DNA of 64,000 nucleotides, from the sequence record MW822008.1; one strand, 5' to 3'. Of this stretch, positions 1 to 64,000 are shown piece by piece; positions within the stretch are counted from its first letter, which is position 1, and each line of letters starts with the position of its first letter. This DNA is from Escherichia phage BF17. The translations under genes were made by a program, and so were the position numbers. Under the pieces are notes generated by a model. It saw only the letters and a program-made list of their open reading frames with translations, was not told the origin of the DNA and made no database searches.

Positions 1-124
1 GCGATGTGACTGTTCCATTACGAACACCGTGGAACGGCTACTTTGAAACGCTTCATAATGCACGAGTTGTCGCTGTTGATAACCCTGAACAAATCGATTT
101 CGATTCATTGGACTGGAAAAAACT

Positions 125-568
125 ATGACAGTACTGCACCGATTGAAGAAGGTTAAGCATCCAGTTGTATATGAGGACTGGAAACGACAGAAGTTGCTGG
201 GTGATTTTTATTACCCAAAATCTAAAGTTCTTGCGAATTCAAGATGTACATATTTCAAACATAATGATAAAGATACAGTATTTGTTGAAATGGGTTTCAA
301 TCCATCAAATACAATGTTCAGCACTAACCAAACATTTTACAAATTTCATATCCAAAAAGATTCATTTTCTATCATGATTTTAAAACTTTTAGTTGAAGAT
401 CTGCTATACCGTGGTGAACGTGTTCCTTTATCATTAGTGGATATTCCTTATAATAATTTAGAGGAAATGTACTTCCAACAGTTGACAGTACAAGAAAACT
501 TCGGTATGATAGGACTTCAAGAGTTAGAGATGATTAAGCAAATTCGTGATATCTACTTTAAGGAGTAA
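125..568 (+). CDS. hypothetical protein (EE-x-F-Q motif family)
   Basis: 147-aa ORF; C-terminal EEMYFQQLTV motif shared with >=11 other ORFs in window. Confidence 0.6.
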   Translation: MTVLHRLKKVKHPVVYEDWKRQKLLGDFYYPKSKVLANSRCTYFKHNDKDTVFVEMGFNPSNTMFSTNQTFYKFHIQKDSFSIMILKLLVEDLLYRGERVPLSLVDIPYNNLEEMYFQQLTVQENFGMIGLQELEMIKQIRDIYFKE

Positions 569-570
569 CT

Positions 571-714
571 ATGCCAGTACGTAACAGTACTTCACGCTTT
601 ACGCTTCAACAGAAAGCAGATCTTTTGAATATGGCAAACAAAGATTCTAATTTTCACTATCTAGTACTCGGTGGTTCAGTTGAAAAGATTGACCTACGTG
701 AGTGTATGAAATAA
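571..714 (+). CDS. small hypothetical protein (47 aa)
   Basis: ATG 7 nt after AAGGAG; below ORF-track size cutoff; tightly packed with neighbours. Confidence 0.4.
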   Translation: MPVRNSTSRFTLQQKADLLNMANKDSNFHYLVLGGSVEKIDLRECMK

Positions 715-727
715 CAAAGGGGATAAA

Positions 728-898
728 ATGAGCCTACGTGAATCATGGGAACAATTTAAAGAAGAGATTGGTTATCGTGGTGTTAAGATTGAACCAATCA
801 ATCGTACTGAAAGCATCAAAGCTAGTACTAATGGCACTACCTATGATCGTTATGATGAAAAGTATGGTTTACATTCTAAACCAAAGGATACTGAATAA
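728..898 (+). CDS. small hypothetical protein (56 aa)
   Basis: ATG preceded by AAAGGGGA; stop overlaps next start (TAATG). Confidence 0.4.
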   Translation: MSLRESWEQFKEEIGYRGVKIEPINRTESIKASTNGTTYDRYDEKYGLHSKPKDTE

Positions 899-1041
899 TG
901 GTGTATACTAACATTTTTACTGGTATTATGCGTAAGTTTGTTAATGGTATTGGATATGTATCCAATGACAACGGTAGTACATGGGTAAAAAATAATACGT
1001 CAGAATCTTTAGTGAAAAGTCTTCCGTATTATAAAGCTTGA
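898..1041 (+). CDS. small hypothetical protein (47 aa)
   Basis: ATG overlapping upstream stop; open frame to TGA at 1039-1041. Confidence 0.35.
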   Translation: MVYTNIFTGIMRKFVNGIGYVSNDNGSTWVKNNTSESLVKSLPYYKA

Positions 1042-1066
1042 CACATGAAAATGGAGTATGTATAAT
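1038..1066 (+). promoter_or_regulatory. sigma70-like promoter TTGACA-N17-TATAAT
   Basis: TTGACA 1038-1043, TATAAT 1061-1066, upstream of ORF at 1084. Confidence 0.55.
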
Positions 1067-1083
1067 ACTCCTATATTAATCAA

Positions 1084-1671
1084 ATGAGGATATACGAAAT
1101 GGCTGGTGTTGATAAAATTTGTGAATTCAGTGGCGATTATGAAGGTTACGAAATGTACAAGTCCAAGCGTAATCACATTCAAGTTCTGTCAAAGTACCGT
1201 AAAGAATTCCGAGGACACAAAGCAACATTGTATGTTTTTGAGAATGGATATTCTGAAGTTTTCACAAGTGGTGGGTATAGTACAGCTAACATGGCACATA
1301 TCAACCCAAACCCAACTGAAGATGATTGGAATAGTGGTAACGCTTTTCGTATTTCAATTTTGAATAAAATGAATCGTTACGACCGTTATTGTACATTCTT
1401 TGAAAATATTTCAGAATACAAGCAAGCATTAAAGAAATATAATCAACGCTTACTAATGAATTATGATTACATTCTTCATGTTCCTACTGTTCCAGGTCAG
1501 GTTAATGGTCTGTATACGAACAGTACACATGATTTAACTGCGGTGAAGCGTCGCCTCAAACGTATGTTGGGTTGTGGTAATTTAACAATCAAGGTTATGC
1601 GTAATGAATCAATGTATAACTTTTTAAATGTACTACACTACACATTGAAGGATAATAATGGAAACGATTAA
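1084..1671 (+). CDS. hypothetical protein
   Basis: 195-aa ORF with GAGG RBS and upstream promoter. Confidence 0.65.
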   Translation: MRIYEMAGVDKICEFSGDYEGYEMYKSKRNHIQVLSKYRKEFRGHKATLYVFENGYSEVFTSGGYSTANMAHINPNPTEDDWNSGNAFRISILNKMNRYDRYCTFFENISEYKQALKKYNQRLLMNYDYILHVPTVPGQVNGLYTNSTHDLTAVKRRLKRMLGCGNLTIKVMRNESMYNFLNVLHYTLKDNNGND

Positions 1672-1855
1672 GTTTATGTTTGAGGTGTTTGTTGCATTCA
1701 TCTTATGTGCTGTATCTATTGCTATTGCTTTAATCCCAGTAATCGTTTACCAAGTTAATGGTGGTACAGACCCAACAGTTGATCTGTTTCTTCGTTGCGT
1801 GGGATTCTGCATATGGTTGGCGATGTTTATGTACTATATGCATCGTGAGGATTGA
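1658..1855 (+). CDS. small hydrophobic membrane protein
   Basis: 65-aa ORF, strongly hydrophobic; start overlaps upstream stop. Confidence 0.5.
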   Translation: METIKFMFEVFVAFILCAVSIAIALIPVIVYQVNGGTDPTVDLFLRCVGFCIWLAMFMYYMHRED

Positions 1856-2688
1856 TTATGTCATTGGAAAAAGTAATTATTTCTGAATTCCGAAAGTACA
1901 TCATTGATTGTGATAGAGATATACAGCGTAAGTTCAATGAGTATCTTGACAAATATCCATATTTGATGTTTAATCCATTTGAAACTCAATCCGATGTTAA
2001 TCTTGGATTTTACATTGGGTTTACACAACGAATTCTACAACAATATGAGATGAAACAGCCAGAGGTTTGGGTAGAAACTGATTCGAATGAGACGAATGTT
2101 TTTTATCTGTACTCTTATTATGCTGAAATTGTTAGTTCAATGACGCTAGAAGGGTATCTATTCGTCAAAACATCTGATATTGAAAAAATATACATAGAAC
2201 CTGTATCTTTGGATATGGTTGCCCAGCTTCCAACAGTCCAATATTTGGATGCAAATGAGTTGACATATTCGGTGTTTGAGTACCTTAACCGAGACGATTT
2301 AACTCAAGAAATTGAGAATATGGTTTCAAAATATACCACAACTCTTATATCTAATGGTTCACTTAGAATAGAACTGATTTACGACGATACTAGTACTAAT
2401 GCAGTACGAGGAACTCGAATTGGAAAAGTTACTATACGTGTTGTCCACAATGATGTAGTACTTGGTTATATTTCGAAACGTGGTCATGACTTGTGTTTGA
2501 TTAACACATATGTTATTGAACGAAAAGAATGGAACGATTTAATGCAAAAAATCGTAGACGGAAGTGGAATTCGTGATATAATGTGTAATGAGGTAGTGAC
2601 GATGAATCCTGACATTGACTGTGATGTATATTTCCCAGTTCCTGGATTTACTCTACGTAATTTTGGTACATTAAAGGGTACAAAATGA
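1852..2688 (+). CDS. hypothetical protein
   Basis: 278-aa ORF, ATGA overlap with upstream gene. Confidence 0.7.
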   Translation: MIMSLEKVIISEFRKYIIDCDRDIQRKFNEYLDKYPYLMFNPFETQSDVNLGFYIGFTQRILQQYEMKQPEVWVETDSNETNVFYLYSYYAEIVSSMTLEGYLFVKTSDIEKIYIEPVSLDMVAQLPTVQYLDANELTYSVFEYLNRDDLTQEIENMVSKYTTTLISNGSLRIELIYDDTSTNAVRGTRIGKVTIRVVHNDVVLGYISKRGHDLCLINTYVIERKEWNDLMQKIVDGSGIRDIMCNEVVTMNPDIDCDVYFPVPGFTLRNFGTLKGTK

Positions 2689-2975
2689 AAATTTTAGAAG
2701 TCTTACTTGAAAAGGATGCATCCGGCACTCTTTATGTTGGTAATGAGTTCAGTCCTGATCCAATTGATATGATGCAGCGTATTCAAACACTGACCCAATC
2801 AATTTCAGTTAAACAACCTTTCCTAAAAGAATTGGAAATTCACTGCGATAAAGATATGGAACAACATGATAATGTTATTTCTGATATCAAAAGTCTATTG
2901 ACAAAGAATGGATATGTGGAGTATAATCCTTCTATCGTAATCGTTATCCCTGACTTTATGAAAGGAACATTGTAA
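2685..2975 (+). CDS. hypothetical protein
   Basis: 96-aa ORF, ATGA overlap. Confidence 0.6.
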   Translation: MKILEVLLEKDASGTLYVGNEFSPDPIDMMQRIQTLTQSISVKQPFLKELEIHCDKDMEQHDNVISDIKSLLTKNGYVEYNPSIVIVIPDFMKGTL

Positions 2976-3244
2976 TGACTAAAGAAGAAATGAAATCTCG
3001 CCTAAGCGAACTTAAGAAAGAACGAAAACTAGTCCGTTTGGACTGGGACATTCTTAACAAAAAAGATGAGCAATCATATGCTAACTGGAGTTCCGATAAA
3101 GTTCGCAATGACCGTTCCAAAGAAGACGCTAAACAGTTTATGGCATTGACCAAACGTTTATCTTCACTGAATAGTGAAATTACAGGTCTTCAAAAGGAAA
3201 TTATTTCAATTCTTCAAGTGGAGATCAACTCACTGTATGAATAA
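2975..3244 (+). CDS. hypothetical protein (K/E-rich helical)
   Basis: 89-aa ORF, start overlaps upstream stop. Confidence 0.6.
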   Translation: MTKEEMKSRLSELKKERKLVRLDWDILNKKDEQSYANWSSDKVRNDRSKEDAKQFMALTKRLSSLNSEITGLQKEIISILQVEINSLYE

Positions 3245-3530
3245 ACATGAAGTGATTCATTTTGATGGTAAGATTTATGTACCAAACAATGATAGTACTG
3301 AATCTTATTATCTAATCAATGCAATTATGTCAGAAACACAAACATGTTGCCGTCAGCGTCCAGGTGAGTATGAGTTCAGTCAGACCATTGGTTATTATCG
3401 TTATACTGAACTTGATAAATTTACAATCGATTCTAAAAAAGTTATTGACGTTCTCACGAAGAACGGATATAATGAATCCGAATCAAACGAAACAGAGTTA
3501 CCAGTCGTGAAATTTGTTCTAAAAAAATAA
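3237..3530 (+). CDS. hypothetical protein
   Basis: ORF track 3174-3530 trimmed to ATG at 3237 overlapping upstream stop. Confidence 0.5.
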   Translation: MNKHEVIHFDGKIYVPNNDSTESYYLINAIMSETQTCCRQRPGEYEFSQTIGYYRYTELDKFTIDSKKVIDVLTKNGYNESESNETELPVVKFVLKK

Positions 3531-3558
3531 TTAATTTTTGGGACAACGCTGAAAAGCA

Positions 3559-3567
3559 TGATATAAT
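3559..3567 (+). promoter_or_regulatory. extended -10 promoter element TGaTATAAT
   Basis: TG at 3559-3560, TATAAT 3562-3567; weak -35. Confidence 0.4.
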
Positions 3568-3651
3568 GTATATTATCGGCAGATGTAAAAATGCAAACCA
3601 TTCCTCAATGATGAGGGTTTTTCATAAAAAAGAAATAAAAGGGTATTAAAA

Positions 3652-3861
3652 ATGGCTAAAGAAACTAACGCACAAGTACTAGATATCACCGACTTCGACC
3701 GCACTGTGAACTACATTCAGTTCCAGATTCATCAAGCTGAAGAAGCTCTCGCAGTATTCCACGGTACTGGTGCAAGGCCAATCCGTTTTGCTCATCTAAT
3801 TGCATGGAAGAAAAGTCTACAAGAAGAACTTTCTGAACTGCGTAAAGCAAACCGTAAGTAA
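3652..3861 (+). CDS. hypothetical protein
   Basis: 69-aa ORF flanked by promoter upstream and hairpin+T-run downstream. Confidence 0.6.
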   Translation: MAKETNAQVLDITDFDRTVNYIQFQIHQAEEALAVFHGTGARPIRFAHLIAWKKSLQEELSELRKANRK

Positions 3862-3868
3862 TTGATTT

Positions 3869-3899
3869 CCCGCCTCATCAATGTTGATGGGGCTTTTTT
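3869..3899 (+). terminator. intrinsic terminator hairpin + T-run
   Basis: GCCTCATCAA...TTGATGGGGC stem followed by TTTTTT. Confidence 0.55.
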
Positions 3900-3926
3900 A
3901 ATAAAATACAAACTGAGGATATATTA

Positions 3927-4433
3927 ATGAGTGTTGAATATTGGTTTTTGTTTATATGTCTTGGTACACTAGTACTGATTACATTGGGCTTAATCTTCAA
4001 TACGGTAATCAGTGGTAGTAATTACTTCAAGTCCTTTCAACTTCTAATGTCAGCTATGCAGTACAGTGACGAGGCAGAAGAAACCACTACGTTGATTTTG
4101 AATAAACTTGAAGCTAACTTACTGGTTGCTAAAATTTCTTCGTGTAATACAAATATTGTATTTTATGCATCACCCGTGGACATTAATGGGTACGAAATGA
4201 GTTACCAGCCAGCCGTTGCTGAAATTTTTATTGGTTCTAAGTATTATGCATATGGATATATCCGAAAGTATTATACTGAAGCAAAAGCCGAGCTAACAAA
4301 GAAACGACCGTCAATTAAGACATTAAAGCGTATCATCGCACTAGAAAAGAAACTACGAGGTGATGTGACAAAAAATGATTCACCCACTGTAGTAAATACA
4401 AAGAAAAAAAATAACGTAGTGGAGTTGGATTAA
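3927..4433 (+). CDS. hypothetical membrane-anchored protein
   Basis: 168-aa ORF, N-terminal hydrophobic helix; GAGGA RBS. Confidence 0.65.
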   Translation: MSVEYWFLFICLGTLVLITLGLIFNTVISGSNYFKSFQLLMSAMQYSDEAEETTTLILNKLEANLLVAKISSCNTNIVFYASPVDINGYEMSYQPAVAEIFIGSKYYAYGYIRKYYTEAKAELTKKRPSIKTLKRIIALEKKLRGDVTKNDSPTVVNTKKKNNVVELD

Positions 4434-4738
4434 TGGACGCAGATAAATCAAACAGTATTCTTATTGATGTACAAACGAAGTTATTAGATGTTATGGAAAT
4501 CATCAAAGATTTACCACAAGGATATCAGTTTAAAGTTCGTGAAATGTTATCTTGTGCAGAAACGGTTGTGTCTATGTACAATGATGTGCAGCATGGAATT
4601 ATCCCTGAAATTCTTCAAGATGGTCTAAATATTAACACAAAGATTCCAGCACAAGAGCCTGAAGAGGTTGTTCAGCCTGAACCAGAACCTCCTATACGTA
4701 AAGTACTGGATCTGTCTGGCATCAAAATTAACATCTAA
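4433..4738 (+). CDS. hypothetical protein
   Basis: 101-aa ORF, start overlaps upstream stop. Confidence 0.6.
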   Translation: MDADKSNSILIDVQTKLLDVMEIIKDLPQGYQFKVREMLSCAETVVSMYNDVQHGIIPEILQDGLNINTKIPAQEPEEVVQPEPEPPIRKVLDLSGIKINI

Positions 4739-4760
4739 AATACATTCAATAGGAGAAGTA

Positions 4761-4910
4761 ATGAGTAATCAAAAAATCGACTTAGTAGTAAAACTTCAAG
4801 AGATTCAAGCACTAGCTAAAGAACTTGATGAAAAACGTGCAGCAGCAGTTGATTCACTGTGTGCAACAATTCTGACTGTTTTTGCAGATTACGAAAAGAA
4901 ATCTGATTAA
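4761..4910 (+). CDS. small hypothetical protein
   Basis: ORF track 4668-4910 trimmed to ATG at 4761 after AGGAGA RBS. Confidence 0.5.
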   Translation: MSNQKIDLVVKLQEIQALAKELDEKRAAAVDSLCATILTVFADYEKKSD

Positions 4911-4920
4911 ACATTACTTT

Positions 4921-4950
4921 ATACCCAGTCTAGTACTGGGTATTTTTTTA
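4921..4950 (+). terminator. intrinsic terminator
   Basis: ATACCCAGT / ACTGGGTAT inverted repeat followed by TTTTTTT. Confidence 0.65.
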
Positions 4951-4960
4951 AGGAAATAAA

Positions 4961-5353
4961 ATGACTGAATCAGAACTACATGAAATGATAGATTTCATTT
5001 ATGAAATGATACAAGATAAAAATAACATCAATACAATTATTTCTGGTCCAAGACAAATTGGTAATCAAATGACATATTCTTTATCTTTATGGATAAAACA
5101 GAACTACAAAGTTGATTGTTTGTATTTCCGTCCTGATATTGATGCTTATTATTTTGTCAATCATGATGCATTAATGAAACCAAATAAGCGTCCAGTTGAT
5201 GATACCTTTGTGACACACCCATTTTACCTGGCTGATTCCGAAGAAGATGAGTTTCAAAAGAACACAACGTTAAGCCCAGGTGAAATTTGCATCCCTTACA
5301 CACTAAAAGATAAAATGATTTACATCACAGAAGTTATGAAAACATGCTGGTAA
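4961..5353 (+). CDS. hypothetical protein (EE-x-F-Q motif family)
   Basis: 130-aa ORF; SEEDEFQKNTTL motif. Confidence 0.65.
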   Translation: MTESELHEMIDFIYEMIQDKNNINTIISGPRQIGNQMTYSLSLWIKQNYKVDCLYFRPDIDAYYFVNHDALMKPNKRPVDDTFVTHPFYLADSEEDEFQKNTTLSPGEICIPYTLKDKMIYITEVMKTCW

Positions 5354-5367
5354 GTGCAATGAAACTC

Positions 5368-5376
5368 TGATATAAT
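5368..5376 (+). promoter_or_regulatory. extended -10 promoter element TGaTATAAT
   Basis: TG 5368-5369, TATAAT 5371-5376 upstream of ORF 5402. Confidence 0.4.
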
Positions 5377-5401
5377 ACAAATAATGATAATAGGAGGATA
5401 T

Positions 5402-5620
5402 ATGAAATTTATTAATTTTGATATTTCTAAGGTCAAAGAATTATTTGTAAGAAATGCAGTTTATGATATCATGTTACATAACGGTACTGTACAAGAAGAT
5501 GTTGTATTGTTTTCGTTTGATGGTGAAAATCTCGAAACTATATATAAATTCAGCAACTTAGATGGTGACTTTTGGGAAACCAGTGCTGTTAAAATGTATA
5601 GAATTAAAAAGGAGCATTAA
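5402..5620 (+). CDS. hypothetical protein
   Basis: ORF track 5384-5620 trimmed to ATG after AGGAGGA RBS. Confidence 0.6.
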   Translation: MKFINFDISKVKELFVRNAVYDIMLHNGTVQEDVVLFSFDGENLETIYKFSNLDGDFWETSAVKMYRIKKEH

Positions 5621-5621
5621 T

Positions 5622-6110
5622 ATGCCAATTCGTGGTGTACCAGAACCATTAATGGAAGTTATTAAGCATGTTCGCATTGGAGATCGAGAAGTTAATCTTC
5701 GCCGTAATAACATTTTTTACTTTAAAACTTCAGAAATGAGTTCTGTACAGATTGTCATTGGTACATCTATTAAGATTACTCGTGTACTTGATGGTAGTAC
5801 TGACTTCGTTGAATATAATGTACTTACTAATAAAGTAACGCATATATATAAATGGAGTGGGTATAAAACTATTAAGTATGAATTTGACTTAGCTAGAACT
5901 GAAGAAGAACGATTTATGCTGAGTACTATCAATCCAGCAAACTATCCTGACCTTGATGCATTTTTGCTAATTTTAAAATTGTATAATGAAGCAAATCAGA
6001 AAGCCAAAGATTATGATAGAATCATGTATGAACGCCGAAAAGAACGTGCACAAAAAAGTTATGATCTGTATGATAGCCCATACGTGAAATATAGTAAGGG
6101 GTCGAAATGA
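5622..6110 (+). CDS. hypothetical protein (EE-x-F-Q motif family)
   Basis: ORF track 5562-6110 trimmed to ATG after GGAG RBS; TEEERFMLST motif. Confidence 0.6.
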   Translation: MPIRGVPEPLMEVIKHVRIGDREVNLRRNNIFYFKTSEMSSVQIVIGTSIKITRVLDGSTDFVEYNVLTNKVTHIYKWSGYKTIKYEFDLARTEEERFMLSTINPANYPDLDAFLLILKLYNEANQKAKDYDRIMYERRKERAQKSYDLYDSPYVKYSKGSK

Positions 6111-6511
6111 ATAAAGAAGTTCAAATTATCATAACTCCACCTATACAAAGTCTGGATGTATCCATTAGTGATTTTTTGGAAAAATACTATGAATGGTTTA
6201 ATGAAGATTCAGTAATTTATAACCATTCATTACCTGATGGTTTCGTTGAGCTTATTGAATTAAATGCCAAATCACTATACTTCTGTGTTGAATACAATGA
6301 TTATATGACAGATGAAGCATATCGTTTTCGTTGTACATTGTATCCTAACCATTTTTCCATTGGTTATAAAGACTATCAGTACTGCACCACAAACTATAGT
6401 GTAGAGGAAGAATTTCAGTACAATTTACTTTATCCTGATTTAGATTATACGATTGCAGTACTGTTGACTAAAATCATGGATTTTTATAAAGATAAATATA
6501 ATGCAGCCTAA
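6107..6511 (+). CDS. hypothetical protein (EE-x-F-Q motif family)
   Basis: 134-aa ORF; VEEEFQYNLL motif; ATGA overlap. Confidence 0.65.
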   Translation: MNKEVQIIITPPIQSLDVSISDFLEKYYEWFNEDSVIYNHSLPDGFVELIELNAKSLYFCVEYNDYMTDEAYRFRCTLYPNHFSIGYKDYQYCTTNYSVEEEFQYNLLYPDLDYTIAVLLTKIMDFYKDKYNAA

Positions 6512-6682
6512 GACATTTGATGAGTGGTTTAATCTACACTATAATATAAATGCAGCAGATATATACTATTTTAAGCTTGAATTGTATATATCATTGCGTA
6601 ACCCAATTGAGTACTATAACAACATTATCAATTGTGATGATTTTGGTACATATTTTAGTATAGCAGTCATGGACAAAATAAG

Positions 6683-6853
6683 ATGACACACAAAGAATGG
6701 TTAGATGAACTAAAATTTAAACATAATCCTTTTGGTTTTGGTATACGCCAAGGTCATTATGATGTGTTAAAAGATAAACAACTTTTCAAATCATTTGTAC
6801 TTGATGAGGATAGTAATCACTGGTACATCTATGAGCTTGCAATTAGGAAATAG
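6683..6853 (+). CDS. small protein, MTH-x-EW family (56 aa)
   Basis: Translates MTHKEWLDELKF..., N-terminus matches three tandem small ORFs at 8188-8674. Confidence 0.5.
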   Translation: MTHKEWLDELKFKHNPFGFGIRQGHYDVLKDKQLFKSFVLDEDSNHWYIYELAIRK

Positions 6854-6863
6854 AAGATATAGT

Positions 6864-7213
<350 letters not shown>

Positions 7214-7226
7214 CGAGGAATCCAAA

Positions 7227-7424
7227 GTGACTAAAGCAGAACTTGTAGCATTATTGGAATCATATCCCGATGATGCATGTATTGAAGTTGTTCATAGTGC
7301 GAGACATTTTGACATTGAAGATGTAGTACGTTATAATGATAAAGGTGTACTCATCATGGAACTATGTATTGGTGAAATGAAAACTGTACCCGAATCAGAA
7401 AAACGTAAAAATAGTAAACCGTAA
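7227..7424 (+). CDS. hypothetical protein
   Basis: 65-aa ORF, GTG start after GAGGAA RBS. Confidence 0.5.
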   Translation: MTKAELVALLESYPDDACIEVVHSARHFDIEDVVRYNDKGVLIMELCIGEMKTVPESEKRKNSKP

Positions 7425-7434
7425 GGAAAATAAA

Positions 7435-7653
7435 ATGGAATCTACTCTATTAGAAGTTATTAACTCATTAAACGCTGGCGACAATGTTCAAGTACTCCTT
7501 CAGGGATACCGTGTAAAAGGTTCAGTAGTTTTAGTTAATGATACCACTGTTGTTGTAACTGAAACTAACCCGTTTGACAGTAATGAACTTGCTAATATCC
7601 ATATTGATATTAAAAGTATTATTGGTGTTGGTGTAACTAAACCACAAGAATAA
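7435..7653 (+). CDS. hypothetical protein
   Basis: 72-aa ORF. Confidence 0.55.
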   Translation: MESTLLEVINSLNAGDNVQVLLQGYRVKGSVVLVNDTTVVVTETNPFDSNELANIHIDIKSIIGVGVTKPQE

Positions 7654-7674
7654 CAATTGTTATTGGGGATTACT

Positions 7675-7947
7675 ATGCATTTTGAAAAATTCAATACAAA
7701 TCGTAACACACGCATTGACGTTCTTTATGAAACACAAGACTCAATAAGCATTCGTACACGTAGTGGTGATGTATATCATGACTGTACTATTGGTTGGGAA
7801 CAGGGAAGAACACGTAGTGCAGAATTCGATAACTATCGCTTCTACCAAGGGGACACCACAATCTGGCCTGAAGACGTAGAAGATATTGCGTTTGAAGATG
7901 AACATAAAGATGAATTTATAAAATTTAATCCCAAAACCGAATCATAA
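7675..7947 (+). CDS. hypothetical protein
   Basis: ORF track 7657-7947 (TTG) trimmed to ATG 7675 after GGGGA RBS. Confidence 0.55.
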   Translation: MHFEKFNTNRNTRIDVLYETQDSISIRTRSGDVYHDCTIGWEQGRTRSAEFDNYRFYQGDTTIWPEDVEDIAFEDEHKDEFIKFNPKTES

Positions 7948-7950
7948 ATA

Positions 7951-8080
<130 letters not shown>

Positions 8081-8084
8081 AAAT

Positions 8085-8170
<86 letters not shown>

Positions 8171-8187
8171 CAATTAAAGGTTAAACC

Positions 8188-8348
<161 letters not shown>

Positions 8349-8352
<4 letters not shown>

Positions 8353-8509
8353 CACATGAAGAATGGATGAATGACATTAATTTTAGATATTCGGGTATCG
8401 GTAAATGGCTAAAGTATCATTGGGAATTCATTTCAGAGCCACATCTGTATGATAAACTTATCAACGATCCAGCATATGAAATGTACTTAATTGAACTACT
8501 GGTACGAAT

Positions 8510-8513
<4 letters not shown>
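8349..8513 (+). CDS. small protein, MTH-x-EW family, tandem copy 2 (54 aa)
   Basis: Near-identical 5' half to copy 1; ATGA overlaps at both ends. Confidence 0.5.
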
Positions 8514-8681
<168 letters not shown>

Positions 8682-8682
8682 G

Positions 8683-9136
<454 letters not shown>

Positions 9137-9164
9137 GTATCTTAACAACAGAAGGTATATTGAA

Positions 9165-9404
9165 ATGGGTAAGTATTTTGTGAGTTATAGTTATAATGTA
9201 TCACGAAAGATTCCACGTGGTGACGGAATGGGATGGTCTTATGATGCATATACTTTAAATGAGTCATGTATCATCGAATTACAAGAAAAAGACCTTGACA
9301 TTTTAAAAATCAAACAATATATTCTTGATGTTGAATTGGCACATCGTACTGATACCTATCCAGATGTAAACAACATCAGCATCTTAGTACTAACCAAAGT
9401 ATAA
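9165..9404 (+). CDS. hypothetical protein
   Basis: ORF track 9135-9404 trimmed to ATG 9165 after GAAGG RBS. Confidence 0.55.
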   Translation: MGKYFVSYSYNVSRKIPRGDGMGWSYDAYTLNESCIIELQEKDLDILKIKQYILDVELAHRTDTYPDVNNISILVLTKV

Positions 9405-9482
9405 GATAAAAAGAACTTTACTAAATAATTCCACTGGAGATTAATATGTTTAAAGATGAACGTCCAGATTTGTAAAAAGTAC

Positions 9483-9511
9483 TTGAATAAATAATTCAGT
9501 ACTGATATAAT
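9483..9511 (+). promoter_or_regulatory. promoter TTGAAT-N17-TGaTATAAT
   Basis: Extended -10; drives transcription into ORF-poor segment 9518-9870. Confidence 0.5.
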
Positions 9512-9875
9512 GAATTCCACAATCAGACGTATATGGTGTAAGTTACGTCGATGTAATCCAGAACAAGATCTCTGGTACTCTAGGAAGTGGTGAATGTTAA
9601 CCTAGACGGGTTTGATAATTGGACGATAGGCAATTATTACTTGACTAGCAGGTTTAAACTAGAGGTGACCGTCCTTCACCAAACTGGAAAACCGGATGGA
9701 CTTTTATTTAAAAGGGTAAGGCGTGGAAATATGTTTACAGAAGTTGCTTTTAGTAGCCTGTACGCCCCACGTCAAGGTAGTCGAAAGGTAAGTTAAAACG
9801 GGTGGTTATAAAGCTGAATTAACAGCGGCGTTTAAAAGCGTCACCATCCATTTTTTTTTAATTAAAGTTGGTGAT

Positions 9876-10685
<810 letters not shown>

Positions 10686-10709
10686 ACGAAATTACAATAG
10701 GAAATTAAA

Positions 10710-10895
10710 ATGCAACTTTTAATTCTTTCAATATTGTATATTATTATAATGGTTCCGATATCAATACGTTTAATTACAGTTGAACGATTTTTATCGAAAC
10801 ATGGAAATAGATCTATGATCTTTGTACCAATCGGGTTGATATTGTTTGGTATATTTTCATTTATAATGGGAATTAACGCTACATTCATTTCATAG
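10710..10895 (+). CDS. small hydrophobic membrane protein
   Basis: 61-aa ORF, two hydrophobic segments. Confidence 0.45.
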   Translation: MQLLILSILYIIIMVPISIRLITVERFLSKHGNRSMIFVPIGLILFGIFSFIMGINATFIS

Positions 10896-10904
10896 GAAAC
10901 AAAT

Positions 10905-11435
<531 letters not shown>

Positions 11436-11480
11436 GATTCCCGATTCAGTAGCTTATAAAGCAGTTCCGTGTGTGCCTAT

Positions 11481-11533
<53 letters not shown>

Positions 11534-11534
11534 T

Positions 11535-11572
<38 letters not shown>

Positions 11573-11591
11573 AGAGGTACTTCGAGTATGC

Positions 11592-11658
<67 letters not shown>

Positions 11659-11805
11659 TAATTGACATATCATTGAATGGGGTGTATTATGGTTCAAGAA
11701 GAAAACTGGGGTTTTTAACCTAACGAGGTCATTATGAAAGTAAGTAAAGAAACTGCCAAACAGCTTGAAGTACTTTGTAGTGCTGCACCTATGCCGACAC
11801 TTGGC

Positions 11806-11876
<71 letters not shown>

Positions 11877-11917
11877 AATGCGAAAGAGTATAGAGACTTG
11901 TTGGTTATCTTACTTCT

Positions 11918-12000
<83 letters not shown>

Positions 12001-12003
12001 TCA

Positions 12004-12076
<73 letters not shown>

Positions 12077-12093
12077 CAAAATAAAGGTACACT

Positions 12094-12510
12094 ATGAAAT
12101 ACAACATTGTCAAAATGGTGAACTACGTATTAAAAAACAACGCATGGTCACTGCATGATGTACAATTAGAAGATATTGGTGAAGTTAGAGTTTTTTGCTA
12201 TGATGGCGATTTGAACGAAACCACTGATTTGAGTAAATGTTTTAATATTTTTCTTGGTTATGAAATCAATAATCATTTTTATTCATTTGATGTGTATTTT
12301 GAACGAGTTAAAATCAGAATTGCTAATGTAAATAGTGATTATTATGACACTAGAATTGAATTGAATTTTGACGATATTGATACTGAAGAAAAATTCTTTC
12401 AGTACTGTCTCGTAAACGATCCAAATGGATTGACATTTGAGGACATTAAAGCTATACTTATAGTTCAAAGATTAATTCCAGAAGAGGTTATAAATCCCTT
12501 TAATGACTAG
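12094..12510 (+). CDS. hypothetical protein (EE-x-F-Q motif family), tandem paralog A
   Basis: 138-aa ORF; TEEKFFQYCLVND...RLI C-terminus similar to next ORF. Confidence 0.65.
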   Translation: MKYNIVKMVNYVLKNNAWSLHDVQLEDIGEVRVFCYDGDLNETTDLSKCFNIFLGYEINNHFYSFDVYFERVKIRIANVNSDYYDTRIELNFDDIDTEEKFFQYCLVNDPNGLTFEDIKAILIVQRLIPEEVINPFND

Positions 12511-12862
12511 TTTAATAACTCGTATAATGCAAGATGTTCGTAAGAATCTTAATACTGGTAATTTTGATGATCCTAACATAAAAATATTATGTTATGATGG
12601 ATTCACCCTAGTACATCCATCAGAATCTAATAATTTATACATAGTATATACTTCTCCTAATCTTTTGTATCGATTTGATTTATATACTACAATGGCTAAG
12701 ATAACATTAGGTGTTTCTAAGGAGCCAATTTTTATAGCAGTACGTGATTTTGAGTACACAGAAGAGTCATTATTCCAGTACTCAATGGTAAATGACATTG
12801 GTGACTTGACATTAGAAGAGATAAATGTTATAGTTGGTATGTGTCGTTTGATTAATCCATAA
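12503..12862 (+). CDS. hypothetical protein (EE-x-F-Q motif family), tandem paralog B
   Basis: 119-aa ORF; TEESLFQYSMVND...RLI. Confidence 0.65.
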   Translation: MTSLITRIMQDVRKNLNTGNFDDPNIKILCYDGFTLVHPSESNNLYIVYTSPNLLYRFDLYTTMAKITLGVSKEPIFIAVRDFEYTEESLFQYSMVNDIGDLTLEEINVIVGMCRLINP

Positions 12863-13066
12863 CTCGGAGCTTAATATGTTTTTGAATTTGTTATGCTTAT
12901 TTGGTCGTACATTGGTTCTTGCTATTATTCATACACCTGGTATTCGTAATTATGTTTCTTATGAATTTAAGAAAAATTACCACAACAATACTGAAGTTCG
13001 TGCAACTAAGATGTGCAAAGACTTCAATGGAGATGTTCCACCATTCAAGAAGTACGAGGATGAATA

Positions 13067-13351
13067 ATGGAATTTATTGTTGCACCTGATGAACTAAAAA
13101 CATTCACGTTCCGAGACAATAACAATTATCCTTATACAAATCATTCATTGAATTCATTGCATGTTATTTCAATCATTGCATCTGAATACAGAGACAATCC
13201 ATGTATTGATTTTAAAACCACTGATGGTGAATATACATGGGTAGTTCCGAACGATAAATACAGTTATCAGGGTGCAGTAGAGATCCGCGACTCGATTCTA
13301 AAGCAAATCGAAGATGGACATACTCATCCTAAACTAAACATTCAGTACTGA
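13067..13351 (+). CDS. hypothetical protein
   Basis: 94-aa ORF. Confidence 0.55.
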   Translation: MEFIVAPDELKTFTFRDNNNYPYTNHSLNSLHVISIIASEYRDNPCIDFKTTDGEYTWVVPNDKYSYQGAVEIRDSILKQIEDGHTHPKLNIQY

Positions 13352-13510
13352 AATCGTTTAACCGGATAGCTTCTAGTCGGTACTGAATTCCTCCTTTTGT
13401 CTAGAAGCTATCACTCTTTTAAAGTATAATGATATCACCCTCATGGTTCATTATATTCGTTACCCTCTAACAGTATCTTTTTATTCCTCTTTGATACTGT
13501 ATTTTAGAAG

Positions 13511-13540
13511 TTGACATTTTTACTTCTACTGTGTTATACT
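13511..13540 (+). promoter_or_regulatory. sigma70-like promoter TTGACA-N18-TATACT
   Basis: TTGACA 13511-13516, TATACT 13535-13540. Confidence 0.45.
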
Positions 13541-13543
13541 TAA

Positions 13544-13572
13544 GGCTGATTCATTATGAATCGGCCTTTTTT
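13544..13572 (+). terminator. hairpin + T-run immediately downstream of promoter (terminator or attenuator)
   Basis: GGCTGATTCAT / ATGAATCGGCC stem then TTTTTTCTTG. Confidence 0.5.
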
Positions 13573-13590
13573 CTTGTGGGGATTAATGTA

Positions 13591-14007
13591 ATGAATAAAG
13601 AAGTTATTAGTTTAATGGATGAGTATATCAACCAAACATATCGTTTTATATTTTTTAATGCATTTGAGTCCAGAACAACGTATTATTCTGGTGAATATGA
13701 GATAATAACTGGATCATTTCTTAACGGATACATGGAGTTTTTAGAACAAAGCGATAATGTGTTCATTTCCATATCTGAAAAACATGGTAATGATTATGTT
13801 ATTGATATGTGGCCTAATAAAGTAGAGATTGATACCACGCACAAAATCGTAATTGATGTGGATGAATCGTTGTATGATTTAACTGAAGATATGTACATGC
13901 AACTAAATTTCGTATACGATCTAACTAACATAAGTTATTCTAATCTAAGTAAATTATTTTATATTTGTGGTGTACTACATAAAAACGTACAACAAAATAA
14001 AGGATAA
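13591..14007 (+). CDS. hypothetical protein
   Basis: ORF track 13531-14007 trimmed to ATG 13591. Confidence 0.55.
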   Translation: MNKEVISLMDEYINQTYRFIFFNAFESRTTYYSGEYEIITGSFLNGYMEFLEQSDNVFISISEKHGNDYVIDMWPNKVEIDTTHKIVIDVDESLYDLTEDMYMQLNFVYDLTNISYSNLSKLFYICGVLHKNVQQNKG

Positions 14008-14079
14008 ACATTTAAATGTTGACAATTTACAACATAAATGGTATCTTTGAAATTGCCAGAACCCTACGAGGAAGATGAT

Positions 14080-14487
14080 ATGGTCAAAATTTTAAGTGAC
14101 AATGCAGTTGATATTGTCATTGATGTACTTGAAAACAGTAATACATTTGAGAAGAAACACAGTACTGTATACTTCGGTAAAGATTGCTGGTTGAGCTATA
14201 TATCTGATAAATCGTTTGTAATTCGTGTTGAAACGGGTGATATTGGATTTACGGTACATGCGGCACATACCAAAACTGATAAACAAATCACTGTTATTGC
14301 TGACACGCCAAGTATCTGGGATAGAATTGATGATTGTGAACACTACACGTCAACATTCTATGATACAGAAGAAGAACATTTCATGGATAGTACTGTTAAA
14401 GAATTAGCTATTCCATTTAAACTTATGAAAGCAGCAAGAGATTTTATTTTAAAATACAAAAAAATAGGAGTTGATGATGCAATTTAA
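14080..14487 (+). CDS. hypothetical protein (EE-x-F-Q motif family)
   Basis: ORF track 14038-14487; internal ATG 14080 follows GAGGA RBS; TEEEHFMDSTV motif. Confidence 0.6.
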   Translation: MVKILSDNAVDIVIDVLENSNTFEKKHSTVYFGKDCWLSYISDKSFVIRVETGDIGFTVHAAHTKTDKQITVIADTPSIWDRIDDCEHYTSTFYDTEEEHFMDSTVKELAIPFKLMKAARDFILKYKKIGVDDAI

Positions 14488-14923
14488 TGGTAAGGTTTCT
14501 AAAGTAGGTTTAGTTTTTGAAAATTGTGAGTTCATTGAGATTGATGTAAAGAATGTTTTATGGATGCATATTGCTGACGAGAAAACTCTTTGTAGTCGTT
14601 TTTCCAACGGTCTAACTATTAGTACTGGTATTGGTGAGTTCGGTATTGCATTGCGTAGTGATACACCATCGGATTTCATGGATAACTCTACACTGTTAGA
14701 CCGTTTAAAAATGCGTGATGTTACACACGTTTATCTTTATGATACTAATGGTGTTGAACAGCGTTATGTAGTTGAATGGGCTAATTATAACCTTAGTGAT
14801 CAATATTCAGTAAACCAGCGTGTTCAACTCACCCCTGGTGGTAATATTGTGTTTGTTAGTTCAACTGGTAAATTAATCAGTGTAGATGATGAAAGTATCG
14901 ATCTATTCACTTCATATAACTAA
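14471..14923 (+). CDS. hypothetical protein
   Basis: 150-aa ORF. Confidence 0.6.
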   Translation: MMMQFNGKVSKVGLVFENCEFIEIDVKNVLWMHIADEKTLCSRFSNGLTISTGIGEFGIALRSDTPSDFMDNSTLLDRLKMRDVTHVYLYDTNGVEQRYVVEWANYNLSDQYSVNQRVQLTPGGNIVFVSSTGKLISVDDESIDLFTSYN

Positions 14924-14934
14924 TATGAGCTACT

Positions 14935-15354
14935 ATGAAAACAATCAAAACACATTTCAAAGATACATGGACAGAAGTAAGTACTGGTAATATTCAAGAT
15001 ATTTTATACAGTACTGAAACTATTCATGTCTATGACGAAGAGACAGCAGCGGAGCAGTTAAAGGTATTGCATCGTAGTGTAGGTGAACACACCGAGTACG
15101 GTGTTAAACATACTCGTGAATTGGTAAGTACTGATCATATTGACACCTGTACTGTAAATCTATCAAAAGAAGAAATGTTTGATTTTATTCTAAACAATAC
15201 TTTAATAATTCATCCAGATGGATCACTATACAGTAAAACAGATGGTACACAAGTTCATAAAAAGTACAATGTGACCATCAATGATACGGTGATGTCTGGA
15301 TATGATTTAGTTGATGCAATCAACGAGTACGTTTCTATGCAGAGGTTGAAATGA
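14935..15354 (+). CDS. hypothetical protein
   Basis: 139-aa ORF. Confidence 0.6.
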   Translation: MKTIKTHFKDTWTEVSTGNIQDILYSTETIHVYDEETAAEQLKVLHRSVGEHTEYGVKHTRELVSTDHIDTCTVNLSKEEMFDFILNNTLIIHPDGSLYSKTDGTQVHKKYNVTINDTVMSGYDLVDAINEYVSMQRLK

Positions 15355-15716
15355 TTAATCTGATATATTTTACAATTATTTGTTGCATTACTATTGTACT
15401 TTGTCGTCTAATTCATGTATACTCATATCATAAAGCGTTGAGAATCGAACAAGAGATTTACAACGAAAACCGTGAGCCAGAGCCAGAGAAGCTACCCCGC
15501 TCACCATATGCATTGAAGCGTGAGATGCATTCCGAGAGTAAGAAGTGGGGTTATGCAATAACCAAGCATGGTTATATCTACACTGCTGCAAATGGCTATT
15601 TTCAAATTCACCATGATCTTTCAGTTGCGATTGGAATTTTATGGGAAATGGAGGATATAGGTGGTTATGAGCGTACTAAATTTCCAAACTTACAAAATGA
15701 TCCAGGAACTTCATGA
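15351..15716 (+). CDS. hypothetical membrane-anchored protein
   Basis: 121-aa ORF, N-terminal hydrophobic helix, ATGA overlap. Confidence 0.55.
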   Translation: MINLIYFTIICCITIVLCRLIHVYSYHKALRIEQEIYNENREPEPEKLPRSPYALKREMHSESKKWGYAITKHGYIYTAANGYFQIHHDLSVAIGILWEMEDIGGYERTKFPNLQNDPGTS

Positions 15717-15870
15717 AGAACATGATATAATTGTAGATGTAGAAAAGAAGGAAGTTGTTATGAAGAAGCAAGCATACCGCATCTTAGACAACTTCTATCT
15801 TAAGGCATTTATAATGAAGTTCTGTGCAGACGAGCACTTAACAGGACGTGTTATACGCAAGGAGTCGTAG

Positions 15871-16212
15871 ATGGACATGAGTTCAACAATTCAGTACTTG
15901 AGCGAGAATTTTGTCAAAATCATTTCACGTGGTGGTATGATTGTGCATCCTAAAACTGAAGATATGTATATCATTCGTTTTGATGCAAATTCTTATGATC
16001 AAGTACTTGTTGTTTCGAAATTAGTAGGTTATAATGAAGTCGTTCAGTTCTGCTGTACCGAGTTCGGTATCTATATTAAAGATGCAGAAACCAATGAGAT
16101 TTCACATTATTTTTATCACACACTGATGGGTACTAAAGATTTTGGATTGAAATTCAATGATTTAGTACAATGTCACTATATGTTTAAAACATACCCAGCA
16201 TCTGGGAAATAA
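15871..16212 (+). CDS. hypothetical protein
   Basis: 113-aa ORF. Confidence 0.6.
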   Translation: MDMSSTIQYLSENFVKIISRGGMIVHPKTEDMYIIRFDANSYDQVLVVSKLVGYNEVVQFCCTEFGIYIKDAETNEISHYFYHTLMGTKDFGLKFNDLVQCHYMFKTYPASGK

Positions 16213-16223
16213 GGAGTAACAAT

Positions 16224-17039
16224 ATGAGCAACATTTTCTTCAAAACCATTTCCTTCAAAAAAGAATCTTACTCTTACGCTTATGTAGATGGTAAAGTACT
16301 CAATATCGTTCTAGATGGTGTTGATGTGCCTGTTCAATTTACCAGTCATCAAGAAGCGATTGAGGGTGCTCAAGAGCTTAACAGCTTACTAAATGGTATT
16401 GAGAAGAAACCTGAAGTTAAATCTGACCTTGATTTATTGGTTGACAAAATTAAAAGTGGTGAACTATTATCAATTCTAGACCAGTGTAATGAAAAATTAC
16501 GTGGTGTTGTTGGTGATGTACGTACTACAGTTCAAGATCGTCTACTTGAGCAAGCATTCAAAGAAGTTACTAAGAAAACTGAAGAACGTGTTGAAGGTAT
16601 GATTAAAAACATTGATGACGTTCTCACTCATATGTTCACCAAGCCATACGAATCAAGTACTGATTCTGACGAGAAACAAGAAGAACCAGTAGAACGCACT
16701 AAGCCATCTATTGTTACTAAAGTTAAACATAGTTTTGGGTCACTGGATGATGTATTTGGCTTTACAAATGTACGTGTTAGTACTGATGAAAAGCCAGAAG
16801 TTGATGAAATGCTAATTGGTGACATGACAACTGGACAACTCAAAAAAGAGATTGATACCTTTGTTAATGAACTAATTAGTTCTGAACGTGCTGAAAATAT
16901 GTTTAGCAGTATTTCAGCTAACTTCGGTAAAGAAGCAACTGAGCAAGCAGTACAGGCATTCAAAGATTTGATTTACACTGTCGCAATTGCTAATCCAGAA
17001 CAAACACTGGAAGAAGTTCTACGTAAAAACTTCAAATAA
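16224..17039 (+). CDS. hypothetical acidic protein
   Basis: 271-aa ORF, AGGAG RBS, followed by terminator. Confidence 0.7.
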   Translation: MSNIFFKTISFKKESYSYAYVDGKVLNIVLDGVDVPVQFTSHQEAIEGAQELNSLLNGIEKKPEVKSDLDLLVDKIKSGELLSILDQCNEKLRGVVGDVRTTVQDRLLEQAFKEVTKKTEERVEGMIKNIDDVLTHMFTKPYESSTDSDEKQEEPVERTKPSIVTKVKHSFGSLDDVFGFTNVRVSTDEKPEVDEMLIGDMTTGQLKKEIDTFVNELISSERAENMFSSISANFGKEATEQAVQAFKDLIYTVAIANPEQTLEEVLRKNFK

Positions 17040-17053
17040 GATATAGATAAAAG

Positions 17054-17082
17054 AAAAGCCACTACATTGTAGTGGCTTTTTT
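17054..17082. terminator. bidirectional intrinsic terminator between convergent genes
   Basis: AAAAGCCACTACA / TGTAGTGGCTTTT palindrome flanked by A-run and T-run. Confidence 0.7.
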
Positions 17083-17083
17083 G

Positions 17084-18241
17084 TTATGCGTTATAACCAA
17101 CAATGACTACAGTACAGCCAAATGGTTCAACAACTTTTAATACAACATTATCATCTGCATCGAGTTCAACTTCACTTAGAACAACATGATTGTCTTCAGC
17201 ATATACTTGAACTTGTGGGAGGATTTTACCATGTTCACTGACAGGAATGGACAGTGTGTACATAGAATCACCATCAACTACCCAATCACTATCGGTATAC
17301 GTGTTGTGATATGGAGTGGTGTGTAAGGTTTTACCAATAATACTCAATGAGATTGGAGCGTCATCAGTTTGGTACACAGTAATATTACCGCTAGGATCTA
17401 CAATGAGGTCTACTCCAATTTGGAATAAATCACCACTGTATGCTTGTAGAGCAAGATACTCACCACGCTCATGCACAGTAGCTGGTACAGTTGCCATGTA
17501 CATACCATCGGACGTGTACTCAAACTGAGATAGAAGTACTGAAGTAACGAAGTCAATATCTTCTCCGCTTTCTAGTATATCAAATTCAATAGTTTTGGTA
17601 TTATATATGTCAGAAGTGAGTATGATGGTTCCTTTACCGGATTGAGTAATTGGATCAACTGGAATACTAAAAACATCATCAATTATTTCAGTTGTGAAGT
17701 ACTCGGTTCCGTCAGGAAGTATAACGGTAATACGCATTCCAGTTGTATCAATGGCTGAACCTGCGTTGAATAGGCGACCACCTACCAAATCATCACCTAC
17801 GAACGTTGGGGACATAAGGATGTTGTCTATATCTCTATCTATAATCCCGCATTCAGGGGTGTACATATTATATAGTGTTTGTGAACTACCTAGAATTGTT
17901 TTGTGCAAAAGAAACTTATAAACAAACCCAGTAGGATCTGATTCAAGTTTAGCATCTGAGTATCCTCTTACGAAAAAAGAGTTCTTTCTTATTTCACTTA
18001 GGATTTGGTCATTAGTTTTGTTGTAGTTTAATTGATATCCTTGTATATCCTTTGTTGTAATTTGTACTTTACGATAAATTACATTACTTACAGGATCAAG
18101 TAAATCATATAATCTATGGCTTCTCTGACGATAGATTCGAACATTTTTGAGTTTAGTCCCATCGTTGAGAATTGCACCATCGACTACATATCCACATTCA
18201 CCGAACTTATATCGTCCAGCAGCAGCAATCGATCTTGACAT
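17084..18241 (-). CDS. hypothetical beta-rich protein (possible structural protein)
   Basis: 385-aa ORF on minus strand with GGAGGG RBS; lone minus-strand gene within the plus-strand block. Confidence 0.75.
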   Translation of the reverse strand: MSRSIAAAGRYKFGECGYVVDGAILNDGTKLKNVRIYRQRSHRLYDLLDPVSNVIYRKVQITTKDIQGYQLNYNKTNDQILSEIRKNSFFVRGYSDAKLESDPTGFVYKFLLHKTILGSSQTLYNMYTPECGIIDRDIDNILMSPTFVGDDLVGGRLFNAGSAIDTTGMRITVILPDGTEYFTTEIIDDVFSIPVDPITQSGKGTIILTSDIYNTKTIEFDILESGEDIDFVTSVLLSQFEYTSDGMYMATVPATVHERGEYLALQAYSGDLFQIGVDLIVDPSGNITVYQTDDAPISLSIIGKTLHTTPYHNTYTDSDWVVDGDSMYTLSIPVSEHGKILPQVQVYAEDNHVVLSEVELDADDNVVLKVVEPFGCTVVIVGYNA

Positions 18242-18301
18242 TCATCCCTCCATTGGTATAATTATTATAACGTATTTATTCTAGATAGGTAAAAAAGCAC
18301 C

Positions 18302-18330
18302 TTGACTGAGTTGTGTTTTTGACGTATACT
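18302..18330 (+). promoter_or_regulatory. sigma70-like promoter TTGACT-N17-TATACT
   Basis: Upstream of ORF 18358. Confidence 0.5.
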
Positions 18331-18357
18331 TAAATGGAATATCAATAAGGGGATTTT

Positions 18358-18942
18358 ATGAGTGTTGTAGAAAAACGTTTAGTACTGAAAAATGGTAAAA
18401 TGACTGTTAAGCTATACAAAGATGAAGCTGATTCTTTTATGGCTAAAGCAATTGAGAAATCCGAACGATATAAAATTCTTGCACCTGCAAGTAAATCGCC
18501 GTATGGATTTAATCACGCTCACAGTCATTTTGTAGGGATGGTATGTGAACATGCATCATTTGTACTTTTTAATGAAATTGAAAACTATTCAGGTATTGCA
18601 CTTAACATTGATCCAGCGTTCCAAAGTGATGGTCGTGATGGTGAATGTGATATCAAAGTAAACAACTTAAGAATTGAAGTGAAAGGCATCAAGTACAAAT
18701 CGTGGACCGACTTTGGACCATGTGTTAGTACTCGACAGTTAAAAAATATACAGAAAAAAGCTGACGTTATTCTGTGGGTATTGTATAATGAGAAAAAGCA
18801 AGAATTCACATTTGAGGGATTCAACTATGTAAAAGACATTAGTTCGATTCCAGTTGTGCTAACAGGTGTACCAGGGCGACCGATGATTGAAAATCACCCA
18901 GTACTGAGTATTATTAAACCACTTCAGGAGTTACCATTATGA
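18358..18942 (+). CDS. hypothetical protein
   Basis: 194-aa ORF; a DGECDIK / IEVKG stretch could be a PD-(D/E)xK-type nuclease motif, unverified. Confidence 0.6.
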   Translation: MSVVEKRLVLKNGKMTVKLYKDEADSFMAKAIEKSERYKILAPASKSPYGFNHAHSHFVGMVCEHASFVLFNEIENYSGIALNIDPAFQSDGRDGECDIKVNNLRIEVKGIKYKSWTDFGPCVSTRQLKNIQKKADVILWVLYNEKKQEFTFEGFNYVKDISSIPVVLTGVPGRPMIENHPVLSIIKPLQELPL

Positions 18943-19166
18943 TTACTGCCACTGTATATCAAGATATTAATGAAGAATTTAATTCTAAAATTGCATTTTT
19001 ATCCTTTCCCGTATTGCCAGCTATTGGTGCTACGTTGAATCTTACAATCTGTGGCTTTGAAAAATACTATGAAGTACTAGATATTGAGTACTGTGCAGAT
19101 GTTTATTCATGCAACAGTGAGATTGCTATTCCTGTGCAAATCGACATTATTGTAAAAGAGGTTTGA
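18939..19166 (+). CDS. hypothetical protein
   Basis: 75-aa ORF, ATGA overlap. Confidence 0.5.
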   Translation: MITATVYQDINEEFNSKIAFLSFPVLPAIGATLNLTICGFEKYYEVLDIEYCADVYSCNSEIAIPVQIDIIVKEV

Positions 19167-19627
19167 TTATGTTTAAACACTTTCTAGTAATCACTGCTGT
19201 TGTATTCAGTACTTCCTGCTTTGTAGCACCAGTACATGCGGAAGACCAGCGTCAAACAATCAAGACGATTGGAACAGGGAAAGCCCAACCAAAACGTACT
19301 GCTGAAGAATACATGCCTGAGATGCGTGAACGTTACCGCCAGCAATACCGTGAAAAACATGCTAATGATAAGCCTATCAAAAAGCATAAATGGAATGTAG
19401 TCAAATCGCCATCGTTTTGTGCTGGGTATGCTAAGGTTAAGGATGAACAGCACAACAAGCAGTACTATAAAGATATGTACACATTCTATGATTCGAGGAT
19501 CTCGGATGATGACATGATGGCTGCTAAGGTTGATAAAGAAGAATTTCTTCAGGGTTATGACATGACCGATGATGACAAGATCATGGAATGTGTTGAAGTA
19601 TATGAAAAATACAGAGGTTTTGAATGA
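19163..19627 (+). CDS. hypothetical secreted protein
   Basis: 154-aa ORF with N-terminal signal-peptide-like segment ending ...VHAEDQ. Confidence 0.65.
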   Translation: MIMFKHFLVITAVVFSTSCFVAPVHAEDQRQTIKTIGTGKAQPKRTAEEYMPEMRERYRQQYREKHANDKPIKKHKWNVVKSPSFCAGYAKVKDEQHNKQYYKDMYTFYDSRISDDDMMAAKVDKEEFLQGYDMTDDDKIMECVEVYEKYRGFE

Positions 19628-20067
19628 CACTTTTGCTGATTCTAGGTTTATTAGTGTCATATTTCATTTTTCTTAACATCTTCTCTGATGCATCACATTT
19701 TGCATATGCTTCAGCTATTGCAAAACACGAAGGGATAAAGAAGTATATTCCTGCATTGTTATTCTCATATATGTACCATCCAAGGTACTTTACACTAGGT
19801 GTGTTTGACAAGTATGTATACGACGAAAAAGCACTCAATGAAATTGAATACTTTGTAAGAACTCATGCTAATAACAATCCAAAATCATTAATTAACTTTA
19901 CTGATAATCGTAAACGTGTTAGTATTAGAACTGACTTGTATCCTACCAGTCACTTTCATCTAGGTGATTGGGGTGTGTACAGGATTAGATACGAAAACTT
20001 ACTGTTACCACCATCACATGTAAGATACATAGAAAAATATTTGTTGAAATGTGTTGACTCCAAATAG
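19624..20067 (+). CDS. hypothetical membrane-anchored protein
   Basis: 147-aa ORF, N-terminal hydrophobic helix. Confidence 0.6.
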   Translation: MTLLLILGLLVSYFIFLNIFSDASHFAYASAIAKHEGIKKYIPALLFSYMYHPRYFTLGVFDKYVYDEKALNEIEYFVRTHANNNPKSLINFTDNRKRVSIRTDLYPTSHFHLGDWGVYRIRYENLLLPPSHVRYIEKYLLKCVDSK

Positions 20068-20083
20068 TAAATGGCAGTATAAT
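20054..20083 (+). promoter_or_regulatory. sigma70-like promoter TTGACT-N18-TATAAT
   Basis: -35 lies within the 3' end of the upstream ORF. Confidence 0.5.
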
Positions 20084-20120
20084 AGCTTCATACCGCAATA
20101 ACTGACAAGAGGATTTAACG

Positions 20121-20579
20121 ATGGACGTATTAGCTACTCAATTCAAACGCAACGCAGAAGAACGTGAAGGTTACCTAAGTATCAGTGAAGTGGTTGAGGA
20201 TGGATTCAAGCAGTACATTTTCAACAGTGCAATTAAACTGAAGCCAACAAAAGATTCACCGGATCGCAGCTTCACCAAGTGGATTGCATTCTGGGAAGAG
20301 TCACCAATTGCAATCGAAATGACTGTCATTACTACAGTACTAGAAACTGGTTACATCAAAGCAATTGTAGTTGATAAGAAAGTTCGTACTCTTGATGAAA
20401 TCGGGACATACCCAGCACGTAACTCTAAAGTATTTGGGTGTTTAGTTGATGGTAAGTTTATGATTGAAAAAGATGCTAAGAACTATGTAATTGATAAACT
20501 ACAAACCAGTGCTACTAAACAGGAAGTCGTAGACCAGAACGCAGTGGATGCTATTAAAAAGGCATGGGGACTGAAATAA
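20121..20579 (+). CDS. hypothetical protein
   Basis: 152-aa ORF, GAGGA RBS. Confidence 0.65.
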   Translation: MDVLATQFKRNAEEREGYLSISEVVEDGFKQYIFNSAIKLKPTKDSPDRSFTKWIAFWEESPIAIEMTVITTVLETGYIKAIVVDKKVRTLDEIGTYPARNSKVFGCLVDGKFMIEKDAKNYVIDKLQTSATKQEVVDQNAVDAIKKAWGLK

Positions 20580-21001
20580 TGTTCACACTTAGCAATGCAA
20601 AGTATCTATTTCTTATTGCTATTATTGGTTGGGTTATGGCTCCAGTGCTTAATGCACTGGGGTTTCCAGACGGACATAAACTTGTAAATGTTTCAGGTGT
20701 AATCCAGGGCATTTCATGGTATTCATTGATTATATTTTCTATATGTATTCATACTTTTGCACGTGATTGCCGCCGTCTGCTTTTTGTTAAAGTATTCGGT
20801 ACTAAGAGATATAGTTTTGTGTTTACATTTATTTTAATACCATGTATTATCTATGCTTTTGTATTTGATTACTATACTTATCTGTGGGTGTGTGGTTCTA
20901 TGTTTGTTATGTTGGAATATACAAGAACTGTTCAAAACTCATATGCTGATGAGTATTATGATCTTGAAGTTAAACGAAAATTAACGGAGCTAAACAAATG
21001 A
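20579..21001 (+). CDS. multi-pass membrane protein
   Basis: ORF track 20564-21001 trimmed to ATG overlapping upstream stop; several hydrophobic segments. Confidence 0.6.
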   Translation: MFTLSNAKYLFLIAIIGWVMAPVLNALGFPDGHKLVNVSGVIQGISWYSLIIFSICIHTFARDCRRLLFVKVFGTKRYSFVFTFILIPCIIYAFVFDYYTYLWVCGSMFVMLEYTRTVQNSYADEYYDLEVKRKLTELNK

Positions 21002-21423
21002 GGGGATACAATAAGATTTGTATTTTTGTATTTTTAGTTTGTGCAATCAATACATTTGGATATTACTGTACTGAAAACAACATTTCATATGGTTTAAATC
21101 CTTTGTGGTTTACAATTGCCAATGTAGCACAAATTGGTATTGCTGTTATGTCTGCACTTATGTTCTGTCCAATTGTCACTATGGATACTGATCATGAAAG
21201 GCTTGGATTTATCCGTGATACTGGAGACGAACCTTACAGTAGATTGATTGTGTTGTATCCATTTATTGTTATTTTAGGTACTAACATCCAACTTGGGTCT
21301 TTATCTAATAGTGTTACTTCAGCAGCCATTACAGTCTTTGCATTCACATTTTTTATGGTACACAAATCAGTACTCAAATGGCACATCACCAAAATGGCAG
21401 AGAAAGGTACAGAAAACAGTTGA
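20998..21423 (+). CDS. multi-pass membrane protein
   Basis: 141-aa ORF, hydrophobic segments, ATGA overlap. Confidence 0.6.
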   Translation: MRGYNKICIFVFLVCAINTFGYYCTENNISYGLNPLWFTIANVAQIGIAVMSALMFCPIVTMDTDHERLGFIRDTGDEPYSRLIVLYPFIVILGTNIQLGSLSNSVTSAAITVFAFTFFMVHKSVLKWHITKMAEKGTENS

Positions 21424-21482
21424 CGTGAGTTATTGAGAGATATATAATTATTACATCAAAACTGGGAAATGGTAAGGAACTT

Positions 21483-21734
21483 ATGAACATCGATAAGGTC
21501 AAAGAACTTAGTGAAGCACTAATTAAGAACGAAGAAGCTTGTGAAGAACTTCGCAGTACTATCAAAGTTGAGTACGCACGACTCCAAGGTATGCTTCAAG
21601 AATCAGAATGGGTAGTAACTAAATCTATCGAAGCAATCTATAAGGATATCGAATCCCTTTTCAACAAGAAAAGTAAGATTGAATCTGATTCATATAACAA
21701 ACGTAAAGAGTTATCTACTGCACTTGGTATCTAA
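21483..21734 (+). CDS. hypothetical protein
   Basis: 83-aa ORF. Confidence 0.55.
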   Translation: MNIDKVKELSEALIKNEEACEELRSTIKVEYARLQGMLQESEWVVTKSIEAIYKDIESLFNKKSKIESDSYNKRKELSTALGI

Positions 21735-21740
21735 AAGTAT

Positions 21741-21769
21741 TTGACATAACAAATAATATGGAGTACAAT
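21741..21769 (+). promoter_or_regulatory. sigma70-like promoter TTGACA-N17-TACAAT
   Basis: Upstream of ORF 21809. Confidence 0.5.
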
Positions 21770-21808
21770 GTGCTCCTAATTTAATTATCAGCTAAAAAGG
21801 AAAACATT

Positions 21809-22069
21809 ATGAAATCTATTCTCGTTGCAGTTAACCAGGTTGCTTCCCCATCTTTTAACTTCAAACAAGTTGTTGCTGATAATCTGAAGAAGATCTGTCC
21901 AAACGCTGAATTGACTTTCTGTGTGTTTGATTCAGAAAAAGTAACTAAAGTTGATCTAAACTATCTTTTGAACGAAGTACAAAGTATTTCTGGTGAAAGT
22001 AACTTAAAAGTTCTTCATGAGATTGCAGAAGATTATGATGCCACTCTAGTAATTTCGGAGAAATTCTAA
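21809..22069 (+). CDS. hypothetical protein
   Basis: 86-aa ORF. Confidence 0.55.
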   Translation: MKSILVAVNQVASPSFNFKQVVADNLKKICPNAELTFCVFDSEKVTKVDLNYLLNEVQSISGESNLKVLHEIAEDYDATLVISEKF

Positions 22070-22074
22070 ATCAA

Positions 22075-22494
22075 ATGATTACATTCATTCAGTACTTAAT
22101 CATTAAATTTTTTGGCTATTATACGATTGAAGGCAAAGCTACACTTGCACATAAAATCTTCGTAGCATTATGTACTGGTGATTACCCTGTATTGAATAAG
22201 TACTGTAAATCTCAAGCATGTATTGATATAATGGCACTTCGCATCTATGAGTGCCGTTCAAATAGATACAATTTTTTCCAGTACAGATATGATAAAGATA
22301 ATTTTGATAGCATTAAAATGCTAAAGAATTTATGTAATAATAAAAAGAATATGCATATATCTGAATTTGTTGCATTGTATTTTTATTTAAAAAGTTCATT
22401 ATACATGAATACACTTCAACGCTTCGATACTAGAATTAATGTATTCAACGATAAAGAATTTTATATCTATGATAAATTTTTAGATAAGGTTTAA
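22075..22494 (+). CDS. hypothetical protein
   Basis: 139-aa ORF. Confidence 0.6.
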   Translation: MITFIQYLIIKFFGYYTIEGKATLAHKIFVALCTGDYPVLNKYCKSQACIDIMALRIYECRSNRYNFFQYRYDKDNFDSIKMLKNLCNNKKNMHISEFVALYFYLKSSLYMNTLQRFDTRINVFNDKEFYIYDKFLDKV

Positions 22495-22495
22495 T

Positions 22496-22993
22496 ATGAC
22501 GACTGTTTATATTGATAAACGCTTGGGAGTATTACTTACTGATTCAAAAGTGACATCAACTGAGCAACGTTCATTTTTGAACCTATTCCCGTTGAAGCCA
22601 AAACTTAGTTATGGTGTAGTTTCACAAAAAACATTGTATGTACACGACCGACTGTTTAGTGCTTGCGGTGAAGTTAGTGAAATTAACAAAGTACTGAGAT
22701 ACTTGATTTCACAAGAGACTGTGATACCAGACCGCAAGGCGAGTTGTCACTGTGTTCTTGTGTCAAAAGATTACATCATTCACTTAATCGTTAATAAGGG
22801 TAAGTTTACCAAGAAGATTGATTATCTCCATAATGATTATACATTCTTTATGGGTAGTGGTGGTGAATACATGCTTGATGCAGCAGTACATGAAGAGTAT
22901 AATACTCTTCTTGATAAGGTATTTGATACCTTCATGGATGTTCATAACCATGATATCTATACCGATGATAATATTAATGTATACCGTTTTTGA
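22496..22993 (+). CDS. hypothetical protein
   Basis: 165-aa ORF. Confidence 0.65.
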   Translation: MTTVYIDKRLGVLLTDSKVTSTEQRSFLNLFPLKPKLSYGVVSQKTLYVHDRLFSACGEVSEINKVLRYLISQETVIPDRKASCHCVLVSKDYIIHLIVNKGKFTKKIDYLHNDYTFFMGSGGEYMLDAAVHEEYNTLLDKVFDTFMDVHNHDIYTDDNINVYRF

Positions 22994-23015
22994 TTTCATT
23001 CATTAGGAGAAGTAA

Positions 23016-23984
23016 GTGAAAAAGCTTGATTTAAATGCAATTTCTGAAGAAGTACTGGATGAGTGTTTTGCTAGTGAAGAAGTCAACGTATTAGAGGCTC
23101 TTGATTCCGTCGAAGAAGAAGAAGAACATGACGGTCACAAGTTTGAGAAACCAAAAACAGGTATCAGCTTAACTCGCCCTAAAGGGATAACGAATGAAAT
23201 GCTCATCCAAGCAGTGCGTGATGGTATTGACGTTGAAAAGAACATTGACCTTTTGGTTCGCTACAACTATCCAATGGTAGTAAGTGTTGCACGTAAGTGT
23301 ACATGTTTTATCCCATTTGAAGATAAGATTTCTTATGGTGTTGAAGGTTTAATGCGAGCAATTCATACGTTCGACACTACCAAAAATGTTAAGTTCATTA
23401 CATATGCAACAACAACTGTGTACATGACAATCTATAACGAAAGTGCAGATGCTAATTATCTAGTGCATTTCCCACGTTATATGAGTGTTAATAACATTTA
23501 TGTGAAACGTTGTGTAGAAGAGTATCAAAGGAAACATGGTAAATACCCAACTCCTGAGATGGTGTCAAAAGAGACTGGTATTGAGATTCAACACGTTAAG
23601 AATTGTCTAACTTACAATAACACTTATGTAGCATTGAATATGAAAATGAGTAATGATTCAGAAAGTACATTATCTGACATTGTTACTTCAGTTGAACCTG
23701 ATTACAACTTAGGCGTAGAAACTGTCAGTACCCCACTGGTACAAAGTATTGCAGAAATGATGAGTAACCTATCTGCCAAAGACCGTGAATTGATTGAACG
23801 TGTACATGGTATTGGTTCTTATTCTGAACCAGAAACGCTACGAGAAATCATTGAGAGTGGTTTTGAAGATGAGAAGGGTAAGGTCATGACTGCTCGTTCT
23901 TCATTGCACCGCAAGTACTCTGAAGCAATGGAACGTCTTCGTAAGATGGTGAAGACGCAAGGTTACGAGTTCGAAGATTTTTAA
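23016..23984 (+). CDS. sigma-70 family RNA polymerase sigma factor (phage-encoded)
   Basis: GTG start after AGGAGA RBS; GVEGLMRAIHTFD...FITYATTTVYMTI resembles sigma70 region 2; C-terminal ...TLREI...RSSLHRKYSEAMERLRK resembles region 4. Confidence 0.6.
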   Translation: MKKLDLNAISEEVLDECFASEEVNVLEALDSVEEEEEHDGHKFEKPKTGISLTRPKGITNEMLIQAVRDGIDVEKNIDLLVRYNYPMVVSVARKCTCFIPFEDKISYGVEGLMRAIHTFDTTKNVKFITYATTTVYMTIYNESADANYLVHFPRYMSVNNIYVKRCVEEYQRKHGKYPTPEMVSKETGIEIQHVKNCLTYNNTYVALNMKMSNDSESTLSDIVTSVEPDYNLGVETVSTPLVQSIAEMMSNLSAKDRELIERVHGIGSYSEPETLREIIESGFEDEKGKVMTARSSLHRKYSEAMERLRKMVKTQGYEFEDF

Positions 23985-23991
23985 GATTAAA

Positions 23992-24017
23992 GGGTTGACT
24001 TCGGTCAGCCTTTTTTT
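23992..24017 (+). terminator. intrinsic terminator (GGTTGAC-TTCG-GTCAGCC + T7), member of repeated hairpin family
   Basis: 7-bp stem with TTCG loop followed by TTTTTTT, directly after sigma factor gene. Confidence 0.7.
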
Positions 24018-24551
24018 ATGGGACAAATTTATTAATGGTGATACAATGATCTATGTACAATCACAATGACAGTACTGGTACTGACAATCTTCCCCTACTT
24101 CACTTGAAAATGTAAAGGATAGATGAGCTTTTCATTGTAGCGAACAGCAAAAGAAACCCGTTAGATGTGGGCATAGTTTGAACCCCTCACGGCAATGCGG
24201 CTGTATAAAGAACCACGTTAGGATAGCTGGTGGTTCCTTGATAGACATATAAGGATAACACCTTACGAATTATCTAAGGGAGAGTTATCGAATTTTGTAC
24301 AGGAAAGTTGCGTCCAAAATTTGAGTACTCACATTAAGTATTTGATTGCATAGATACTTAATGAAGATACACTATGTTTAAAAGTGTAGACCGTCATATG
24401 AAACTGAAGTAGAGAGAAACAGGATGACCCGCTTTCGCACTCATTATGAGTAATCTTCAATGCAATAGCTCTGATACCATCAGCGTCAAATTCCCCTCCA
24501 TGCGGGGGGAAGAAAAATCCCTTCCTCAAATCCCGTCAATATTAAAAGTCC

Positions 24552-24580
24552 TTGACAGTTATGATTCATTCGCGTAGAAT
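24552..24580 (+). promoter_or_regulatory. sigma70-like promoter TTGACA-N17-TAGAAT
   Basis: Upstream of ORF 24645 and the HNH gene. Confidence 0.5.
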
Positions 24581-24644
24581 ACGTAGTATTAGAAGCGAAC
24601 AGACATCTCGAAGAGATGGATGATTAACCACTAAGGAATATCTA

Positions 24645-24854
24645 ATGAATTCAGTAATCTTTTTAATTATTGCTCTTTCACCACAATCTGGTGTACAAAT
24701 CACCCCAATGAATTCAATGAATCAATGCATTGCAGTACGTGACAGTACGTATGAACAAGTAAACAGCGTATCACTTAGAACAGTTGGTGAAGAATTAATG
24801 TGGTGTTACAATAGTAATACTAAAGAGAAACTTATTGTTGGACAAACAAAATGA
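24645..24854 (+). CDS. hypothetical protein
   Basis: 69-aa ORF. Confidence 0.45.
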   Translation: MNSVIFLIIALSPQSGVQITPMNSMNQCIAVRDSTYEQVNSVSLRTVGEELMWCYNSNTKEKLIVGQTK

Positions 24855-25078
24855 GTTATGGTGTTCGTTTTGAGATTCGTTCTATTGTTACCAACAACAA
24901 GAAAGAAGCATCGGTGGATGGATCTATACGCGAATTATATCTATCATGTATCCGTGCCAAATCAGAAGCTGATGCATTAGCACAAATGTTTAGTTTTAAT
25001 TTCTTACATGGATACTATTTGGTAAGAGTTATCGAAGTTAAAAAAGTAAATTTTGGGTGTCTTGAAGGAGAACTATGA
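24851..25078 (+). CDS. hypothetical protein
   Basis: 75-aa ORF, ATGA overlap. Confidence 0.45.
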   Translation: MSYGVRFEIRSIVTNNKKEASVDGSIRELYLSCIRAKSEADALAQMFSFNFLHGYYLVRVIEVKKVNFGCLEGEL

Positions 25079-25873
25079 ATGAATACTATTGATGAATTGA
25101 TTCGCCGGAATTCAAAATACTACGAACCATCAGAAATTGTAGGTAACATTACTAAATCTGAGTTCGGCCCAAATACGCGAAAACTCATTCATGTCATGTC
25201 TCGTGATGGCTTTAAATGTGATTGTTGTGGTGAATCCAATGTGGTATTCACTTTGCATAAACACAGTACTAAAGACCGTTATAAATTCAGACCTTATGTA
25301 CTTAAAGGGAAACGCCTTGTACGCATGACGTTAGACCATAATGTACTGGACTGTCTCCAGGGCGGTAATGATAAAGAGAACATGACTGCACTGTGTGAGG
25401 ATTGTAACGCATTACGCCAGCATAAGTTTGCTGAGTACAGTGAGTTTAAACACTGGTATCATAACGCGGATCGTTCAATTGAGCCGGACGTTAACTACTG
25501 CTTTATTGAGTACATTAAGAATGCCAAAGATACATACATTCTAAAATCAATGTCACCTATTACAGTGTTCCCTGAGAATCTATTCAGTACTATGCAGCGT
25601 GATTTTAAACGTGGTATCATGAATGCATTCAAACACTTAGACAAAGGTATCAAGCACTTTGAGGTGCAATGCTTAAATGAAGGAATGAATCGTTTAGTAC
25701 AAATTTACATGAAATCATTTATAGGTGTTGACAACGCACGTCTACCAGTATATAATTACTTCATTGAAAGCGAAGAAGGTGAATCACTTCGTGATTATGG
25801 TGAAAGATTTAATAATAAAGTCTTCACTGCAATCGCAAACGAGATTCATTACTATAAACCGTATGTAATTTAA
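25079..25873 (+). CDS. HNH endonuclease (freestanding homing-endonuclease-like)
   Basis: CDCCGE zinc motif then LDHNV...GGNDKENMTALCEDCNALRQHK matches the HNH pattern; GAAGGAG RBS. Confidence 0.75.
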   Translation: MNTIDELIRRNSKYYEPSEIVGNITKSEFGPNTRKLIHVMSRDGFKCDCCGESNVVFTLHKHSTKDRYKFRPYVLKGKRLVRMTLDHNVLDCLQGGNDKENMTALCEDCNALRQHKFAEYSEFKHWYHNADRSIEPDVNYCFIEYIKNAKDTYILKSMSPITVFPENLFSTMQRDFKRGIMNAFKHLDKGIKHFEVQCLNEGMNRLVQIYMKSFIGVDNARLPVYNYFIESEEGESLRDYGERFNNKVFTAIANEIHYYKPYVI

Positions 25874-25887
25874 TTAGAGGATATATC

Positions 25888-26070
25888 ATGCAAATCATCA
25901 TTCTTATCGTAGGTATCATTCTTGGTGTATATGGTCACTCCTGGATGAACGAGAAGTTCCCTAATACCCGTCCTGAGTATTGCAGTACTAATGTATTCCA
26001 GAATGGTGAGAAACCAAAGGATAGTATTGGTAAGAAACTGGACAAAGTACTTGACGTAATCAACGAATAA
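25888..26070 (+). CDS. small membrane protein
   Basis: 60-aa ORF with N-terminal hydrophobic helix. Confidence 0.45.
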   Translation: MQIIILIVGIILGVYGHSWMNEKFPNTRPEYCSTNVFQNGEKPKDSIGKKLDKVLDVINE

Positions 26071-26079
26071 GGGTAAAGT

Positions 26080-26280
26080 ATGTTTAAATCAAATACAAAT
26101 GTTGGTAAGAAGGTTCAATTACTTGAGGATGTATCCACTATGAGTGGAACCTTCACTAAAGGTCACATCATGACTATTATTGCCGAAACATCCCGTGGGT
26201 GGGATTTGGAAGATGCTGATGGTAATCGCATCCTTGAGGCTGGATACTTTGGTCATATTGAATATAAAATCCTTGATTAA
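26080..26280 (+). CDS. hypothetical protein
   Basis: 66-aa ORF. Confidence 0.5.
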   Translation: MFKSNTNVGKKVQLLEDVSTMSGTFTKGHIMTIIAETSRGWDLEDADGNRILEAGYFGHIEYKILD

Positions 26281-26375
26281 GGATGCAACATGACTTTAGA
26301 GATTGTCTTTGGTATTGTTAGCTTAGTCGTCTGTGTGGGTTGGTTTGGGTATCTGATGATTTTTGGTGATTAATA

Positions 26376-26403
26376 CTTGACATAAGATATCAGTACTGTA
26401 TAA
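26376..26403 (+). promoter_or_regulatory. sigma70-like promoter TTGACA-N16-TATAAT
   Basis: ...CAGTACTGTATAATGTTTATATCAAA, shared with 26725 and 41550. Confidence 0.6.
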
Positions 26404-26449
26404 TGTTTATATCAAACGACACCCACTTTAACAAATAATAGGAAATATT

Positions 26450-26728
26450 ATGTCTTTTACCAAAGAAGAACGTGACCTTATTAAAAAAGCAATCTGGTTT
26501 TATGCTAATGAAGGGGAGTGCGATGAAGAAAAAGCACGTGAACTGTGTAATATCCTTGAGCAGAAACAAGAACTGAAAGTTTATCGTATCCGTGTTTTGG
26601 ATGACGGGGATCGTATTGTCCTAGCTGAAACAAAAGAAGAAGCAGAACAAATCTTCACTGATAAAAACGAAAATCCACATTGGATGGAAGAAGTCTGTGA
26701 AGTAAAAAAAGGTACTTATATCGATTGA
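26450..26728 (+). CDS. hypothetical protein
   Basis: 92-aa ORF. Confidence 0.55.
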   Translation: MSFTKEERDLIKKAIWFYANEGECDEEKARELCNILEQKQELKVYRIRVLDDGDRIVLAETKEEAEQIFTDKNENPHWMEEVCEVKKGTYID

Positions 26729-26753
26729 CTGTACTGAATAATAGCAGTATAAT
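26725..26753 (+). promoter_or_regulatory. sigma70-like promoter TTGACT-N17-TATAAT
   Basis: Same family as 26376. Confidence 0.55.
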
Positions 26754-26846
26754 GTTTATATCAAAGGGAATGCAGTGAAAGGAAAGACAGCATAATCGTA
26801 CTCGTCACTGCGTTTCCACCCTTTTAAATTAAATGAGGAATTAACT

Positions 26847-27155
26847 ATGTTTCAAACTAACACTCAAGGTTTTGTAATCATCGATTTGAACCAAAACAGC
26901 GGTTATTGGATGAAACCTACTGACGCATGTATGCAGTTTGATTTTTTAGGTTACAGGATTAGTGTAAGTACTGGTGCTTCTGTACTGCGTGGTGGTTGTA
27001 TCGTTGAACATCTGGTAACTGATCCAGAAGGTCGTGAGTATGAAATCGCAGGTTCAGTACAAGATGCCATTATGTTTGTATGTCAGCGTGAAATGAATAG
27101 TTCGAATTCAAATGCACTGACTCATGCTCTTTCTCAAGAAGTGGAGGTTCGTTAA
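26847..27155 (+). CDS. hypothetical protein
   Basis: 102-aa ORF, GAGGAA RBS. Confidence 0.6.
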   Translation: MFQTNTQGFVIIDLNQNSGYWMKPTDACMQFDFLGYRISVSTGASVLRGGCIVEHLVTDPEGREYEIAGSVQDAIMFVCQREMNSSNSNALTHALSQEVEVR

Positions 27156-27406
27156 TGAAATATATCGTAGCAGTACTCGTTGCATTTTTACTCACTGCAT
27201 GTGACGCTTCAACAAAAGAACGCACAAGTGATTTTATTCTCCCTATTGAATTACAAGAAGCAGGATGTAAGATTTATCGTATGCAAAAGGACGGTGCTGG
27301 TGTAACCTTGTATACAGTTTATTGCCCTAATGCAAATACCAGTACTGGATACAGCAGCGGTAAAACACGAATCAATACTTCAGTGATTAATGGAGTACAA
27401 CAATGA
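27155..27406 (+). CDS. putative lipoprotein
   Basis: Signal peptide ending in lipobox-like LTAC. Confidence 0.6.
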   Translation: MKYIVAVLVAFLLTACDASTKERTSDFILPIELQEAGCKIYRMQKDGAGVTLYTVYCPNANTSTGYSSGKTRINTSVINGVQQ

Positions 27407-27771
27407 GCCTTGATACAACCCGTGCAACAGATTTATTAACTCGTATGAATAATGAAGAATTTCTTGCTGAAATAAAGTACAAGCTTGAAAAACTGGCACG
27501 AAGTGCTGAAGTAATTGAAGTTGAAGGTCACTTACCAATGGACCAATTCAATACGTTCAACGAAGATATGGTTTATTATCCAAATGAAATTTGGATTGAG
27601 TGGGAGTCATGGACTAACAAAACTCTACGCATTGAAGGTTATTGTGTGAATTATGAATCTGAACCTGGTGATGTTACAAAAACTCTCTCCATTTGGTGTA
27701 CAAAAACACATGAACTCGTTGAGGTGAATTTGAATTATATGAAAGGTTTCCGTTGGGGTGATGTTCAATGA
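27403..27771 (+). CDS. hypothetical protein
   Basis: 122-aa ORF, ATGA overlap. Confidence 0.6.
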   Translation: MSLDTTRATDLLTRMNNEEFLAEIKYKLEKLARSAEVIEVEGHLPMDQFNTFNEDMVYYPNEIWIEWESWTNKTLRIEGYCVNYESEPGDVTKTLSIWCTKTHELVEVNLNYMKGFRWGDVQ

Positions 27772-28043
27772 TTAAAAAACTATTGACAGTTGTCTTTGTA
27801 TTCTGTACAATGTTTCTTACAGCATGTAATGATGACGGCAGGTTTAGTGCAAAAGACTTAGTTCGTCAGGATTGTACATTCACAGGTAAGTCTTTTATTA
27901 ACGAGTATGAAATATGTACACAATCAGGTCGTATCTGTGGTGGTTGGGAAAAACGTCAGGAGCGATTGTATGTATATGAATGCCCTGGTCATCTCAACAA
28001 AGTACTAAGCACACACAAACTTGTTTATGATAAGGTTGAATAA
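27768..28043 (+). CDS. putative lipoprotein
   Basis: Signal peptide ending in LTAC lipobox-like motif. Confidence 0.6.
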   Translation: MIKKLLTVVFVFCTMFLTACNDDGRFSAKDLVRQDCTFTGKSFINEYEICTQSGRICGGWEKRQERLYVYECPGHLNKVLSTHKLVYDKVE

Positions 28044-28258
28044 TGACTACCAATGAAATGATGCAGGTTATTTGGGATAAAGGTTGCGATCTTAAAATCA
28101 CCAGTACTGATGTTCGTGTATTCAAAACTGAATATATGGAGTACTTGGACCTTGATACTTATAATAATATTGTATCAATTGAACACAAAGGTGCAGTACT
28201 GGAAACAATTGACGTAGTACTGAAGAAAGCTACCGACCTATTAGGAGCGGCAGTGTGA
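28043..28258 (+). CDS. hypothetical protein
   Basis: 71-aa ORF. Confidence 0.55.
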   Translation: MTTNEMMQVIWDKGCDLKITSTDVRVFKTEYMEYLDLDTYNNIVSIEHKGAVLETIDVVLKKATDLLGAAV

Positions 28259-28401
28259 ATAACAAAGAGTGGGAAGAGTACCGTAAGAAGTGCAGGGAGT
28301 TTGATAAAGAACTAACTGGTACAGTGAATGCAGTAATGTGGGTATCTGTAATTATTGCAGTTCTTGCGTTGGGTGCTATTATTATTAATAAATTATTCTA
28401 A
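28255..28401 (+). CDS. small membrane-anchored protein (GTG start)
   Basis: 48-codon frame from GTG 7 nt after AGGAG; C-terminal hydrophobic helix; not in ORF track. Confidence 0.4.
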   Translation: MNNKEWEEYRKKCREFDKELTGTVNAVMWVSVIIAVLALGAIIINKLF

Positions 28402-28411
28402 GGCGAATATC

Positions 28412-28612
28412 ATGTTTACTTTATATCTCGCAGTAGTTCTCACCAATGGTGAAATCACTCGTACTATTGGTGAAGGTGTATATAAAACACCAGACCAGTG
28501 CTACTCTGCTACTCATTGGCCTCGCGATAGTGGGGATGAAACTCGCACTGAATTCAAATGCATGAAAGTAAAAGGTGATTTTGTTAACCTTAAGGTTATC
28601 GAGGCGAAATAA
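28412..28612 (+). CDS. hypothetical protein
   Basis: ORF track 28355-28612 trimmed to ATG 28412. Confidence 0.5.
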   Translation: MFTLYLAVVLTNGEITRTIGEGVYKTPDQCYSATHWPRDSGDETRTEFKCMKVKGDFVNLKVIEAK

Positions 28613-29127
28613 TGGATATTAATGAGTTGTTGATCTTATTGTTTAATCGTGGAAATGATGTAAGACGTTCTGAATATCAAGACAAAATTCACATTGAAAC
28701 TGATAAATGTTATGGTAAAACAACTCATGAGATTTTGAAGCCAAATGGCAAACGATATGCCGATGTATGTTTTCATGAACGAAGTGATGGTAGTGAAATA
28801 ATCAGTACTGAAATTGTGTTTTATGATAGATCCTCGGCAGGTTCGTATGAAATAGAACTTATATATTGTCCTGGTTCAGAAACACACAATAAACGTCAGA
28901 TATTATATGATGTTTATTCACCTCCAGGTGTAGCTGAATATTTTGTTATTGATTACAGTACTGAAGAAAGTGTGTTTCAACAGAGCTTGATTCATAACTT
29001 CCAGTTGAATGATCCAAATGTACCAAAGTTGTTCAAACTACTCGATACTATCGATGTTGATTTTGAATTTGTTATGTGCATTAGAACTTCCTTGATCGAT
29101 GAATTTATGGAACTACTTAATATATGA
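28612..29127 (+). CDS. hypothetical protein (EE-x-F-Q motif family)
   Basis: 171-aa ORF; STEESVFQQSLI motif. Confidence 0.65.
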   Translation: MDINELLILLFNRGNDVRRSEYQDKIHIETDKCYGKTTHEILKPNGKRYADVCFHERSDGSEIISTEIVFYDRSSAGSYEIELIYCPGSETHNKRQILYDVYSPPGVAEYFVIDYSTEESVFQQSLIHNFQLNDPNVPKLFKLLDTIDVDFEFVMCIRTSLIDEFMELLNI

Positions 29128-29345
29128 ATCGTTACTACATTGTGTATGAGCATGTATCTGAGTTTAATAATGTACGTGGTTATAAGAAAGAAGTACAGAA
29201 GATTGATGTATTTGTTCGTGCATTAAGTCCAACACATGCACTATTTAAATTGTTTGATGAAGTAACTAAGTACAACACACCAAAAACACAACGCTATATT
29301 GAAACAGTACATAGTGTAATACTCACTGAATATGATGGAGAATGA
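29124..29345 (+). CDS. hypothetical protein
   Basis: 73-aa ORF, ATGA overlap. Confidence 0.55.
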   Translation: MNRYYIVYEHVSEFNNVRGYKKEVQKIDVFVRALSPTHALFKLFDEVTKYNTPKTQRYIETVHSVILTEYDGE

Positions 29346-29348
29346 CAA

Positions 29349-29567
29349 ATGAATTTATATCTAGTTGAAGGGTCAGTACAAGTATCCAAGCAAGACGGAG
29401 AAGGGTATCGTTTTTCACATGTAGAATATTTTAAGTACGTAGTAAAGGCCGATGGTCAGTACGACGCAGAAATTCAGGTTGAAGAATCATTCCGTAAGAA
29501 GAATGATATTGGTAAATTTGAATACCAAGACTTACAATTCACTGTATGGCCTAGCATTAATGACTAA
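29349..29567 (+). CDS. hypothetical protein
   Basis: 72-aa ORF. Confidence 0.55.
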   Translation: MNLYLVEGSVQVSKQDGEGYRFSHVEYFKYVVKADGQYDAEIQVEESFRKKNDIGKFEYQDLQFTVWPSIND

Positions 29568-29806
29568 GATGTGGTGGTGTCATGGTGTCTACAATGTCTA
29601 TGAATATGGTAGATTCAAAATGAGCAGCACCTATGCCAGACGTGTTAATGCGAAAAACCAAGTTGATGCTGCTTGTGAGATTGTAGAGTGGTATGCAGAG
29701 TTCAATGCCATTGATTTTATGTACGAAATAGTTACAATAAATGTTGTACAAATTGACACGTCTTTGATATAATAACTGTATCAAAACAACCGCAACTGAG
29801 GATACT

Positions 29807-30469
29807 ATGTTAGTTAATCTTAATTTCATCACTTCTCCTGATTGGGCATTGCGTGGTGTTTCTTTGAACTTTAAAGAAACTAATTTCGACAACATTGGTG
29901 ATTGTACTTTAGTTAATGCTACATTTGATCCTCATCATCCTTTTTGGGCTGAAATTCATGATCCTAATGTAAACAATAGTACATCTGTTATGACTATTGT
30001 ACAGACGAAACATACAGGTATCCTCGCAGGTTACAGACCAGGACATGCGATTGAACACTTCACTGATTATGATGTAGTGGATGAGTATCCAATGATCCAT
30101 GAAGATGGAAGTTTATACACGTCAGAAGACTTCCGTGCTATCTTTAATAGTACTGATAACATTCTACCAAGTGGTCGTCCACGCCCTGAGTCTTATCTTA
30201 TGCACTCGTCTTATGGTGTAGCAGATACGCTTGAACAGATTTTGACGAAGTACAAGAACCTTATTGAAGGTCCAGAAGAAATTGTCATGTGCTATCATCC
30301 AGTCCTGAAGTCTGACCAACCAGAGAGTGGTGGGTGGCGTTGGCATAAGAATGGTGAGTACATTGGTACTAAGCGTAGTAAAGAACGCTTTGAGTACTTG
30401 TATGATGAGCCAGATGTTGAGGTTGTTTTATGTTATAATTTTCTTAAGGTGAAAAAGAAATGTATCTAG
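29807..30469 (+). CDS. hypothetical protein
   Basis: 220-aa ORF, GAGGA RBS. Confidence 0.7.
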   Translation: MLVNLNFITSPDWALRGVSLNFKETNFDNIGDCTLVNATFDPHHPFWAEIHDPNVNNSTSVMTIVQTKHTGILAGYRPGHAIEHFTDYDVVDEYPMIHEDGSLYTSEDFRAIFNSTDNILPSGRPRPESYLMHSSYGVADTLEQILTKYKNLIEGPEEIVMCYHPVLKSDQPESGGWRWHKNGEYIGTKRSKERFEYLYDEPDVEVVLCYNFLKVKKKCI

Positions 30470-30702
30470 TATTGAGTTTTGTAGTTGCATTATTGTTTAT
30501 GTTCTACCCTACACTAGTAGCAGTAGCCACTAAACGAAAGCTGGTGGATATCACTACTGTATTCTTGCTAAACGTGGCACTCGTTCTAGTGTCTATTATC
30601 ATTCCCGTGAGCTTTACGGTTATTGATATGGCATCTGTATTACTATTCGTCTTCAGTTATCTTATGCTTATTGAAGAAAAACCTGTTGACAAACGTTTGT
30701 AG
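30460..30702 (+). CDS. small membrane protein
   Basis: 80-aa ORF, hydrophobic. Confidence 0.55.
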   Translation: MYLVLSFVVALLFMFYPTLVAVATKRKLVDITTVFLLNVALVLVSIIIPVSFTVIDMASVLLFVFSYLMLIEEKPVDKRL

Positions 30703-30713
30703 TACTGTATAAT
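30686..30713 (+). promoter_or_regulatory. sigma70-like promoter TTGACA-N16-TATAAT
   Basis: -35 overlaps 3' end of upstream ORF. Confidence 0.5.
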
Positions 30714-30760
30714 GGTTCTTGTAGTCTGAAACTTAACACTTAAACTTGAGGATATAAAAC

Positions 30761-31087
30761 ATGTTATCAGTTCTAATTTCAATTCCTGCTCTAATTCTGT
30801 TATGGGTTATGGTTTTCGAATTCTTCATTAAAGACGAAACCGAGCGTGATGAGTTTCGTGAGTTGTTTATGTTAGACTCACCCATTGTACGAATCTTCTT
30901 CGTTGTAGTACTTATTTCAGTACTGTCATGGTTAGTAAGTTTTGTATTACCAATTGGACCATTTGTTTCAATTATGAATTTAGTTGAGAACATTGTTGGT
31001 ATTGTGTGGTTTACTAATGCATTGTTTGCTGGTAAAGTTTCCATTTGGTTTGATATCTTGAAAGATAAACTAACTAGTAAGAAGTAA
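30761..31087 (+). CDS. membrane protein
   Basis: 108-aa ORF, GAGGA RBS, hydrophobic. Confidence 0.6.
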   Translation: MLSVLISIPALILLWVMVFEFFIKDETERDEFRELFMLDSPIVRIFFVVVLISVLSWLVSFVLPIGPFVSIMNLVENIVGIVWFTNALFAGKVSIWFDILKDKLTSKK

Positions 31088-31165
31088 CGTTCAAAAAGTC
31101 TCTAATAGTATTAAATACTTCTGTACAAATAATATGTGCAGAAGTATTGCTCGTTAGAGGTTATA

Positions 31166-31531
31166 ATGAAAAAATATATAAGAATGATAATGGTGTTTGT
31201 AGTATTCATGCTTTATTCAAGGTTCAGTACAGCCGTACCTGCTTACCTTGATTGTATGGGAAACGATGGAACATGGCATGTACTTTCTAATGACCCACAA
31301 AATGGAAACAATATTGTCGTAGATAATGAGGTTTACCGTTTCAGGGCCGAGAGTTTGATTGGGAATAAAAAGGTATCGACATATAAATCAGATGCTGGTA
31401 TAATAGCAAATGTAATATTGATAGTGGACCCCAAGACAAAGGATGGGGATATTTACATAGTCATTTATCAAGATTCGTCGAACAAACGCGATCAGGATAT
31501 TGATAAATTGAATATTCATTGTGAACTTTAA
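31166..31531 (+). CDS. hypothetical secreted protein
   Basis: ORF track 31136-31531 trimmed to ATG 31166 after AGAGG; signal-peptide-like N-terminus. Confidence 0.6.
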   Translation: MKKYIRMIMVFVVFMLYSRFSTAVPAYLDCMGNDGTWHVLSNDPQNGNNIVVDNEVYRFRAESLIGNKKVSTYKSDAGIIANVILIVDPKTKDGDIYIVIYQDSSNKRDQDIDKLNIHCEL

Positions 31532-31541
31532 GGTATAACAA

Positions 31542-31925
31542 ATGATAAACGATGTAATGCTTTATGTATTAATTACTCCGATTCTTATTAACTCAGTAAT
31601 AACTATTTCAATGGCATTATTTGGTATAGTAGCAATTGTTTATGCGGTTAGTACTGGAAAGTATACTTTAATTAGTAAGGTTGATTCATGGTTCGCATCT
31701 GATAGTGTACCATATTCAGCTAGTATGATTACGATTGGTATTCTAATCGTTGCATTTACACTGCACTGTATTGGTTTTATTAATACAAGTATTTTTTCAG
31801 TTTTTATTGGTCTATCATTATATCCATCACTTTGGTACTTGATTTATGTAATCGATGTTTGGTATAATAACTACAAGCAGTACAAAGTGAAGAAATCCAT
31901 TTTATCCAAAGGAAACAAATCATGA
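31542..31925 (+). CDS. membrane protein
   Basis: 127-aa ORF, multiple hydrophobic segments. Confidence 0.6.
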   Translation: MINDVMLYVLITPILINSVITISMALFGIVAIVYAVSTGKYTLISKVDSWFASDSVPYSASMITIGILIVAFTLHCIGFINTSIFSVFIGLSLYPSLWYLIYVIDVWYNNYKQYKVKKSILSKGNKS

Positions 31926-32272
31926 AAGTAATTTTGTTTTTTGTTTGTATGATTATATGTGGTATGTCTTATGCAGAACCATTACCTGGACTAGTCTGTA
32001 CTGAAGGTGATATTAAACACATTTACCAAGGTGATAGCGATGACCATACTATCGTTTATATCGATGGTGAAGTGTATAATTTTGTTAAAGAACATACTGT
32101 AGGTGACATTAGTTTTACGCAGTACTCGAATGATACTGATCCCAATATGCTTGCATTTCTTCAAGTTGATGTATATGAAGAAAGTAATGGCGAACAGTAT
32201 GTTAAACTTGTGATGATGCGTAAGGCAGCAAAACAGGCAACATTCGGTGGCTTGTGTAAATATGAGGACTAA
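31922..32272 (+). CDS. hypothetical secreted protein
   Basis: 116-aa ORF; signal peptide; resembles 31166 ORF (…IVxxDxEVYxF…). Confidence 0.6.
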   Translation: MKVILFFVCMIICGMSYAEPLPGLVCTEGDIKHIYQGDSDDHTIVYIDGEVYNFVKEHTVGDISFTQYSNDTDPNMLAFLQVDVYEESNGEQYVKLVMMRKAAKQATFGGLCKYED

Positions 32273-32276
32273 ACAT

Positions 32277-32468
32277 ATGTTGATTTATCAATGTGATAAC
32301 ATTCGTGTTATGCAGCATCCATACTTACAAATCTTTGATGTGCAGCAGTATATGGAAGGTGATGATCCAAGAACCTATGGTCGTAAGTATGATTACTTCA
32401 CTGTAAAGCAGTGTCGTGACATCAAAGAAGTACGACAATTAGTTCAAGAACTTCAAAATAAAGGTTGA
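32277..32468 (+). CDS. hypothetical protein
   Basis: ORF track 32247-32468 trimmed to ATG 32277 after GAGGA. Confidence 0.5.
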   Translation: MLIYQCDNIRVMQHPYLQIFDVQQYMEGDDPRTYGRKYDYFTVKQCRDIKEVRQLVQELQNKG

Positions 32469-32494
32469 CTTCGGTCAACCTTTTTTGTTATAAT
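32463..32494 (+). promoter_or_regulatory. terminator hairpin with embedded -35 (TTGACT) and downstream -10 TATAAT
   Basis: GGTTGAC-TTCG-GTCAACC + TTTTTT, then TATAAT 18 bp after the TTGACT hexamer. Confidence 0.65.
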
Positions 32495-32523
32495 TATTTC
32501 ATCAACTACTGGGGATTTTAATT

Positions 32524-32964
32524 ATGTACGTATATCGTTTTGAACTTAAATTCAGTTATATTGAACCTAACTTAGATCCAGCAAAAACAGTAGGGCCGTT
32601 CGCACGGTACTCTTCACGATACAGTACTAAAAATGGATTTGACCGTTTGTGCATGACCACGCCTTCGCAATTCCAACCAGAACCAACTGAAGATGGAATC
32701 TATTCAATCAAACGTGGCTGGGCATTTGGCTGTCAGAGTTTGAATGATTTGTTTAAGTTCTTTACTATGGACTTGGGTAAATTACATCGTGCAGGGTTTG
32801 CTGTATCAGTATATGAAGTTCCTGATAATCATGTTGACATTGGTCGTAGTCAGGTTCAGTACTATTGTGGTAGTGCCAATCTGGTTCGTATTATGTCAGT
32901 GAGAGAAGCAAAGGATGAGTACCGCCAAAGTAAAAGAGTAATACATGAGGCTGTATATGGATAA
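32524..32964 (+). CDS. hypothetical protein
   Basis: 146-aa ORF. Confidence 0.65.
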   Translation: MYVYRFELKFSYIEPNLDPAKTVGPFARYSSRYSTKNGFDRLCMTTPSQFQPEPTEDGIYSIKRGWAFGCQSLNDLFKFFTMDLGKLHRAGFAVSVYEVPDNHVDIGRSQVQYYCGSANLVRIMSVREAKDEYRQSKRVIHEAVYG

Positions 32965-33301
32965 GACTCAAATAGAATTAAAAAAATTTGTATCGTTTTA
33001 TCTACCCAATGACCCACGTTGTACACAATATGATGTTGCATATTACAATGCATTGACTACACAGTTAATGAAGAAATTCAAACAGTGCTTGACTGTATTC
33101 AATGATGATGGTAGACGTAGATATAGAATCATTCCAATGAATGATGAAAACGATAACTACTTTGACTTTGATGTTGTTTTTCGAGCATACAATGATGATA
33201 GAATAAAATTAAATTATGAGCAAATAATGCTTGACCTGAGTGTTATCTGTGTTATAATTACTCACATAGCCGAACTTGATGGTTTAAAAGAATGGTATTA
33301 A
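32957..33301 (+). CDS. hypothetical protein
   Basis: ORF track 32945-33301 trimmed to ATG after GAGG. Confidence 0.55.
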   Translation: MDKTQIELKKFVSFYLPNDPRCTQYDVAYYNALTTQLMKKFKQCLTVFNDDGRRRYRIIPMNDENDNYFDFDVVFRAYNDDRIKLNYEQIMLDLSVICVIITHIAELDGLKEWY

Positions 33302-33315
33302 CTTAGAGGATAATC

Positions 33316-33582
33316 ATGAAGCTTAAATTACAATACAATGGTTTTACTTTGCGTAACGACACTGAGTTTGTCAATCGTTCACCCGGTGCTGAGTTGTTTT
33401 TGCGAGAGATGAACATTCCTTTCGTCATCACTACTGTTGGTGACCGTGAAGTGCTACAATACGCAGAGCATCAAGTTATTGATGTTCCGTGGTATTCTGA
33501 GCATATGTATATGGATATGGCCCGTCGCTACGACTGTAAGTTCGTAGTTGAAGGTGATAAAATTACAGTCCAATTCAAATAA
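33316..33582 (+). CDS. hypothetical protein
   Basis: 88-aa ORF, AGAGGA RBS. Confidence 0.6.
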   Translation: MKLKLQYNGFTLRNDTEFVNRSPGAELFLREMNIPFVITTVGDREVLQYAEHQVIDVPWYSEHMYMDMARRYDCKFVVEGDKITVQFK

Positions 33583-33593
33583 GGTAACTTAAA

Positions 33594-33887
33594 ATGATCA
33601 GTACTTCAGTAAATGCAAGCATCGTGGCAGACGTAGAAATGGTTAAAGAATGTACAGACGAAACCCTTCGCAACATGTACATCAATGATTTGATTTCAGA
33701 GTACGGAAGTCGTGGTGTTCATGAGTTTGTTCGCCTAAGCGGTGAATTGATGAAGAATCGCATTCGTATGAAGCTTAATGTGCATCCAAAAGCATGGGCG
33801 TTTACAATGAAGTACGCTGAAGATATTGTTGAGTTGCGTCGCAATGATGTGTATAATCGTTTACACAATGGTACATTAAAGGACTAA
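33594..33887 (+). CDS. hypothetical protein
   Basis: 97-aa ORF. Confidence 0.6.
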   Translation: MISTSVNASIVADVEMVKECTDETLRNMYINDLISEYGSRGVHEFVRLSGELMKNRIRMKLNVHPKAWAFTMKYAEDIVELRRNDVYNRLHNGTLKD

Positions 33888-33937
33888 ATTATAGGAATCC
33901 GTAAAAGGATTCCTGTTCTTGTTTATAAGGTAATAAA

Positions 33938-34162
33938 ATGAAATATCTAGTACTAGTACTGCTATTCTTGAGTACTGTTGTATGTGCTAAACCAAAGTAT
34001 CATGTAGTGTGTATCAACGAGATGGAAGGATATACTGAAACATATAAGAACCATATTGTTGAAGTTGCAGCCCAAGGTTCCTATGGGACCATCATCTTCC
34101 TTAAGAACAATGTGATTGTTCAGTACAAAAAAGATTTAAATTGTAAAGTGACTAAAAAATGA
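33938..34162 (+). CDS. hypothetical secreted protein
   Basis: 74-aa ORF with signal-peptide-like N-terminus. Confidence 0.55.
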   Translation: MKYLVLVLLFLSTVVCAKPKYHVVCINEMEGYTETYKNHIVEVAAQGSYGTIIFLKNNVIVQYKKDLNCKVTKK

Positions 34163-34232
34163 TCTAGATCAATTTTTCAGATATTCTCTGTAAATAATAG
34201 CAGTACAGAACATTATTTTACGGAGGTGTAAT

Positions 34233-34469
34233 ATGGAAACTATAATCATCATATGTGCGTTGTTTGCATTTTTGGTAATGTGGTCACCAACATTCATTGC
34301 ATATAAAATGAAAAATAAAAATGCAGAAGCAATTATGTACGTAAACTTATGTTGCATACTAACTTATGGAATACTTTTATTCTTTACTGAATTTACATTA
34401 ATCCCAGTAGTAGTTTGTTCATCAATGTTTATTTGGTTGTTTCTGCTTTATGAATCTATTAAAAAATAA
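34233..34469 (+). CDS. small membrane protein
   Basis: 78-aa ORF, hydrophobic; GGAGG RBS. Confidence 0.55.
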   Translation: METIIIICALFAFLVMWSPTFIAYKMKNKNAEAIMYVNLCCILTYGILLFFTEFTLIPVVVCSSMFIWLFLLYESIKK

Positions 34470-34523
34470 AAGATATAGGGTTGGTAATATGCCATCCCTT
34501 TTACTTTATGTGGGGTTTAATTA

Positions 34524-35096
34524 ATGAATAGAAAAGGTAAGTTCAAAGTATCAAAGAAGAACAAAAGTTCTAGATTTAGACCTATAACTTTAACTTTTAA
34601 GGCTAAAGAAGAATTAACTGCACTTAGTAAAAAGATAATTTCATCTAAGATTAAAGTATCATACGTAAATTCGGTAAAATTTCAGAAGGTTAAACCACAA
34701 GACAAACTCATTTCACTTATATTTAAACGTAATGATTTTGAGATATTAGTAGATGATTATAGAGCCTATAATGCTGGATTCATTCATGTCACTTGTAATA
34801 CCGAACTAACTGAGTTGGAACATTTGACATGTATCATAAGTGTAGATAACGGTGTGGTGAAGTACAATTTTTTACATTTTACCAATATCAATAATGGAAT
34901 GGGTGTACAATCCAGACCTATAGTACCTACATGTGATGTGACTAATTTAGCAAAGCTCAATGAAGAAGAATATTTTCAAGAAAGCATTGTAACTGAGCAT
35001 TTAGATGCTATAATAGCAACTTACAAAGAATGCATATGGGTTTTGAATGCGATAAAGCCCAAATTGTGTTTAATGAATGTCGTTCGTGATTTATAA
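34524..35096 (+). CDS. hypothetical protein (EE-x-F-Q motif family)
   Basis: 190-aa ORF; NEEEYFQESIV motif. Confidence 0.65.
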   Translation: MNRKGKFKVSKKNKSSRFRPITLTFKAKEELTALSKKIISSKIKVSYVNSVKFQKVKPQDKLISLIFKRNDFEILVDDYRAYNAGFIHVTCNTELTELEHLTCIISVDNGVVKYNFLHFTNINNGMGVQSRPIVPTCDVTNLAKLNEEEYFQESIVTEHLDAIIATYKECIWVLNAIKPKLCLMNVVRDL

Positions 35097-35109
35097 CTGG
35101 AGATGTAGT

Positions 35110-35553
35110 ATGGGTTGGATTAACGTTAATAGCATTGAACTAAATGAGCAAGACATATTTGCCTTTGTTAATTTGGTAGAGAACATTGCTATTAAAGGTC
35201 GTCTGTTTAGTTCATCGGACGGTAAAAAATGGATCTCTCTTATGAACGACAATGGCGAGATTTATGACGTTATGCAACTACCTCATTGGGCTTATAAGAA
35301 TACATCTGATGATGTGATGGCTGCTGTTATGCGTGAGTTTGAGAAGCTGCCAGGTGGTGATATTAAGAACATCGTATTCAATGCAGAACGCATGAACTAC
35401 ACACCAGAGCAGCTTCAACAGTTGGCAATTGCTGCCTATCAAGCTGCCATTAAGAAACCTGAATGTGTGATATTAAAGTACACACCGAACTTGAAGTTAA
35501 CATTAGAAGATATGGATTCCTTTATCTTCAGTTCAGAACTTAAACAGTACTGA
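35110..35553 (+). CDS. hypothetical protein
   Basis: ORF track 35077-35553 trimmed to ATG 35110 after GGAG. Confidence 0.6.
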   Translation: MGWINVNSIELNEQDIFAFVNLVENIAIKGRLFSSSDGKKWISLMNDNGEIYDVMQLPHWAYKNTSDDVMAAVMREFEKLPGGDIKNIVFNAERMNYTPEQLQQLAIAAYQAAIKKPECVILKYTPNLKLTLEDMDSFIFSSELKQY

Positions 35554-35664
35554 TTTGACTTTGGAACAACCATTTCATATGTGATATAATCTTAAGTGTC
35601 TGTTGAAATAAACAGCACATGAAGTATAAATATTAAAGTAATTTATCTCTTTAAGGAGTATGAA

Positions 35665-36048
35665 ATGGTTGATAAATGGAATAAGAAAGATCCATCGCAT
35701 GATGTGGATATTTCTGGAATTGATAATGCACATAAGCATAAGTATCTTGATTCACTAGGTCTACTAAAGCCTGACCAAAGTCTTGCACATGATCGTCCTT
35801 CACGTGAAAAAGCTTTCAGTCTAGAATCACTAGGCCATGAATTGAATCGTGTATTTGAAGATCATCCAATTTATGTACGTGATATCATTGAGAAACTTAA
35901 AGTGACTCCTAAAGAGCACTTCAAGGCAACAGTACACGCAGCATTCCGTGCACTACATGAAGCACTAAAGAAAACTCATAACCTTCGCAAGATTCATGAT
36001 GACATCGTGAACTCTATTGAAGGCGAAAAACATAAGTTTAAAAAATAA
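35665..36048 (+). CDS. hypothetical protein (shares SLGLL / PKE-x-K motifs with 36896 ORF)
   Basis: 127-aa ORF; AAGGAG RBS. Confidence 0.6.
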   Translation: MVDKWNKKDPSHDVDISGIDNAHKHKYLDSLGLLKPDQSLAHDRPSREKAFSLESLGHELNRVFEDHPIYVRDIIEKLKVTPKEHFKATVHAAFRALHEALKKTHNLRKIHDDIVNSIEGEKHKFKK

Positions 36049-36055
36049 TTAAAAG

Positions 36056-36088
36056 GGGTTGACTTCAGTCAGCCCTTTGTCGTATAAT
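36056..36088 (+). promoter_or_regulatory. hairpin with embedded TTGACT and downstream TATAAT (weak T-run)
   Basis: GGGTTGAC-TTCA-GTCAGCCC then CTTTGTCGTATAAT. Confidence 0.55.
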
Positions 36089-36257
36089 ATTTTCATCAAG
36101 TGATACAAAATACAAACAACGTGAGGTATTAAATTATGCAAGGTACTAAATTCATCATCGCTGCCCTAATCGCTGCTGTTGTAGTGGGTACAGTATGTTA
36201 TTCAATTGACACCTATATCAATACACCTAGTGTTGAACAAACCAAATAAGGGATATC

Positions 36258-36521
36258 ATGGCTGAAACATTATCACTATATGCGTTAGTACTGTTATTTG
36301 TCGGATTTCTTCCCGCACTCATTACCGCCATTCGTGTTGTTAAACATGAAGCTGCATTGATTGTATGTAGTATTGGGTCGAACATTCTATTGTATTTCTT
36401 TTTGACAAATACTATTGTACTGTTTGCTTTCTTTATCATGATTCTCTGGGTACTTGTAATTCTCGGATTCTTCATTTGGTCATTGGTTGATCCTAAGAAA
36501 AAATCAGGAGAAGTGAAATGA
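36258..36521 (+). CDS. membrane protein
   Basis: 87-aa ORF, hydrophobic. Confidence 0.55.
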   Translation: MAETLSLYALVLLFVGFLPALITAIRVVKHEAALIVCSIGSNILLYFFLTNTIVLFAFFIMILWVLVILGFFIWSLVDPKKKSGEVK

Positions 36522-36814
36522 AATTAATTATTGCAATGATGATGTGTTTGGCTTTCCCTGTACTGGCTACTCCTAATCTGGACTGCACACTGTTGCGTTC
36601 AGATGGTGACACACTTGAAATCAACACATATGAACTCTTTGGTCCAAGTGTAGTGGAGAATGAAACCACCTACAATTTCAAAGCTATTGACTTTGAAGGT
36701 AATGTTCCAGTACTAACTACAATGACTATTGACAAAACTACTTTACTCGGACGAATCACCACACAACGAGGTGAAAGTAAAACATTCACAGCGAAAGCTG
36801 ACTGTAACTACTAA
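36518..36814 (+). CDS. hypothetical secreted protein
   Basis: 98-aa ORF with signal peptide. Confidence 0.6.
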   Translation: MKLIIAMMMCLAFPVLATPNLDCTLLRSDGDTLEINTYELFGPSVVENETTYNFKAIDFEGNVPVLTTMTIDKTTLLGRITTQRGESKTFTAKADCNY

Positions 36815-36836
36815 TGGTATAGTACAGTGAAAATAG

Positions 36837-36867
36837 GGTTGACTTCGGTCAACCTTTTCTTTATACT
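36837..36867 (+). promoter_or_regulatory. terminator hairpin with embedded -35 and downstream TATACT
   Basis: GGTTGAC-TTCG-GTCAACC + TTTTCTTT then TATACT. Confidence 0.6.
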
Positions 36868-36895
36868 ATAAATATAGTCATAGAGAATAAACAAT

Positions 36896-38407
36896 ATGAA
36901 ATCTATGGAGAGAAATCAAATGCCAGGTCAATTTACTGATAAAAATGGCGGGAACATGGCAGGTCACTCTGATAAATGGAGTGAACGCAATCGTCGTCAA
37001 AATAGCTACCAAGCAGGACAGGGGTCACGTGGTTCACGTAATCAAGGGACAGGTTTAGCTGGTAAGGCAAACGCAGAAGCAGGTGAAGTTAAGAGTACTG
37101 AGAACATGACTGAGCTAGAAAAGCTACGTTATGTTAACTCATTAGGTCTTCTTAACGCAACACAGAAACAACGCCTTGCTGATATGGAACGTGCTGAGAA
37201 AGAACAAGCAGTTCCTAAAGAAGAACCAAAACCAGAAGCTCCTAAAGCAGCTAACCCTGTTAAAGAGTTATCTGATAACTTAGGTAAGATCTTTGCTAAC
37301 AAACCACAGTTGATTCAGGGTATTGTCAAAGCACTACAGGCAGTTCCTAAAGAAGAACTCAAAGGTAAAGCACAAGCTGTACTTGATGCAATGAAAGGTA
37401 ATAAGAGCACTGAACCCACTGAAGTATTCAGTACTATCATGCGTGCACTTGAAGGTACACACAAAGAAGATTCCAAAGAACCTGAACAGGGTGAAGCAAG
37501 TCTTGATGGTATTCTTAAAACTTTTGATAGTATTGGTAAAGCAGACCGTGCTAATGCCCAGCAAGTCAAGAATGTACTGGCTAAACTTGAAAACCGTTTA
37601 GAAGGTAAAGATGATAAGGTTAAGCTCGTATCAGATGCAGTTAACAGTGCACTTAAATCTTATGTACAAGGTGAGAAAAGTCGCTTCGTAACAGCTATGG
37701 ATGCTGCATTCAACACTATGAAAAAGTATGAAGCAGAACATGGTGAGAAAGTGACACCTGATGGATATCTACTACGTAAAGATGAAGAAGGTGCAGTTGA
37801 ACAGAAAGATGTTGAGCCTGAGCAAGAAGATCTACCTGATACCGTTGATATGGATGGATACATTCATCGTCCTGAGATGGAAGAGTTTGGGTCAGATAAA
37901 GAAGGTTTTGAACATGCAATGGCAGTATATAAAGCATTAGTTAAAAATCCAGATTATGCTAACCGTTTTGTTGACGAGTTTGATAGTGCATGGAATAACT
38001 ACAAAGAGAAAGGTTATGACTTCCCTGCTGAAGCTGCATTCTTTGAACTTGGTAAACTATTAGCTAAACATGGAATTGACGTTGGTTCATCTGATTCTGA
38101 CGGTATGGAAGAAGAACATCTTGAAATGACTGATAAATCAATTCATGAACTTCAAAAGTTAATGATGTGGATATCCGAGATTGGTAAAAAAGCAGGTGCT
38201 GATAGTAAAAGTATCAACAAAAATATTAGTTGGATTAAAGATAATGTTGGTAACAATGCTCGTAAACTTCAAAAGGCTTGGGCTGATTTAGTAAATGGTG
38301 CAGATGATGTTGACATTGAATCACCAGAAGCATATGAGTATGCACTAACTACACTTGATAACTCATTCAAAGAGTACGACCGTGGTGTTGGAAAGGATAA
38401 AAAATAA
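36896..38407 (+). CDS. hypothetical K/E-rich protein (503 aa)
   Basis: Largest plus-strand ORF; alternative start ATG 36920 after GGAG; low-complexity charged sequence. Confidence 0.75.
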   Translation: MKSMERNQMPGQFTDKNGGNMAGHSDKWSERNRRQNSYQAGQGSRGSRNQGTGLAGKANAEAGEVKSTENMTELEKLRYVNSLGLLNATQKQRLADMERAEKEQAVPKEEPKPEAPKAANPVKELSDNLGKIFANKPQLIQGIVKALQAVPKEELKGKAQAVLDAMKGNKSTEPTEVFSTIMRALEGTHKEDSKEPEQGEASLDGILKTFDSIGKADRANAQQVKNVLAKLENRLEGKDDKVKLVSDAVNSALKSYVQGEKSRFVTAMDAAFNTMKKYEAEHGEKVTPDGYLLRKDEEGAVEQKDVEPEQEDLPDTVDMDGYIHRPEMEEFGSDKEGFEHAMAVYKALVKNPDYANRFVDEFDSAWNNYKEKGYDFPAEAAFFELGKLLAKHGIDVGSSDSDGMEEEHLEMTDKSIHELQKLMMWISEIGKKAGADSKSINKNISWIKDNVGNNARKLQKAWADLVNGADDVDIESPEAYEYALTTLDNSFKEYDRGVGKDKK

Positions 38408-38417
38408 ACATTTAAAA

Positions 38418-38449
38418 GGTTGACTTCGGTCAACCTTTTTTTGTAAATA
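38418..38449 (+). promoter_or_regulatory. terminator hairpin with embedded -35; weak -10
   Basis: GGTTGAC-TTCG-GTCAACC + TTTTTTT. Confidence 0.6.
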
Positions 38450-38478
38450 TTGTAGAGGGTTTTATAAGAGGTAATGCA

Positions 38479-38730
38479 ATGTTTAAATATGTTTTATTTT
38501 CACTTGTATTGTTTACTGATATAGTTTATAGTACTGAATACCAGTGCTCCATTGCTAGACAGGAGTTTAGAAACGGTGAGTTCTATACCAAGTCTTACAC
38601 TAGAGGATTGGTACATGACAATAATAAAACTATAGGGTTCAATGCATTTGATAACAAAGATCGATATACGTCTGGAATACTATCTGAACGTAAGTCGGAT
38701 ATACTAGGTATCGAGCGTGAATTCCGGTGA
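38479..38730 (+). CDS. hypothetical secreted protein
   Basis: 83-aa ORF with hydrophobic N-terminus. Confidence 0.5.
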   Translation: MFKYVLFSLVLFTDIVYSTEYQCSIARQEFRNGEFYTKSYTRGLVHDNNKTIGFNAFDNKDRYTSGILSERKSDILGIEREFR

Positions 38731-39091
38731 CACGGTTGCAATGTGTAATGATATTGAGAGTACTAAGAAAGTATATACTAATGGTGAAAATACCTTTAGA
38801 TTCCACAATCTTACTACCAATGAAAGTTTATACTTCTACAACTGTAAAGAGTTCATTAAACCTGCGGATAACTCATGTGATATGCCGGAGCCAAAAGCTG
38901 CTGTATGTGAGGAACCACAATCTAAAGCTGACAAAGATTCAAAAGATAAGAAAGACAAAGCTGACAAATCGGATAAAAAAGAAAACAAAAAGAAAGCTAA
39001 AGATGATAAAGATAAAAAGTCCCCTAAGCCAAATCCATTTGAAAAGCCAAAGAATGAAAAGCCAAAACCAGACATGACATGTAAAATATAA
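38717..39091 (+). CDS. hypothetical protein with K/D-rich low-complexity tail
   Basis: ORF in +1 frame relative to upstream ORF, GTG start (first ATG at 38751); may be fused with 38479 ORF by frameshift. Confidence 0.4.
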   Translation: MNSGDTVAMCNDIESTKKVYTNGENTFRFHNLTTNESLYFYNCKEFIKPADNSCDMPEPKAAVCEEPQSKADKDSKDKKDKADKSDKKENKKKAKDDKDKKSPKPNPFEKPKNEKPKPDMTCKI

Positions 39092-39098
39092 AAGAAAA

Positions 39099-39131
39099 GG
39101 GTTGACTTCGGTCGGCCCTTTTTGCTATAAT
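39099..39131 (+). promoter_or_regulatory. terminator hairpin with embedded -35 (TTGACT) and downstream -10 TATAAT
   Basis: GGGTTGAC-TTCG-GTCGGCCC + TTTTT + GC + TATAAT. Confidence 0.65.
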
Positions 39132-39157
39132 CATTTCATCAACTACTGGAGGCAAAC

Positions 39158-39571
39158 ATGTTAAAAGTTATTTTCCGTTCTATCAGTTCATTACTTCTTA
39201 TGATTAGTTCAGTTTGTTATGCAAATGAAGTATCTGATTTATTTGAGAAGAATTACCCAACTGCACAAGAGATGGGTGTTTTAAAATGCAAGCTAACTTC
39301 GTACAACATCATCGGCAGTAAACTTGTACTGGAACATGAACGTAGTACACCAATCCCTCTAGTAGAAGAAGGTAGTACCTTTAGCTTCAAGTACGGGGTG
39401 AATGTAACATCTGGTGTAATGAACAATGTTGATGCAGAGACTGGTTCAACATGGAGTACTAGCGGTAAAGATGTGTTTCATCGTATGCGTGAAAATGGTA
39501 AACTGAAGTACGTATATGAAAGTTCATTCATGAAACGTGTATTCATTATAAAAAATTGTGTACCAGCATAA
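39158..39571 (+). CDS. hypothetical secreted protein
   Basis: 137-aa ORF with signal peptide; GGAGG RBS. Confidence 0.65.
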   Translation: MLKVIFRSISSLLLMISSVCYANEVSDLFEKNYPTAQEMGVLKCKLTSYNIIGSKLVLEHERSTPIPLVEEGSTFSFKYGVNVTSGVMNNVDAETGSTWSTSGKDVFHRMRENGKLKYVYESSFMKRVFIIKNCVPA

Positions 39572-39582
39572 GGAACAACATC

Positions 39583-39858
39583 ATGCGTTCATTTGAAAAC
39601 TTAATCGGTAAACTTCGCTTACAAGAAATTGAAGCTGATGTGAAGGAATTATCTGAAACTAAGAGTTACATTCATTTAGATGAACTGTTTATTAAGTACG
39701 GTGAGATTGGTTTTAAGTCATTATTTGTTTTTGTCATGAAGGTGCATAGTTTAAAGTACTTTGATTTGAGTTCAAAAGACGGACAACCAAATCTGTATTA
39801 CATGTATTATCTTAAGAACATAGACGAAGCTAATACATTATTCTTAGAATATATGTAG
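39583..39858 (+). CDS. hypothetical protein
   Basis: ORF track 39556-39858 trimmed to ATG 39583 after AAGGAA. Confidence 0.55.
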   Translation: MRSFENLIGKLRLQEIEADVKELSETKSYIHLDELFIKYGEIGFKSLFVFVMKVHSLKYFDLSSKDGQPNLYYMYYLKNIDEANTLFLEYM

Positions 39859-39867
39859 GGGTAAAAA

Positions 39868-40206
39868 ATGGAACAACATTTTGAATTAATTAATAAGGTA
39901 TCATTTTATGTAGTATCGTTAATTTGGGTGTATTACATGTTTTGTTACATTATTGCATTCTTCCGATACACGACCTTGTATCAACGCATATACTACGATG
40001 CACCAATTTCATTTTTGATGTTCAGTGCATGTACGTGGGGGATAATTGAAGCACTGGTATGTGGATATAGTACGGACGAATTAAATCTCGTATCGGTGTT
40101 GACATTACTAACAATTGCTACTATGATAGCTACAGTTCCGATATTTTTGCTCTTTAAACTGCTTCATCGCATCGATGAGTGGCGTAATAAAATCCCTGAA
40201 AAGTAA
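39868..40206 (+). CDS. small multi-pass membrane protein, paralog family (cluster A, copy 1)
   Basis: 112-aa; hydrophobic segments; motif F(R/K)Y-TL-x-R-YP and basic C-terminus WRNKIPEK. Confidence 0.65.
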   Translation: MEQHFELINKVSFYVVSLIWVYYMFCYIIAFFRYTTLYQRIYYDAPISFLMFSACTWGIIEALVCGYSTDELNLVSVLTLLTIATMIATVPIFLLFKLLHRIDEWRNKIPEK

Positions 40207-40215
40207 GGATTGATA

Positions 40216-40557
40216 ATGATTTTTTACACTAATGCGTTTGCTTATGCCGTTGCATCAATCTACATTGTGTACTTCTTATTTGGTGGAGTACTGTACTTCT
40301 TTAAGTACAAAACATTGTTTAACCGAATGTATCCAAATCACCCAATTGTAGTAGTACTTTTGATTATTTCTGTTGCTCACATCATTGTAGAAACAATAAT
40401 GGGTATTAGTGCAGTACATTACAGTCTAGGTACTATTGTAATTATTACTATGATCATCGCATACATTTTAGTAATGGGTTCTGGTTTATTTGGGAATGTA
40501 GCAATGAAAATGTATAATCGAATCAAAACATTACGTGATAATCTACCGGAGCGTTGA
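40216..40557 (+). CDS. small multi-pass membrane protein, paralog family (cluster A, copy 2)
   Basis: ORF track 40210 (TTG) trimmed to ATG 40216; C-terminus LRDNLPER. Confidence 0.65.
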   Translation: MIFYTNAFAYAVASIYIVYFLFGGVLYFFKYKTLFNRMYPNHPIVVVLLIISVAHIIVETIMGISAVHYSLGTIVIITMIIAYILVMGSGLFGNVAMKMYNRIKTLRDNLPER

Positions 40558-40558
40558 G

Positions 40559-40903
40559 ATGTATAATTTAAATTTAATATCATATATCATAACAACACTG
40601 TTTACTTTCTATGTCTTTGTTGGTATACTCCTACTGTACTTTAAATTTTATAAACTCTTTGACCGTTTATATCCATCATTGAAACATGAATTCTTATTGG
40701 TGATGTACATCTGTTTAACGTGTATGTCTACATTTTTCACTGTATTTGATGGTATCATCGGTATTAAAGCTGAAGATCCAAATGGGAGTACACTTGTTGC
40801 CTTTATTCTGGTAGGATTCTTCGGTACTTATATCACTTTCATTTCAACATGGTCTGTGGTTGATTATCTCATTAGATTACGAGATAAAATGCCAAATCGA
40901 TAG
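40559..40903 (+). CDS. small multi-pass membrane protein, paralog family (cluster A, copy 3)
   Basis: ORF track 40535 trimmed to ATG 40559; C-terminus LRDKMPNR. Confidence 0.65.
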   Translation: MYNLNLISYIITTLFTFYVFVGILLLYFKFYKLFDRLYPSLKHEFLLVMYICLTCMSTFFTVFDGIIGIKAEDPNGSTLVAFILVGFFGTYITFISTWSVVDYLIRLRDKMPNR

Positions 40904-40911
40904 GGGGTGCT

Positions 40912-41169
40912 ATGTTTGCATTGCGTAATAAAAATACAAAAGAGATTCTATGTATCTCAACAGTATGGGATTGTGCAGGAAGTGAAATGATTCTCGAAGA
41001 AGGTTCAGGTGATTGTGTTTATGTTGTACAGGATCGTCGCGAACTGGAATCATTACTTGACGAATTTAATGCTGGTGGAAATCCTAAAAGTACTCAATTC
41101 CCTGAGATCAGGAATCCAGCACCACCAGGCTCTTATGAAATTCTACAACTGTGGGAGATGGATAAGTAA
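40912..41169 (+). CDS. hypothetical protein
   Basis: 85-aa ORF. Confidence 0.55.
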   Translation: MFALRNKNTKEILCISTVWDCAGSEMILEEGSGDCVYVVQDRRELESLLDEFNAGGNPKSTQFPEIRNPAPPGSYEILQLWEMDK

Positions 41170-41429
41170 TGCGTCAAATGCACAAAGTAACCGAGCTAAA
41201 CAAGCGTCTGATTAAACAATCAATGTTTGAGGATAAAGAGTCTTACTATAACTTCAAACGTGCTGTAGAGGCTGCTATCCACATTCAGAAGCTTAAAGAT
41301 AGTGGATGTATTATTCTCGAAAATGGTTCTGACGTTGTTACTGATGACTTCAGTGTAGCGTTTGATGTTTCACCTGATGGTTCGCTATCAATGCCACGCT
41401 TAGGGACTGGTGACATGACTGTGTGGTAG
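41169..41429 (+). CDS. hypothetical protein
   Basis: 86-aa ORF. Confidence 0.55.
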   Translation: MRQMHKVTELNKRLIKQSMFEDKESYYNFKRAVEAAIHIQKLKDSGCIILENGSDVVTDDFSVAFDVSPDGSLSMPRLGTGDMTVW

Positions 41430-41549
41430 GTTTCACTATGGGGAATGTACCAGGCACGGTGTATGTAGATGATGCTGAGTTGAAAGAAAGCTTCAAAAAC
41501 TTATCGCATCTTGAACCACAATACGCACATGAAATGAATTTATTTTGAG

Positions 41550-41577
41550 TTGACAAACTCATTCAGTACTGTATAAT
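41550..41577 (+). promoter_or_regulatory. sigma70-like promoter TTGACA-N16-TATAAT
   Basis: ...TTCAGTACTGTATAATGTTTAT family. Confidence 0.6.
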
Positions 41578-41624
41578 GTTTATCAAGGGGATGAACTTCT
41601 CATCCCCACAATCGAGGAATTGTC

Positions 41625-42179
41625 ATGATTACTTTTAAGAAAACTGCTAACCACATCCATGAGATCTACATTAACGGTCACAAAGCTGGCCTTCTTCGTT
41701 TACTCGCCCATCATCCGAATATTACCGTATCTGATAATGAACCTAAAGATTGGCGTGTATTTTTCTTTGGAAAGTACAGTGATTTTCAAGTATCAAACCT
41801 GAAGAACATTCGTTCAGTATGCACGTTAACTGAAATTAAAGAAAAGTTAACCAAAGCATTGAAAACTAATCCAGATAGTGTTCTTCCACCTGATAACTTT
41901 GTAGAGAAAGGATATGCCTTAGCTCATTTCAAAGATGGTACTATTCAATCTATCAGTACTGAATATGAATATCAATGGACTGAGTACTTCACTTATGGAT
42001 CGCGTAATACATTGATGGCTTCACGTAGTAAATTGGAAGAAGTACTGACTCGTATGAATGAACGCGAGCGTCAATTTTATGACAAACCAGAAATGTGGAG
42101 TTCAACTTACATTGACCGTATTGACTATGTTATTATGACTCCAATCTTTGACACTGCTTACTATGATTCTTTGAAATAA
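41625..42179 (+). CDS. hypothetical protein
   Basis: 184-aa ORF, GAGGAA RBS. Confidence 0.65.
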   Translation: MITFKKTANHIHEIYINGHKAGLLRLLAHHPNITVSDNEPKDWRVFFFGKYSDFQVSNLKNIRSVCTLTEIKEKLTKALKTNPDSVLPPDNFVEKGYALAHFKDGTIQSISTEYEYQWTEYFTYGSRNTLMASRSKLEEVLTRMNERERQFYDKPEMWSSTYIDRIDYVIMTPIFDTAYYDSLK

Positions 42180-42395
42180 GGATAACTTATATGAAACTAC
42201 GTACTCGTAATCGACTGATGGATGCACTGTACCATGAACAGCTTTCACTGAATGAAGTGAAGCGTCAGTTAATGTACACATATCTGTTACCCGCTCGCAT
42301 TGCAAAACAACGTGCTAAAGAATTGCTGAAAGAAGCAATCGAGTACTGGGAATCTGATTCGTACTAATTGTCACGTTAATTAAGTGAGGCGATAA

Positions 42396-42647
42396 ATGAA
42401 AATTTTATTAGTTCTAATACTACTAATTGTTTTACCATTTACGTTAGTATCTCCTGAACTTGCATGGAATGTGTTTGTGTACTTACTATGTACTATTGTA
42501 GTAAATGGTATCTTGTTCTTAGTTCTATTCATAAATGGAATAGGACACGGTGGAGGATGGACCAGTACTGCTGATATTGTACATAAAACCACTATGTCTT
42601 TATTTGTAGTGTGGAATTTATTCTGGACTTGGTTTGTGTTCTTCTAA
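42396..42647 (+). CDS. small membrane protein
   Basis: 83-aa ORF, hydrophobic. Confidence 0.55.
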   Translation: MKILLVLILLIVLPFTLVSPELAWNVFVYLLCTIVVNGILFLVLFINGIGHGGGWTSTADIVHKTTMSLFVVWNLFWTWFVFF

Positions 42648-42657
42648 TTAAAAAAAT

Positions 42658-43029
42658 ATGAATATAGATTTGAAAGGTGCAACACGAACTGTCATACTCA
42701 TTGGGGAATATGCTATCAAGATTCCAACCTTTAAAAGTTGGAAGCTATTCTTAACAGGGATGATAGCTAACCTCAATGAACGTTCGTGGATGCAGTACTC
42801 CAAGCGTAGTAATAGTGGTATCTGCCCTACGTTGTGGTCATCATGTACTGGACTAGTAACTGTACAGAAACGTTGTAAGCCAGTGCAACATAGGGGTTTA
42901 TTTTGGCTGGAGTTGTGTGCTTTAGCATTGAATTCAGAGTTAAGTGCTGACTTCTTTTATTCAGATGCGAAGCCAGAAAACTTTGGGTATCTGTGTGGTA
43001 AGTTGGTTAAACTTGATTATGGAGATTAA
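42658..43029 (+). CDS. hypothetical protein with protein-kinase-like catalytic motifs
   Basis: AIK near N-terminus, then DAKPENFG (HRDLKPEN-like) and LDYGD (DFG-like) with kinase-like spacing; only 123 aa. Confidence 0.45.
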   Translation: MNIDLKGATRTVILIGEYAIKIPTFKSWKLFLTGMIANLNERSWMQYSKRSNSGICPTLWSSCTGLVTVQKRCKPVQHRGLFWLELCALALNSELSADFFYSDAKPENFGYLCGKLVKLDYGD

Positions 43030-43030
43030 T

Positions 43031-43303
43031 ATGTACGCACTGTATAATAAAGAAAAGAAACGATTTGCTAAGGTTGAAATTTCGATTGATACATTTGACA
43101 TGTTGGAGTACTGTATTGTAACGGACTTATATGCTAACTTGTATTACGTTCTTGATGACGTATCAGTACTGCAACGATTGCTTGAGAATTCCAAAAGTCA
43201 ATGCCAGGGCATCCATGATGGTTCATCTTATGAAACACCTGAGTGTTCCTACGGCTATCTGGACGGGTATGAGATTGTGAAGTTGGGTATTGTTGGATGC
43301 TGA
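43031..43303 (+). CDS. hypothetical protein
   Basis: ORF track 42944-43303 trimmed to ATG 43031 after GGAG. Confidence 0.5.
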   Translation: MYALYNKEKKRFAKVEISIDTFDMLEYCIVTDLYANLYYVLDDVSVLQRLLENSKSQCQGIHDGSSYETPECSYGYLDGYEIVKLGIVGC

Positions 43304-43307
43304 AACA

Positions 43308-43577
43308 ATGACCAATGATGAATTCATGGAATTTATAAAAAATATACAAAGTTCAAAAACTGGAGAAGAAAAAGAAACATATAAATTTAAAAGTTCAATA
43401 ATACTTATGAAAATGAAATTGATTTCTCATACTTTTAATGAGAAGTATGATTTTATCTTTGTGAACAGTGACTACAATGATTTAGTTTATAATATAAATG
43501 TTTTGTGGGAAGAAGAACTACAAAGCAAAATACATACAGTACGAAAACCATTAAAAAATCCTTTCAAAACGGGTTGA
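43308..43577 (+). CDS. hypothetical protein
   Basis: ORF track 43290-43577 trimmed to internal ATG. Confidence 0.45.
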   Translation: MTNDEFMEFIKNIQSSKTGEEKETYKFKSSIILMKMKLISHTFNEKYDFIFVNSDYNDLVYNINVLWEEELQSKIHTVRKPLKNPFKTG

Positions 43578-43603
43578 CTTCGGTCAGCCCTTTTTGCTAT
43601 AAT
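43571..43603 (+). promoter_or_regulatory. terminator hairpin with embedded -35 (TTGACT) and downstream -10 TATAAT
   Basis: GGGTTGACTTCGGTCAGCCCTTTTTGCTATAATCATTTCATCAA consensus copy. Confidence 0.7.
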
Positions 43604-43631
43604 CATTTCATCAAGACGAGAGGATGAATAC

Positions 43632-44147
43632 ATGACACGCATTAACTTAGTACACGTTAAAGAACTTGCTGACCAACATCTGATGGCTGAATATCGTGAA
43701 CTCCCACGTGTGTTTGGTGCTGTACAAAAACATGTTCAAGCACGTAAGCGAGTCCGTGATTTCAAAATTAACAGTACTTACCTGTTAGGTTCAGGTCATG
43801 TAACATTCTTCTACAACAAGTTATTGTACTTACAGAAGCGTCATATTGATATTGTTAACGAATGTTTGCGTCGTGGTATGAAGATTCAAAACACTGAAGT
43901 AAACGACATTAGCGGATTCCCTGCTGAGTTTTGTAATGACTACGTACCATCGGAGTCAGAGATTAAAATGTCTCGTGAGCGTTTGATTGAGAAGATACAG
44001 ATGAAGCCTATGTGGTATAAATTTACTGACGTTGAACGCCCACAGTACGTTAAAGATATGCAGGACGTAAGTGGTGATATAGAATCTAGTACTGATATGT
44101 TCGACGAAATTGAAGAACAAATCAAAGATGAAATGAATAATTATTAA
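43632..44147 (+). CDS. denV: pyrimidine dimer DNA glycosylase / endonuclease V
   Basis: N-terminus [31 protein letters not shown]...RVRDFKI...[10 protein letters not shown] closely matches T4 endonuclease V as I recall it, including Thr2 and Glu23. Confidence 0.9.
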
Positions 44148-44153
44148 AGGAAA

Positions 44154-44186
44154 GGGTTGACTTCGGTCAGCCCTTTTTGCTATAAT
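44154..44186 (+). promoter_or_regulatory. terminator hairpin with embedded -35 and downstream -10
   Basis: Consensus copy of the GGGTTGACTTCGGTCAGCCC cassette. Confidence 0.7.
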
Positions 44187-44212
44187 CATTTTATCAACTT
44201 AAGAGGTAACAC

Positions 44213-44455
44213 ATGAAACTATCTTTTATACGATTAGCAGAATTCTTCGGTACTGATATCATTACTTTACAACAAATTGCAGACAATACTTCATTAAGTA
44301 CACAAGAAGTACTTGACTTAGATGTAATTCAGTGCGATAATACGTCCATCGATTACAAAGAAGGTCTTGTCGAAAAAGATAAGATTCAGGCTAAGATTAA
44401 TGGTGCTGGACGGGTTCAGTACTGGAAAGGAGTTTTAAGTAATGTTAATTTATGA
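44213..44455 (+). CDS. hypothetical protein
   Basis: 80-aa ORF, AGAGG RBS. Confidence 0.55.
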   Translation: MKLSFIRLAEFFGTDIITLQQIADNTSLSTQEVLDLDVIQCDNTSIDYKEGLVEKDKIQAKINGAGRVQYWKGVLSNVNL

Positions 44456-45857
44456 CGAGCTTGGTGTTGGATACCATTTTACCGATGTTGTGCAATTGGA
44501 GGGTGAATATGTACGCGACGCACGAGAAGACACACCACTTGATAAAATAAAAACACTTAATTCACTAATAATAAAAAATATAATACACATTGAATTATTA
44601 CAAGGATTTGTCGTTGATGGCATAGATGAGTATAATAAAAAAAGATATTCTAAAAAATTTCGACAACCAAAATGTAATTTGAAAATAGCATTTTGGTATG
44701 ATGGTTTATTGTTCATTCAAGGTTATAAACAATTTCTTTCCAACTTAAGTTCAGGAAACTATTGTCCGGGTGAAAAAATATATAATTTAGAAAAAACCAT
44801 TTTATCTGCAAAAAATAAACTATCCGGTGGGTGTAGTATAATAACTGGGAATGGTGAGTGGCTGGGGAGAACAAATACTAAACTTTATGCACTCTGCACG
44901 AAAACCAATAAACCTTGGGAATTCACCATCGGTACACAATATTCTCAGAATTGTCCTGACTGTAAAAAAAGCAAAAAAACTAATAAAGACTTAGATGTGT
45001 TTTTTGAACAACAATGTATAAAATTAAATGCAAAATTTATTGGTATTTTCATGTATAATGGTGTAGATAATAGTATTGTCAAATCGGTATGTAATTGTTG
45101 TGGTAATGAACGTATGGATTATGGAATAACGTTTCGTGCGGGCAGTAGAAAAAGTTTATGCCCACTTGAATCAAGCAGAGTAGAAAAAATAAAAAAATCC
45201 CAATACTTACAAAATGAAGTTTTGGAAGAAAAAATAAAAACTGCAATGAAAATCCATAATATAAGATTTGATGATTCTAACAAATTTGAACCTGAGAAAT
45301 ACGCAAATGTCAAAACTACTATTATAAATTATATTGATTCGAGTGGAACCCCTGGTAGTACATGTCTTTCAAATTTGATTTATAATACAGACAAACGAAG
45401 TATTGGTTCAAAAAACATGACTAATGGTGGTGAGTTGTATACAAATTCATTTGGAAATATGTACAAACTAGGTCACACGACAAAAACAAGTCGTAGGATA
45501 TACGAACAAAATTTATCCTTCTCCAAAAAAAATATATTATGGAAAAATGAACTAATTTTAAAGTTTCCTGGTGAAAATGGGTATGGTCGAGCGATTTATT
45601 TTGAAAAAACAATTTTAGATTATGTAAATAATATAATTGATTGGGTGAAAAACGTTCAAAAAACACCAATATTCGCCCGTGGTTGTGTTGACGAAGGTGA
45701 TGGACATACTGAAACATTTTTAAAGATATATGAATCATATTTTAGATATAAATTGAATGAATTGTACTTGACATATAAAGATGAATGGGATATAATTATT
45801 TTCAAAGATGAAAAGAATTTTATTTCTAATACAAGAGATACTAAAAATGACCAATGA
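44442..45857 (+). CDS. hypothetical Cys-rich protein in AT-rich island
   Basis: 471-aa ORF; visibly lower GC than flanks; CPDC / CNCC motifs. Confidence 0.65.
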   Translation: MLIYDELGVGYHFTDVVQLEGEYVRDAREDTPLDKIKTLNSLIIKNIIHIELLQGFVVDGIDEYNKKRYSKKFRQPKCNLKIAFWYDGLLFIQGYKQFLSNLSSGNYCPGEKIYNLEKTILSAKNKLSGGCSIITGNGEWLGRTNTKLYALCTKTNKPWEFTIGTQYSQNCPDCKKSKKTNKDLDVFFEQQCIKLNAKFIGIFMYNGVDNSIVKSVCNCCGNERMDYGITFRAGSRKSLCPLESSRVEKIKKSQYLQNEVLEEKIKTAMKIHNIRFDDSNKFEPEKYANVKTTIINYIDSSGTPGSTCLSNLIYNTDKRSIGSKNMTNGGELYTNSFGNMYKLGHTTKTSRRIYEQNLSFSKKNILWKNELILKFPGENGYGRAIYFEKTILDYVNNIIDWVKNVQKTPIFARGCVDEGDGHTETFLKIYESYFRYKLNELYLTYKDEWDIIIFKDEKNFISNTRDTKNDQ

Positions 45858-46905
45858 ACAAATTATTGATATTTTAAACAAACTTGGATATGATGAAATA
45901 ACAATTAATGTGGATAAATGTACATATGATGTATTTCATCCTAAAAGAAAAATAATTTATACTGGTATGGATTTAAATAAGATCAACTTTAATACAAAAG
46001 CAATAAAATTTCCACCGTTGGATTATAACACAATAAAATTAAGTTGTGAGAATATTTTCAAAGATAGTGAATGTAAATTTTGTTATTTGGAATATAATGA
46101 AAACAAACCAAATGACACAAAAGTTTTTTATTGTGCACCTAAAAGAAAAAAACCAACCAGTATATATTATAGACATTTGGTGAGTGGTGGTATTCGTATT
46201 AATGTTGAATGGGATATTGAAGACATCTATGATAATGTCTTGATTAAAATAAAAGATATGGATGGTTTTGATATTGATCATGTTGAATATAATGAAAAAG
46301 AAACTTCAAAAACTATAATTCATTTTAAACACCCAAATAGATTATTAACAGTTAAAAATGAATTTAGATATATAATGAGAGATAATTGGTCATTAAAAGA
46401 ACCGCAGATTTCATTAGACGAAATAAATGAGATTGGTAAGAAATTTTCAAAAGAACATCCAAAATATAAGTATCTTGGATGTAAAAGATTCAAAGGTTCA
46501 AAATCGATATTATCGTTTGTTAAAATCGATAATGGAAAAATTTGGAATCCATCATATGAATCAATAGTTTATAGTAATATTAACAGTGATGTTGGTGGAT
46601 ATATTGCAAATGATATAAAAAATTTATATATATTTAAAACTGATTCATTTGTTGGAACATTTATATGCAATGAAACAAAATTTAACTTTCATAAAAATGA
46701 AAGGGAGTTTTGGTTGGATGATGGGGAGATTGAGATAATTGGACAATTCAATGAACGATATTCTTTTTTAAAAGGTATTGTAGATACAGTTAATAGTGAA
46801 ATAGAAATAGATCATGATTTAGATATTGTTGGATATACGTGTATTAGGAAAATACATAATATTGAATATATACAACAACGTTGTTATGATTTATTCAATT
46901 TATAA
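45847..46905 (+). CDS. hypothetical protein in AT-rich island
   Basis: ORF track 45808-46905 trimmed to ATG 45847; AT-rich, K/N/I-rich. Confidence 0.6.
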   Translation: MTNEQIIDILNKLGYDEITINVDKCTYDVFHPKRKIIYTGMDLNKINFNTKAIKFPPLDYNTIKLSCENIFKDSECKFCYLEYNENKPNDTKVFYCAPKRKKPTSIYYRHLVSGGIRINVEWDIEDIYDNVLIKIKDMDGFDIDHVEYNEKETSKTIIHFKHPNRLLTVKNEFRYIMRDNWSLKEPQISLDEINEIGKKFSKEHPKYKYLGCKRFKGSKSILSFVKIDNGKIWNPSYESIVYSNINSDVGGYIANDIKNLYIFKTDSFVGTFICNETKFNFHKNEREFWLDDGEIEIIGQFNERYSFLKGIVDTVNSEIEIDHDLDIVGYTCIRKIHNIEYIQQRCYDLFNL

Positions 46906-46913
46906 CAAAAAAA

Positions 46914-46946
46914 GGGTTGACTTCGGTCAGCCCTTTTTGCTATAAT
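46914..46946 (+). promoter_or_regulatory. terminator hairpin with embedded -35 and downstream -10
   Basis: Consensus copy of the cassette. Confidence 0.7.
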
Positions 46947-46974
46947 TATTTCATCAACTGATGAGGATAACGAA

Positions 46975-47745
46975 ATGACCAGAGAAGCACGTAGCATTCA
47001 AATTCAGAAAAACTTCAACTCCATGATGGTTGCTCTTGAGTGTTTGCTCGACGATAACAGTACTGTAAAAAGTATGGTTGTCAGCGGTGCACCTGGTGTT
47101 GGTAAGACTTACACCCTGTCACAACGCCTCCAGAAAGCTCATGACGCAGCAGAATGGAACGTAGCCACTATCAGTGGTAAAATGACTACTCTTGCTCTGT
47201 ACGAAGTTCTGTACAAGAATCGTCATAGCACCAACGTATTAGTACTGGATGATATGGACAGCATCTTTGATTCAGAAGACGGTATGAACCTGCTCAAAGC
47301 AGTACTGGACAGCGGTAAACGTACTGTGTCTTACATGACTAGCTCTAAGTACTTAACTACCAACGGTATCCCTAACAGCTTTGATTTTAACGGTCGTATC
47401 GTATTCATTACTAACAAAGATTTAGCACTGAATGCTAAAGCTAAAACCAAAATGTCTGCTCACTATGCTGCTCTTATGTCTCGCTCTGTGTATGTTGACT
47501 TACAGATCCAGACTAAAAGCGATATCATGATTCACATTGAAAACGTAATGAACAAGACCAATATCCTGTCAACTAAAGGTGTTAATAGTAATGGTAGCAA
47601 AGCAATCCTGAATTGGATGCTGAAACATGAAGATGCACTTCGTGCTCCTTCACTGCGTATGCCTCTGTTGATTTCAGCAGTATACAACAACAACCCGTAT
47701 GATTGGGAAGAGCAGTGCGAAAACTTGTTCCTTGAGAAAATTTAA
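46975..47745 (+). CDS. P-loop NTPase (AAA-like ATPase)
   Basis: Walker A GAPGVGKT and Walker B-like VLVLDD; 256 aa. Confidence 0.75.
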   Translation: MTREARSIQIQKNFNSMMVALECLLDDNSTVKSMVVSGAPGVGKTYTLSQRLQKAHDAAEWNVATISGKMTTLALYEVLYKNRHSTNVLVLDDMDSIFDSEDGMNLLKAVLDSGKRTVSYMTSSKYLTTNGIPNSFDFNGRIVFITNKDLALNAKAKTKMSAHYAALMSRSVYVDLQIQTKSDIMIHIENVMNKTNILSTKGVNSNGSKAILNWMLKHEDALRAPSLRMPLLISAVYNNNPYDWEEQCENLFLEKI

Positions 47746-47754
47746 TTACATGTA

Positions 47755-47786
47755 TTGACAGTACTACCATAGTGTAGTACTATAAC
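47755..47786 (+). promoter_or_regulatory. promoter-like TTGACA-N17-TACTATAAC
   Basis: Upstream of the 7-gene membrane-protein operon. Confidence 0.45.
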
Positions 47787-47812
47787 TTAATATTCACCAC
47801 CGGAGATACGAT

Positions 47813-48151
47813 ATGCTTGAGTTTTTTAATTCAGATACAATGCTTAGTATTACTTTGATTTATCTGTTTGGTTTTTTCTTTTATCATGCACTAGTTGTAG
47901 TACTATGGTATTTTAAAAAGAAAATCGTTTTCAAACTGTATCCTGATGGAAACATTTCACTACTTCTTTTCACTATTATCCAAGGTATGTTTGCAATTGT
48001 TGGTCTTATCGCACACTTAATTTATTGTGCTAATCCACAGTTGAACTCAATATCACAATATATTGTATTCCTTGGATTACTAATTTGGGTGCTGATATAC
48101 TTGTTTAATCTCATCATCAATGGTAGAGCAAAAATTCGTGGGGACTTCTAA
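47813..48151 (+). CDS. small multi-pass membrane protein, paralog family (cluster B, copy 1)
   Basis: 112-aa; hydrophobic; basic C-terminus RAKIRGDF. Confidence 0.65.
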   Translation: MLEFFNSDTMLSITLIYLFGFFFYHALVVVLWYFKKKIVFKLYPDGNISLLLFTIIQGMFAIVGLIAHLIYCANPQLNSISQYIVFLGLLIWVLIYLFNLIINGRAKIRGDF

Positions 48152-48498
48152 TGTTTGAATCTTATCTTGAGTTTTTAAAGAGTAGTTCTGTTGCACATTC
48201 AATTGCAGGGATTATTCTAACAGGTTATGTAACATTTTGGGTGGTTATGTTTCTAGGATGGTATTTTAAACGACAATTCTATAAGCGTAATGGTGAAGAT
48301 TTTATGAATTCTGTTATTAATCAATCGTTGTTTGCATCAACATTGATAGCATGTATTGTAGCAACACTCACAGGAAAGGTACTGCCAGCATTCTCCGCAG
48401 TTTACGGTACATTGGGTATGATATGTGTAGTTTTTTACTTGACCATTAAACTTTGTTGTGTTATGATTGACCTTCGAAACAAGATACCGGAGGAATGA
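48151..48498 (+). CDS. small multi-pass membrane protein (cluster B, copy 2)
   Basis: C-terminus LRNKIPEE; overlapping start/stop. Confidence 0.65.
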   Translation: MFESYLEFLKSSSVAHSIAGIILTGYVTFWVVMFLGWYFKRQFYKRNGEDFMNSVINQSLFASTLIACIVATLTGKVLPAFSAVYGTLGMICVVFYLTIKLCCVMIDLRNKIPEE

Positions 48499-48833
48499 TG
48501 GAATATTTTTTACACTTACTGCCGTGGTATATGAAAGTTAGTACTATGTACTATATTCTTAGTGCTGGATTCTACTTTCTGATGTGGTTCTTCAAACGAC
48601 CAATTTCAGTATTCATCTCTGATAACATGCTGCAATTAAAATTACACGCATGGTTTTTTATGGCGATGTTTATGCCTATTATTCACTACTCAATGATTAG
48701 TAGAGGGTTCCGTTCCAATGGTGAACCAATTATATTAGTATTCTATTGGGGTTCAACTATTGCATATGTAAGTTTGTTGTTGATCCCAGCCGTTCATAAA
48801 TTACGTGCTAAAGTTCCTGATGCGAGGTACTAA
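48495..48833 (+). CDS. small multi-pass membrane protein (cluster B, copy 3)
   Basis: C-terminus LRAKVPDARY; ATGA overlap. Confidence 0.65.
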   Translation: MMEYFLHLLPWYMKVSTMYYILSAGFYFLMWFFKRPISVFISDNMLQLKLHAWFFMAMFMPIIHYSMISRGFRSNGEPIILVFYWGSTIAYVSLLLIPAVHKLRAKVPDARY

Positions 48834-49147
48834 TGGATATCGTAACATTGATTTACACGCTTTATTCATTCTATTTTATTATGTGTTGGGTTGGATTTTT
48901 ATTTGTATTGAAGATGTTTGATTATGTTGAAAAACAGATAAAAGAATTTTGTATTCCTTTTATTGGGTCAACCATAATTAGTATTACTTGTTTGTATTAT
49001 TTGGTATGTGATCCACCTGTTAATACAGCAATGATTGACTTCATGTTATTACCAACAACAGTTATTTTTTTATGTAGTCTGATGCCACCGATTAGTCGTG
49101 GGCTAACCGAATTTAGACGCAATCAAAAGCGTAAACGAGGGATGTGA
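48833..49147 (+). CDS. small multi-pass membrane protein (cluster B, copy 4)
   Basis: C-terminus RRNQKRKRGM. Confidence 0.65.
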   Translation: MDIVTLIYTLYSFYFIMCWVGFLFVLKMFDYVEKQIKEFCIPFIGSTIISITCLYYLVCDPPVNTAMIDFMLLPTTVIFLCSLMPPISRGLTEFRRNQKRKRGM

Positions 49148-49515
49148 TGGAAATTGCACTTATTATATTAACTGCTATGTTGTTTATTAGTACAATTGTT
49201 ATTATTGGCAAGTTCTTCTGTGTATCCTTCTTGGAAACCGTATACGATGAAATTGCTGATGATTATGAATTACATGCGGGATTTTTTACTACGTATTGGA
49301 TTAGTTTATTACTACTTATCACTGTATGGATTTTACATATATTCAAATGGGGTATGGTAGATGGTGATCCAGTACTGGCAATTATCTGTGTAGTGTTTGG
49401 TCTACTCGGTGGTGCTGTCCATAATCTGATGGTAATTTGGCAAACCGTACAATATGTATTAGTTCCACATTTTCAGAGAATGCACCAAAGCATCAAATAC
49501 CGCAAACGAGGATAA
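49144..49515 (+). CDS. small multi-pass membrane protein (cluster B, copy 5)
   Basis: C-terminus SIKYRKRG. Confidence 0.65.
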   Translation: MMEIALIILTAMLFISTIVIIGKFFCVSFLETVYDEIADDYELHAGFFTTYWISLLLLITVWILHIFKWGMVDGDPVLAIICVVFGLLGGAVHNLMVIWQTVQYVLVPHFQRMHQSIKYRKRG

Positions 49516-49516
49516 C

Positions 49517-49879
49517 ATGAATAATATTGAATTATCTTTTATTGGTCAATTAATGGTAATGGCGTATACATTTATCTTCTCACTGAATGCATTCGTGTGC
49601 ATTGGGAAGTACTTCCATAAGCGACCATTATCAAATATATATGATGTAATACAAAGGAGATATAGTCCAGCATATACTGTGTTGAGTACAGCATTCAATT
49701 TTGGTTTTATTCTAATGCTGGTTGCATTATTAACATCGAGTTCGAATTTTATAACATTTGGTATTATGGTATGTTCACTAACACTGTGTGTGGTTATTCT
49801 CTGTGCATCAGTTGAGTTGATGGCGTGGATGTATAATAAGATTTCCGAAATCCATGAGCGTTTAGGTAAGAGGAACTAA
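49517..49879 (+). CDS. small multi-pass membrane protein (cluster B, copy 6)
   Basis: C-terminus HERLGKRN. Confidence 0.65.
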   Translation: MNNIELSFIGQLMVMAYTFIFSLNAFVCIGKYFHKRPLSNIYDVIQRRYSPAYTVLSTAFNFGFILMLVALLTSSSNFITFGIMVCSLTLCVVILCASVELMAWMYNKISEIHERLGKRN

Positions 49880-49880
49880 A

Positions 49881-50252
49881 ATGAGTTATCGTGAAATATT
49901 TTCGATCATTACTATTATTGTGTTTAGTTTAGGTTCTTTGATTTGGTTATTGTATTACTTCTGTGTAACCCCAGTATATAATATGCTAAATTCAGTTCGC
50001 TCTGATGTTGGTATTGTTTCTTTTATTATCTTCATGGCATATTATATGCTAAGTATCACAGGTTTGGTTTTGGTTGTTATCTTTGACCTTGGACCGAATC
50101 AAGATGGTATGGAGATGTGGGAATTGATAACGATGTTTGCATGTATGATACCTGCATTTGGTGTATGTGCTGGTGTATTTTATGGGTTGTGTAAAGGTGT
50201 AAACTACTTAAAAAATATCCACAATACTATTCGTAAAAAACGTATGTTGTAA
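49881..50252 (+). CDS. small multi-pass membrane protein (cluster B, copy 7)
   Basis: C-terminus IRKKRML. Confidence 0.65.
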   Translation: MSYREIFSIITIIVFSLGSLIWLLYYFCVTPVYNMLNSVRSDVGIVSFIIFMAYYMLSITGLVLVVIFDLGPNQDGMEMWELITMFACMIPAFGVCAGVFYGLCKGVNYLKNIHNTIRKKRML

Positions 50253-50258
50253 TAAAAA

Positions 50259-50283
50259 ATCCAGTACTATAATAGTACTGGAT
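50259..50283. terminator. bidirectional terminator between convergent blocks
   Basis: ATCCAGTACT-ATAAT-AGTACTGGAT palindrome with A/T runs on both sides. Confidence 0.65.
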
Positions 50284-50288
50284 TAATT

Positions 50289-51413
50289 TTAATTATCTAA
50301 GCCACCAATTACACTGAACAGTGTGGTAACGTCTGAACTATTATCTATGTAAGTTCTTCTACCAACATAATATAGTTGTCCTTTTGCTTGAATAAAAGTT
50401 ACGGTCCCTGTATTGAATGTTATAATATCATTGTATGTAATGTCAGGTGGTAGTGCTGCTGATAACGCAGTAACTTTACTTAATGCAGCACTAGTACTAC
50501 CATTTATACCAGCAGCAATACTACCAGTACCATAGAACTTATTATCTTTACCAATGAATACGTTGGCTGATGCTTGTGTAGCTGATGTTATTGCCTTACC
50601 AATTTGGAATGCGGTTCCTATGGTGTATGGTGTGCTCCTGGCTGCGTCTATGCTTTGTGTATATCCATCCCCTAGCTGACCATTAACTTTGTCACCACAT
50701 GAGTATAAAGTACCATTGAGGCTGTATATGATCCCACGGTTAGAGAAGCTAACAGCTTCTGCATTAGTCCATACTGGAGCGGTGTATGAGTTTACACGAC
50801 TAGCAGTAGTTCCTAGTCCTAGTATACCATATGTGTTATCACCACATCCAAACCATTGTCCAGTACTGTTTTGATAGAACACTGAACGTTCTGTTGATTC
50901 CATGCGTACAGCATCCACAGCACCACTTTTAACGAACGAAGTGGATGAGGATGTAGTACCAGTACCCAATGCACCATAAGTGTTTGTACCAATCGCATAG
51001 ATTGATCCTAGTGGTGTCATCACACGTATACAGTTATATCCCAATTGAACTTTACATTCAAATAGGTTGTCCCATATTTCAGGAACAGCAGAAAATAAAT
51101 TTGTAATTTCGAACCATGATGTTGTCGAACCAATTAATCCTATACTGCTTTTGTTTCCTAAAATGAAAACAGTTTTGTCCTTCTTAATTATCCATGATGA
51201 TAGGAAACCTATCTCACAGCTATGAACATTTGATTCTATTTGGGTAATATAATACTTAACTGTGTTATCACCCATGAATGCCGCAGCACCGGATGCAAAA
51301 AGGTTTCCAGTTTGTTTATTTAAAATGTAGTTATTGTTTCCATATACACTAACATCATAAGAACTTTCTTGTTTTTCGTTCCCATAATCAAATAACAATA
51401 CGAAAGGTAACAT
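50289..51413 (-). CDS. RCC1-like repeat protein, MLPF-leader family member 1
   Basis: 374 aa; MLPFVLLFDYGN leader variant; G-x-N-x-x-G-Q-L-G-x-G repeats (GCGDNTYGILGLG, SCGDKVNGQLGDG); GGAG RBS. Confidence 0.8.
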   Translation of the reverse strand: MLPFVLLFDYGNEKQESSYDVSVYGNNNYILNKQTGNLFASGAAAFMGDNTVKYYITQIESNVHSCEIGFLSSWIIKKDKTVFILGNKSSIGLIGSTTSWFEITNLFSAVPEIWDNLFECKVQLGYNCIRVMTPLGSIYAIGTNTYGALGTGTTSSSTSFVKSGAVDAVRMESTERSVFYQNSTGQWFGCGDNTYGILGLGTTASRVNSYTAPVWTNAEAVSFSNRGIIYSLNGTLYSCGDKVNGQLGDGYTQSIDAARSTPYTIGTAFQIGKAITSATQASANVFIGKDNKFYGTGSIAAGINGSTSAALSKVTALSAALPPDITYNDIITFNTGTVTFIQAKGQLYYVGRRTYIDNSSDVTTLFSVIGGLDN

Positions 51414-51490
51414 GATAAAATCTCCTTGTGTTATACTTTATTTAATCATTTTATAATGTACAATTTTACAGCGATTTAATTGAGGTACTC

Positions 51491-52141
51491 ATGAATAAAA
51501 GAAGTAAGTTCTATCAAGAATATTTCACTAAACATAAACGATTCACAAAAAAATACTTTACATCATCCCACCGACCAGTTGCAAGTTACAAACGTCCTAA
51601 TACTAACTATCTTGCTGGTGGCAAGTTTAGTGCAAAGTTCGAATTACTTATGCGTGAAAAGAATATCAAGATGCATTACGCAGAGACGAGAAAAAACTCA
51701 TCAATTATTTGCTCTGATTTTCTTGAGTACGGTTGCTTAACTTATAAATTCAATGATGTATATTTGTATATTGATGTTGATTGTAACAGTACTCTTATGT
51801 TTGAGATTTCAATTCACCCAAATCACAACCGTTATATAAACATTAACTTGATTGATAAAGTACTGATTGGTATATCTAGTACTGATGGTGGTGGATTTGA
51901 ATTTATTGCTTCAAAATATGATGAAGATTTCGTACTTTACCCAGTACTTGATGATGTGAAAGATATTCTCAATTCATTAAAAGGAAGTCAATACAAATTA
52001 TCTGAAGAACAGCTATTTCAGTACTCACTTATTCATGATGATATCGAGATATACTTAGAGTGTGCGAGAATCTTGGAGTATCTTTATAATGAACTAACAA
52101 CAACTGGTAAAGTGACTGCATTCACATTATATAATATGTAA
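51491..52141 (+). CDS. hypothetical protein (EE-x-F-Q motif family)
   Basis: 216-aa plus-strand ORF embedded in the minus-strand array; SEEQLFQYSLI motif. Confidence 0.65.
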   Translation: MNKRSKFYQEYFTKHKRFTKKYFTSSHRPVASYKRPNTNYLAGGKFSAKFELLMREKNIKMHYAETRKNSSIICSDFLEYGCLTYKFNDVYLYIDVDCNSTLMFEISIHPNHNRYININLIDKVLIGISSTDGGGFEFIASKYDEDFVLYPVLDDVKDILNSLKGSQYKLSEEQLFQYSLIHDDIEIYLECARILEYLYNELTTTGKVTAFTLYNM

Positions 52142-52147
52142 AAGAAA

Positions 52148-52167
52148 AGCCAGTACATAGTACTGGC
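52148..52167. terminator. bidirectional terminator
   Basis: GCCAGTAC-ATA-GTACTGGC palindrome between convergent genes. Confidence 0.6.
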
Positions 52168-52173
52168 ATTATA

Positions 52174-53310
52174 TTAAACTGGTGGAGAATTATATGGCTC
52201 AAATTTATAAGTTGTCGTAGCAGTACCAGCAATGGCGTTGTTAGCTAGTATGTACATAGTCCTGTAGTCGATTACCACTACAGTAATACTACCACCAAAA
52301 GCATAGTCTGTTATGTTATTAGTGTTGAATGGTAAATTAGATGAACTGGTCCATGTATTAGCTGTTGTGCTATTTGTACCATTGGAATAACCTACACTAG
52401 ATGCACCAGTTGTCCATAAGTTTCCATCATTGAACAAGGAGACATGGTTAGTTGTATATGATTTATTAGGTATAGAACTATCAATTGGTGTATTCCAAAC
52501 TTTAGTAACCCATGTTGTAACTGCTGTATTATTAGTAACGCCATTACCTAATGAACCATTTATTGGTATACCTCTTATATAAGAAGTGTTAGTACTAGGG
52601 TCAACATATCCAAATGTATATGTATCAAATGCAAATTGAAAACAATCAGAACTCGGTAATGTGTACAGTAATGTATATGAAGACGTGTTTATTGATGAAT
52701 TTGTACCGTTCACACCTTGGTATAAAATACCACTAGCCAATATTTGATTATTATTTTTTGTTATAGTGTTCATTGATGGATATGTTTTCACATCACGCAC
52801 ATCATTAGTCACATATGTTTGTGTTGATAATGCAACGTTACTACCATTACCTATAACCCCTGTATTTGCACCACTCCCATAAAGTGAACCATCATTCAAA
52901 AGAACCATTGTAACATTACCATTTCCCGTAATTGTTTTAATATTACTAACATCCACCGCAGCAAATACAGTTGATGTTAAATCAGTGAAACGTGTATAAT
53001 GTGATGTTGTGCCATTGATTGGTGTCGCAAAACCAGAATACAAAATTCTATTTTCTTTGGTAATAAGGAATGTGCCAGTAACACCATTTGAATGGATATC
53101 AACAATATTATCGCCCATTAATACCCAATCACTTACGAATGTTGTTGTACCAGTACCCAACCCATATGTCGTATTGTATCCACGTCCATACACTCTACCA
53201 TCACTGAGTAATGTTACCACACATTGACCACCACCACCAAGTATAACTTTTTGTATAGTACTCTTTACTTTTATATTCCCGTACTTAACCATTCTTGCAA
53301 AAGGTAACAT
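52174..53310 (-). CDS. RCC1-like repeat protein, MLPF-leader family member 2
   Basis: 378 aa; MLPFARMVKYGN; co-transcribed with member 3 (14-nt gap with AAGGAG). Confidence 0.85.
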   Translation of the reverse strand: MLPFARMVKYGNIKVKSTIQKVILGGGGQCVVTLLSDGRVYGRGYNTTYGLGTGTTTFVSDWVLMGDNIVDIHSNGVTGTFLITKENRILYSGFATPINGTTSHYTRFTDLTSTVFAAVDVSNIKTITGNGNVTMVLLNDGSLYGSGANTGVIGNGSNVALSTQTYVTNDVRDVKTYPSMNTITKNNNQILASGILYQGVNGTNSSINTSSYTLLYTLPSSDCFQFAFDTYTFGYVDPSTNTSYIRGIPINGSLGNGVTNNTAVTTWVTKVWNTPIDSSIPNKSYTTNHVSLFNDGNLWTTGASSVGYSNGTNSTTANTWTSSSNLPFNTNNITDYAFGGSITVVVIDYRTMYILANNAIAGTATTTYKFEPYNSPPV

Positions 53311-53324
53311 TCTTTTTCTCCTTG

Positions 53325-54473
53325 TTATATTGATGGCATATCCAACACATATGAGTTGCTAGTGATTGATGAATATGTAGAATTTAAACCTGTACTATAA
53401 ACATAATCACCTGCCCATAAGAATGTTCTATCCAATGTTGTATGTATTTCAATATCATCATATGATGATAATGATATTTGTGCTAGTGTATATGTAGTAG
53501 CATCAATGTTTGAACCAATACCCAAAGTACCATTGTATTGTGATTGGGAGTTTTGACCAGTTGCATATATACCAGATTTGGTTATTAAATGCTGATTATA
53601 CATTGACGTACCTTTAAACAATTTAATTAAATTAGAGTTAGGTGTTGTTATTTGTGCAGGAGCAAGTATTGTTGTTGTAGTGCCACCATCACCTAATTGT
53701 CCATATCGTTGGTAACCACCAGCGTATACCTGTTTAACTCCAGTAGTAGTTTCTATAATAAAGAATGAACCATAGCCAGTAGTATTAAAGTCTATAATTT
53801 TATTTGTACTCAAACCAACATTATATCTAGTAAATGTTGTTGCATTAGCAGAACCACCAGCATTCCCACCGACCATTTGACCACTATAATAAAATGCACC
53901 AGTACTGTCAGTATAAGCCATACAGTTCTCACTACCATAGATTTTTACTGGTGTACTGGGGAAACTAGAGGTTATATTCACACATGTATTATATTTTGCA
54001 GTAGTTCCAGTAATTTCACCATTGTTGTTTTGACCAATTGCCCAAACTGTGTCATCGGAACGTATAGCCATTGAGCTAAAAAACGATGACACAAATTGTT
54101 TAATAAAGGAACCAGGGAGGGAAGTAAGCATACTATTGATTTGTGCACTCACATTGGTCCATGTATTCACAACTGAATTGACACCTGCCGCTGCACCTGA
54201 ACCTGAACTCCACCATGATTCATCATTCTTTTTAATCAATGTACCGTTAGCAGAACAATAAACATCAGCAACTGAACTATTAACTAATATCCATTCCCTC
54301 GCTGTTGTGGTATTACCAGTACCTAGCTGTCCTGCTGCATTACTACCCTTAGCATATAAATCACCACTCTGCGTTAAAAGCATAGCATGTTGGTATCCAG
54401 TAGATAATTTCTTTATTTTTGGTAATGCTGGTGCTTCATTTCCATAATCAAACATTCTAACAAAAGGTAACAT
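53325..54473 (-). CDS. RCC1-like repeat protein, MLPF-leader family member 3
   Basis: 382 aa; MLPFVRMFDYGN; AKGSNAAGQLGTGNTT, AGGYQRYGQLGDGGTT. Confidence 0.85.
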   Translation of the reverse strand: MLPFVRMFDYGNEAPALPKIKKLSTGYQHAMLLTQSGDLYAKGSNAAGQLGTGNTTTAREWILVNSSVADVYCSANGTLIKKNDESWWSSGSGAAAGVNSVVNTWTNVSAQINSMLTSLPGSFIKQFVSSFFSSMAIRSDDTVWAIGQNNNGEITGTTAKYNTCVNITSSFPSTPVKIYGSENCMAYTDSTGAFYYSGQMVGGNAGGSANATTFTRYNVGLSTNKIIDFNTTGYGSFFIIETTTGVKQVYAGGYQRYGQLGDGGTTTTILAPAQITTPNSNLIKLFKGTSMYNQHLITKSGIYATGQNSQSQYNGTLGIGSNIDATTYTLAQISLSSYDDIEIHTTLDRTFLWAGDYVYSTGLNSTYSSITSNSYVLDMPSI

Positions 54474-54543
54474 AATTCCCTCCTTTATTCATTATACTAT
54501 ATTTAATCAAAAAGAAAAGCCAGCACTCTGTACTGGCATAATA
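54474..54543 (-). terminator. array cassette: terminator hairpin + TATAAT + AAGGAGG
   Basis: Minus strand reads GCCAGTACAGAGTGCTGGC-TTTTCTTTTT...TATAGTATAATGAATAAAGGAGG-ATG. Confidence 0.65.
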
Positions 54544-55695
54544 TTATTTCCACGGTAGAAGTGAATCTGGAACTCTTGTTGGTACATTGGTTGTTGACAC
54601 ACCTGTGAGATTTGGAACACCACATGTATATAAATTATCAGCTTCATCCACTAGCATTGTATAAGAATATCCCCTACAAAAACTACCAATTGCACGGCCT
54701 TCTAATGCAGAAAGATTCATTTCAGTAAATGTTGTTATATTTGCCACGTTTGAACCAACACCACATTGACCATTTGTATTCAGACCACATAAAAATAACT
54801 TATTATTATTTTTAATTGTACATGATGGCCCTGCAAGGTTTGTGCCAAGTTCACCCACCAACTCTATTTCACCTTGGAATGATAAATTTGGAATTAATGC
54901 ACTCATAGGAACTGGTGTTGTATTTCCAGTACCAGCTTGTCCCCTAACGTTAGTTGAAGCCACTTTGACGGTCCCATCATTAAGAAATATATAAGAAGTT
55001 TCAATTGTATTGACTGCTTTAGTCGCAGTAATAATAGAAGATTCTTGAGTAAATGTTAGTACGTTTTGTGCTGATGTTCCTGATACAAATGTATTACCTG
55101 CGTACCAATATGTGCCATCATTGAGCACTAATCCAGTACTGCGTATTGCACACCCAGCACTTCGAACATTTTCAATAGTACTATAAGTGAATTGTGTAAC
55201 GCTTGCAGTTGAACCATTTCCAAATACACCACCTATTCCCGCTCCACAGTAGAACCACTTTCCATTTTTTAAAAATACACGTAAACAACCAGATATAACA
55301 ATATTATCAATATCATCTGCAATAACACCGAAGTCAGCAAAGTTCTGTGTTACTTCAACCCAAACACCGTTGGTATCTGCTGATAATATTGGAATTACAG
55401 ACCTTGAACCAGTGTACCAAATAGTTCCATTTTTCTTAATAGCAATTGTACCTTGAACACCACCCCAATAACGTTCCACATTTGTATTGACATTAGTCCA
55501 TGAAGTTGATGTGTTAGTTGAGCCATATGCACCATTACCGCTTTGTCCATATGTTGCTGTACCATACCAATATAGATCGCCTGTAGTGTGTAAATAAAAT
55601 TTGGAATCAGCCGAGCATTGTAATCTATTTTTAAATATAGGTTTTGGCTCTGGTGCTACATTCCCGAACTTAACCATTCTTGCAAAAGGTAACAT
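54544..55695 (-). CDS. RCC1-like repeat protein, MLPF-leader family member 4
   Basis: ORF track extends to 55761 through the RBS; trimmed to MLPFARMVKFGN start. Confidence 0.85.
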   Translation of the reverse strand: MLPFARMVKFGNVAPEPKPIFKNRLQCSADSKFYLHTTGDLYWYGTATYGQSGNGAYGSTNTSTSWTNVNTNVERYWGGVQGTIAIKKNGTIWYTGSRSVIPILSADTNGVWVEVTQNFADFGVIADDIDNIVISGCLRVFLKNGKWFYCGAGIGGVFGNGSTASVTQFTYSTIENVRSAGCAIRSTGLVLNDGTYWYAGNTFVSGTSAQNVLTFTQESSIITATKAVNTIETSYIFLNDGTVKVASTNVRGQAGTGNTTPVPMSALIPNLSFQGEIELVGELGTNLAGPSCTIKNNNKLFLCGLNTNGQCGVGSNVANITTFTEMNLSALEGRAIGSFCRGYSYTMLVDEADNLYTCGVPNLTGVSTTNVPTRVPDSLLPWK

Positions 55696-55772
55696 ATTTC
55701 CTCCTTTATTCATTATACTATATTTAATATAAAAAGAAAAGCCAGTATCAAGTACTGGCATAGTATTAAGGT
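55696..55772 (-). terminator. array cassette: terminator hairpin + TATAAT + AAGGAGG
   Basis: GCCAGTACTTGATACTGGC hairpin family. Confidence 0.65.
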
Positions 55773-56903
55773 TTAAATATTTTTATAATTAATTTCTACA
55801 TAGTTACGTTGTGTTCCAGTATATCCTGGAACATTACCTAAATTTCCATTACCTGCACCAAACAGACGTTCTCCGACTGCAAAATATGTCCCATAGAAAC
55901 AACCATCAAACACAGGAACATCATTATAATTTGATATGTAATTATCCATTGAATCCATTCTAGTGTATGCAGTCAGAGTTACATTTGTACCTATACCATA
56001 TGCACCATAAGGGTTAGTACCAGCAACATAATACCCAGTGGGTGTACATATTACTGGTGAATTTGCCCCTGATCTCGTGTGGATAAATCTAAATGTACCT
56101 TCAGGTACTGGTGCTTCTTTACTGAATAATGTTGTAGCTACTACTGGGTAATCAATACCATAACTATTACCACTCAACCACGTTTTACCATCACTATCTT
56201 TGAATAATGAACAGGATTGTGTGCATCCGAACAGATTCAAATTGGTTACATTTGGAAATTTACTAATTTGTGTATATACCAGAACTGTGGTTGCGGTAGC
56301 ACTACCAAGTTGTCCACGACCATTATCACCCGCACTGTACATGTACCCATCGGTCTTTAATATTATACTAGCGTTTCCTAAAATATCAAAATCAACAACA
56401 TCCGTTTGTGTTAATGTAGCTATAGGATAACGAAAATTCACTGCCTCACCAGTACCAAATTGACAATTGGTGTTTACCCCACATCCATATAAGTTGCCGT
56501 TTTGCATTAATATAAACAAACCTGTTGTCATTTTAATTTTCTTAATATTAAGAATATCTATATCTTGGAATATGTGTGTTACATTTACAAATGTGGTTGA
56601 GTTAACAGCACTTGAACCATAATAAGAACCGTTCCCGCTACCAAAGAATTCATCGCCTTTTCTGTACATTGCACATAGACTGCCACCCCATACATCATCA
56701 ACTCCAGTGTCAATTTGAATAACTGAAGTAACACTAGTTGTTGCACCAGTGCCAAGTTCACCACCTGAATTGAATCCAAAACCATACAAATCTCCACTTT
56801 CGGTGAGCACCAAAACACTGTTAGTGGTTGTGCATGAAATCTTTTTGATATTATTAGATGGTCTTTTATTTCCGTACTTAACCATTCTTGCAAAAGGTAA
56901 CAT
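55773..56903 (-). CDS. RCC1-like repeat protein, MLPF-leader family member 5
   Basis: Trimmed to MLPFARMVKYGN; GFGFNSGGELGTGATT, SAGDNGRGQLGSATATT. Confidence 0.85.
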   Translation of the reverse strand: MLPFARMVKYGNKRPSNNIKKISCTTTNSVLVLTESGDLYGFGFNSGGELGTGATTSVTSVIQIDTGVDDVWGGSLCAMYRKGDEFFGSGNGSYYGSSAVNSTTFVNVTHIFQDIDILNIKKIKMTTGLFILMQNGNLYGCGVNTNCQFGTGEAVNFRYPIATLTQTDVVDFDILGNASIILKTDGYMYSAGDNGRGQLGSATATTVLVYTQISKFPNVTNLNLFGCTQSCSLFKDSDGKTWLSGNSYGIDYPVVATTLFSKEAPVPEGTFRFIHTRSGANSPVICTPTGYYVAGTNPYGAYGIGTNVTLTAYTRMDSMDNYISNYNDVPVFDGCFYGTYFAVGERLFGAGNGNLGNVPGYTGTQRNYVEINYKNI

Positions 56904-56980
56904 AATTCCTCCTTTATTCATTATACTATATTTAATCAAAAATAAAAGCCAGTATCAAGTACTGGCATAGTTTTATAGTA
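56904..56980 (-). terminator. array cassette: terminator hairpin + TATAAT + AAGGAGG
   Basis: Conserved cassette copy. Confidence 0.65.
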
Positions 56981-58090
56981 TCATTTCGGCATTGTAATTG
57001 CAGACCATGAGTTCGTGGTAATAGGACCTGGCACATACAAAAAAGAACCACAAGCATAAATTTGATTATTACCATCAAATACTATACTAAAATGTGCACA
57101 TGTGTATAATGCTGATTTTTCTGGGTTGTAATTATCTAAAGTTAGTGTATTGGTGAATCTACTCAAACCACCACCAGAACCATTTCTACCAAATTCACCA
57201 GTACTATATATCTTTCCTTCGGTTGTTGCGTACATATTAACATATGAAGTTGCACTTGATTTTGATATTTTATGTATCTTACTATCAATAGTAGTGGAGT
57301 TAAATGCAAATGGATATACTTGTGTGTTCGTTGTAATACCGTTACCAAGTTGACCAACATACTGCCAACCTGCGTTGTATATATTGCTGGCTGAATAAGC
57401 AAGAGTACCAGTACTGTTACCACCAAACAGTTTAACACTGGTTAACCTGCTTACTAGTGTAGTATACTGTCCTGGACTTACGCCAAGTGAACCATACCCA
57501 CTACTCCCACAACCGAGAAGTTCACCATTTGATGTTAATATTAATGTGTTATTCTGTGTACCCAATATATCAAGGACTGTATTAGCTCCGGTATTAATAA
57601 CTGAAACAAAAGTACTCTGAGCCGTGGAATACCCACCACCGAGTGAATAGTTACCATTCATGCCTCTACCATAAACAATCGAACCACTAGCATCAACGTA
57701 GTGCATTGTATCTGCACCAATTGATATCATTTTAATATTAGATATATGTGGAAATGAAGAAGTAACATTCAAACCACCCAACGGAATCGTAGTATTTCCT
57801 GTGCCTAATTGTGTGGTAACTCCATGCATTATGAATTCTTCACCCTTGATATAAAGAATATTGTACGCCCCAGCCCATGCATCAGTAACACCTTCTGAAA
57901 TTAATATCCAAGTATTTCTTGTTGCTGTATTTGTAACGTTTAACTGAAAATACGAATTAACCCCACAACCATAAAGTGAGCCATCGCCATAGAGGACGTA
58001 CAAATTATCAAGACCGCACAGTACTTTCTTTATCTTTGGATCTTCAGGTGCAATATTCCCGTAATCAAACATTCTAACAAAAGGTAACAT
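56981..58090 (-). CDS. RCC1-like repeat protein, MLPF-leader family member 6
   Basis: Trimmed to MLPFVRMFDYGN; AGWQYVGQLGNGITT. Confidence 0.85.
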   Translation of the reverse strand: MLPFVRMFDYGNIAPEDPKIKKVLCGLDNLYVLYGDGSLYGCGVNSYFQLNVTNTATRNTWILISEGVTDAWAGAYNILYIKGEEFIMHGVTTQLGTGNTTIPLGGLNVTSSFPHISNIKMISIGADTMHYVDASGSIVYGRGMNGNYSLGGGYSTAQSTFVSVINTGANTVLDILGTQNNTLILTSNGELLGCGSSGYGSLGVSPGQYTTLVSRLTSVKLFGGNSTGTLAYSASNIYNAGWQYVGQLGNGITTNTQVYPFAFNSTTIDSKIHKISKSSATSYVNMYATTEGKIYSTGEFGRNGSGGGLSRFTNTLTLDNYNPEKSALYTCAHFSIVFDGNNQIYACGSFLYVPGPITTNSWSAITMPK

Positions 58091-58161
58091 ATTTCCTCCT
58101 TTATTCATTATACTATATTTAATACAAAAAGAAAAGCCAGTATCAAGTACTGGCCTATATC
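58091..58161 (-). terminator. array cassette: terminator hairpin + TATAAT + AAGGAGG
   Basis: Conserved cassette copy. Confidence 0.65.
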
Positions 58162-58899
58162 TTAGACTGAATTGTCAGGATAATATCTCCCACGTCCCCA
58201 TATTATTCGCACAGCACCACCACCAGCAGCCGTATAAGAAGAATTATCCCATATACTACCACCACCACCATACCTCTTACCAGCACCACCACTACCAGCA
58301 CCACCATTATATGAACCATCGTAGCTACCACCAATACCATTAGCACCTTGAACAATGATACCAGTACCACCACCCGTACCAATGAACGAGGTATTATAGA
58401 ATGCACCACCACCACCGCCCCCGCCAGCACCATTTTCACCAGTGATTGCATTTCCGTTACCACCTTTACCTGTGTAGCCACCAGCACCACCACCAATGAC
58501 TGCACCACCACTTAAACCAGTGTTGCCACCATTACCACCACCATCATTAATAGCGTTAGCAGCTTTTCCACCTAGTCCACCAACCGTATATGCACCAGTG
58601 AAGCTAACACATAGTTTTTCAGTTCCACGATATAAACCGTTTTCAACTGCTGTAGTAGTGTTGGGATGTGTAAGAGAAACACTTAAGTACTCACCACCAG
58701 AAACCGGAATATTATTACGCCACGATAAGCCGCCACCAGCACCACGTTGACCACCCGGCGAAATAACACATACTGATATTTCGGTAACGCCAGCAGGAAC
58801 TGTAAATTGTGTTGTTCCTATTGTCGTGATTAATTGTTCACCATGTGGCTTATATTCAATTTTATTCCCGAACTTAACCATTCTTGCAAAAGGTAACAT
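58162..58899 (-). CDS. glycine-rich protein with MLPF leader, family member 7
   Basis: 245 aa; MLPFARMVKFGN then FTVPAGVTEISVCVISPGGQRGAGGG and long GGxGG tracts; no RCC1-like motifs. Confidence 0.8.
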   Translation of the reverse strand: MLPFARMVKFGNKIEYKPHGEQLITTIGTTQFTVPAGVTEISVCVISPGGQRGAGGGLSWRNNIPVSGGEYLSVSLTHPNTTTAVENGLYRGTEKLCVSFTGAYTVGGLGGKAANAINDGGGNGGNTGLSGGAVIGGGAGGYTGKGGNGNAITGENGAGGGGGGGAFYNTSFIGTGGGTGIIVQGANGIGGSYDGSYNGGAGSGGAGKRYGGGGSIWDNSSYTAAGGGAVRIIWGRGRYYPDNSV

Positions 58900-58970
58900 A
58901 ATTCCCTCCTTTATTCATTATACTATATTTAACCAAAAAGAAAAGCCAGTATCAAGTACTGGCTTTTACA
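58900..58970 (-). terminator. array cassette: terminator hairpin + TATAAT + AAGGAGG
   Basis: Conserved cassette copy. Confidence 0.65.
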
Positions 58971-60161
58971 TTACAATTGTCTAGGTGTATCCAGTACATA
59001 TCTATTTGTACTAGGACCACCATCATCATAAGTTCCGGTTGAATATATATTTTTCATATCAGCAGTTAGGAAAGTACGTAACGACCCTCGATATATTTTT
59101 ATTTTATCATACATAGAATATGTTATTTCTGACGGCAATGGACATGCAGTAAATTTACCAATGGTAACATTAGAACCAACACCCAATGAACCAGCATAAC
59201 TACTCGCATTTAAACCTGTTGCATATACACCAGAACTCGTAACTAGTATACTAGATTGTGCTGGGTATCCAGTATGAATTGAATACAAAGTACCGGGTGG
59301 TAAGGTTGAACTATTATTTCCTAATACTGCTCGTGCTGTACTAGACGTAGTGTTATTACCCCATGCCCCATTATTGGCGTTCCCACCCACTAGGAACTGA
59401 CGTGCTCCTGTACTTGGATTCTCCACTAAAGCACTGACTGCACCAATTGTACATACAACATATTGTAATGTTTTTGTATATGTTGTACTTGGCTGATATA
59501 AAGTATATTGATTGTATGGAGTCCATGTATCAGTAGTACTTATACCTGATGTACTACCACCAATATATAAATTATTTTGTGTATCATAAAACATTACACA
59601 GCTATTTGTTGACTGTATTCGTGCAATATCAACATTAGGCGTGACAGCTTTTACAAATGATCCATCTGTTATTTGTTGAGTACTACCAGTACCATCAGCG
59701 AATTGTCTAGCCCCACTCCAACCAGTACTCCATATTGTATTATTATCCATTAAGAAAGTAAACCAAGTAGTACCTGCATACATCTGTTTAATTGAAGTAC
59801 CTGAACTTTGTGTGTACAAATTTTCAATATATTGGTTATAACTTAAAAATGATGTAGTACTAGTTTCTAAACCAATATGACCACCATATCCACAATAAAA
59901 ATAATTTAAGTCCTTATCTTGAACTAACAAAGTTCCTTGTGTCATCCAGCAATCTTTGACATTTTCTCTAATTAATGTCCACGACCTTACTGCATTATTA
60001 TTTCCGCGACCGAACTTCCCATAACTATTATTTCCTCGTGCGTATAGTTGACCGTCAGTATAAAGTACAACCACATCAGTATCAGTTGGTATTATTTTCT
60101 TAATTAGAAGAGGTTCAGGTGTGATATTCCCATAATCAAACAATCTAACAAAAGGTAACAT
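58971..60161 (-). CDS. RCC1-like repeat protein, MLPF-leader family member 8
   Basis: 396 aa; MLPFVRLFDYGN; ARGNNSYGKFGRGNNN. Confidence 0.85.
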   Translation of the reverse strand: MLPFVRLFDYGNITPEPLLIKKIIPTDTDVVVLYTDGQLYARGNNSYGKFGRGNNNAVRSWTLIRENVKDCWMTQGTLLVQDKDLNYFYCGYGGHIGLETSTTSFLSYNQYIENLYTQSSGTSIKQMYAGTTWFTFLMDNNTIWSTGWSGARQFADGTGSTQQITDGSFVKAVTPNVDIARIQSTNSCVMFYDTQNNLYIGGSTSGISTTDTWTPYNQYTLYQPSTTYTKTLQYVVCTIGAVSALVENPSTGARQFLVGGNANNGAWGNNTTSSTARAVLGNNSSTLPPGTLYSIHTGYPAQSSILVTSSGVYATGLNASSYAGSLGVGSNVTIGKFTACPLPSEITYSMYDKIKIYRGSLRTFLTADMKNIYSTGTYDDGGPSTNRYVLDTPRQL

Positions 60162-60231
60162 ATTTCCCTCCTTTATTCATTATACTATATTTAACCAAAA
60201 AGAAAAGCCAGTACTTGATACTGGCGTAATG
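60162..60231 (-). terminator. array cassette: terminator hairpin + TATAAT + AAGGAGG
   Basis: Conserved cassette copy. Confidence 0.65.
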
Positions 60232-61374
60232 TCAATAAGCTTCCCACGGTAAGGGTGTCTTCCTAAATCCATACCTGGTTGTGGTCGCACCATCACCAGC
60301 AATGTATCGACCGATACCACATTGGTATAACTCTGTACTACTACATATAGCACCACCAATAGTACCACTACTCCACAGAATTATATTAGAATATGTTATT
60401 GGTAAATCACTACATTTAGTATATACACCAACGGTAGCAGCCCCACTAATACCACCAAACATACTTCGGTTAGCACCAGTATAATATATACCATCTGGAC
60501 TCATAAATGCAGAGGTGTAAGTTGTACTACAATCCACTGGACTTCTTATAGTATTAAGATCGCCTGGGTATGTCCTGGCACCAAAGGTGTATACATTACC
60601 ATCAGTTGTAATACCATTACCTAACTGCCCACTGTTTTGTCCACCACATGTAAGCAACAATGCAGAACCAGAAACAATTGCAGTAGCATTATACGAAGTA
60701 CCCATCGCAATAGAAGCACCAGACAATAGTTTTGGAGTAACAATAGCTGTTGTATTACCCTGGCCTAATTCACCATTGATATTTCGTCCCCATGCGTATA
60801 TAGAAGTTGTATCCAATCGACATAGTACTGAACCATAACTAAACGTATATCGCATGTCAATTACCGCATTAGGCAAATTAACCTTAGTTGCAACACTAAT
60901 AACACCACCAGTAACACCACTGTTTGCGTTCATGTTACGACCATATGCATATAAAGAACCATCTGAAGTTTTAATATGCATCATACCATCTGTACAATAC
61001 AATGCATCTATACTATCCACTGCAACCGGACCCATACTGGTAGTTATATCGGTCCACCCAAGCGTGGTAGTACTGGAAATTAAGTTATTTCCGGCGTATA
61101 GTATTCTATTATTATTAGTAACTACAACTGTATATCTGGCAGTAACACCAATTAATCGAACATCAGTATATATCTTAGACCACGCACCTAATGAATTGGT
61201 GTTTGCATCCAAAAAGCCCAACTGCCCATCTGTATTGTATCCAATACCCCATACATCACCTGCACTGTCCAATAACACTTCATGTGAAAATCCAATCTTA
61301 AAATCTTTTATTGTAGGAACTACCGGAACTGGTGCAATATTCCCGTACTTAACCATTCTAGCAAAAGGTAACAT
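60232..61374 (-). CDS. RCC1-like repeat protein, MLPF-leader family member 9
   Basis: 380 aa; MLPFARMVKYGN; GIGYNTDGQLGFLD, AWGRNINGELGQGNTT, CGGQNSGQLGNGITT. Confidence 0.85.
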   Translation of the reverse strand: MLPFARMVKYGNIAPVPVVPTIKDFKIGFSHEVLLDSAGDVWGIGYNTDGQLGFLDANTNSLGAWSKIYTDVRLIGVTARYTVVVTNNNRILYAGNNLISSTTTLGWTDITTSMGPVAVDSIDALYCTDGMMHIKTSDGSLYAYGRNMNANSGVTGGVISVATKVNLPNAVIDMRYTFSYGSVLCRLDTTSIYAWGRNINGELGQGNTTAIVTPKLLSGASIAMGTSYNATAIVSGSALLLTCGGQNSGQLGNGITTDGNVYTFGARTYPGDLNTIRSPVDCSTTYTSAFMSPDGIYYTGANRSMFGGISGAATVGVYTKCSDLPITYSNIILWSSGTIGGAICSSTELYQCGIGRYIAGDGATTTRYGFRKTPLPWEAY

Positions 61375-61445
61375 AATTCCCTCCTTTATTCATTATACTA
61401 TATTTAATACAAATAAGAATGCCAGTATCAAGTACTGGCATTATG
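61375..61445 (-). terminator. array cassette: terminator hairpin + TATAAT + AAGGAGG
   Basis: Conserved cassette copy (weaker U-tract). Confidence 0.6.
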
Positions 61446-62555
61446 TTATTTTGGTAAATCAATTTTAGTAAAGACTGCAACATCCTCGCTTGCTCCAGGA
61501 ATGGCGTAATACGATCCAGTACTATACACATCTCCATCTTTGGTTAATATTGATGTCAAACCATCACTAAAAAGAACATCCCTAATTGCACTAACTTCAA
61601 CGGGTAATTGTAAATTTGTAGCACTATATATAGCACCAGTTTGAGAATTGTTTAATCCCAAACCACGGTTCGCCCCAACACCCTTCTGATATGTACTAGT
61701 AATTACCATTTGTGTCGCAGTATTTAAGGCAGGTGAATTCGTCATAAACAACGGAGAACTATTCGGCAAAGTACTTACAGGAACTGCACGGAATGTAGTC
61801 GTACCTGAACTAAGAAAGTTTGGAGTTTGACCACATACGAAATATGATGTGCCATTATAGTAATTTAATGCATTACCACCAATTGCTGCATCGATTACAC
61901 CAGAACTACGTAATCCCCAAGTGTTAACTTGTGTTTGGCTCCCCGTGCCATGCTGCCCACTGCTATTCCATCCAGAACTATATAGCTTATTATCTAATGT
62001 AAGATACATACTATCATTCGCATTGGTCATTACTTTACGAACGTTCGTAGCACATTGAGTTAATGTGTAAATTGATGATGAACCAATACCTAAAGAACCA
62101 CGATATCCATTATCTCCTGCACCATAGAGTACTGAATTAGTGCTAAGTACAAATATTAAACCATTTGTACATACAATATTAGCAATTTCACTTACTGGTA
62201 TTGCATTTGTGAACCAACTGGTTCTATCAACTAATACAGTACTGTAAGAAGTAGTTGTGGAAGATGTGAACCAGTACGTTTGACCTGATGACCATATCGT
62301 ATTATCATTTTTAATAATAACAAGTGTACGATCACCCACGAAAAAATTAGAAACATCTGTACTTACTAATATCCATGAGGATACTGTGTTGGTATTTCCA
62401 TTTCCAGATTCACCACCTTGATTTCTACCTATGTAATATAAATCATGTGAATCTGTCAATAAGAATTGACCCTGTGTAGAAGCACCAACTTTAATTATAT
62501 TTTTAGGACCAGGTGTGATATTCCCATAATCAAACAATCTAACAAAAGGTAACAT
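61446..62555 (-). CDS. RCC1-like repeat protein, MLPF-leader family member 10
   Basis: 369 aa; MLPFVRLFDYGN; co-transcribed with member 11 (10-nt gap with AAGGAG). Confidence 0.85.
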   Translation of the reverse strand: MLPFVRLFDYGNITPGPKNIIKVGASTQGQFLLTDSHDLYYIGRNQGGESGNGNTNTVSSWILVSTDVSNFFVGDRTLVIIKNDNTIWSSGQTYWFTSSTTTSYSTVLVDRTSWFTNAIPVSEIANIVCTNGLIFVLSTNSVLYGAGDNGYRGSLGIGSSSIYTLTQCATNVRKVMTNANDSMYLTLDNKLYSSGWNSSGQHGTGSQTQVNTWGLRSSGVIDAAIGGNALNYYNGTSYFVCGQTPNFLSSGTTTFRAVPVSTLPNSSPLFMTNSPALNTATQMVITSTYQKGVGANRGLGLNNSQTGAIYSATNLQLPVEVSAIRDVLFSDGLTSILTKDGDVYSTGSYYAIPGASEDVAVFTKIDLPK

Positions 62556-62565
62556 ATTTCTCTCC

Positions 62566-63696
62566 TTAATTTAGTAATGCCCCTGGCAAATCCACTTTGA
62601 CGAATTGTGCATATGCTGAGGAATTTTGATCAAAGTTTGGTCCCAATCCATAAAATGAGCTAATGCCGTCTTCATTTGTGTATATGATATAAACGTTCTT
62701 TACATCATTTCCGCATATAAATCGAATGTCTTTCGTTTGTGTTCCCGCTGGAACATTACGAAGGTTCACAACGCCATTACTTGCATTGTTATCAGCCGAC
62801 GCAATTGGTAATTGATTTTGACCATATTGACCACGCATATTTTTTGCATCTAAACCAAACACAGTATCTGATACCGCACCAACTTTCAAAAATGAACCAA
62901 AACTATTATTGAATGACTTTGGAAATGTACCACTATAAACACTTCTCCCATCTGATAATACCGCTGAACTGAATTTCCCGCTATTCGATATGGCAAATTC
63001 ATTGTAAGGAAGTGTACCCATTTTGGTATATACAGAATATGAATTAGTGGAAGTATTATCAATAATCTTATTACCATTATATCCAATACCATACTGGTAT
63101 CCGTCTGCATCTTGAACTATACACAAAGGACCACTTGGGGTTTGTGTCAACGAAACAACACGTTCAACTTGTATATCACCAAATGTATTTCTTCGCCATG
63201 TTCTATCTATTATAGTACTAGTATTACCCAAAGATAATGCCACACTATATAATAGATTGTTTTCAGTAAAAATGGCAACATAATATGCGTGGTTAATAAC
63301 TTGCTTCATCCCAGCATCAATAACTTCCTGTGGAATATGATCAGTAACATCCAACCAATCAAGGTTAGATGATGCAATATCTGGAGTACTGAATTTGTCA
63401 AATCTAGTTGAGCCACAAACTAGCACTCTATCATCATTTGTCAAAGCCACTGTGCTAGTCTGCATATTAGAACTGAATGATTTAACATTACTAATGTTAG
63501 ACTTGTACCAACCCTTATCAGCAGCACCCACCGTGAATCCGGTTCCCATTGATCCACTTGTACTTGTACCATAAGCCCACATCTCACCACTATATGTTAG
63601 TGCCATACAGTGGCTTCCATTTGCTTGGAAATCCTTTATACCAGTGGGAGCAACCACTGTATTCCCATAATCAAACATTCTAACAAAAGGTAACAT
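62566..63696 (-). CDS. RCC1-like repeat protein, MLPF-leader family member 11
   Basis: Trimmed to MLPFVRMFDYGN; AYGTSTSGSMGTGFT. Confidence 0.85.
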   Translation of the reverse strand: MLPFVRMFDYGNTVVAPTGIKDFQANGSHCMALTYSGEMWAYGTSTSGSMGTGFTVGAADKGWYKSNISNVKSFSSNMQTSTVALTNDDRVLVCGSTRFDKFSTPDIASSNLDWLDVTDHIPQEVIDAGMKQVINHAYYVAIFTENNLLYSVALSLGNTSTIIDRTWRRNTFGDIQVERVVSLTQTPSGPLCIVQDADGYQYGIGYNGNKIIDNTSTNSYSVYTKMGTLPYNEFAISNSGKFSSAVLSDGRSVYSGTFPKSFNNSFGSFLKVGAVSDTVFGLDAKNMRGQYGQNQLPIASADNNASNGVVNLRNVPAGTQTKDIRFICGNDVKNVYIIYTNEDGISSFYGLGPNFDQNSSAYAQFVKVDLPGALLN

Positions 63697-63770
63697 AACT
63701 AAAATCTCCATATAATAATTATAATGTATTTACAAAAAAATACCAGTACGTATTTCAGTACTGGTATCAT
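63697..63770 (-). terminator. variant array cassette: terminator hairpin + TTATAAT + GGAG
   Basis: Minus strand ATACCAGTACTGAAATACGTACTGGTAT + TTTTTTT then TTATAAT and GGAG before ATG. Confidence 0.6.
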
Positions 63771-64000
63771 TTATGGTAAAATGATAGATTGTAACGAACT
63801 CATACCCAATGCTGGAACACTAGCCTGTGGTGCTGGAGAATTCAATTTTGGTGATGAAACCGCATAAGTCATTCCTGTACCCAAATCTGGATCAAAAACT
63901 ACAGCACAATAATTCCCACTATATATAAGTCCATTCTTGTATCCTTGTGCACTTTGAATGCATTTCGTGAACGTACCAATATCTGTAGTGGCATTTATTA
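63771..64000 (-). CDS. C-terminal fragment of a further beta-rich gene (family member 12, truncated by window edge)
   Basis: Minus-strand frame open from window edge to TAA (plus 63771-63773); translates ...GTGMTYAVSSPKLNSPAPQASVPALGMSSLQSIILP. Confidence 0.5.
   Translation of the reverse strand, partial: INATTDIGTFTKCIQSAQGYKNGLIYSGNYCAVVFDPDLGTGMTYAVSSPKLNSPAPQASVPALGMSSLQSIILP

Follow-up and report, generated by a model that had tools for sequence, protein, structure and literature searches.

A diverged AT-rich gene pair as the probable occupant of a homing endonuclease turnover site in an Asteriusvirus jumbo coliphage

Introduction

Between denV and an AAA-type ATPase gene, Escherichia phage BF17 carries two overlapping, AT-rich reading frames, here called A and B. 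Are they cargo that serves the phage, or selfish genes that serve themselves? A sequence-only reading of the locus had described a horizontally acquired island, bounded and insulated by two hairpin cassettes, and had offered a defence or anti-defence pair and a selfish element as possible identities. The window analysed here (64,000 nt, record MW822008.1) is from a 121Q/PBECO4-like (Asteriusvirus) jumbo coliphage.

In phage T4, the seg and mob genes are free-standing homing endonuclease genes (HEGs) of the GIY-YIG and HNH types, with co-conversion of markers. T5orf172 HEGs carry repeated Zn-finger domains of the CapR, DUF723 or DUF4379 type, and unrelated HEGs turn over at the same locus (PMC10448857). 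CapR of the Vibrio cholerae PLE is a domesticated DNA-binding repressor of the T5orf172 family (PMC8096241).

Results

Composition of the gene pair

Both reading frames were recovered where they had been placed, the second counted at 352 aa and not 353, with an in-frame ATG at 45808 offering a 365-aa alternative for B (Table 1). The genes overlap by 11 nt. The Cys motifs reported in A were also located, CPDC at aa 171-174 and CNCC at aa 217-220. GC content in the 1-kb bins covering 45001-47000 was 26-27%, compared with about 35% for the window. B had the lowest values among the 120 window ORFs (24.1% GC, 15% GC3) and lay about 2.9 SD under the mean for genes of at least 100 aa (34.4%, SD 3.6). 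A ranked tenth lowest (29.4% GC, 21% GC3; about 1.4 SD under the mean), so the AT-rich contrast claimed for both genes is clear for B and weaker for A, which falls in the low tail. In the window denV has 37.6% GC and the ATPase gene 41.2%.

Table 1. Coordinates of the features of the locus in the window
Feature	Position	Strand	Remarks
Left terminator/early-promoter cassette	44151..44210	+	hairpin GGGTTGAC-TTCG-GTCAGCCC, then T-run
orf80, 80 aa, phrog_34150	44213..44455	+	conserved anchor gene
Zero-difference tract, window versus Turkey3	44390..48117		3,728 nt
Gene A, 471 aa, sequence ORFan	44442..45857	+	only identical copies found
A aa 144-174, TNTKLYALC...W...CPDC, best candidate Zn-ribbon (CapR/DUF4379-type)	44871..44963	+	weak
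A aa 337-453, T5orf172-like (GIY-YIG superfamily) domain	45450..45800	+	custom profile
Sigma-70 consensus promoter, TTGACA-17-TATAAT	45768..45796	+	perfect match, within the 3' end of A
Gene B, 352 aa	45847..46905	+	lowest GC in the window
Right terminator/early-promoter cassette	46911..46970	+	hairpin 46914-46933, -35 at 46917, -10 ends 46946
AAA-type ATPase gene, phrog_1250	46975..47745	+	conserved flank, allele co-inherited with A-B

The A-B segment is missing or replaced in close relatives

Comparison with relatives defined a variable segment at 44446-46905, in which the variable DNA begins at 44430-44446, within the final codons of orf80, and ends at 46902-46911. Among the close relatives Turkey3 alone shares A+B with the window; every other one lacks the segment or has another in its place. 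The site is empty in EC.P1. In seven other relatives a different nuclease-family gene stands there, AT-rich in every case: 372- and 371-aa genes annotated as homing/HNH endonucleases in JP4 and vB_Ec-M-J, gp306 (annotated "endonuclease") in PBECO4, gp019c (annotated "exonuclease ABC C subunit") in phAPEC6, 538 in Ecwhy_1, gp221 in 121Q and a 527-aa protein in Turkey5. gp221 begins after a 43-nt gap downstream of orf80 and contains three Pfam CapR domains (E 2.6e-23), and its relatives in ICP1 are annotated as putative homing endonucleases. The Turkey5 gene lies in the denV-ATPase interval with orf80 absent. The comparison suggested earlier revealed an empty site and replacements.

GC content across the slot occupants was 0.24-0.34, compared with 0.376-0.40 for denV and 0.39-0.42 for the ATPase gene. 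Since each alternative occupant is likewise AT-rich, low GC marks the class of element and not a particular foreign donor, and it is not specific to this island. As a window-wide marker of HEGs low GC was not supported, the ten other lowest-GC ORFs having no nuclease match in Pfam. A host origin was also rejected, with no match to the island in 5,426 complete E. coli genomes.

The fixed point of these exchanges is orf80. Its DNA was found in 27 phage records, compared with 1 of 50,697 for A-B, and its protein is conserved as far as ...WKGVLSN. The last one to three codons of orf80 and its stop overlap the start of the next nuclease-family gene; in the listed relatives with an overlapping start the slot gene begins 8-14 nt before the orf80 stop, and its identity varies by relative. 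The 3' end of orf80 also supplies the AAGGAG ribosome-binding site of A.

An identity tract extends from A-B into the ATPase gene

The zero-difference tract between the window and Turkey3 (Table 1) is flanked by DNA with 11 differences in 44187-44389 and 35 in 48118-50456, and we interpret it as a recent co-conversion tract. A-B showed no differences across four independent sources, in which orf80 fell into three haplotypes that differ at 7-14 positions over about 200 nt. The ATPase gene differed from that of the window at 10 sites in EC.P1, 7 in vB_Ec-M-J and none in Turkey3 (16 of 17 synonymous), and the window allele was common only to carriers of A-B. Metagenome contig L018 turns to EC.P1-type bases at 47226/47232 and so has a different right endpoint, giving at least two different recombination endpoints among A-B copies. 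A and B occurred together in all 11 metagenome contigs, in Turkey3 and in the window. The linked flank allele and the identity tract fit homing; a recent acquisition followed by ordinary homologous recombination, with no nuclease involved, could leave such a tract as well. The homing target site may lie in the ATPase gene, and the differences at 46989, 47004, 47052 and 47057, at the 5' end of this gene, are candidate resistance SNPs.

A and B are orphans in general searches

Searches of Pfam with A and B (whole and in thirds, E up to 10) gave no T5orf172, MUG113, CapR or DUF4379 match, and neither protein belonged to a family in PHROGs, NCBIfam or PADLOC. The suggestion of a defence or anti-defence pair found no match in any of these four collections. 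Under the T5orf172 criterion of PMC10448857, a Pfam T5orf172 (PF10544) or MUG113 (PF13455) match at E <=0.001, neither A nor B is a member. Against the Pfam T5orf172 gathering score of 20, alia_102 scored 20.1, phi92 gp222 20.2 and ICP1 ORF165 18.0, and gp221 had no match.

For A and B, a word-seeded search of 5.8 billion proteins and a tblastn search of 50,697 phage genomes returned nothing but identical copies, apart from a weak match between B and the Turkey5 slot protein, itself an orphan. A full HMMER search with A of 1.84 billion representatives likewise yielded identical copies only. These copies come from BF17, Turkey3 and metagenome contigs. A related-locus search with 121Q gp221 returned 121Q alone, and a CapR type-1 module profile detected neither A nor B. 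AlphaFold2 run without an alignment gave mean pLDDT values of 30.3 (A) and 33.8 (B), and the models were unusable. Two sequence matches in the PDB were set aside: A to the CD3 gamma chain (E 0.014) as spurious, and B residues 70-109 to nanobody framework 3 (KPNDTKVFYCA versus KPEDTAVYYCA) as chance. The profile and structure searches proposed for both proteins thus gave no curated family and no usable model, and it was a custom profile that placed the C-terminus of A.

A carries a T5orf172-like nuclease domain

Sequences of gp221, ICP1 ORF165, phi92 gp222, alia_102 and others were combined in an 11-member profile of the C-terminal domain, with which held-out slot occupants scored 59-100 bits. 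A scored 16.5 bits (E 3.6e-7, Z=1), a level reached by 0 of 3000 shuffles (maximum 13.0), and was the top non-member among 656 ORF segments. With a 3-member profile of the Asteriusvirus subclade (gp221, gp306 and the Turkey5 protein), which A fits best, the score was 16.7 bits against a shuffle maximum of 10.7. This assignment relies on small custom profiles built after the motifs had been seen, and the score of A became significant only once PBECO4 gp306 and further members had joined the profile: an earlier 8-member version gave 9.1 bits (hhalign P 0.002 at 13% probability), and with only two subclade sequences in the profile the full-sequence score was 3.8 bits, a value reached by 88 of 3000 shuffles.

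Four motifs of A aligned to family columns, namely YKLGHTT (341-347), SRRIYEQN (350-357), FEKTIL (387-392) and GDGHTETF (419-426). In this alignment the core residues K-x-G-x-T, Arg, the helix Glu and DG-x-TE are all present, with Glu388 in FEKTIL the candidate catalytic Glu. A and the subclade share N-x-S-F-x-K, W-x-N and, after an insertion, GDG-x-TETF. They are also alike in genomic position and low GC, and PBECO4 gp306 in addition has an overlapping start on orf80. In contrast, pairwise similarity of A to each of these three proteins was at noise level (<=11.5 bits, phmmer) and DNA similarity was absent.

We propose that A consists of N-terminal Cys-containing, Zn-ribbon-like DNA-binding modules followed by the T5orf172-like nuclease domain. 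The Zn-ribbon part has weak overall support (P about 0.006-0.04). The custom module profile on aa 144-174 gave 4.3 bits, reached by 19 of 3000 shuffles, in register (TKL..C..W..CPxC), and hhalign of A 168-257 with family modules gave P 0.036, also in register.

B is related to the non-nuclease part of a slot occupant

Residues 65-270 of B are homologous to residues 209-411 of the Turkey5 527-aa protein, with scores of 29-49.7 bits compared with a shuffle maximum of 9.6. This is the non-nuclease part of the Turkey5 protein, which contains putative DNA-binding modules; its C-terminus is homologous to the nuclease-like domain of gp221 (62 bits). No nuclease domain was detectable in B residues 270-352, and B scored 3.3 and 1.8 bits with the two nuclease-domain profiles, inside the shuffle range. 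B carries GYTCIRK where the family has DGYTET, and the custom module profile scored it at only 0.6 bits. B thus appears as a second HEG-family gene. Its product would be a nuclease-dead relic or, alternatively, a DNA-binding protein derived from an HEG.

Repeated terminator-promoter cassettes flank a three-gene unit

The sequence AAAGGGTTGACTTCGGTCAGCCCTTTTTGCTATAAT is present 9 times in the window (0 expected), always on the + strand, with copies at 43571, 44154 and 46914. It forms the stem of a cassette (dG -19 kcal/mol, z -5.2) that contains the promoter TTGACT-18-TATAAT. In the left cassette the -35 element (TTGACT, 44157) lies within the stem and the -10 element (TATAAT) ends at 44186. 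From these signals the left cassette is predicted to drive orf80 and A, and the right cassette to terminate the A-B unit and drive the ATPase gene. B has a predicted promoter of its own, a perfect consensus match 50 nt upstream of its ATG, which would let B be transcribed separately. Such perfect sites number 10 in the window (0.3 expected), each of them on the + strand.

The cassettes are thus real, but the bounding and insulation claimed for the island were only partly borne out. Because orf80 lies between the left copy and A, the cassette-bounded unit comprises three genes, and the two hairpins flank orf80, A and B together; the left exchange boundary in most relatives is formed by the last codons of orf80 and not by the cassette. 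In EC.P1 one hybrid cassette copy connects denV straight to the ATPase gene.

The arrangement raises the main alternative, which we regard as unlikely: that A-B is non-selfish cargo (anti-defence, host-takeover or exclusion) shuffled without homing, by recombination at orf80 and at the cassettes in the manner of PeSL elements. PeSL cassettes mediate such indels in T4-like phages (PMC4122927; PMC2839356). Like them, the cassettes here combine a short stem-loop terminator with an early sigma-70 promoter that overlaps it, recur many times in a single orientation and lie at indel borders between close relatives, as in EC.P1 versus the window, where the single hybrid copy sits exactly where the unit is missing. 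They differ in phage group, in sequence and in having the -35 within the stem, and they bound only gain or loss of the entire orf80+HEG unit, not replacement of one HEG by another. That both genes are ORFans outside any family would also suit cargo, and the identity tract could likewise result from a beneficial gene that swept recently. Against this stand the absence of any match to the defence models, the nuclease-domain signature that A shares with other occupants, the homology of B to one of them, the position of the left boundary at orf80, and the fact that all seven alternative occupants are nuclease-family genes.

Discussion

Taken together, these data suggest that 44446-46905 is probably the current occupant of an HEG turnover site, with A as a free-standing, very diverged T5orf172/CapR-type HEG and B as a second HEG-family gene. 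The replacements and empty site in relatives, the 3.7-kb identity tract and the nuclease-like domain of A all agree with the earlier suggestion of a horizontally mobile, selfish element. From these observations we infer a nuclease activity for A, a target site and a role for B. In a mixed infection, A would cut the allele lacking A, probably near the orf80-cassette-ATPase junction, and repair from the genome bearing A-B would copy A-B and the adjacent ATPase allele into the recipient. Low GC would simply be the usual composition of selfish genes in this phage group, and the repeated cassettes would give expression signals as well as additional homology through which the entire orf80+HEG unit could be inserted or deleted.

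It is very unlikely that A and B are decaying, non-functional HEG remnants, kept only through recent arrival and AT-rich by mutational drift. Both proteins are extremely diverged from all relatives, B has altered residues at candidate motif positions, no detectable nuclease domain and the lowest GC3 in the window, and degeneration is a known part of HEG life cycles (PMC13405050). However, neither frame is interrupted across its 471 (A) or 352 (B) codons, in DNA of 24-29% GC; with stops estimated at about 1 in 10 codons by chance, an open frame of the length of B would arise with a probability of about 1e-16. In addition, A retains every family-conserved motif and B has a perfect consensus promoter. 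The copies from the four sources show no polymorphism and their tracts end in at least two different places, which speaks for an element that is still spreading.

Very doubtful, too, is a single two-part system in which B, as an HEG-derived DNA-binding protein, regulates A, gives immunity against it, acts as its specificity partner or represses a gene of a competing phage as CapR does (PMC8096241): the constant co-occurrence and 11-nt overlap of the genes, the retention in B of only the HEG module part and its own promoter speak for it, but co-occurrence is expected when every known copy, being 100% identical, belongs to a single recent clone, and tandem independent HEGs are common, Turkey3 having a third upstream. 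A more specific role for B, which we hold to be distinctly unlikely, is that of an HEG-derived, CapR-like DNA-binding protein and not a relic, expressed from its own early promoter and travelling with the active nuclease A, which would protect the carrier genome, tune A or silence a gene of a co-infecting competitor. B resembles CapR in that it appears to retain HEG-type DNA-binding modules without a nuclease domain; unlike CapR, it has no Pfam CapR match and is encoded by a phage, not a satellite. If this were true, A and B would together make up a two-part module for competition between phages and not two independent selfish genes.

The reading of A-B as occupants of an HEG turnover site has its closest parallel in the gp165-type HEGs of ICP1 (Barth et al. 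2023, PMC10448857). In both cases a free-standing gene lies between conserved genes and is built as "beads on a string", A being proposed to have Cys-containing modules at its N-terminus and a T5orf172-like domain at its C-terminus; unrelated HEGs swap at the locus, flanking markers are co-inherited and several HEGs can sit side by side. In contrast to the ICP1 genes, A and B fall far outside the Pfam models, most of the Zn ligands have been lost or rearranged in the putative A modules, a nuclease domain is not recognizable in B, and homing is here a prediction from sequence comparison. The T4 seg and mob genes are similar in being intergenic selfish nuclease genes that are optional among close relatives and show an asymmetric co-conversion tract reaching into a neighbouring conserved gene; the nuclease subfamily and phage lineage here are different.

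Conceptually there is little new in this locus, as HEG turnover sites and T5orf172-type endonucleases have already been described in large phages; it is useful as a clear natural case. Two ORFans unseen in searches of billions of proteins were placed by using the co-occupants of their slot as stepping stones. For annotation the case advises caution: a pair of AT-rich ORFans in a jumbo phage is likelier to consist of selfish nucleases than of defence cargo. Phages of the BF17/Turkey3 type and of the EC.P1 type form a concrete pair for a homing cross, with a short list of candidate target-site SNPs. The perfect tract, the linked ATPase allele and the varying endpoints suggest an element that is now spreading among Asteriusvirus phages.

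A and B occupy a probable homing-endonuclease turnover site between denV and the ATPase gene

The region resembled that of 121Q/PBECO4-like jumbo coliphages (Asteriusvirus, ~350 kb). Both AT-rich ORFs, A and B, were present as claimed in the sequence-only reading, and the Cys motifs of A were located at aa 171-174 (CPDC) and 217-220 (CNCC). The AT-richness also held by number. Among 120 non-overlapping ORFs, B had the lowest GC content (24.1%; GC3 15.0%) and A the tenth lowest (29.4%; GC3 21.0%), compared with means of 34.4% (SD 3.6) and 28.1% (SD 6.0), respectively, for genes of at least 100 aa in the window. The 1-kb bins in 45001-47000 contained 26-27% GC (window mean 34.9%), and in a finer profile the drop grew deeper from ~45550 through 46900.

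By megablast, 58 phage records matched 43000-48500, with the A-B segment covered in Turkey3 only; the island DNA was present in Turkey3 alone (100% identity, 2,445 nt) and absent from the E. coli genomes searched. Searches with A and B of 5.8 billion proteins and of phage genomes (tblastn), and full HMMER with A over 1.84 billion representatives, returned identical copies only; in public data A is listed under Escherichia phage BF17 as a hypothetical protein. AlphaFold without an alignment gave no usable model of either protein (mean pLDDT 30 for A and 34 for B).

Local blastn against six relatives revealed that homology to 121Q, JP4 and vB_Ec-M-J spanned orf80, the conserved 80-aa gene left of A, stopped at 44430-44446 and restarted at 46902-46911. 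The proposed island was real and its coordinates therefore a near-exact fit to the variable DNA, with the left boundary corrected to the last 1-3 codons of orf80. The orf80 protein was conserved as far as ...WKGVLSN, beyond which it varied with the downstream gene, and the conserved 3' end of the gene carried an AAGGAG ribosome-binding site 9 nt before the ATG of A. This 3' end is the left crossover point for replacement of one homing-endonuclease gene (HEG) by another. In EC.P1, denV was followed by one hybrid hairpin cassette and then the ATPase gene, an empty site without orf80, A and B.

Occupants of the denV-ATPase slot were read in JP4, vB_Ec-M-J, PBECO4, phAPEC6, Ecwhy_1, 121Q, Turkey5 and Turkey3; the first five each carried a different gene starting 8-14 nt before the orf80 stop. 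All slot occupants were low in GC (0.24-0.34; GC3 0.14-0.26), whereas denV had 0.376-0.40 and the ATPase gene 0.39-0.42. The 121Q protein gp221 matched Pfam CapR three times (2.6e-23) and had 342 phage relatives by tblastn, among them ICP1 ORF165 and genes whose annotation reads putative homing endonuclease; representative relatives combined three to five CapR domains with T5orf172. T5orf172 is a GIY-YIG subfamily that occurs together with repeats of Zn-finger DNA-binding domains of the CapR/DUF723/DUF4379 type, and unrelated HEGs swap at one locus (Barth et al. 2023, PMC10448857). gp221 and these relatives belong to this HEG class.

Features of the denV-ATPase region and occupants of the slot in relatives
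Feature	Genome	Position	Size	Strand	Remarks
denV	BF17	43632-44147			upstream of A; Pfam Pyr_excise, 9e-15
orf80	BF17	44213-44455	80 aa		upstream of A; phrog_34150
A	BF17	44442-45857	471 aa		
B	BF17	45847-46905	352 aa		
P-loop ATPase	BF17	46975-47745			downstream of B; phrog_1250
Cassette copies (n=9)	BF17	23992, 32462, 36056, 36836, 38417, 39099, 43571 (before denV), 44154 (before orf80), 46914 (after B)		+	AAAGGGTTGACTTCGGTCAGCCCTTTTTGCTATAAT repeat
Perfect sigma-70 sites, examples	BF17	1038, 2898, 7164, 7309, 18235, 25728, 26377, 30686, 41550, 45768		+	
Occupant	JP4		372 aa		annotated 'homing endonuclease'
Occupant	vB_Ec-M-J		371 aa		annotated 'HNH endonuclease'
gp306	PBECO4		379 aa		annotated 'endonuclease'
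gp019c	phAPEC6		628 aa		annotated 'exonuclease ABC C subunit'
538	Ecwhy_1		447 aa		slot occupant
gp221	121Q	43 nt after orf80 (start)	487 aa		gp222 next
'DUF4379' protein	Turkey5	denV-ATPase interval	527 aa		orf80 absent
A, B and additional 'DUF4379' protein	Turkey3	additional protein upstream of orf80	432 aa (additional)		
denV-region locus L001	Turkey3	1-1995			
denV-region locus L004	Turkey5	2641-3075			

Several further features were observed in this neighbourhood. denV itself varied beside the slot: the window, 121Q, JP4 and EC.P1 had a 171-aa form with an acidic tail, and Turkey5, PBECO4 and phAPEC6 a form of 144 aa; its 3' end (43979-44092) was a cluster of differences from relatives, and in Turkey3 it was followed by the additional gene, which is of T5orf172 type. 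Just upstream of the denV cassette lay a small AT-rich ORF (43290-43577, + strand, GC 25%; 95 aa with a TTG start, 89 aa with the ATG at 43308) with a sub-threshold Pfam match to colicin/pyocin immunity proteins (E 0.0047; 17.4 bits, cut-off 21.2). Its position held a 137-aa gene annotated 'HNH endonuclease' in JP4 and vB_Ec-M-J and a 137-aa hypothetical in EC.P1, and it may be a further variable slot. Right after the ATPase gene, seven tandem small genes (47813-50252, + strand) encoding hydrophobic, membrane-protein-like products of 104-123 aa, probably a paralog array, were kept in relatives. In the unrelated phi92-like phages alia (L008) and phi92 (L009), an HEG with four to five CapR domains and T5orf172 lay directly downstream of an AAA-type ATPase gene; such genes may be a recurrent target neighbourhood of the T5orf172 HEG family, or this may be coincidence.

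A carries a candidate T5orf172-type nuclease domain and B no detectable one

A C-terminal domain profile made from gp221 and five relatives picked up the 432-aa protein of Turkey3 at 65 bits and the 527-aa protein of Turkey5 at 30.6 bits. When these two were added, the held-out occupants of phAPEC6, Ecwhy and PBECO4 scored 100, 70 and 59 bits. With this 8-member profile A scored 9.1 bits and was the top non-member of 656 ORF segments, its full-sequence score being equalled by 1/3000 plain and 2/3000 block shuffles. The score rose to 16.5 bits with an 11-member profile (0/3000 shuffles, maximum 13.0) and was 16.7 bits with a 3-member Asteriusvirus subclade profile of gp221, PBECO4 gp306 and Turkey5 527 (0/3000 shuffles, maximum 10.7); the E value of ~3e-7 for both is that of a single-sequence test. 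Residues 337-453 of A aligned to the profile through YKLGHTT, SRRIYEQN, NLSFSKK, WKN, FEKTIL and GDGHTETF, which fall on the family columns K-x-G-x-T, Arg, helix Glu and DG-x-TET, and the hhalign register agreed weakly (P 0.002). Residues 144-174 (TKLYALC...W...CPDC) were in register with the family Zn-ribbon module, again weakly (4.3 bits; 19/3000 shuffles; hhalign P 0.036). From these profile, shuffle and hhalign results, the predicted nuclease domain of A is reasonably supported and DNA-binding modules are plausible.

B aligned to residues 209-411 of the Turkey5 527-aa protein (29-49.7 bits; shuffle maximum 9.6) and to an internal repeat at residues 50-198. The aligned part lies N-terminal to the nuclease-like domain of Turkey5 (residues 377-524), a homologue of the gp221 domain (62 bits), and B 270-352 gave no signal with any nuclease-domain profile tried. 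Judged by this homology and lack of signal, B is a predicted HEG-family protein in which no nuclease domain is detectable. Separately, B aa 70-109 (46054-46173; YLEYNENKPNDTKVFYCA) matched framework 3 of nanobody/VH chains in hundreds of PDB sequences, with a best E of 2.9e-6; this was judged a chance similarity to the LQMNSLKPEDTAVYYCA motif, inflated by PDB redundancy.

Promoters and hairpin cassettes

A perfect sigma-70 consensus (TTGACA-17-TATAAT, 45768-45796) was identified within the end of A, 50 nt before the ATG of B. The window contained 10 perfect TTGACA-16..18-TATAAT sites, all on the + strand, compared with 0.3 expected, so this one is likely a real early promoter serving B. The extended -10 context GTACTGTATAAT was common to several of the perfect promoters.

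The cassette repeat AAAGGGTTGACTTCGGTCAGCCCTTTTTGCTATAAT occurred 9 times, always on the + strand (0 expected). With a folding energy of -19 kcal/mol (z -5.2), it forms a stem with a UUCG loop, and it carries TTGACT-18-TATAAT, with the -35 element within the stem. Two copies flanked the island as proposed, but they bracketed three genes (orf80, A and B) rather than two. The cassettes provide termination and early transcription. In this Asteriusvirus-type jumbo phage they are similar to the PeSLs described for T4-like phages. PeSLs offer homology through which units can be gained or lost (PMC2839356, PMC4122927), and by analogy the cassettes would do so for the whole orf80-A-B unit, as seen in EC.P1. 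The ends of metagenome contigs carrying A-B tended to coincide with cassette repeats.

A-B and the ATPase allele move together

The window and Turkey3 were identical throughout 44390-48117 (3,728 nt), against 11 differences in 44187-44389 and 35 in 48118-50456; beyond 48118, Turkey3 had many variants in common with EC.P1 and vB_Ec-M-J. In the ATPase gene, EC.P1 (empty site) differed from the window at 10 positions, vB_Ec-M-J (different HEG) at 7 and Turkey3 at 0, and 16/17 of the EC.P1 and vB_Ec-M-J differences were synonymous. Thus, A-B and the ATPase allele travel together. The order orf80-A-B-ATPase was constant in the metagenome contigs, which revealed a third orf80 haplotype; one (L018) had EC.P1-type bases at 47226/47232 and therefore a different right-hand endpoint, and at least two endpoint configurations exist. 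Homing with co-conversion produces just such a combination of zero A-B polymorphism over 2.5 kb, against ~5% divergence in the adjoining 200 nt of orf80, and varied endpoints. A recent sweep through ordinary recombination could mimic it.

Of the interpretations offered earlier, the selfish element was right; a defence or anti-defence pair was unsupported, and neither A nor B matched a family in Pfam, PHROG, NCBIfam or PADLOC. A, a putative endonuclease, most likely would act as an active, highly diverged T5orf172-type enzyme, and B is a predicted HEG derivative with no detectable nuclease domain that may be a relic or may have been co-opted. As the probable present occupant of a homing-endonuclease turnover site, A-B is a very divergent pair within an already known kind of element, and of modest interest as such.

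Follow-up and report, generated by a model that had tools for sequence, protein, structure and literature searches.

The window, the whole 64,000-nucleotide stretch of Escherichia phage BF17 analysed here (MW822008.1), derives from a jumbo coliphage of the 121Q/PBECO4 type (Asteriusvirus, Rak2-like). A six-frame search for a 12-residue leader peptide, allowing up to three substitutions, yielded exactly 11 matches, all on the minus strand and all at gene starts (positions 51413, 53310, 54473, 55695, 56903, 58090, 58899, 60161, 61374, 62555, and 63696), which confirms the array of 11 complete minus-strand genes with a common leader described in the first-pass annotation. The complete genes encode proteins of 245–396 aa (n = 11), ten of which are seven-bladed RCC1-like propellers, the remaining one being glycine-rich and fibre-tip-like. 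Class A leaders are found on the propellers of members 2 (52174–53310, 378 aa, leader MLPFARMVKYGN), 5 (55773–56903, 376 aa), and 9 (60232–61374, 380 aa), class B leaders on those of members 3 (53325–54473, 382 aa, leader MLPFVRMFDYGN), 6 (56981–58090, 369 aa), and 11 (62566–63696, 376 aa). The propellers of members 8 (58971–60161, 396 aa) and 10 (61446–62555, 369 aa) start with MLPFVRLFDYGN, and MLPFARMVKFGN is common to the propeller of member 4 (54544–55695, 383 aa) and the glycine-rich member 7 (58162–58899, 245 aa). Ten complete genes conform to the pattern MLPF[AV]R[ML][VF][KD][YF]GN, which had been ascribed to all genes of the array. The propeller gene of member 1 (50289–51413, 374 aa) departs from it, as its degenerate leader MLPFVLLFDYGN has leucine instead of arginine at position 6. 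For member 12 (63771–64000, minus strand), the leader lies outside the window, which holds only the C-terminus of this protein; the array runs on past the window, and the fragment is 94.7% identical at the DNA level to g592 of phage fEgEco12, whose protein starts with MLPFVRMFDYGN. A 216-aa gene without leader is inserted in the array on the plus strand (51491–52141, phrog_34359) and is kept in fEgEco12 as g581. Three ORF-finder starts upstream of the leader (MNKGGNMLPF...) were rejected as artefacts, since the conserved 5' untranslated region contains an in-frame ATG; the start at 55761 called for member 4 is an upstream artefact.

Assignment of the propeller fold was based on the Pfam profiles PF00415, PF13540, and PF25390, which define RCC1-like repeats. 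All ten members other than the glycine-rich one match WD40_RLD, the Pfam RCC1-like domain model, with E-values from 1e-8 to 3e-33 (member 1, 3e-18; member 2, 1.2e-8; member 5, 2.8e-33), and members 3, 6, 8, and 10 were assigned by profile match together with the leader search. Eight of these ten also reach the gathering threshold for RCC1 or RCC1_2 (member 1, RCC1 E = 6e-13), the exceptions being 54544–55695 and 52174–53310; the latter stays below the RCC1_2 cut-off and matches phrog_4219 with E = 2.3e-46. A profile built from the family matches UVR8 with E = 1.6e-44. The sole propeller that was modelled, 60232–61374, gave an AlphaFold structure of high confidence (pLDDT 91.2) comprising 28 strands and corresponding to a seven-bladed propeller. 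Superposition on UVR8, RPGR, HERC2, and RCC1 resulted in TM-scores of 0.65–0.77, with Foldseek values of 0.74–0.77 for UVR8 and 0.65–0.69 for RCC1 and RPGR. Profile matches in all ten proteins and a model resembling UVR8, RPGR, HERC2, and RCC1 thus bear out the RCC1-like propellers proposed from the sequence. The propellers are near-neutral (pI 5.2–7.7), with K+R about equal to D+E. Although their bodies are far more variable than the leader, they did not diverge completely, as had been claimed, the ten propeller bodies remaining homologous at 20–28% identity.

The glycine-rich protein 58162–58899 is the only basic member of the array (pI 9.06) and itself has no Pfam match at E ≤ 1. Its homologues, however, match PF21722 (Gly_rich_2), including P0038 (E = 9.6e-8), the orthologue of Salmonella phage Munch (E = 1.4e-5), and many precomputed matches, and its predicted structure combines a TNF-like sandwich with a polyglycine lattice, as found in phage fibre tips. 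The glycine-rich body is a tail-fibre receptor-binding fold. Glycine-rich receptor-binding tips are borne by the gp38-type tail-fibre adhesins of T2, T6, and S16 and by the Pam3 gp24 fibre (PMC9608196), proteins of similar size (~250 aa) in which an N-terminal attachment element likewise precedes the tip; the baseplate-docking domain of Pam3 gp24 occupies the position that the leader has here. Attachment in those proteins relies on a helical bundle or an attachment domain rather than a 12-residue tail, and the protein described here is one of a mixed array. The first-pass annotation had named matches to tail-fibre families in place of RCC1 as evidence against its reading. Such matches apply to the glycine-rich member, whereas the other ten match RCC1, and the tail-fibre match strengthens the host-interaction reading rather than refuting it.

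Leader and body differ greatly in conservation. Across 45 paralogue pairs, mean identity amounts to 79% in the leader compared with 25% in the bodies, and the segments modelled with pLDDT < 50 are confined to residues 1–12 of 60232–61374 and residues 1–10 of the glycine-rich member, which in both AlphaFold models places the leader outside the predicted folded domain; the division into constant leader and variable body made at first pass is correct. The consensus across relatives reads M-[LI]-P-F-x-[RK]-[ILM]-h-x-[YF]-[GA]-N, with M1, P3, F4, R6, Y10, G11, and N12 nearly invariant in a family alignment of 23 sequences, and is followed by a short, often proline-rich linker. In phage Munch, the leader is kept in 17 of 17 array genes despite many of these overlapping and unrelated upstream DNA, and its codons vary synonymously (four codons for Gly11; AGG, AGA, and CGT for Arg6). 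The peptide being retained with varied codons and in unrelated upstream contexts, its conservation reflects purifying selection at the protein level.

In related jumbo phages, the leader is joined to at least four unrelated ligand-binding folds, namely RCC1, Kelch, ConA-like/LamG, and glycine-rich domains. It precedes the glycine-rich PF21722 domain in member 7 of the window and in Munch gene 544, Laminin_G_3 in Munch gene 534 (E = 6e-9), CBB_548, and CBB_551, and Kelch repeats in CBB_550 and CBB_552; mixed-fold leader arrays are also present in uncultivated jumbo phages. Among 2.9 million viral contigs, matches to a degenerate leader pattern were confined to contigs of 348–378 kb, indicating that the leader is restricted to the Rak2-like jumbo-phage lineage, as far as sequence searches tell. 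The same LamG and glycine-rich bodies occur in Vequintavirinae (rV5-like phages) and in metagenomes with another leader, M-x-E-M-[LM]. An array of small membrane proteins adjoins the leader array and is conserved in four genera.

The cassettes further have a conserved boundary, exemplified at member 4 on the minus strand (55660–55765) by a terminator-like hairpin (55741–55759), a TTAAATATAGTATAATG box (55711–55727), a ribosome-binding site, and the 36 nt encoding the leader (55660–55695). Near-identical copies precede seven other members, and 5–16 copies are found per Asteriusvirus genome. Hairpins are enriched (19 observed versus 6.3 expected), and seven of the 17-nt boxes are identical. Phage fEgEco12 is 97% identical to the window and has an array of 15 members; the whole member 4 cassette is absent there, and member 11 takes the place of g591. 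The junctions of the cassette indels and of the replacement map inside the conserved boundary, with overlaps of ~119–120 nt. The comparison indicates that a conserved terminator-promoter-leader boundary of ~120 nt is where close relatives acquire, lose, or replace entire cassettes. This arrangement resembles the PeSL promoter-terminator cassettes that drive modular shuffling in T4-type phages (PMC2839356, PMC4122927): in both cases, a repeated composite of stem-loop and promoter motif flanks variable genes, and insertions, deletions, and replacements among close relatives have their junctions in the motif. Unlike PeSLs, the repeat described here takes in the first 36 coding nucleotides, so that recombination keeps the tag in frame, and its promoter box differs from a sigma-70 early promoter.

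Although the presence of these proteins in virions had been regarded as untested at first pass, eight array members have already been detected by mass spectrometry in virions of phAPEC6 (PMC7247149), three in JP4, where JP4_582, the orthologue of 60232–61374, was detected in virions, and in GAP32 the single homologue GAP32_001. CBB_548, 549, 551, 552, and 553 are annotated as structural proteins, and the GAP32_002 family corresponds to phrog_6011, "virion structural protein". Each of the four fold classes thereby has members on record as virion proteins, with individual detections being marginal because signals comprise only 1–5 peptides per protein. The fENko-Kae01 proteome stems from an unpurified lysate containing many non-structural proteins. 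Phages of this group bear hair-like fibres on tail and capsid, which in CBB end in tiny globular structures; such hairs are unreported for GAP32, though it carries leader proteins. Being globular proteins of 40 kDa and not fibres, the propellers cannot be the hairs themselves. The head is of T4 type, and an inner body is present in 121Q and phAPEC6. A structure database search found no relatives of the array proteins in solved virion structures.

Taken together, we consider with moderate confidence that the leader is a docking peptide specific to this lineage, by which exchangeable adhesin modules are mounted on the outside of the virion. It would serve as a virion-incorporation tag of Rak2-like jumbo phages, its flexible N-terminal tail docking non-covalently into a putative common acceptor site on the particle, most probably an external one such as the hair-like fibres or decoration sites on tail and capsid. 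The tag could mount any of several compact ligand-binding modules, which in the window are RCC1 propellers and a glycine-rich fibre-tip domain and among relatives also include Kelch propellers and ConA-like lectins, and the virion would display a mixed adhesin set, each at low copy. Every gene, with its own terminator, phage promoter, ribosome-binding site, leader, and body, would form a self-contained cassette, the ~120-nt boundary doubling as a homologous-recombination site at which cassettes may be inserted, deleted, and swapped between co-infecting relatives. We infer docking into a single acceptor site, an external location, and a function in adhesion; the external location is suggested by fold analogy for one of the 11 window members and by context in unrelated phages. 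This evidence favours the earlier proposal that diversified host-interaction or virion proteins carry the dodecapeptide as a signal for assembly or targeting. An experimentally validated precedent exists in a "conserved peptide" at the N-terminus of secondary receptor-binding proteins, which is necessary for virion incorporation and transplantable. Like the leader, that peptide is separable from the folded body, and its key contacts Leu2 and Phe5 are comparable to L2 and F4 of the leader. It is, however, longer (~29 versus 12 residues) and shares no sequence similarity with the leader; it serves one client, compared with up to 15–17 per genome here, and its trimeric beta-helix depolymerases contrast with monomer-like propellers and lectins. 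Its branching-domain partner (T4gp10-like, XD2/XD3) has no candidate counterpart in the window. A more speculative extension, which we hold only tentatively, is a plug-and-play display in which one acceptor site, at hair-fibre tips or capsid hexamer centres, would be stochastically loaded with 6–17 lectin-like modules (RCC1, Kelch, LamG, polyglycine). Each particle would then be a mosaic and the population would hedge its adhesion specificity, the tag boundary would act as the site of module trading, and rV5-like phages would run a parallel system with the M-x-E-M-L tag.

Conservation of the leader might alternatively be a by-product of concerted evolution of the terminator-promoter-RBS-start cassette by gene conversion or recombination, or of translation-initiation needs, the peptide itself being functionless. 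Window conservation does reach ~70 nt upstream of the ATG at the DNA level and includes the seven identical 17-nt boxes, recombination junctions fall in the boundary segment, and fEgEco12 contains a hybrid leader, MLPFVRMVKYGN. Yet the synonymously varied Munch leaders persist without conserved upstream DNA, many of these genes overlapping, and the leader is retained across genera with diverged DNA (GAP32, CBB, Yersinia, and Xanthomonas) and on a solitary gene outside any array; the by-product explanation is largely refuted by the Munch data and appears very improbable. Somewhat less remote, but still improbable, is recognition of the leader in the infected cell by a chaperone, assembly factor, or membrane complex, with the proteins acting there or at the envelope, for instance jointly with the neighbouring membrane-protein array in superinfection exclusion, and with virion detection reflecting incidental carry-over. 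The conserved adjacency of the two arrays in four genera, low mass spectrometry signals, and the non-structural proteins of the fENko-Kae01 proteome are in line with this view. Arguing against it are the purified virions of phAPEC6, JP4, CBB, and GAP32, in which the four fold classes were repeatedly detected, the resemblance of the bodies to fibre-tip and lectin domains, and the leader itself, which is not a signal peptide or a lipobox.

The most substantial competitor of external docking, though in our view unlikely, is a capsid-targeting sequence (CTS) like that of T4 IPI–III and Alt, by which the proteins would be sent into the prohead scaffold or inner body, packaged with DNA, and ejected as host effectors, for example against host defence. 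To our knowledge, the leader does not resemble the T4 tag MKTYQEFIAE in sequence. The genetic logic is nevertheless the same, a conserved N-terminal tag of ~10 residues on a diverse, fast-turnover gene set of a T4-related myovirus whose tagged products end up in the virion, here at low abundance; moreover, the major capsid protein of 121Q-type phages belongs to the proteolytically processed T4 gp23 family, 121Q and phAPEC6 show the inner body, and the phAPEC6 authors proposed an inner-body role (PMC7247149). The T4 CTS of IPI, IPII, IPIII, and Alt has a prohead-protease site at its end and undergoes cleavage (PMC3012670), whereas the T4-type motif [LI]-x-E, which may not be that of this phage group, was not found here: the leader has no glutamate, many members also lack one at residues 13–20, and these residues vary (IAPE.., KRPSNN, IKVKST, TVVAPT), so that a conserved protease site is missing. 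Internal proteins of T4 are small, basic, and DNA-embedded, in contrast to the rigid, beta-rich bodies of 25–43 kDa (245–396 aa) encoded here, which include near-neutral propellers, fibre-tip and lectin folds, and a single basic protein with a receptor-binding fold. LamG, Kelch, and RCC1 are typically extracellular or ligand-binding scaffolds, phiCD211 carries an RCC1 domain within a 1,759-aa protein of its tail-fibre module, and the same bodies occur with another leader in rV5-like phages of ~150 kb. A role in DNA condensation or chromosome organisation, with the leader targeting phage DNA or the packaging machinery, is suggested by Pfam and PHROG names ("regulator of chromosome condensation", "DNA condensation protein"). 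The RCC1 name, however, goes back to the human protein RCC1, which acts as guanine-nucleotide exchange factor for Ran, and we know of no Ran in bacteria or phages. The nearest structural matches are generic RCC1-like domains (UVR8, RPGR, HERC2), the propellers are not basic, and the same leader is joined to lectin, Kelch, and fibre-tip domains without a DNA-related role. Although this role was also speculated on in the phAPEC6 paper (PMC7247149), we regard it as very improbable, and the "DNA condensation" annotation as name transfer without support.

The array does not stand outside known modules, as had been claimed, being annotated in GenBank and described in PMC5259590 and PMC7247149. Multi-copy RCC1-like arrays of 121Q, PBECO4, and phAPEC6, from the same locus and genus as the window, have been published with virion mass spectrometry (CBB 2017, phAPEC6 2020), so that the array itself is not new. 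The accessible portions of both papers propose a DNA-ordering or inner-body role and make no mention of the shared leader, of non-RCC1 folds bearing it, or of cassette boundaries, and the leader and its modular logic appear to be undescribed so far. Should the leader prove to be a docking tag, this would account for the purpose of the "chromosome condensation" arrays in a whole group of therapeutic-candidate jumbo coliphages and suggest what may decorate their hair-like appendages; the locus would be a determinant of adsorption or host range, explaining why near-identical isolates differ most here. Such a tag would also provide a 12-residue handle by which a very large virion could display foreign proteins, and permit rational adhesin swapping, as already done with the podophage "conserved peptide". 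Were the proteins targeted to the capsid interior instead, the array would represent a large arsenal of injected effectors. The present analysis also corrects a widespread annotation error, the label "DNA condensation protein" and its PHROG category "DNA, RNA and nucleotide metabolism".

A six-frame search of the 64-kb window with the dodecapeptide (at most three substitutions) returned exactly 11 matches, all on the minus strand and all at gene starts, with none elsewhere in the window. The first-pass annotation had described 11 complete minus-strand genes with a common 12-residue N-terminus (the leader), and the array (50289–64000) is hereby confirmed. Class A leaders (MLPFARMVK[YF]GN) start at 53310, 55695, 56903, 58899 and 61374, class B leaders (MLPFVR[ML]FDYGN) at 54473, 58090, 60161, 62555 and 63696, and a degenerate class B copy, MLPFVLLFDYGN, at 51413. 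The twelfth gene (63771–64000) is a C-terminal fragment whose leader falls beyond the window edge; its DNA matches g592 of Escherichia phage fEgEco12, a leader-bearing gene, and all 15 members of the full fEgEco12 array carry the leader. Mean identity in the window is 79% for leaders versus 25% for the remainder of the proteins (the bodies), which are still homologous (20–28% identity), so that their complete divergence, as originally described, was overstated. The RCC1-like propeller call was upheld by profile search and structure prediction alike: the Pfam RCC1-like domain model is hit by all 10 members other than the glycine-rich one, eight of which also pass an RCC1 repeat cut-off, the family profile reaches E = 1.6e-44 against UVR8, and the AlphaFold model of 60232–61374 (pLDDT 91.2, 28 strands) aligns with UVR8, RPGR, HERC2 and RCC1 at TM 0.65–0.77. 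Many propeller members close with a similar short motif, an aromatic/hydrophobic strand followed by [LM]-P-x(0-5), as in ...TPLPWEAY, ...KIDLPK, ...AITMPK and ...VLDMPSI.

Codon usage in Salmonella phage Munch shows that the leader peptide itself is under selection. In this phage, where bodies are ~35% identical to those of the window, 17 of 17 tandem array genes begin M-I-P-F-[ATSP]-[RK]-[ILM]-[LMI]-x-Y-[GA]-N, although many overlap an adjacent gene and have unrelated DNA upstream. I2, P3, F4, Y10 and N12 are invariant while codons vary, with all four Gly codons in use at Gly11 and AGG, AGA and CGT at Arg6; pure DNA homogenisation as the source of leader conservation was rejected on the basis of these leaders. 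In other genera the leader is retained, namely in GAP32 (MLPFSRIIQYGN, MLPFARIFRYGD), Yersinia phage fHe-Yen9-04 (MLPF[PS][IV]I...), Xanthomonas phage XaC1 (MFPIP[IV]IS.YGN) and CBB (MLPF[SPA][RI]...). Both structure models place the leader outside the fold, of which it is predicted to form no part. Residues 1–12 of the propeller model (60232–61374), exactly the leader, are its sole segment with pLDDT <50 and are followed by a linker (residues 13–20, pLDDT ~61), a short element that is often proline-rich; the model of the glycine-rich member (58162–58899) has a pLDDT of 92.1 overall, with residues 1–10 below 50. A role as a "velcro" strand closing the propeller was rejected on this confidence profile and on the presence of the leader on non-propeller folds.

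The same leader precedes several types of body. With members numbered by rising coordinate, RCC1 propellers make up window members 1–6 and 8–11; a glycine-rich domain forms member 7 and Munch gene 544 (PF21722), a ConA-like/Laminin_G_3 lectin body Munch gene 534 (E = 6e-9), CBB_548, CBB_551 and the GAP32_002 family, and a Kelch propeller CBB_550 and CBB_552. On contigs of uncultivated jumbo phages, RCC1-, Kelch- and LamG-type genes occur together in mixed arrays and without exception begin MIPFARI[SV]KYGN, and CBB harbors one solitary leader-LamG gene outside its array. Annotations list CBB_548, 549, 551, 552 and 553 as structural proteins, and the GAP32_002 family corresponds to phrog_6011, "virion structural protein". 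The CBB paper lists the RCC1-like GAP32_001 as a structural protein identified by mass spectrometry, with multi-copy homologues in 121Q and PBECO4 (PMC5259590), the phAPEC6 paper counts "eleven similar RCC1-like proteins" and reports eight products of the array among virion proteins (PMC7247149), and LC-MS/MS of JP4 virions, tabulated at the protein level, detected three members including the orthologue of 60232–61374. The fENko-Kae01 proteome was discounted as virion evidence, its sample being an ultrafiltered lysate. Structural annotations and mass spectrometry combined thus put leader proteins of every fold class on record as virion components.

The leader is probably a virion-incorporation signal of some kind, and the functions initially proposed for the array (receptor-binding or host-interaction proteins, or packaged effectors, with the dodecapeptide as an assembly or targeting signal) were a reasonable guess. 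We lean towards docking of leader proteins on the outside of the particle. The N-terminal helical domain of Pam3 gp24 docks the fibre to the baseplate while distal domains bind the receptor; in the glycine-rich protein of the window, the leader takes the position of this docking domain. The C. difficile phage phiCD211 encodes a 1,759-aa tail-fibre-module protein (6728–12007 of L030, a phiCD211 stretch) with an N-proximal RCC1-like domain, which shows that predicted RCC1 propellers serve in tail-module proteins of unrelated phages. Phages of the Rak2-like group carry hair-like fibres on tail and capsid, those of CBB ending in "tiny terminal globular structures" (PMC5259590). The near-neutral, balanced charge of the propellers (values below) counts in the same direction.

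Targeting of leader proteins to the particle interior seems unlikely to us, even though these phages have a T4-type head, with an inner body in 121Q and phAPEC6, and T-even internal proteins follow the same genetic logic, being a diverse set with only a capsid-targeting sequence in common. The phAPEC6 authors speculated that RCC1-like proteins order DNA within the inner body (PMC7247149). However, the residues after the leader contain no consistent protease motif, and leader proteins are neither small nor basic, the propellers being near-neutral (pI 5.2–7.7) with balanced charge. Mechanistically, the tag forms no new category but a variation on docking peptides of RBPs or on the capsid-targeting sequence of T4.

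Distribution of the leader is narrow. Its degenerate back-translation, compared with 2.9 million viral contigs, identified 17 stretches, all on contigs of 348–378 kb belonging to 121Q, Serratia BF, GAP32, CBB and four uncultivated relatives, and alignments with C. difficile phage RCC1 domains begin only past the leader. Among homologues of the glycine-rich member, MLPF is mostly missing and the N-terminus reads M-[LIF]-E-[MLT]-[LM]... in 15 of 27 inspected, PVP-SE1 gp19 (P0060) for instance with MFEMMLATSE, and the ConA-like body of rV5-like phages starts MEEMLLVGGGK in 4MG (4953–5603 of its stretch L007) and MNEMLMLGQAK in PBES02 (2495–3145 of its stretch L029). A second short leader, M-x-E-[ML]-[LM]-[LMA].., is seen on ConA-like and glycine-rich bodies of Vequintavirinae (rV5-like) and uncultivated phages, and may represent an analogous tag system. 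In the rV5-like genome of 4MG this leader is not multi-copy but confined to a single gene, and the parallel therefore rests on comparison across genomes. Different short peptides on the same body types in two lineages are expected if the peptide fits a lineage-specific site on the particle.

Most array genes are preceded, in this order, by a hairpin, a box, a strong ribosome-binding site and the ATG. The GC-rich hairpin is followed by a T-run (GCCAGTACTTGATACTGGC-TTTTCTTTTT), and terminator-like hairpins number 19 versus 6.3 ± 2.4 expected. The box, TTAAATATAGTATAATG (also cited as TTAAATATAGTATAAT), has seven exact copies, all inside the array, against a chance expectation of 1.5 loose matches (≤3 mismatches). 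A sigma-70 promoter before each gene was rejected, as such promoters show no enrichment (49 found versus 68 expected) and the conserved box comes without a −35 element; the box is therefore probably read by a phage-specific factor. Sigma factors are encoded in related Rak2-like genomes. Within Asteriusvirus, conservation at the DNA level covers ~70 nt upstream and 36 coding nt, and this ~106-nt unit is present in 5–16 copies in every genome of the genus. This conserved unit also accounts for false starts ahead of the leader (MNKGGNMLPF...), both in ORF calls and in some database records: in-frame ATG/TTG codons in the conserved 5′ UTR (55696–55761, 56904–56939, 58091–58108) yield falsely extended ORFs reading ...PVLDTGFSF..IKYSIMNKGGN-MLPF..., whose translation runs across the terminator hairpin. 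The artefact is present in at least one database protein, JP4_581 (418 aa, JP4 supplement).

Comparison with fEgEco12 revealed gain, loss and exchange of whole cassettes. The window has an additional cassette (gene 54544–55695), lacks g589 at the position between 61374 and 61446, and carries gene 62566–63696 in place of g591. At the changed cassettes flanking alignments overlap by ~119–120 nt, which corresponds exactly to the boundary of terminator, promoter and leader. A hybrid leader in fEgEco12 g594 (MLPFVRMVKYGN; 37079–37114 of L001, a stretch of this phage), combining class B position 5 with class A positions 8–9, suggests that crossovers also occur within the leader. The boundary is similar to PeSL promoter-terminator cassettes, through which modules are shuffled in T4-type phages, but here the repeat takes in the first twelve codons, and exchange consequently keeps the tag in frame. 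The array was also considered as a variability hotspot; coverage in relatives is 20–73% for the array versus 25–75% for the adjacent 13.7 kb, itself an accessory region, and no claim is drawn.

The window derives from a 121Q/PBECO4-type E. coli jumbo myovirus (genus Asteriusvirus, Rak2-like group), and its array region matches fEgEco12 (97% identity across 73% of length) and 35 other records of this group, where its genes are annotated as "regulator of chromosome condensation", "putative DNA condensation protein", "GTPase regulator" or "hypothetical protein". The "DNA condensation" label should be regarded as name transfer. Earlier publications already cover the array along with its RCC1 nature and virion association, none of which is new. 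No mention of the shared N-terminus was found in the CBB, phAPEC6 and fEgEco12 papers or in a large comparative jumbo-phage review, the motif string occurs in none of the papers searched, and a sequence search of solved structures found no virion structure containing array proteins. What appears undescribed is a 12-residue, lineage-restricted N-terminal tag, conserved at the protein level and located outside the fold, on at least four unrelated ligand-binding folds that are on record as virion proteins, as well as its setting inside a recombinogenic cassette boundary.

Several observations concern neighboring genes. Seven tandem plus-strand genes (47813–50252), each in its own PHROG, converge on the array; their products are small (104–123 aa), hydrophobic and membrane-type, each with a basic C-terminus. 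Small-protein arrays beside the leader array are likewise present in CBB (CBB_543–547, annotated membrane proteins), Munch (genes 529–533) and Yersinia phage fHe-Yen9-04 (g521–524), which suggests that the synteny is conserved and that the two arrays may be functionally linked. Inside the array, a 216-aa gene on the opposite strand (51491–52141, plus; phrog_34359) has no Pfam match, is conserved as fEgEco12 g581 and has a bidirectional hairpin (52149–52167) in common with the adjoining array gene. A lone minus-strand gene amid plus-strand genes (17084–18241) encodes a 385-aa acidic protein without leader or Pfam family. GC skew turns from positive to negative at ~50000, exactly at the coding-strand switch where the array starts.

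Follow-up and report, generated by a model that had tools for sequence, protein, structure and literature searches.

Promoter-early stem-loops (PeSLs) are small repeated intergenic cassettes of T4-type phages, in which a stem-loop terminator is combined with a promoter, a Shine-Dalgarno sequence, and a start codon (Arbiol et al. 2010, PMC2839356; Comeau et al. 2014, PMC4122927). Neighbouring PeSL copies recombine, giving rise to encapsidated mini-circles (PMC2839356). In the internal-protein locus of T-even phages, varied and fast-changing packaged proteins share a short N-terminal peptide, the capsid targeting sequence (CTS; PMC3012670). T4 late promoters have no −35 element, carry an AT-rich downstream segment, and tolerate changes at positions −13 and −12 (PMC2988020). 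Here, we analysed a stretch of 64,000 nucleotides from Escherichia phage BF17 (record MW822008.1; hereafter the window), the source of which is an Asteriusvirus, a 121Q/phAPEC6-like jumbo coliphage. Its minus strand holds an array of genes, mostly RCC1-like beta-propeller paralogs, separated by a repeated cassette that is a new variant of the PeSL kind, PeSLs of T4-type phages being the closest known system. Proteins of this type are annotated in the literature as 'DNA condensation' proteins or 'chromosome condensation regulator'.

A cassette repeated at the gene boundaries of the array

The 23-mer TATAGTATAATGAATAAAGGAGG has seven exact copies in the window (0 mismatches, 0 expected by chance), all on the minus strand and standing 5' of the ATGs at 61374, 60161, 58899, 58090, 56903, 55695, and 54473. 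A GCCAGTA(N3-5)TACTGGC hairpin with a U-tract stands before each copy, which is followed by ATGTTACCTTTTG and leads into ATG-TTA-CCT-TTT. The initial annotation had reported such a cassette before most array genes, in seven near-identical copies and one variant, and both counts hold. The variant, 5' of the ATG at 63696, has a longer hairpin, TAAATACATTATAAT, and GGAG; to it we add a third, still more diverged version 5' of the eleventh member (ATG 51413). Hairpin-only putative terminators lie 3' of the genes ending at 52174 and 50289 (Table 1).

The homology block measures approximately 105 bp, with approximately 72 nt upstream and 36 nt of coding sequence. Its proposed continuation into the first 12 codons is borne out by the mean pairwise identity, which is 0.87 over codons 1–12, 0.41 over codons 13–24, and 0.32 deeper. 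Alignment of the intergenic blocks, which the initial annotation had suggested as a check, showed that the conservation is real across the seven window copies and across 50 copies from 7 genomes. Two boundaries had been described as lacking the cassette, and the starts at 62555 and 53310 indeed carry just a Shine-Dalgarno sequence 10–15 nt past the preceding stop codon. Given this spacing, the suggested co-transcription of the gene pairs A-B and I-J is plausible.

Table 1. Coordinates of the array genes, their cassettes, and related features in the window
Feature	Position	Strand	Description
Variant terminator hairpin	63739..63768	-	After partial type-M gene; 11-bp stem, 8-nt loop, U-run; −15.0 kcal/mol
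Variant promoter-like motif	63718..63732	-	TAAATACATTATAAT, 5' of gene A
Gene A	62566..63696	-	RCC1-like; leader MLPFVRMFDYGN
Gene B	61446..62555	-	RCC1-like; without cassette, Shine-Dalgarno 10 nt past A stop
Cassette B|C	61339..61442	-	Hairpin 61418-61442, TAAATATAGTATAAT 61392-61406, Shine-Dalgarno, codons 1-12
Gene C	60232..61374	-	RCC1-like beta-propeller
Cassette C|D	60126..60225	-	Hairpin loop inverted (TCAAG) relative to other copies
Gene D	58971..60161	-	RCC1-like
Cassette D|E	58864..58967	-	
Gene E	58162..58899	-	245-aa glycine-rich protein
Cassette E|F	58055..58156	-	
Gene F	56981..58090	-	RCC1-like
Cassette F|G	56868..56966	-	
Gene G	55773..56903	-	RCC1-like; true start 56903 rather than the TTG further upstream in the mechanical ORF
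Cassette G|H	55660..55759	-	
Gene H	54544..55695	-	RCC1-like; missing in fEgEco12
Cassette H|I	54438..54537	-	Stem G-U pair, valid in minus-strand RNA only
Gene I	53325..54473	-	RCC1-like
Gene J	52174..53310	-	RCC1-like; without cassette, Shine-Dalgarno only
Hairpin-only copy	52149..52167	.	Putative terminator common to J (-) and convergent + gene 51491-52141
Diverged promoter-like motif	51430..51444	-	TAAATAAAGTATAAC, 5' of member K
Gene K	50289..51413	-	RCC1-like; leader MLPFVLLFDYGN; then bidirectional hairpin 50258-50284
Motif of the same class	18264..18278	-	ATAAATACGTTATAAT, 5' of gene 17084-18241
Gene 17084-18241			Sole other minus-strand gene; virion structural protein phrog_10468, without MLPF leader
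Sigma-70-family factor	23016..23984	+	Regions 2 + 3 detected

The array encodes virion proteins with a common leader peptide

RCC1-family profiles (PF00415, PF13540, PF25390) match 10 of the 11 array proteins. For H, PF25390 is the sole match and falls under the gathering cut-off, as does the repeat match of J; the remaining eight RCC1-like proteins pass the repeat-family cut-off. The exception is the glycine-rich gene E protein, which has no Pfam match, is not RCC1-like, and is assigned to phrog_4474, and which keeps the same leader. The bodies of the paralogs share just 0–44% amino-acid identity pairwise, and the duplication that produced them is older than the split of genera. The AF2 model of protein C is all-beta (pTM 0.80), with residues 1–10 outside the fold (pLDDT 49). 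Orthologues of C (phAPEC6 gp005, 99.7% amino-acid identity) and F (phAPEC6 gp009, 98.6%) are among the array proteins present in phAPEC6 virions analysed by mass spectrometry, and the array proteins are virion proteins. The array is located inside an early-gene region and extends past the end of the window with a partial type-M gene, whose end is near 63776.

The 12-codon leader encodes M-[LI]-P-F-x-R-x-x-x-Y-G-N. In the window its codons are uniform, with TTA, CCT, and AGA used in 10–11 of 11 genes; they vary in phage 7t3. The peptide itself is kept, with varying synonymous codons, in Salmonella 7t3, Cronobacter GAP32, and Yersinia fHe-Yen9-04. Proteins bearing it have RCC1-like, ConA-like lectin (PF13385), or Gly-rich (PF21722) bodies, and its flavour (ARMVKYG, VRMFDYG, GRMVKYG, or ARMMNYG) is uncoupled from body type. 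The initial annotation had treated these codons as added homology; they do belong to the shared block, but they also specify a peptide whose amino-acid sequence is kept in other genera. Since other genera retain the peptide with different codons and unrelated folds carry it, the leader is probably a functional signal, possibly one that serves virion incorporation.

A TTAAATA box in a promoter-like element without a −35

The initial annotation had pictured TATAAT as a −10 without a good −35, read by a phage-modified polymerase or by the phage sigma factor at 23016. The cassettes have no sigma-70-type −35 at proper spacing, in agreement with that picture. A consensus scan lists just one cassette copy, B|C, at the bare threshold of 9 of 12; in this match an unconvincing −35, CTGGCA, taken from the 3' arm of the hairpin, is paired with TATAGT and not with TATAAT. 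A promoter-like element lacking a −35 is therefore retained, but TATAAT as its key is not, since TTAAATATA is invariant in the 50 cassette copies from 7 genomes while TATAAT varies (TATAAC, TATATT, TATAAA). The invariant element TTAAATA lies directly upstream of TATAAT. Only TAAATA is retained in other genera, and the Yersinia phage array keeps GGGTAAATATGAT with TATAAT missing. TATAAT is thus probably not the key promoter element.

Several observations point to a late box. The structural genes of phAPEC6 have TATAAATA or ATAAATA upstream, and 18 of the 33 TAAATA hexamers in its structural module are found no more than 100 nt upstream of a start on the same strand; the upstream space holding them makes up 3.7% of the module sequence, corresponding to a 15-fold enrichment. 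In the window, TAAATA and TATAAATA are depleted, and both TATAAATA sites precede virion-protein ORFs. The pattern TAAATA-N3-TATAAY has 10 matches there; each is on the minus strand and precedes either an array gene or the other virion gene of that strand. The cassette box, (A/G)TTAAATA, agrees with TATAAATA at 6 of 8 positions and differs at −13/−12 only. From these comparisons we infer that TTAAATA is a promoter, and a late one. Outside this window, phAPEC6 gp237c matches phrog_234, a late sigma transcription factor (E = 8e-18). A gp55-like late sigma appears to be a better candidate reader than the RpoD-like sigma at 23016, because TAAATA is the late-box core and the array proteins are virion proteins. 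The ORF at 23016 is a genuine sigma-70-family gene, as initially annotated, but nothing ties it to the cassette.

The alternative, that TATAAT is a sigma-70-type −10 read without a −35 through the RpoD-like sigma (23016-23984) or a modified polymerase, which would make the array genes middle or early, is in our judgement unlikely. In its favour, most copies have TATAAT as a perfect −10, the TGATATAAT of the first array gene in the relatives agrees with an extended −10, the array sits in the early-gene region, and the ORF at 23016, with Pfam regions 2 and 3 and no region 4, would suit −35-less promoters. However, AG rather than TG stands upstream of the cassette TATAAT, and its critical last T is lost in the recurrent variants TATAAC and TATAAA and position 5 altered in TATATT, whereas TTAAATATA never varies. 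The Yersinia phage array without TATAAT and the virion nature of the products likewise argue against it, as do the true early promoters of the window, which are different: early genes on the plus strand have canonical TTGACA-N14-TGTATAAT promoters. The perfect TATAAT could still be a genuine sigma-70-type −10 that gives earlier or dual expression.

Exchange of array genes among related phages

The initial annotation had proposed that the cassettes are a substrate for recombination and that related phages should be compared. We compared the window with six relatives and found the array gene order permuted among the 7 phages. The order of body types is (M) A B C D E F G H I J K in the window, L T N M O B U C D E F G I J K in fEgEco12, L P B H D E Ac C R F in 121Q, and L N M B C E D V H in UE-S1. 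Inside cassette zones, which are 126 bp each and together cover 9% of the region, lie 29 of the 30 internal BLAST homology-block ends (P = 2.8e-29), a statistic that indicates cassette-bounded exchange of gene units and not a mechanism, as BLAST blocks tend to end in any conserved intergenic element. The G|I junction of fEgEco12 consists of the window G 3' flank up to ATGCCAGTAC followed by the window cassette upstream of I. This chimeric junction places the crossover within the hairpin stem and explains why gene H is present in one phage and absent from the other. The comparison strongly backs the conclusion that whole genes have been exchanged, acquired, and lost among relatives precisely at the cassettes, and the proposed role as a recombination substrate is thereby upheld. 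The cassette was found in all 36 Asteriusvirus-like records, in 3–15 places each, with the exception of EJP2, which has 2 partial matches.

We detected no excess of within-genome homogenisation, cassette similarity being 0.906 within and 0.899 between genomes, and part of the identity is due to purifying selection acting on the signals. It is very unlikely, in our view, that the cassettes are merely regulatory signals inherited through tandem duplication and held by purifying selection, with recombination incidental. This explanation fits the identity of approximately 0.90 in same or different genomes, the plausible regulatory or coding function of every part, and the flanking early region, which is about as mosaic as the array. 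Yet the synonymous codons of the window leaders are uniform although the bodies have diverged so far since a duplication that predates the genera, spacer positions without obvious function are shared too, and crossovers in the block are evident from the exact chimeric junction and from the permuted orders.

Hairpins resembling intrinsic terminators

The hairpins are placed exactly after stop codons. In the scan their stems have 7–12 pairs (8–11 bp in array cassettes), their loops 3–8 nt, and their energies range from −10 to −15 kcal/mol, with UUUUCUUUUU tails. A GC-containing stem, a short loop, and an adjoining U-tract are the features of intrinsic (Rho-independent) terminators, and the same sites are annotated as terminators (ARNold) in the phage G17 record. 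The hairpins are accordingly predicted to end transcription of the upstream gene. AGTACT, which forms their stems, is approximately 8-fold over-represented throughout the window (171 observed, 20.7 expected), and this, together with the crossover in the stem at the fEgEco12 junction and the one copy with an inverted loop, would suit binding or processing sites on a genome-wide CAGTACTG motif, targeted by a phage DNA- or RNA-binding protein or nuclease and acting as recombination hot spots; that they are such sites and not terminators is highly improbable in view of the stem, loop, and U-tract geometry, the position after stop codons, the ARNold calls in G17, and a G-U pair that is valid in minus-strand RNA only.

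Discussion

We consider it probable that each ~105-bp block is a composite gene-boundary cassette that both punctuates and shuffles a hypervariable virion-protein array. Four parts would make up the block: an intrinsic terminator with an 8–11 bp GCCAGTA/TACTGGC stem and UUUUCUUUUU, ending the upstream gene; a promoter without a −35, whose core (A/G)TTAAATA would be a variant of the T4-type late box TATAAATA; a strong Shine-Dalgarno site, AAAGGAGG; and twelve codons for M-L-P-F-x-R-M-x-x-Y-G-N. TATAAT would lie in the AT-rich melting segment directly downstream of the TTAAATA box, and the promoter would most likely be read by host RNA polymerase with a phage gp55-like late sigma. The cassette would divide the array into mostly single-gene late transcription units, and its ~100 bp of portable homology would allow general recombination to delete, insert, replace, and reorder whole genes, both within one genome and between co-infecting relatives.

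The so-called DNA condensation proteins look like modular virion components with a conserved N-terminal tag, and they are probably ligand-binding. A more tentative idea, which we regard as possible but do not favour, is that the cassette is a plug-and-play display module: an ORF placed behind it would gain late expression, a strong ribosome site, a 12-residue docking peptide, and virion incorporation. Docking might take place at hair-like capsid and tail fibres, as observed on phAPEC6 and CBB, or the proteins might be head cargo. The array would then serve to diversify ligand-binding modules (beta-propellers, ConA-like lectins, and Gly-rich domains), tuning adsorption or host range. If the tag is a virion-incorporation signal, it would offer a ready-made tool to display or package foreign proteins on jumbo coliphages and a handle on host-range engineering of phages in development for therapy. 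More generally, the locus would represent a sequence-defined mechanism by which a jumbo phage diversifies 10–16 virion proteins by whole-gene exchange at ~100-bp regulatory and leader blocks.

The predicted promoter resembles T4-type late promoters in having one AT-rich box approximately one helical turn upstream of the (predicted) start, no −35, an AT-rich downstream segment, and virion genes downstream. The box deviates only at −13/−12, where T4 and Aeh1 also show variation. The genus has a gp55-family sigma, as does the gp55/gp33/gp45 system of T4; unlike in T4, homologues of gp33 and gp45 are reported missing in the related phage CBB.

Like the T4 CTS, the leader is a short N-terminal peptide on otherwise unrelated virion proteins, and several leader-bearing members occur in virions. 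To our knowledge, the two peptides have no sequence resemblance. The CTS is cut off by the prohead protease inside the head; leader residues 1–12 include no Glu-containing (L/I)xE prohead-protease site, which sets the leader apart from the CTS, and its role as a signal is putative. Under the display-module reading, the array and the T4 internal-protein locus would have analogous functions based on unrelated signals, that of the array being common to several jumbo-phage genera.

PeSLs and the cassette have the same set of elements, are both concentrated 5' of variable genes, and both bound indels and replacements between close relatives, for which they are read as portable shuffling homology. 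PeSL promoters are early promoters that match the complete sigma-70 consensus, with both −35 and −10, whereas the cassette has a late-type TTAAATA core and no −35. In the cassette, unlike in PeSLs, the stem-loop lies wholly upstream of the promoter and the homology takes in the first 36 nt of coding sequence, which specify a conserved N-terminal peptide. Genes at the cassettes encode paralogous virion proteins in Asteriusvirus, whereas those at the PeSLs of T4-like phages are ORFans. The PeSL idea, hitherto tied to early promoters of T4-like phages, would thus extend to late-type promoters, to coding sequence, and to another lineage.

Array genes and the block at their boundaries

The paralog array occupies the minus strand between 50289 and the window end and comprises eleven complete genes, A to K. 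A partial gene at the window end has a C-terminus 100% identical to that of type M in phage WPEC5. RCC1-repeat or RCC1-like-domain profiles match 10 of the 11 array proteins, whose bodies share 0-44% identity between paralogs. Gene E gave no Pfam match. Its homology to a Gly-rich (PF21722) protein of Salmonella phage 7t3 was considered and rejected, as BLASTP was not significant and Pfam was silent; the two show a resemblance only. A plus-strand gene of unknown function (phrog_34359) splits the array, and does so at the equivalent position in fEgEco12 and WPEC5; a 77-bp divergent control region separates it from K. A megablast search with 52000-64000 matched 36 records, all from jumbo Escherichia and Salmonella phages of the 121Q/PBECO4/phAPEC6/G17 group, genus Asteriusvirus, with fEgEco12 as the top match (97% identity over 69% of the query).

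Coordinates of the array genes and other features (ATG, plus-strand coordinate of the A; window unless stated)
Feature	Position	Strand	Remark
Gene A	ATG 63696	-	
Gene B	ATG 62555	-	
Gene C	ATG 61374	-	
Gene D	ATG 60161	-	
Gene E	58162-58899, ATG 58899	-	245 aa, glycine-rich
Gene F	ATG 58090	-	
Gene G	ATG 56903	-	
Gene H	ATG 55695	-	
Gene I	ATG 54473	-	
Gene J	ATG 53310	-	
Gene K	ATG 51413	-	
Divergent control region	51414-51490		77 bp
Gene splitting the array	51491-52141	+	phrog_34359
C|D hairpin	60207-60225	-	between genes C and D
U-tract/Shine-Dalgarno pairing	54500-54537	-	and equivalent positions in each cassette
Early-promoter family	8664-8730, 9085-9150, 26360-26410, 30670-30720, 41535-41585	+	
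TATAAATA octamers	35625-35632, 36867-36874	+	only two in 64 kb
ORFs downstream of the octamers	35665-36048, 36896-38407		
Sole other minus-strand gene	17084-18241	-	virion structural protein
Sigma-70-family ORF	23016-23984	+	
AGTACT example sites	50261-50281, 8698-8703, 26391-26396		
phAPEC6 tandem gene pair	350178-352598 and 1-2360		MK817115.1; two P copies 100% identical
fHe-Yen9-04 homologous array	663-6400		

The initial annotation described a regulatory cassette repeated before most array genes, in seven near-identical copies and one variant, and continuous with the first codons. This description was confirmed. The 23-mer TATAGTATAATGAATAAAGGAGG occurs in 7 minus-strand copies without mismatch, against 0 expected. 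About 20 nt upstream of each copy stands a GCCAGTA(N3-5)TACTGGC hairpin followed by UUUUCUUUUU, and ATGTTACCTTTTG begins 17-18 nt downstream. The variant precedes gene A and has a longer hairpin, TAAATACATTATAAT and GGAG. The two genes said to lack the cassette are B and J, which have a Shine-Dalgarno site only, immediately past the upstream stop codon. Averaged over all pairs of the seven copies, identity is 0.87 in codons 1-12 and drops to 0.41 in codons 13-24 and 0.32 beyond. The hairpins have folding energies of -10 to -15 kcal/mol, and one stem contains a G-U pair, which pairs in the minus-strand RNA only. The cassette is a real, well-defined feature.

Within the phage collection, the cassette was found in 36/36 Asteriusvirus-like records, and a diverged form was also found in the Munch/7t3 group. 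A 28-mer scan of IMG/VR for arrays of uncultivated phages returned a single 348,532-bp contig, almost certainly 121Q itself. The G17 record marks the homologous hairpin sites as ARNold terminators, and the UE-S1 record labels two of them 'repeat_region'. Such scattered GenBank annotations are the only earlier trace of the cassette found in Asteriusvirus; the literature on phAPEC6, fEgEco12, Sharanji, UE-S1, CBB and PA5oct yielded no description of it.

Two further observations concern the hairpins. The C|D hairpin reads GTATCAAGTAC in place of GTACTTGATAC: its loop is inverted together with the stem base pair next to it. It thus matches the reverse complement of its neighbours exactly, as though a palindromic element had flipped. 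The palindrome AGTACT occurs 171 times in the window, against 20.7 +/- 4.9 in dinucleotide shuffles, and is by far the most enriched of the 64 palindromic hexamers, at least six GC-rich ones being absent. It is spread evenly (8-17 per 4 kb), favours the context C-AGTACT-G, forms the terminator stems, sits in early-promoter spacers (cAGTACTGTATAAT) and occurs inside genes too.

Exchange of gene units at the cassettes

Body types were obtained by clustering the gene bodies, from residue 16 onward, of the window and six relatives. Array gene content and order differ among these phages; therefore, whole genes have been gained, lost, replaced and reordered.

Order of body types in the window and relatives
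Phage	Order
Window	(M) A B C D E F G H I J K
fEgEco12	L T N M O B U C D E F G I J K
WPEC5	L T M B C D E G Q Z I Aa Ab J K
121Q	L P B H D E Ac C R F
UE-S1	L N M B C E D V H
G17	W O B X L P D E Q Y R S

We then took BLAST blocks of ≥400 bp and ≥85% identity and located their internal ends. Of 30 such ends, 29 fall within the 126-bp cassette/leader zones, which make up 9% of the region (P = 2.8e-29), and the remaining one is 3 bp outside. The statistic points to exchange of gene units bounded by cassettes rather than to any mechanism, as block ends would favour any conserved spacer. Gene H gives the clearest case. The fEgEco12 G|I junction consists exactly of the window's 3' flank of G up to ...ATGCCAGTAC, followed by the cassette upstream of I in the window (AGAGTGCTGGC...). 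The difference at gene H between the window and fEgEco12 amounts to one gene plus one cassette, with the crossover in the hairpin arm. The 3' flank left of the hairpin accompanies the upstream gene; for instance, 'accaaaataacataatgccagta' comes after type B irrespective of the next gene. The variant cassette accompanies type M with A, B or O downstream, the crossover there lying in the leader itself. Leader flavour is also uncoupled from body type, type D carrying VRLFDYG, VRMFDYG, ARMVKYG or ARMMNYG across phages. Permuted orders, block ends and the chimeric G|I junction together strongly support the proposed shuffling of cassettes by recombination.

Two stronger claims were rejected. Cassette identity between different genes was 0.906 within a genome and 0.899 between genomes, giving no clear signal of concerted evolution; since it is about 0.90 in both cases, homogenisation within one genome is not claimed. 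Nor was support found for the array as a special hot spot, as relatives cover 19-71% of the adjacent early region and 15-69% of the array, which are similarly mosaic.

The array encodes virion proteins. Eight RCC1-like 'DNA condensation' proteins, gp003, 005, 006, 007, 009, 010, 549 and 551, figure in the virion proteome of phAPEC6 (PMC7247149). In the mapped phAPEC6 array, gp005 is orthologous to gene C (99.7% aa) and gp009 to gene F (98.6%), and the genes of the virion-detected proteins follow a canonical cassette or the first-gene promoter, or would share a transcript with a gene that does. The published DNA-condensation role is a guess derived from the name of eukaryotic RCC1. In MK817115.1, the phAPEC6 record, an 'L-like + P' gene pair occurs twice in tandem across the circular-record start, either a cassette-mediated duplication or an artefact of assembly or circularisation.

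A candidate late-type promoter

Promoter motifs were surveyed across 64 kb plus 50 kb. Plus-strand early genes have textbook promoters, TTGACA-N14-TGTATAATgttt. The octamer TATAAATA is depleted in the window (2 observed, ~12 expected), as is TAAATA on both strands (27 and 20 observed, 66 and 57 expected). The ORFs directly downstream of the two TATAAATA copies match 'virion structural protein' PHROGs and look like late genes within the early region. In the phAPEC6 structural module, TATAAATA or ATAAATA precedes capsid, scaffold, portal-neighbour and baseplate genes, among others, and 18/33 TAAATA hexamers are found in the 100 nt before a start on their own strand, a zone covering 3.7% of the module sequence. 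The composite TAAATA-N3-TATAAY matches the window 10 times, exclusively on the minus strand. Eight of these sites stand before array genes A and C-I, one before K, and the tenth before the sole other minus-strand gene.

The initial annotation had read TATAAT as a -10 element without a good -35. The second part stands: the sigma-70 consensus scan picked up the cassette a single time, through a weak 9-of-12 match combining a hairpin arm with TATAGT, and a sigma-70 site was rejected as the main promoter. The first part should probably be revised, as TTAAATATA is invariant in 50 cassette copies from seven genomes, whereas TATAAT is replaced by TATAAC four times and also by TATATT and TATAAA. Array promoters of more distant genera retain only (G)GGTAAATA, and that of Yersinia phage fHe-Yen9-04 has no TATAAT. 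T4 late promoters comprise an 8-bp box without a -35 and with an AT-rich segment downstream, and tolerate deviations at -13/-12 (PMC2988020). The cassette box, (A/G)TTAAATA, departs from TATAAATA at exactly these positions. Because of this match, the invariance of TTAAATATA, the variability of TATAAT and the gp55-family late sigma encoded in the genus, we infer that the cassette promoter is a late-type box, with TATAAT forming part of the melting region. Such a box would predict a leader of ~21 nt.

Alternatively, a -10-only promoter could be read with the RpoD-like sigma suggested by the initial annotation. The corresponding ORF does encode a real sigma-70-family protein, but the variation of TATAAT beside an invariant TTAAATATA favours the late-type box. 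Pfam finds regions 2 and 3 in this protein and no region 4, the -35 reader; it could have a divergent region 4 or be suited to -35-less promoters. No Asteriusvirus transcriptome was found in the searchable literature, including that on phAPEC6, fEgEco12, Sharanji, UE-S1, CBB and PA5oct.

The early plus-strand promoters form a near-identical strong family, TTGAC(A/T)-N14-TGTATAATGTTT, with two copies ~420 bp apart nearly identical across ~45 bp. This family resembles a classical promoter-early stem-loop (PeSL) repeat and could also mediate shuffling of small early ORFs.

Conservation of the 12-codon leader

Array proteins of Salmonella 7t3, Cronobacter GAP32 and Yersinia fHe-Yen9-04 start with M-[LI]-P-F-x-[RK]-[IML]-x-x-Y-[GA]-N, the Yersinia ones more loosely. 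Synonymous leader codons vary freely among the 7t3 paralogs (CCG/CCA/CCT, AGG/AGA/CGT, GGG/GGT/GGA/GGC), most of which are packed operon-style without cassettes. In contrast, window leaders have TTA-CCT in all copies, TTT in 10/11, and AGA in 10/10 copies with arginine at codon 6. The leader peptide is thus under old protein-level selection, whereas the nucleotide uniformity belongs to the one lineage where the cassette has spread. The leader is also found on unrelated bodies, namely ConA-like lectin/Laminin_G_3 proteins filed as virion structural (7t3_0120 and, with a weaker match, GAP32_002), as well as the Gly-rich-domain protein 7t3_0132 and gene E.

Other causes of leader conservation were considered. 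A role as a propeller strand is disfavoured by an AF2 model of the gene C product (pTM 0.80, shallow alignment), which places residues 1-10 outside the propeller with low confidence (pLDDT 49). Two RNA-level causes were rejected. Pairing of CCUUUU with the Shine-Dalgarno site is weak (-4.3 kcal/mol), absent from centroid folds and impossible with the 7t3 codons. Read-through RNA also allows the U-tract CUUUUCUUUUU and the Shine-Dalgarno region AAAGGAGGG to pair, but again weakly (~-7.4 kcal/mol) and not in centroid folds. RNA begun at the cassette promoter is free of the U-tract, and this weak pairing might couple translation to the internal promoter.

In fHe-Yen9-04, five tightly packed genes form the homologous array, an operon that has a single GGGTAAATATGAT promoter and lacks internal cassettes. 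The 7t3 array is intermediate, with a few cassettes bearing the same TTAAATATAGTATAAT and CCAGTAC hairpin. As judged from these arrangements, the cassette may have spread within an ancestral operon.

Comparison with known systems

For the leader, the nearest analogy is the T-even internal-protein locus, where diverse proteins have only a capsid targeting sequence in common (PMC3012670). The leader differs in having no T4-type protease site, and its signal function is putative; the finding would gain interest were the leader shown to direct virion incorporation. For the cassette, the closest described system is the PeSL, which combines a stem-loop terminator, a strong sigma-70 early promoter and a Shine-Dalgarno site, and whose repeats mediate modular shuffling in hyperplastic regions of T4-type phages (PMC2839356, PMC4122927). 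The cassette would work similarly, but it lacks one defining PeSL feature, the sigma-70 consensus early promoter, and has two additions, the putative late-type box and an extension into a conserved coding leader.
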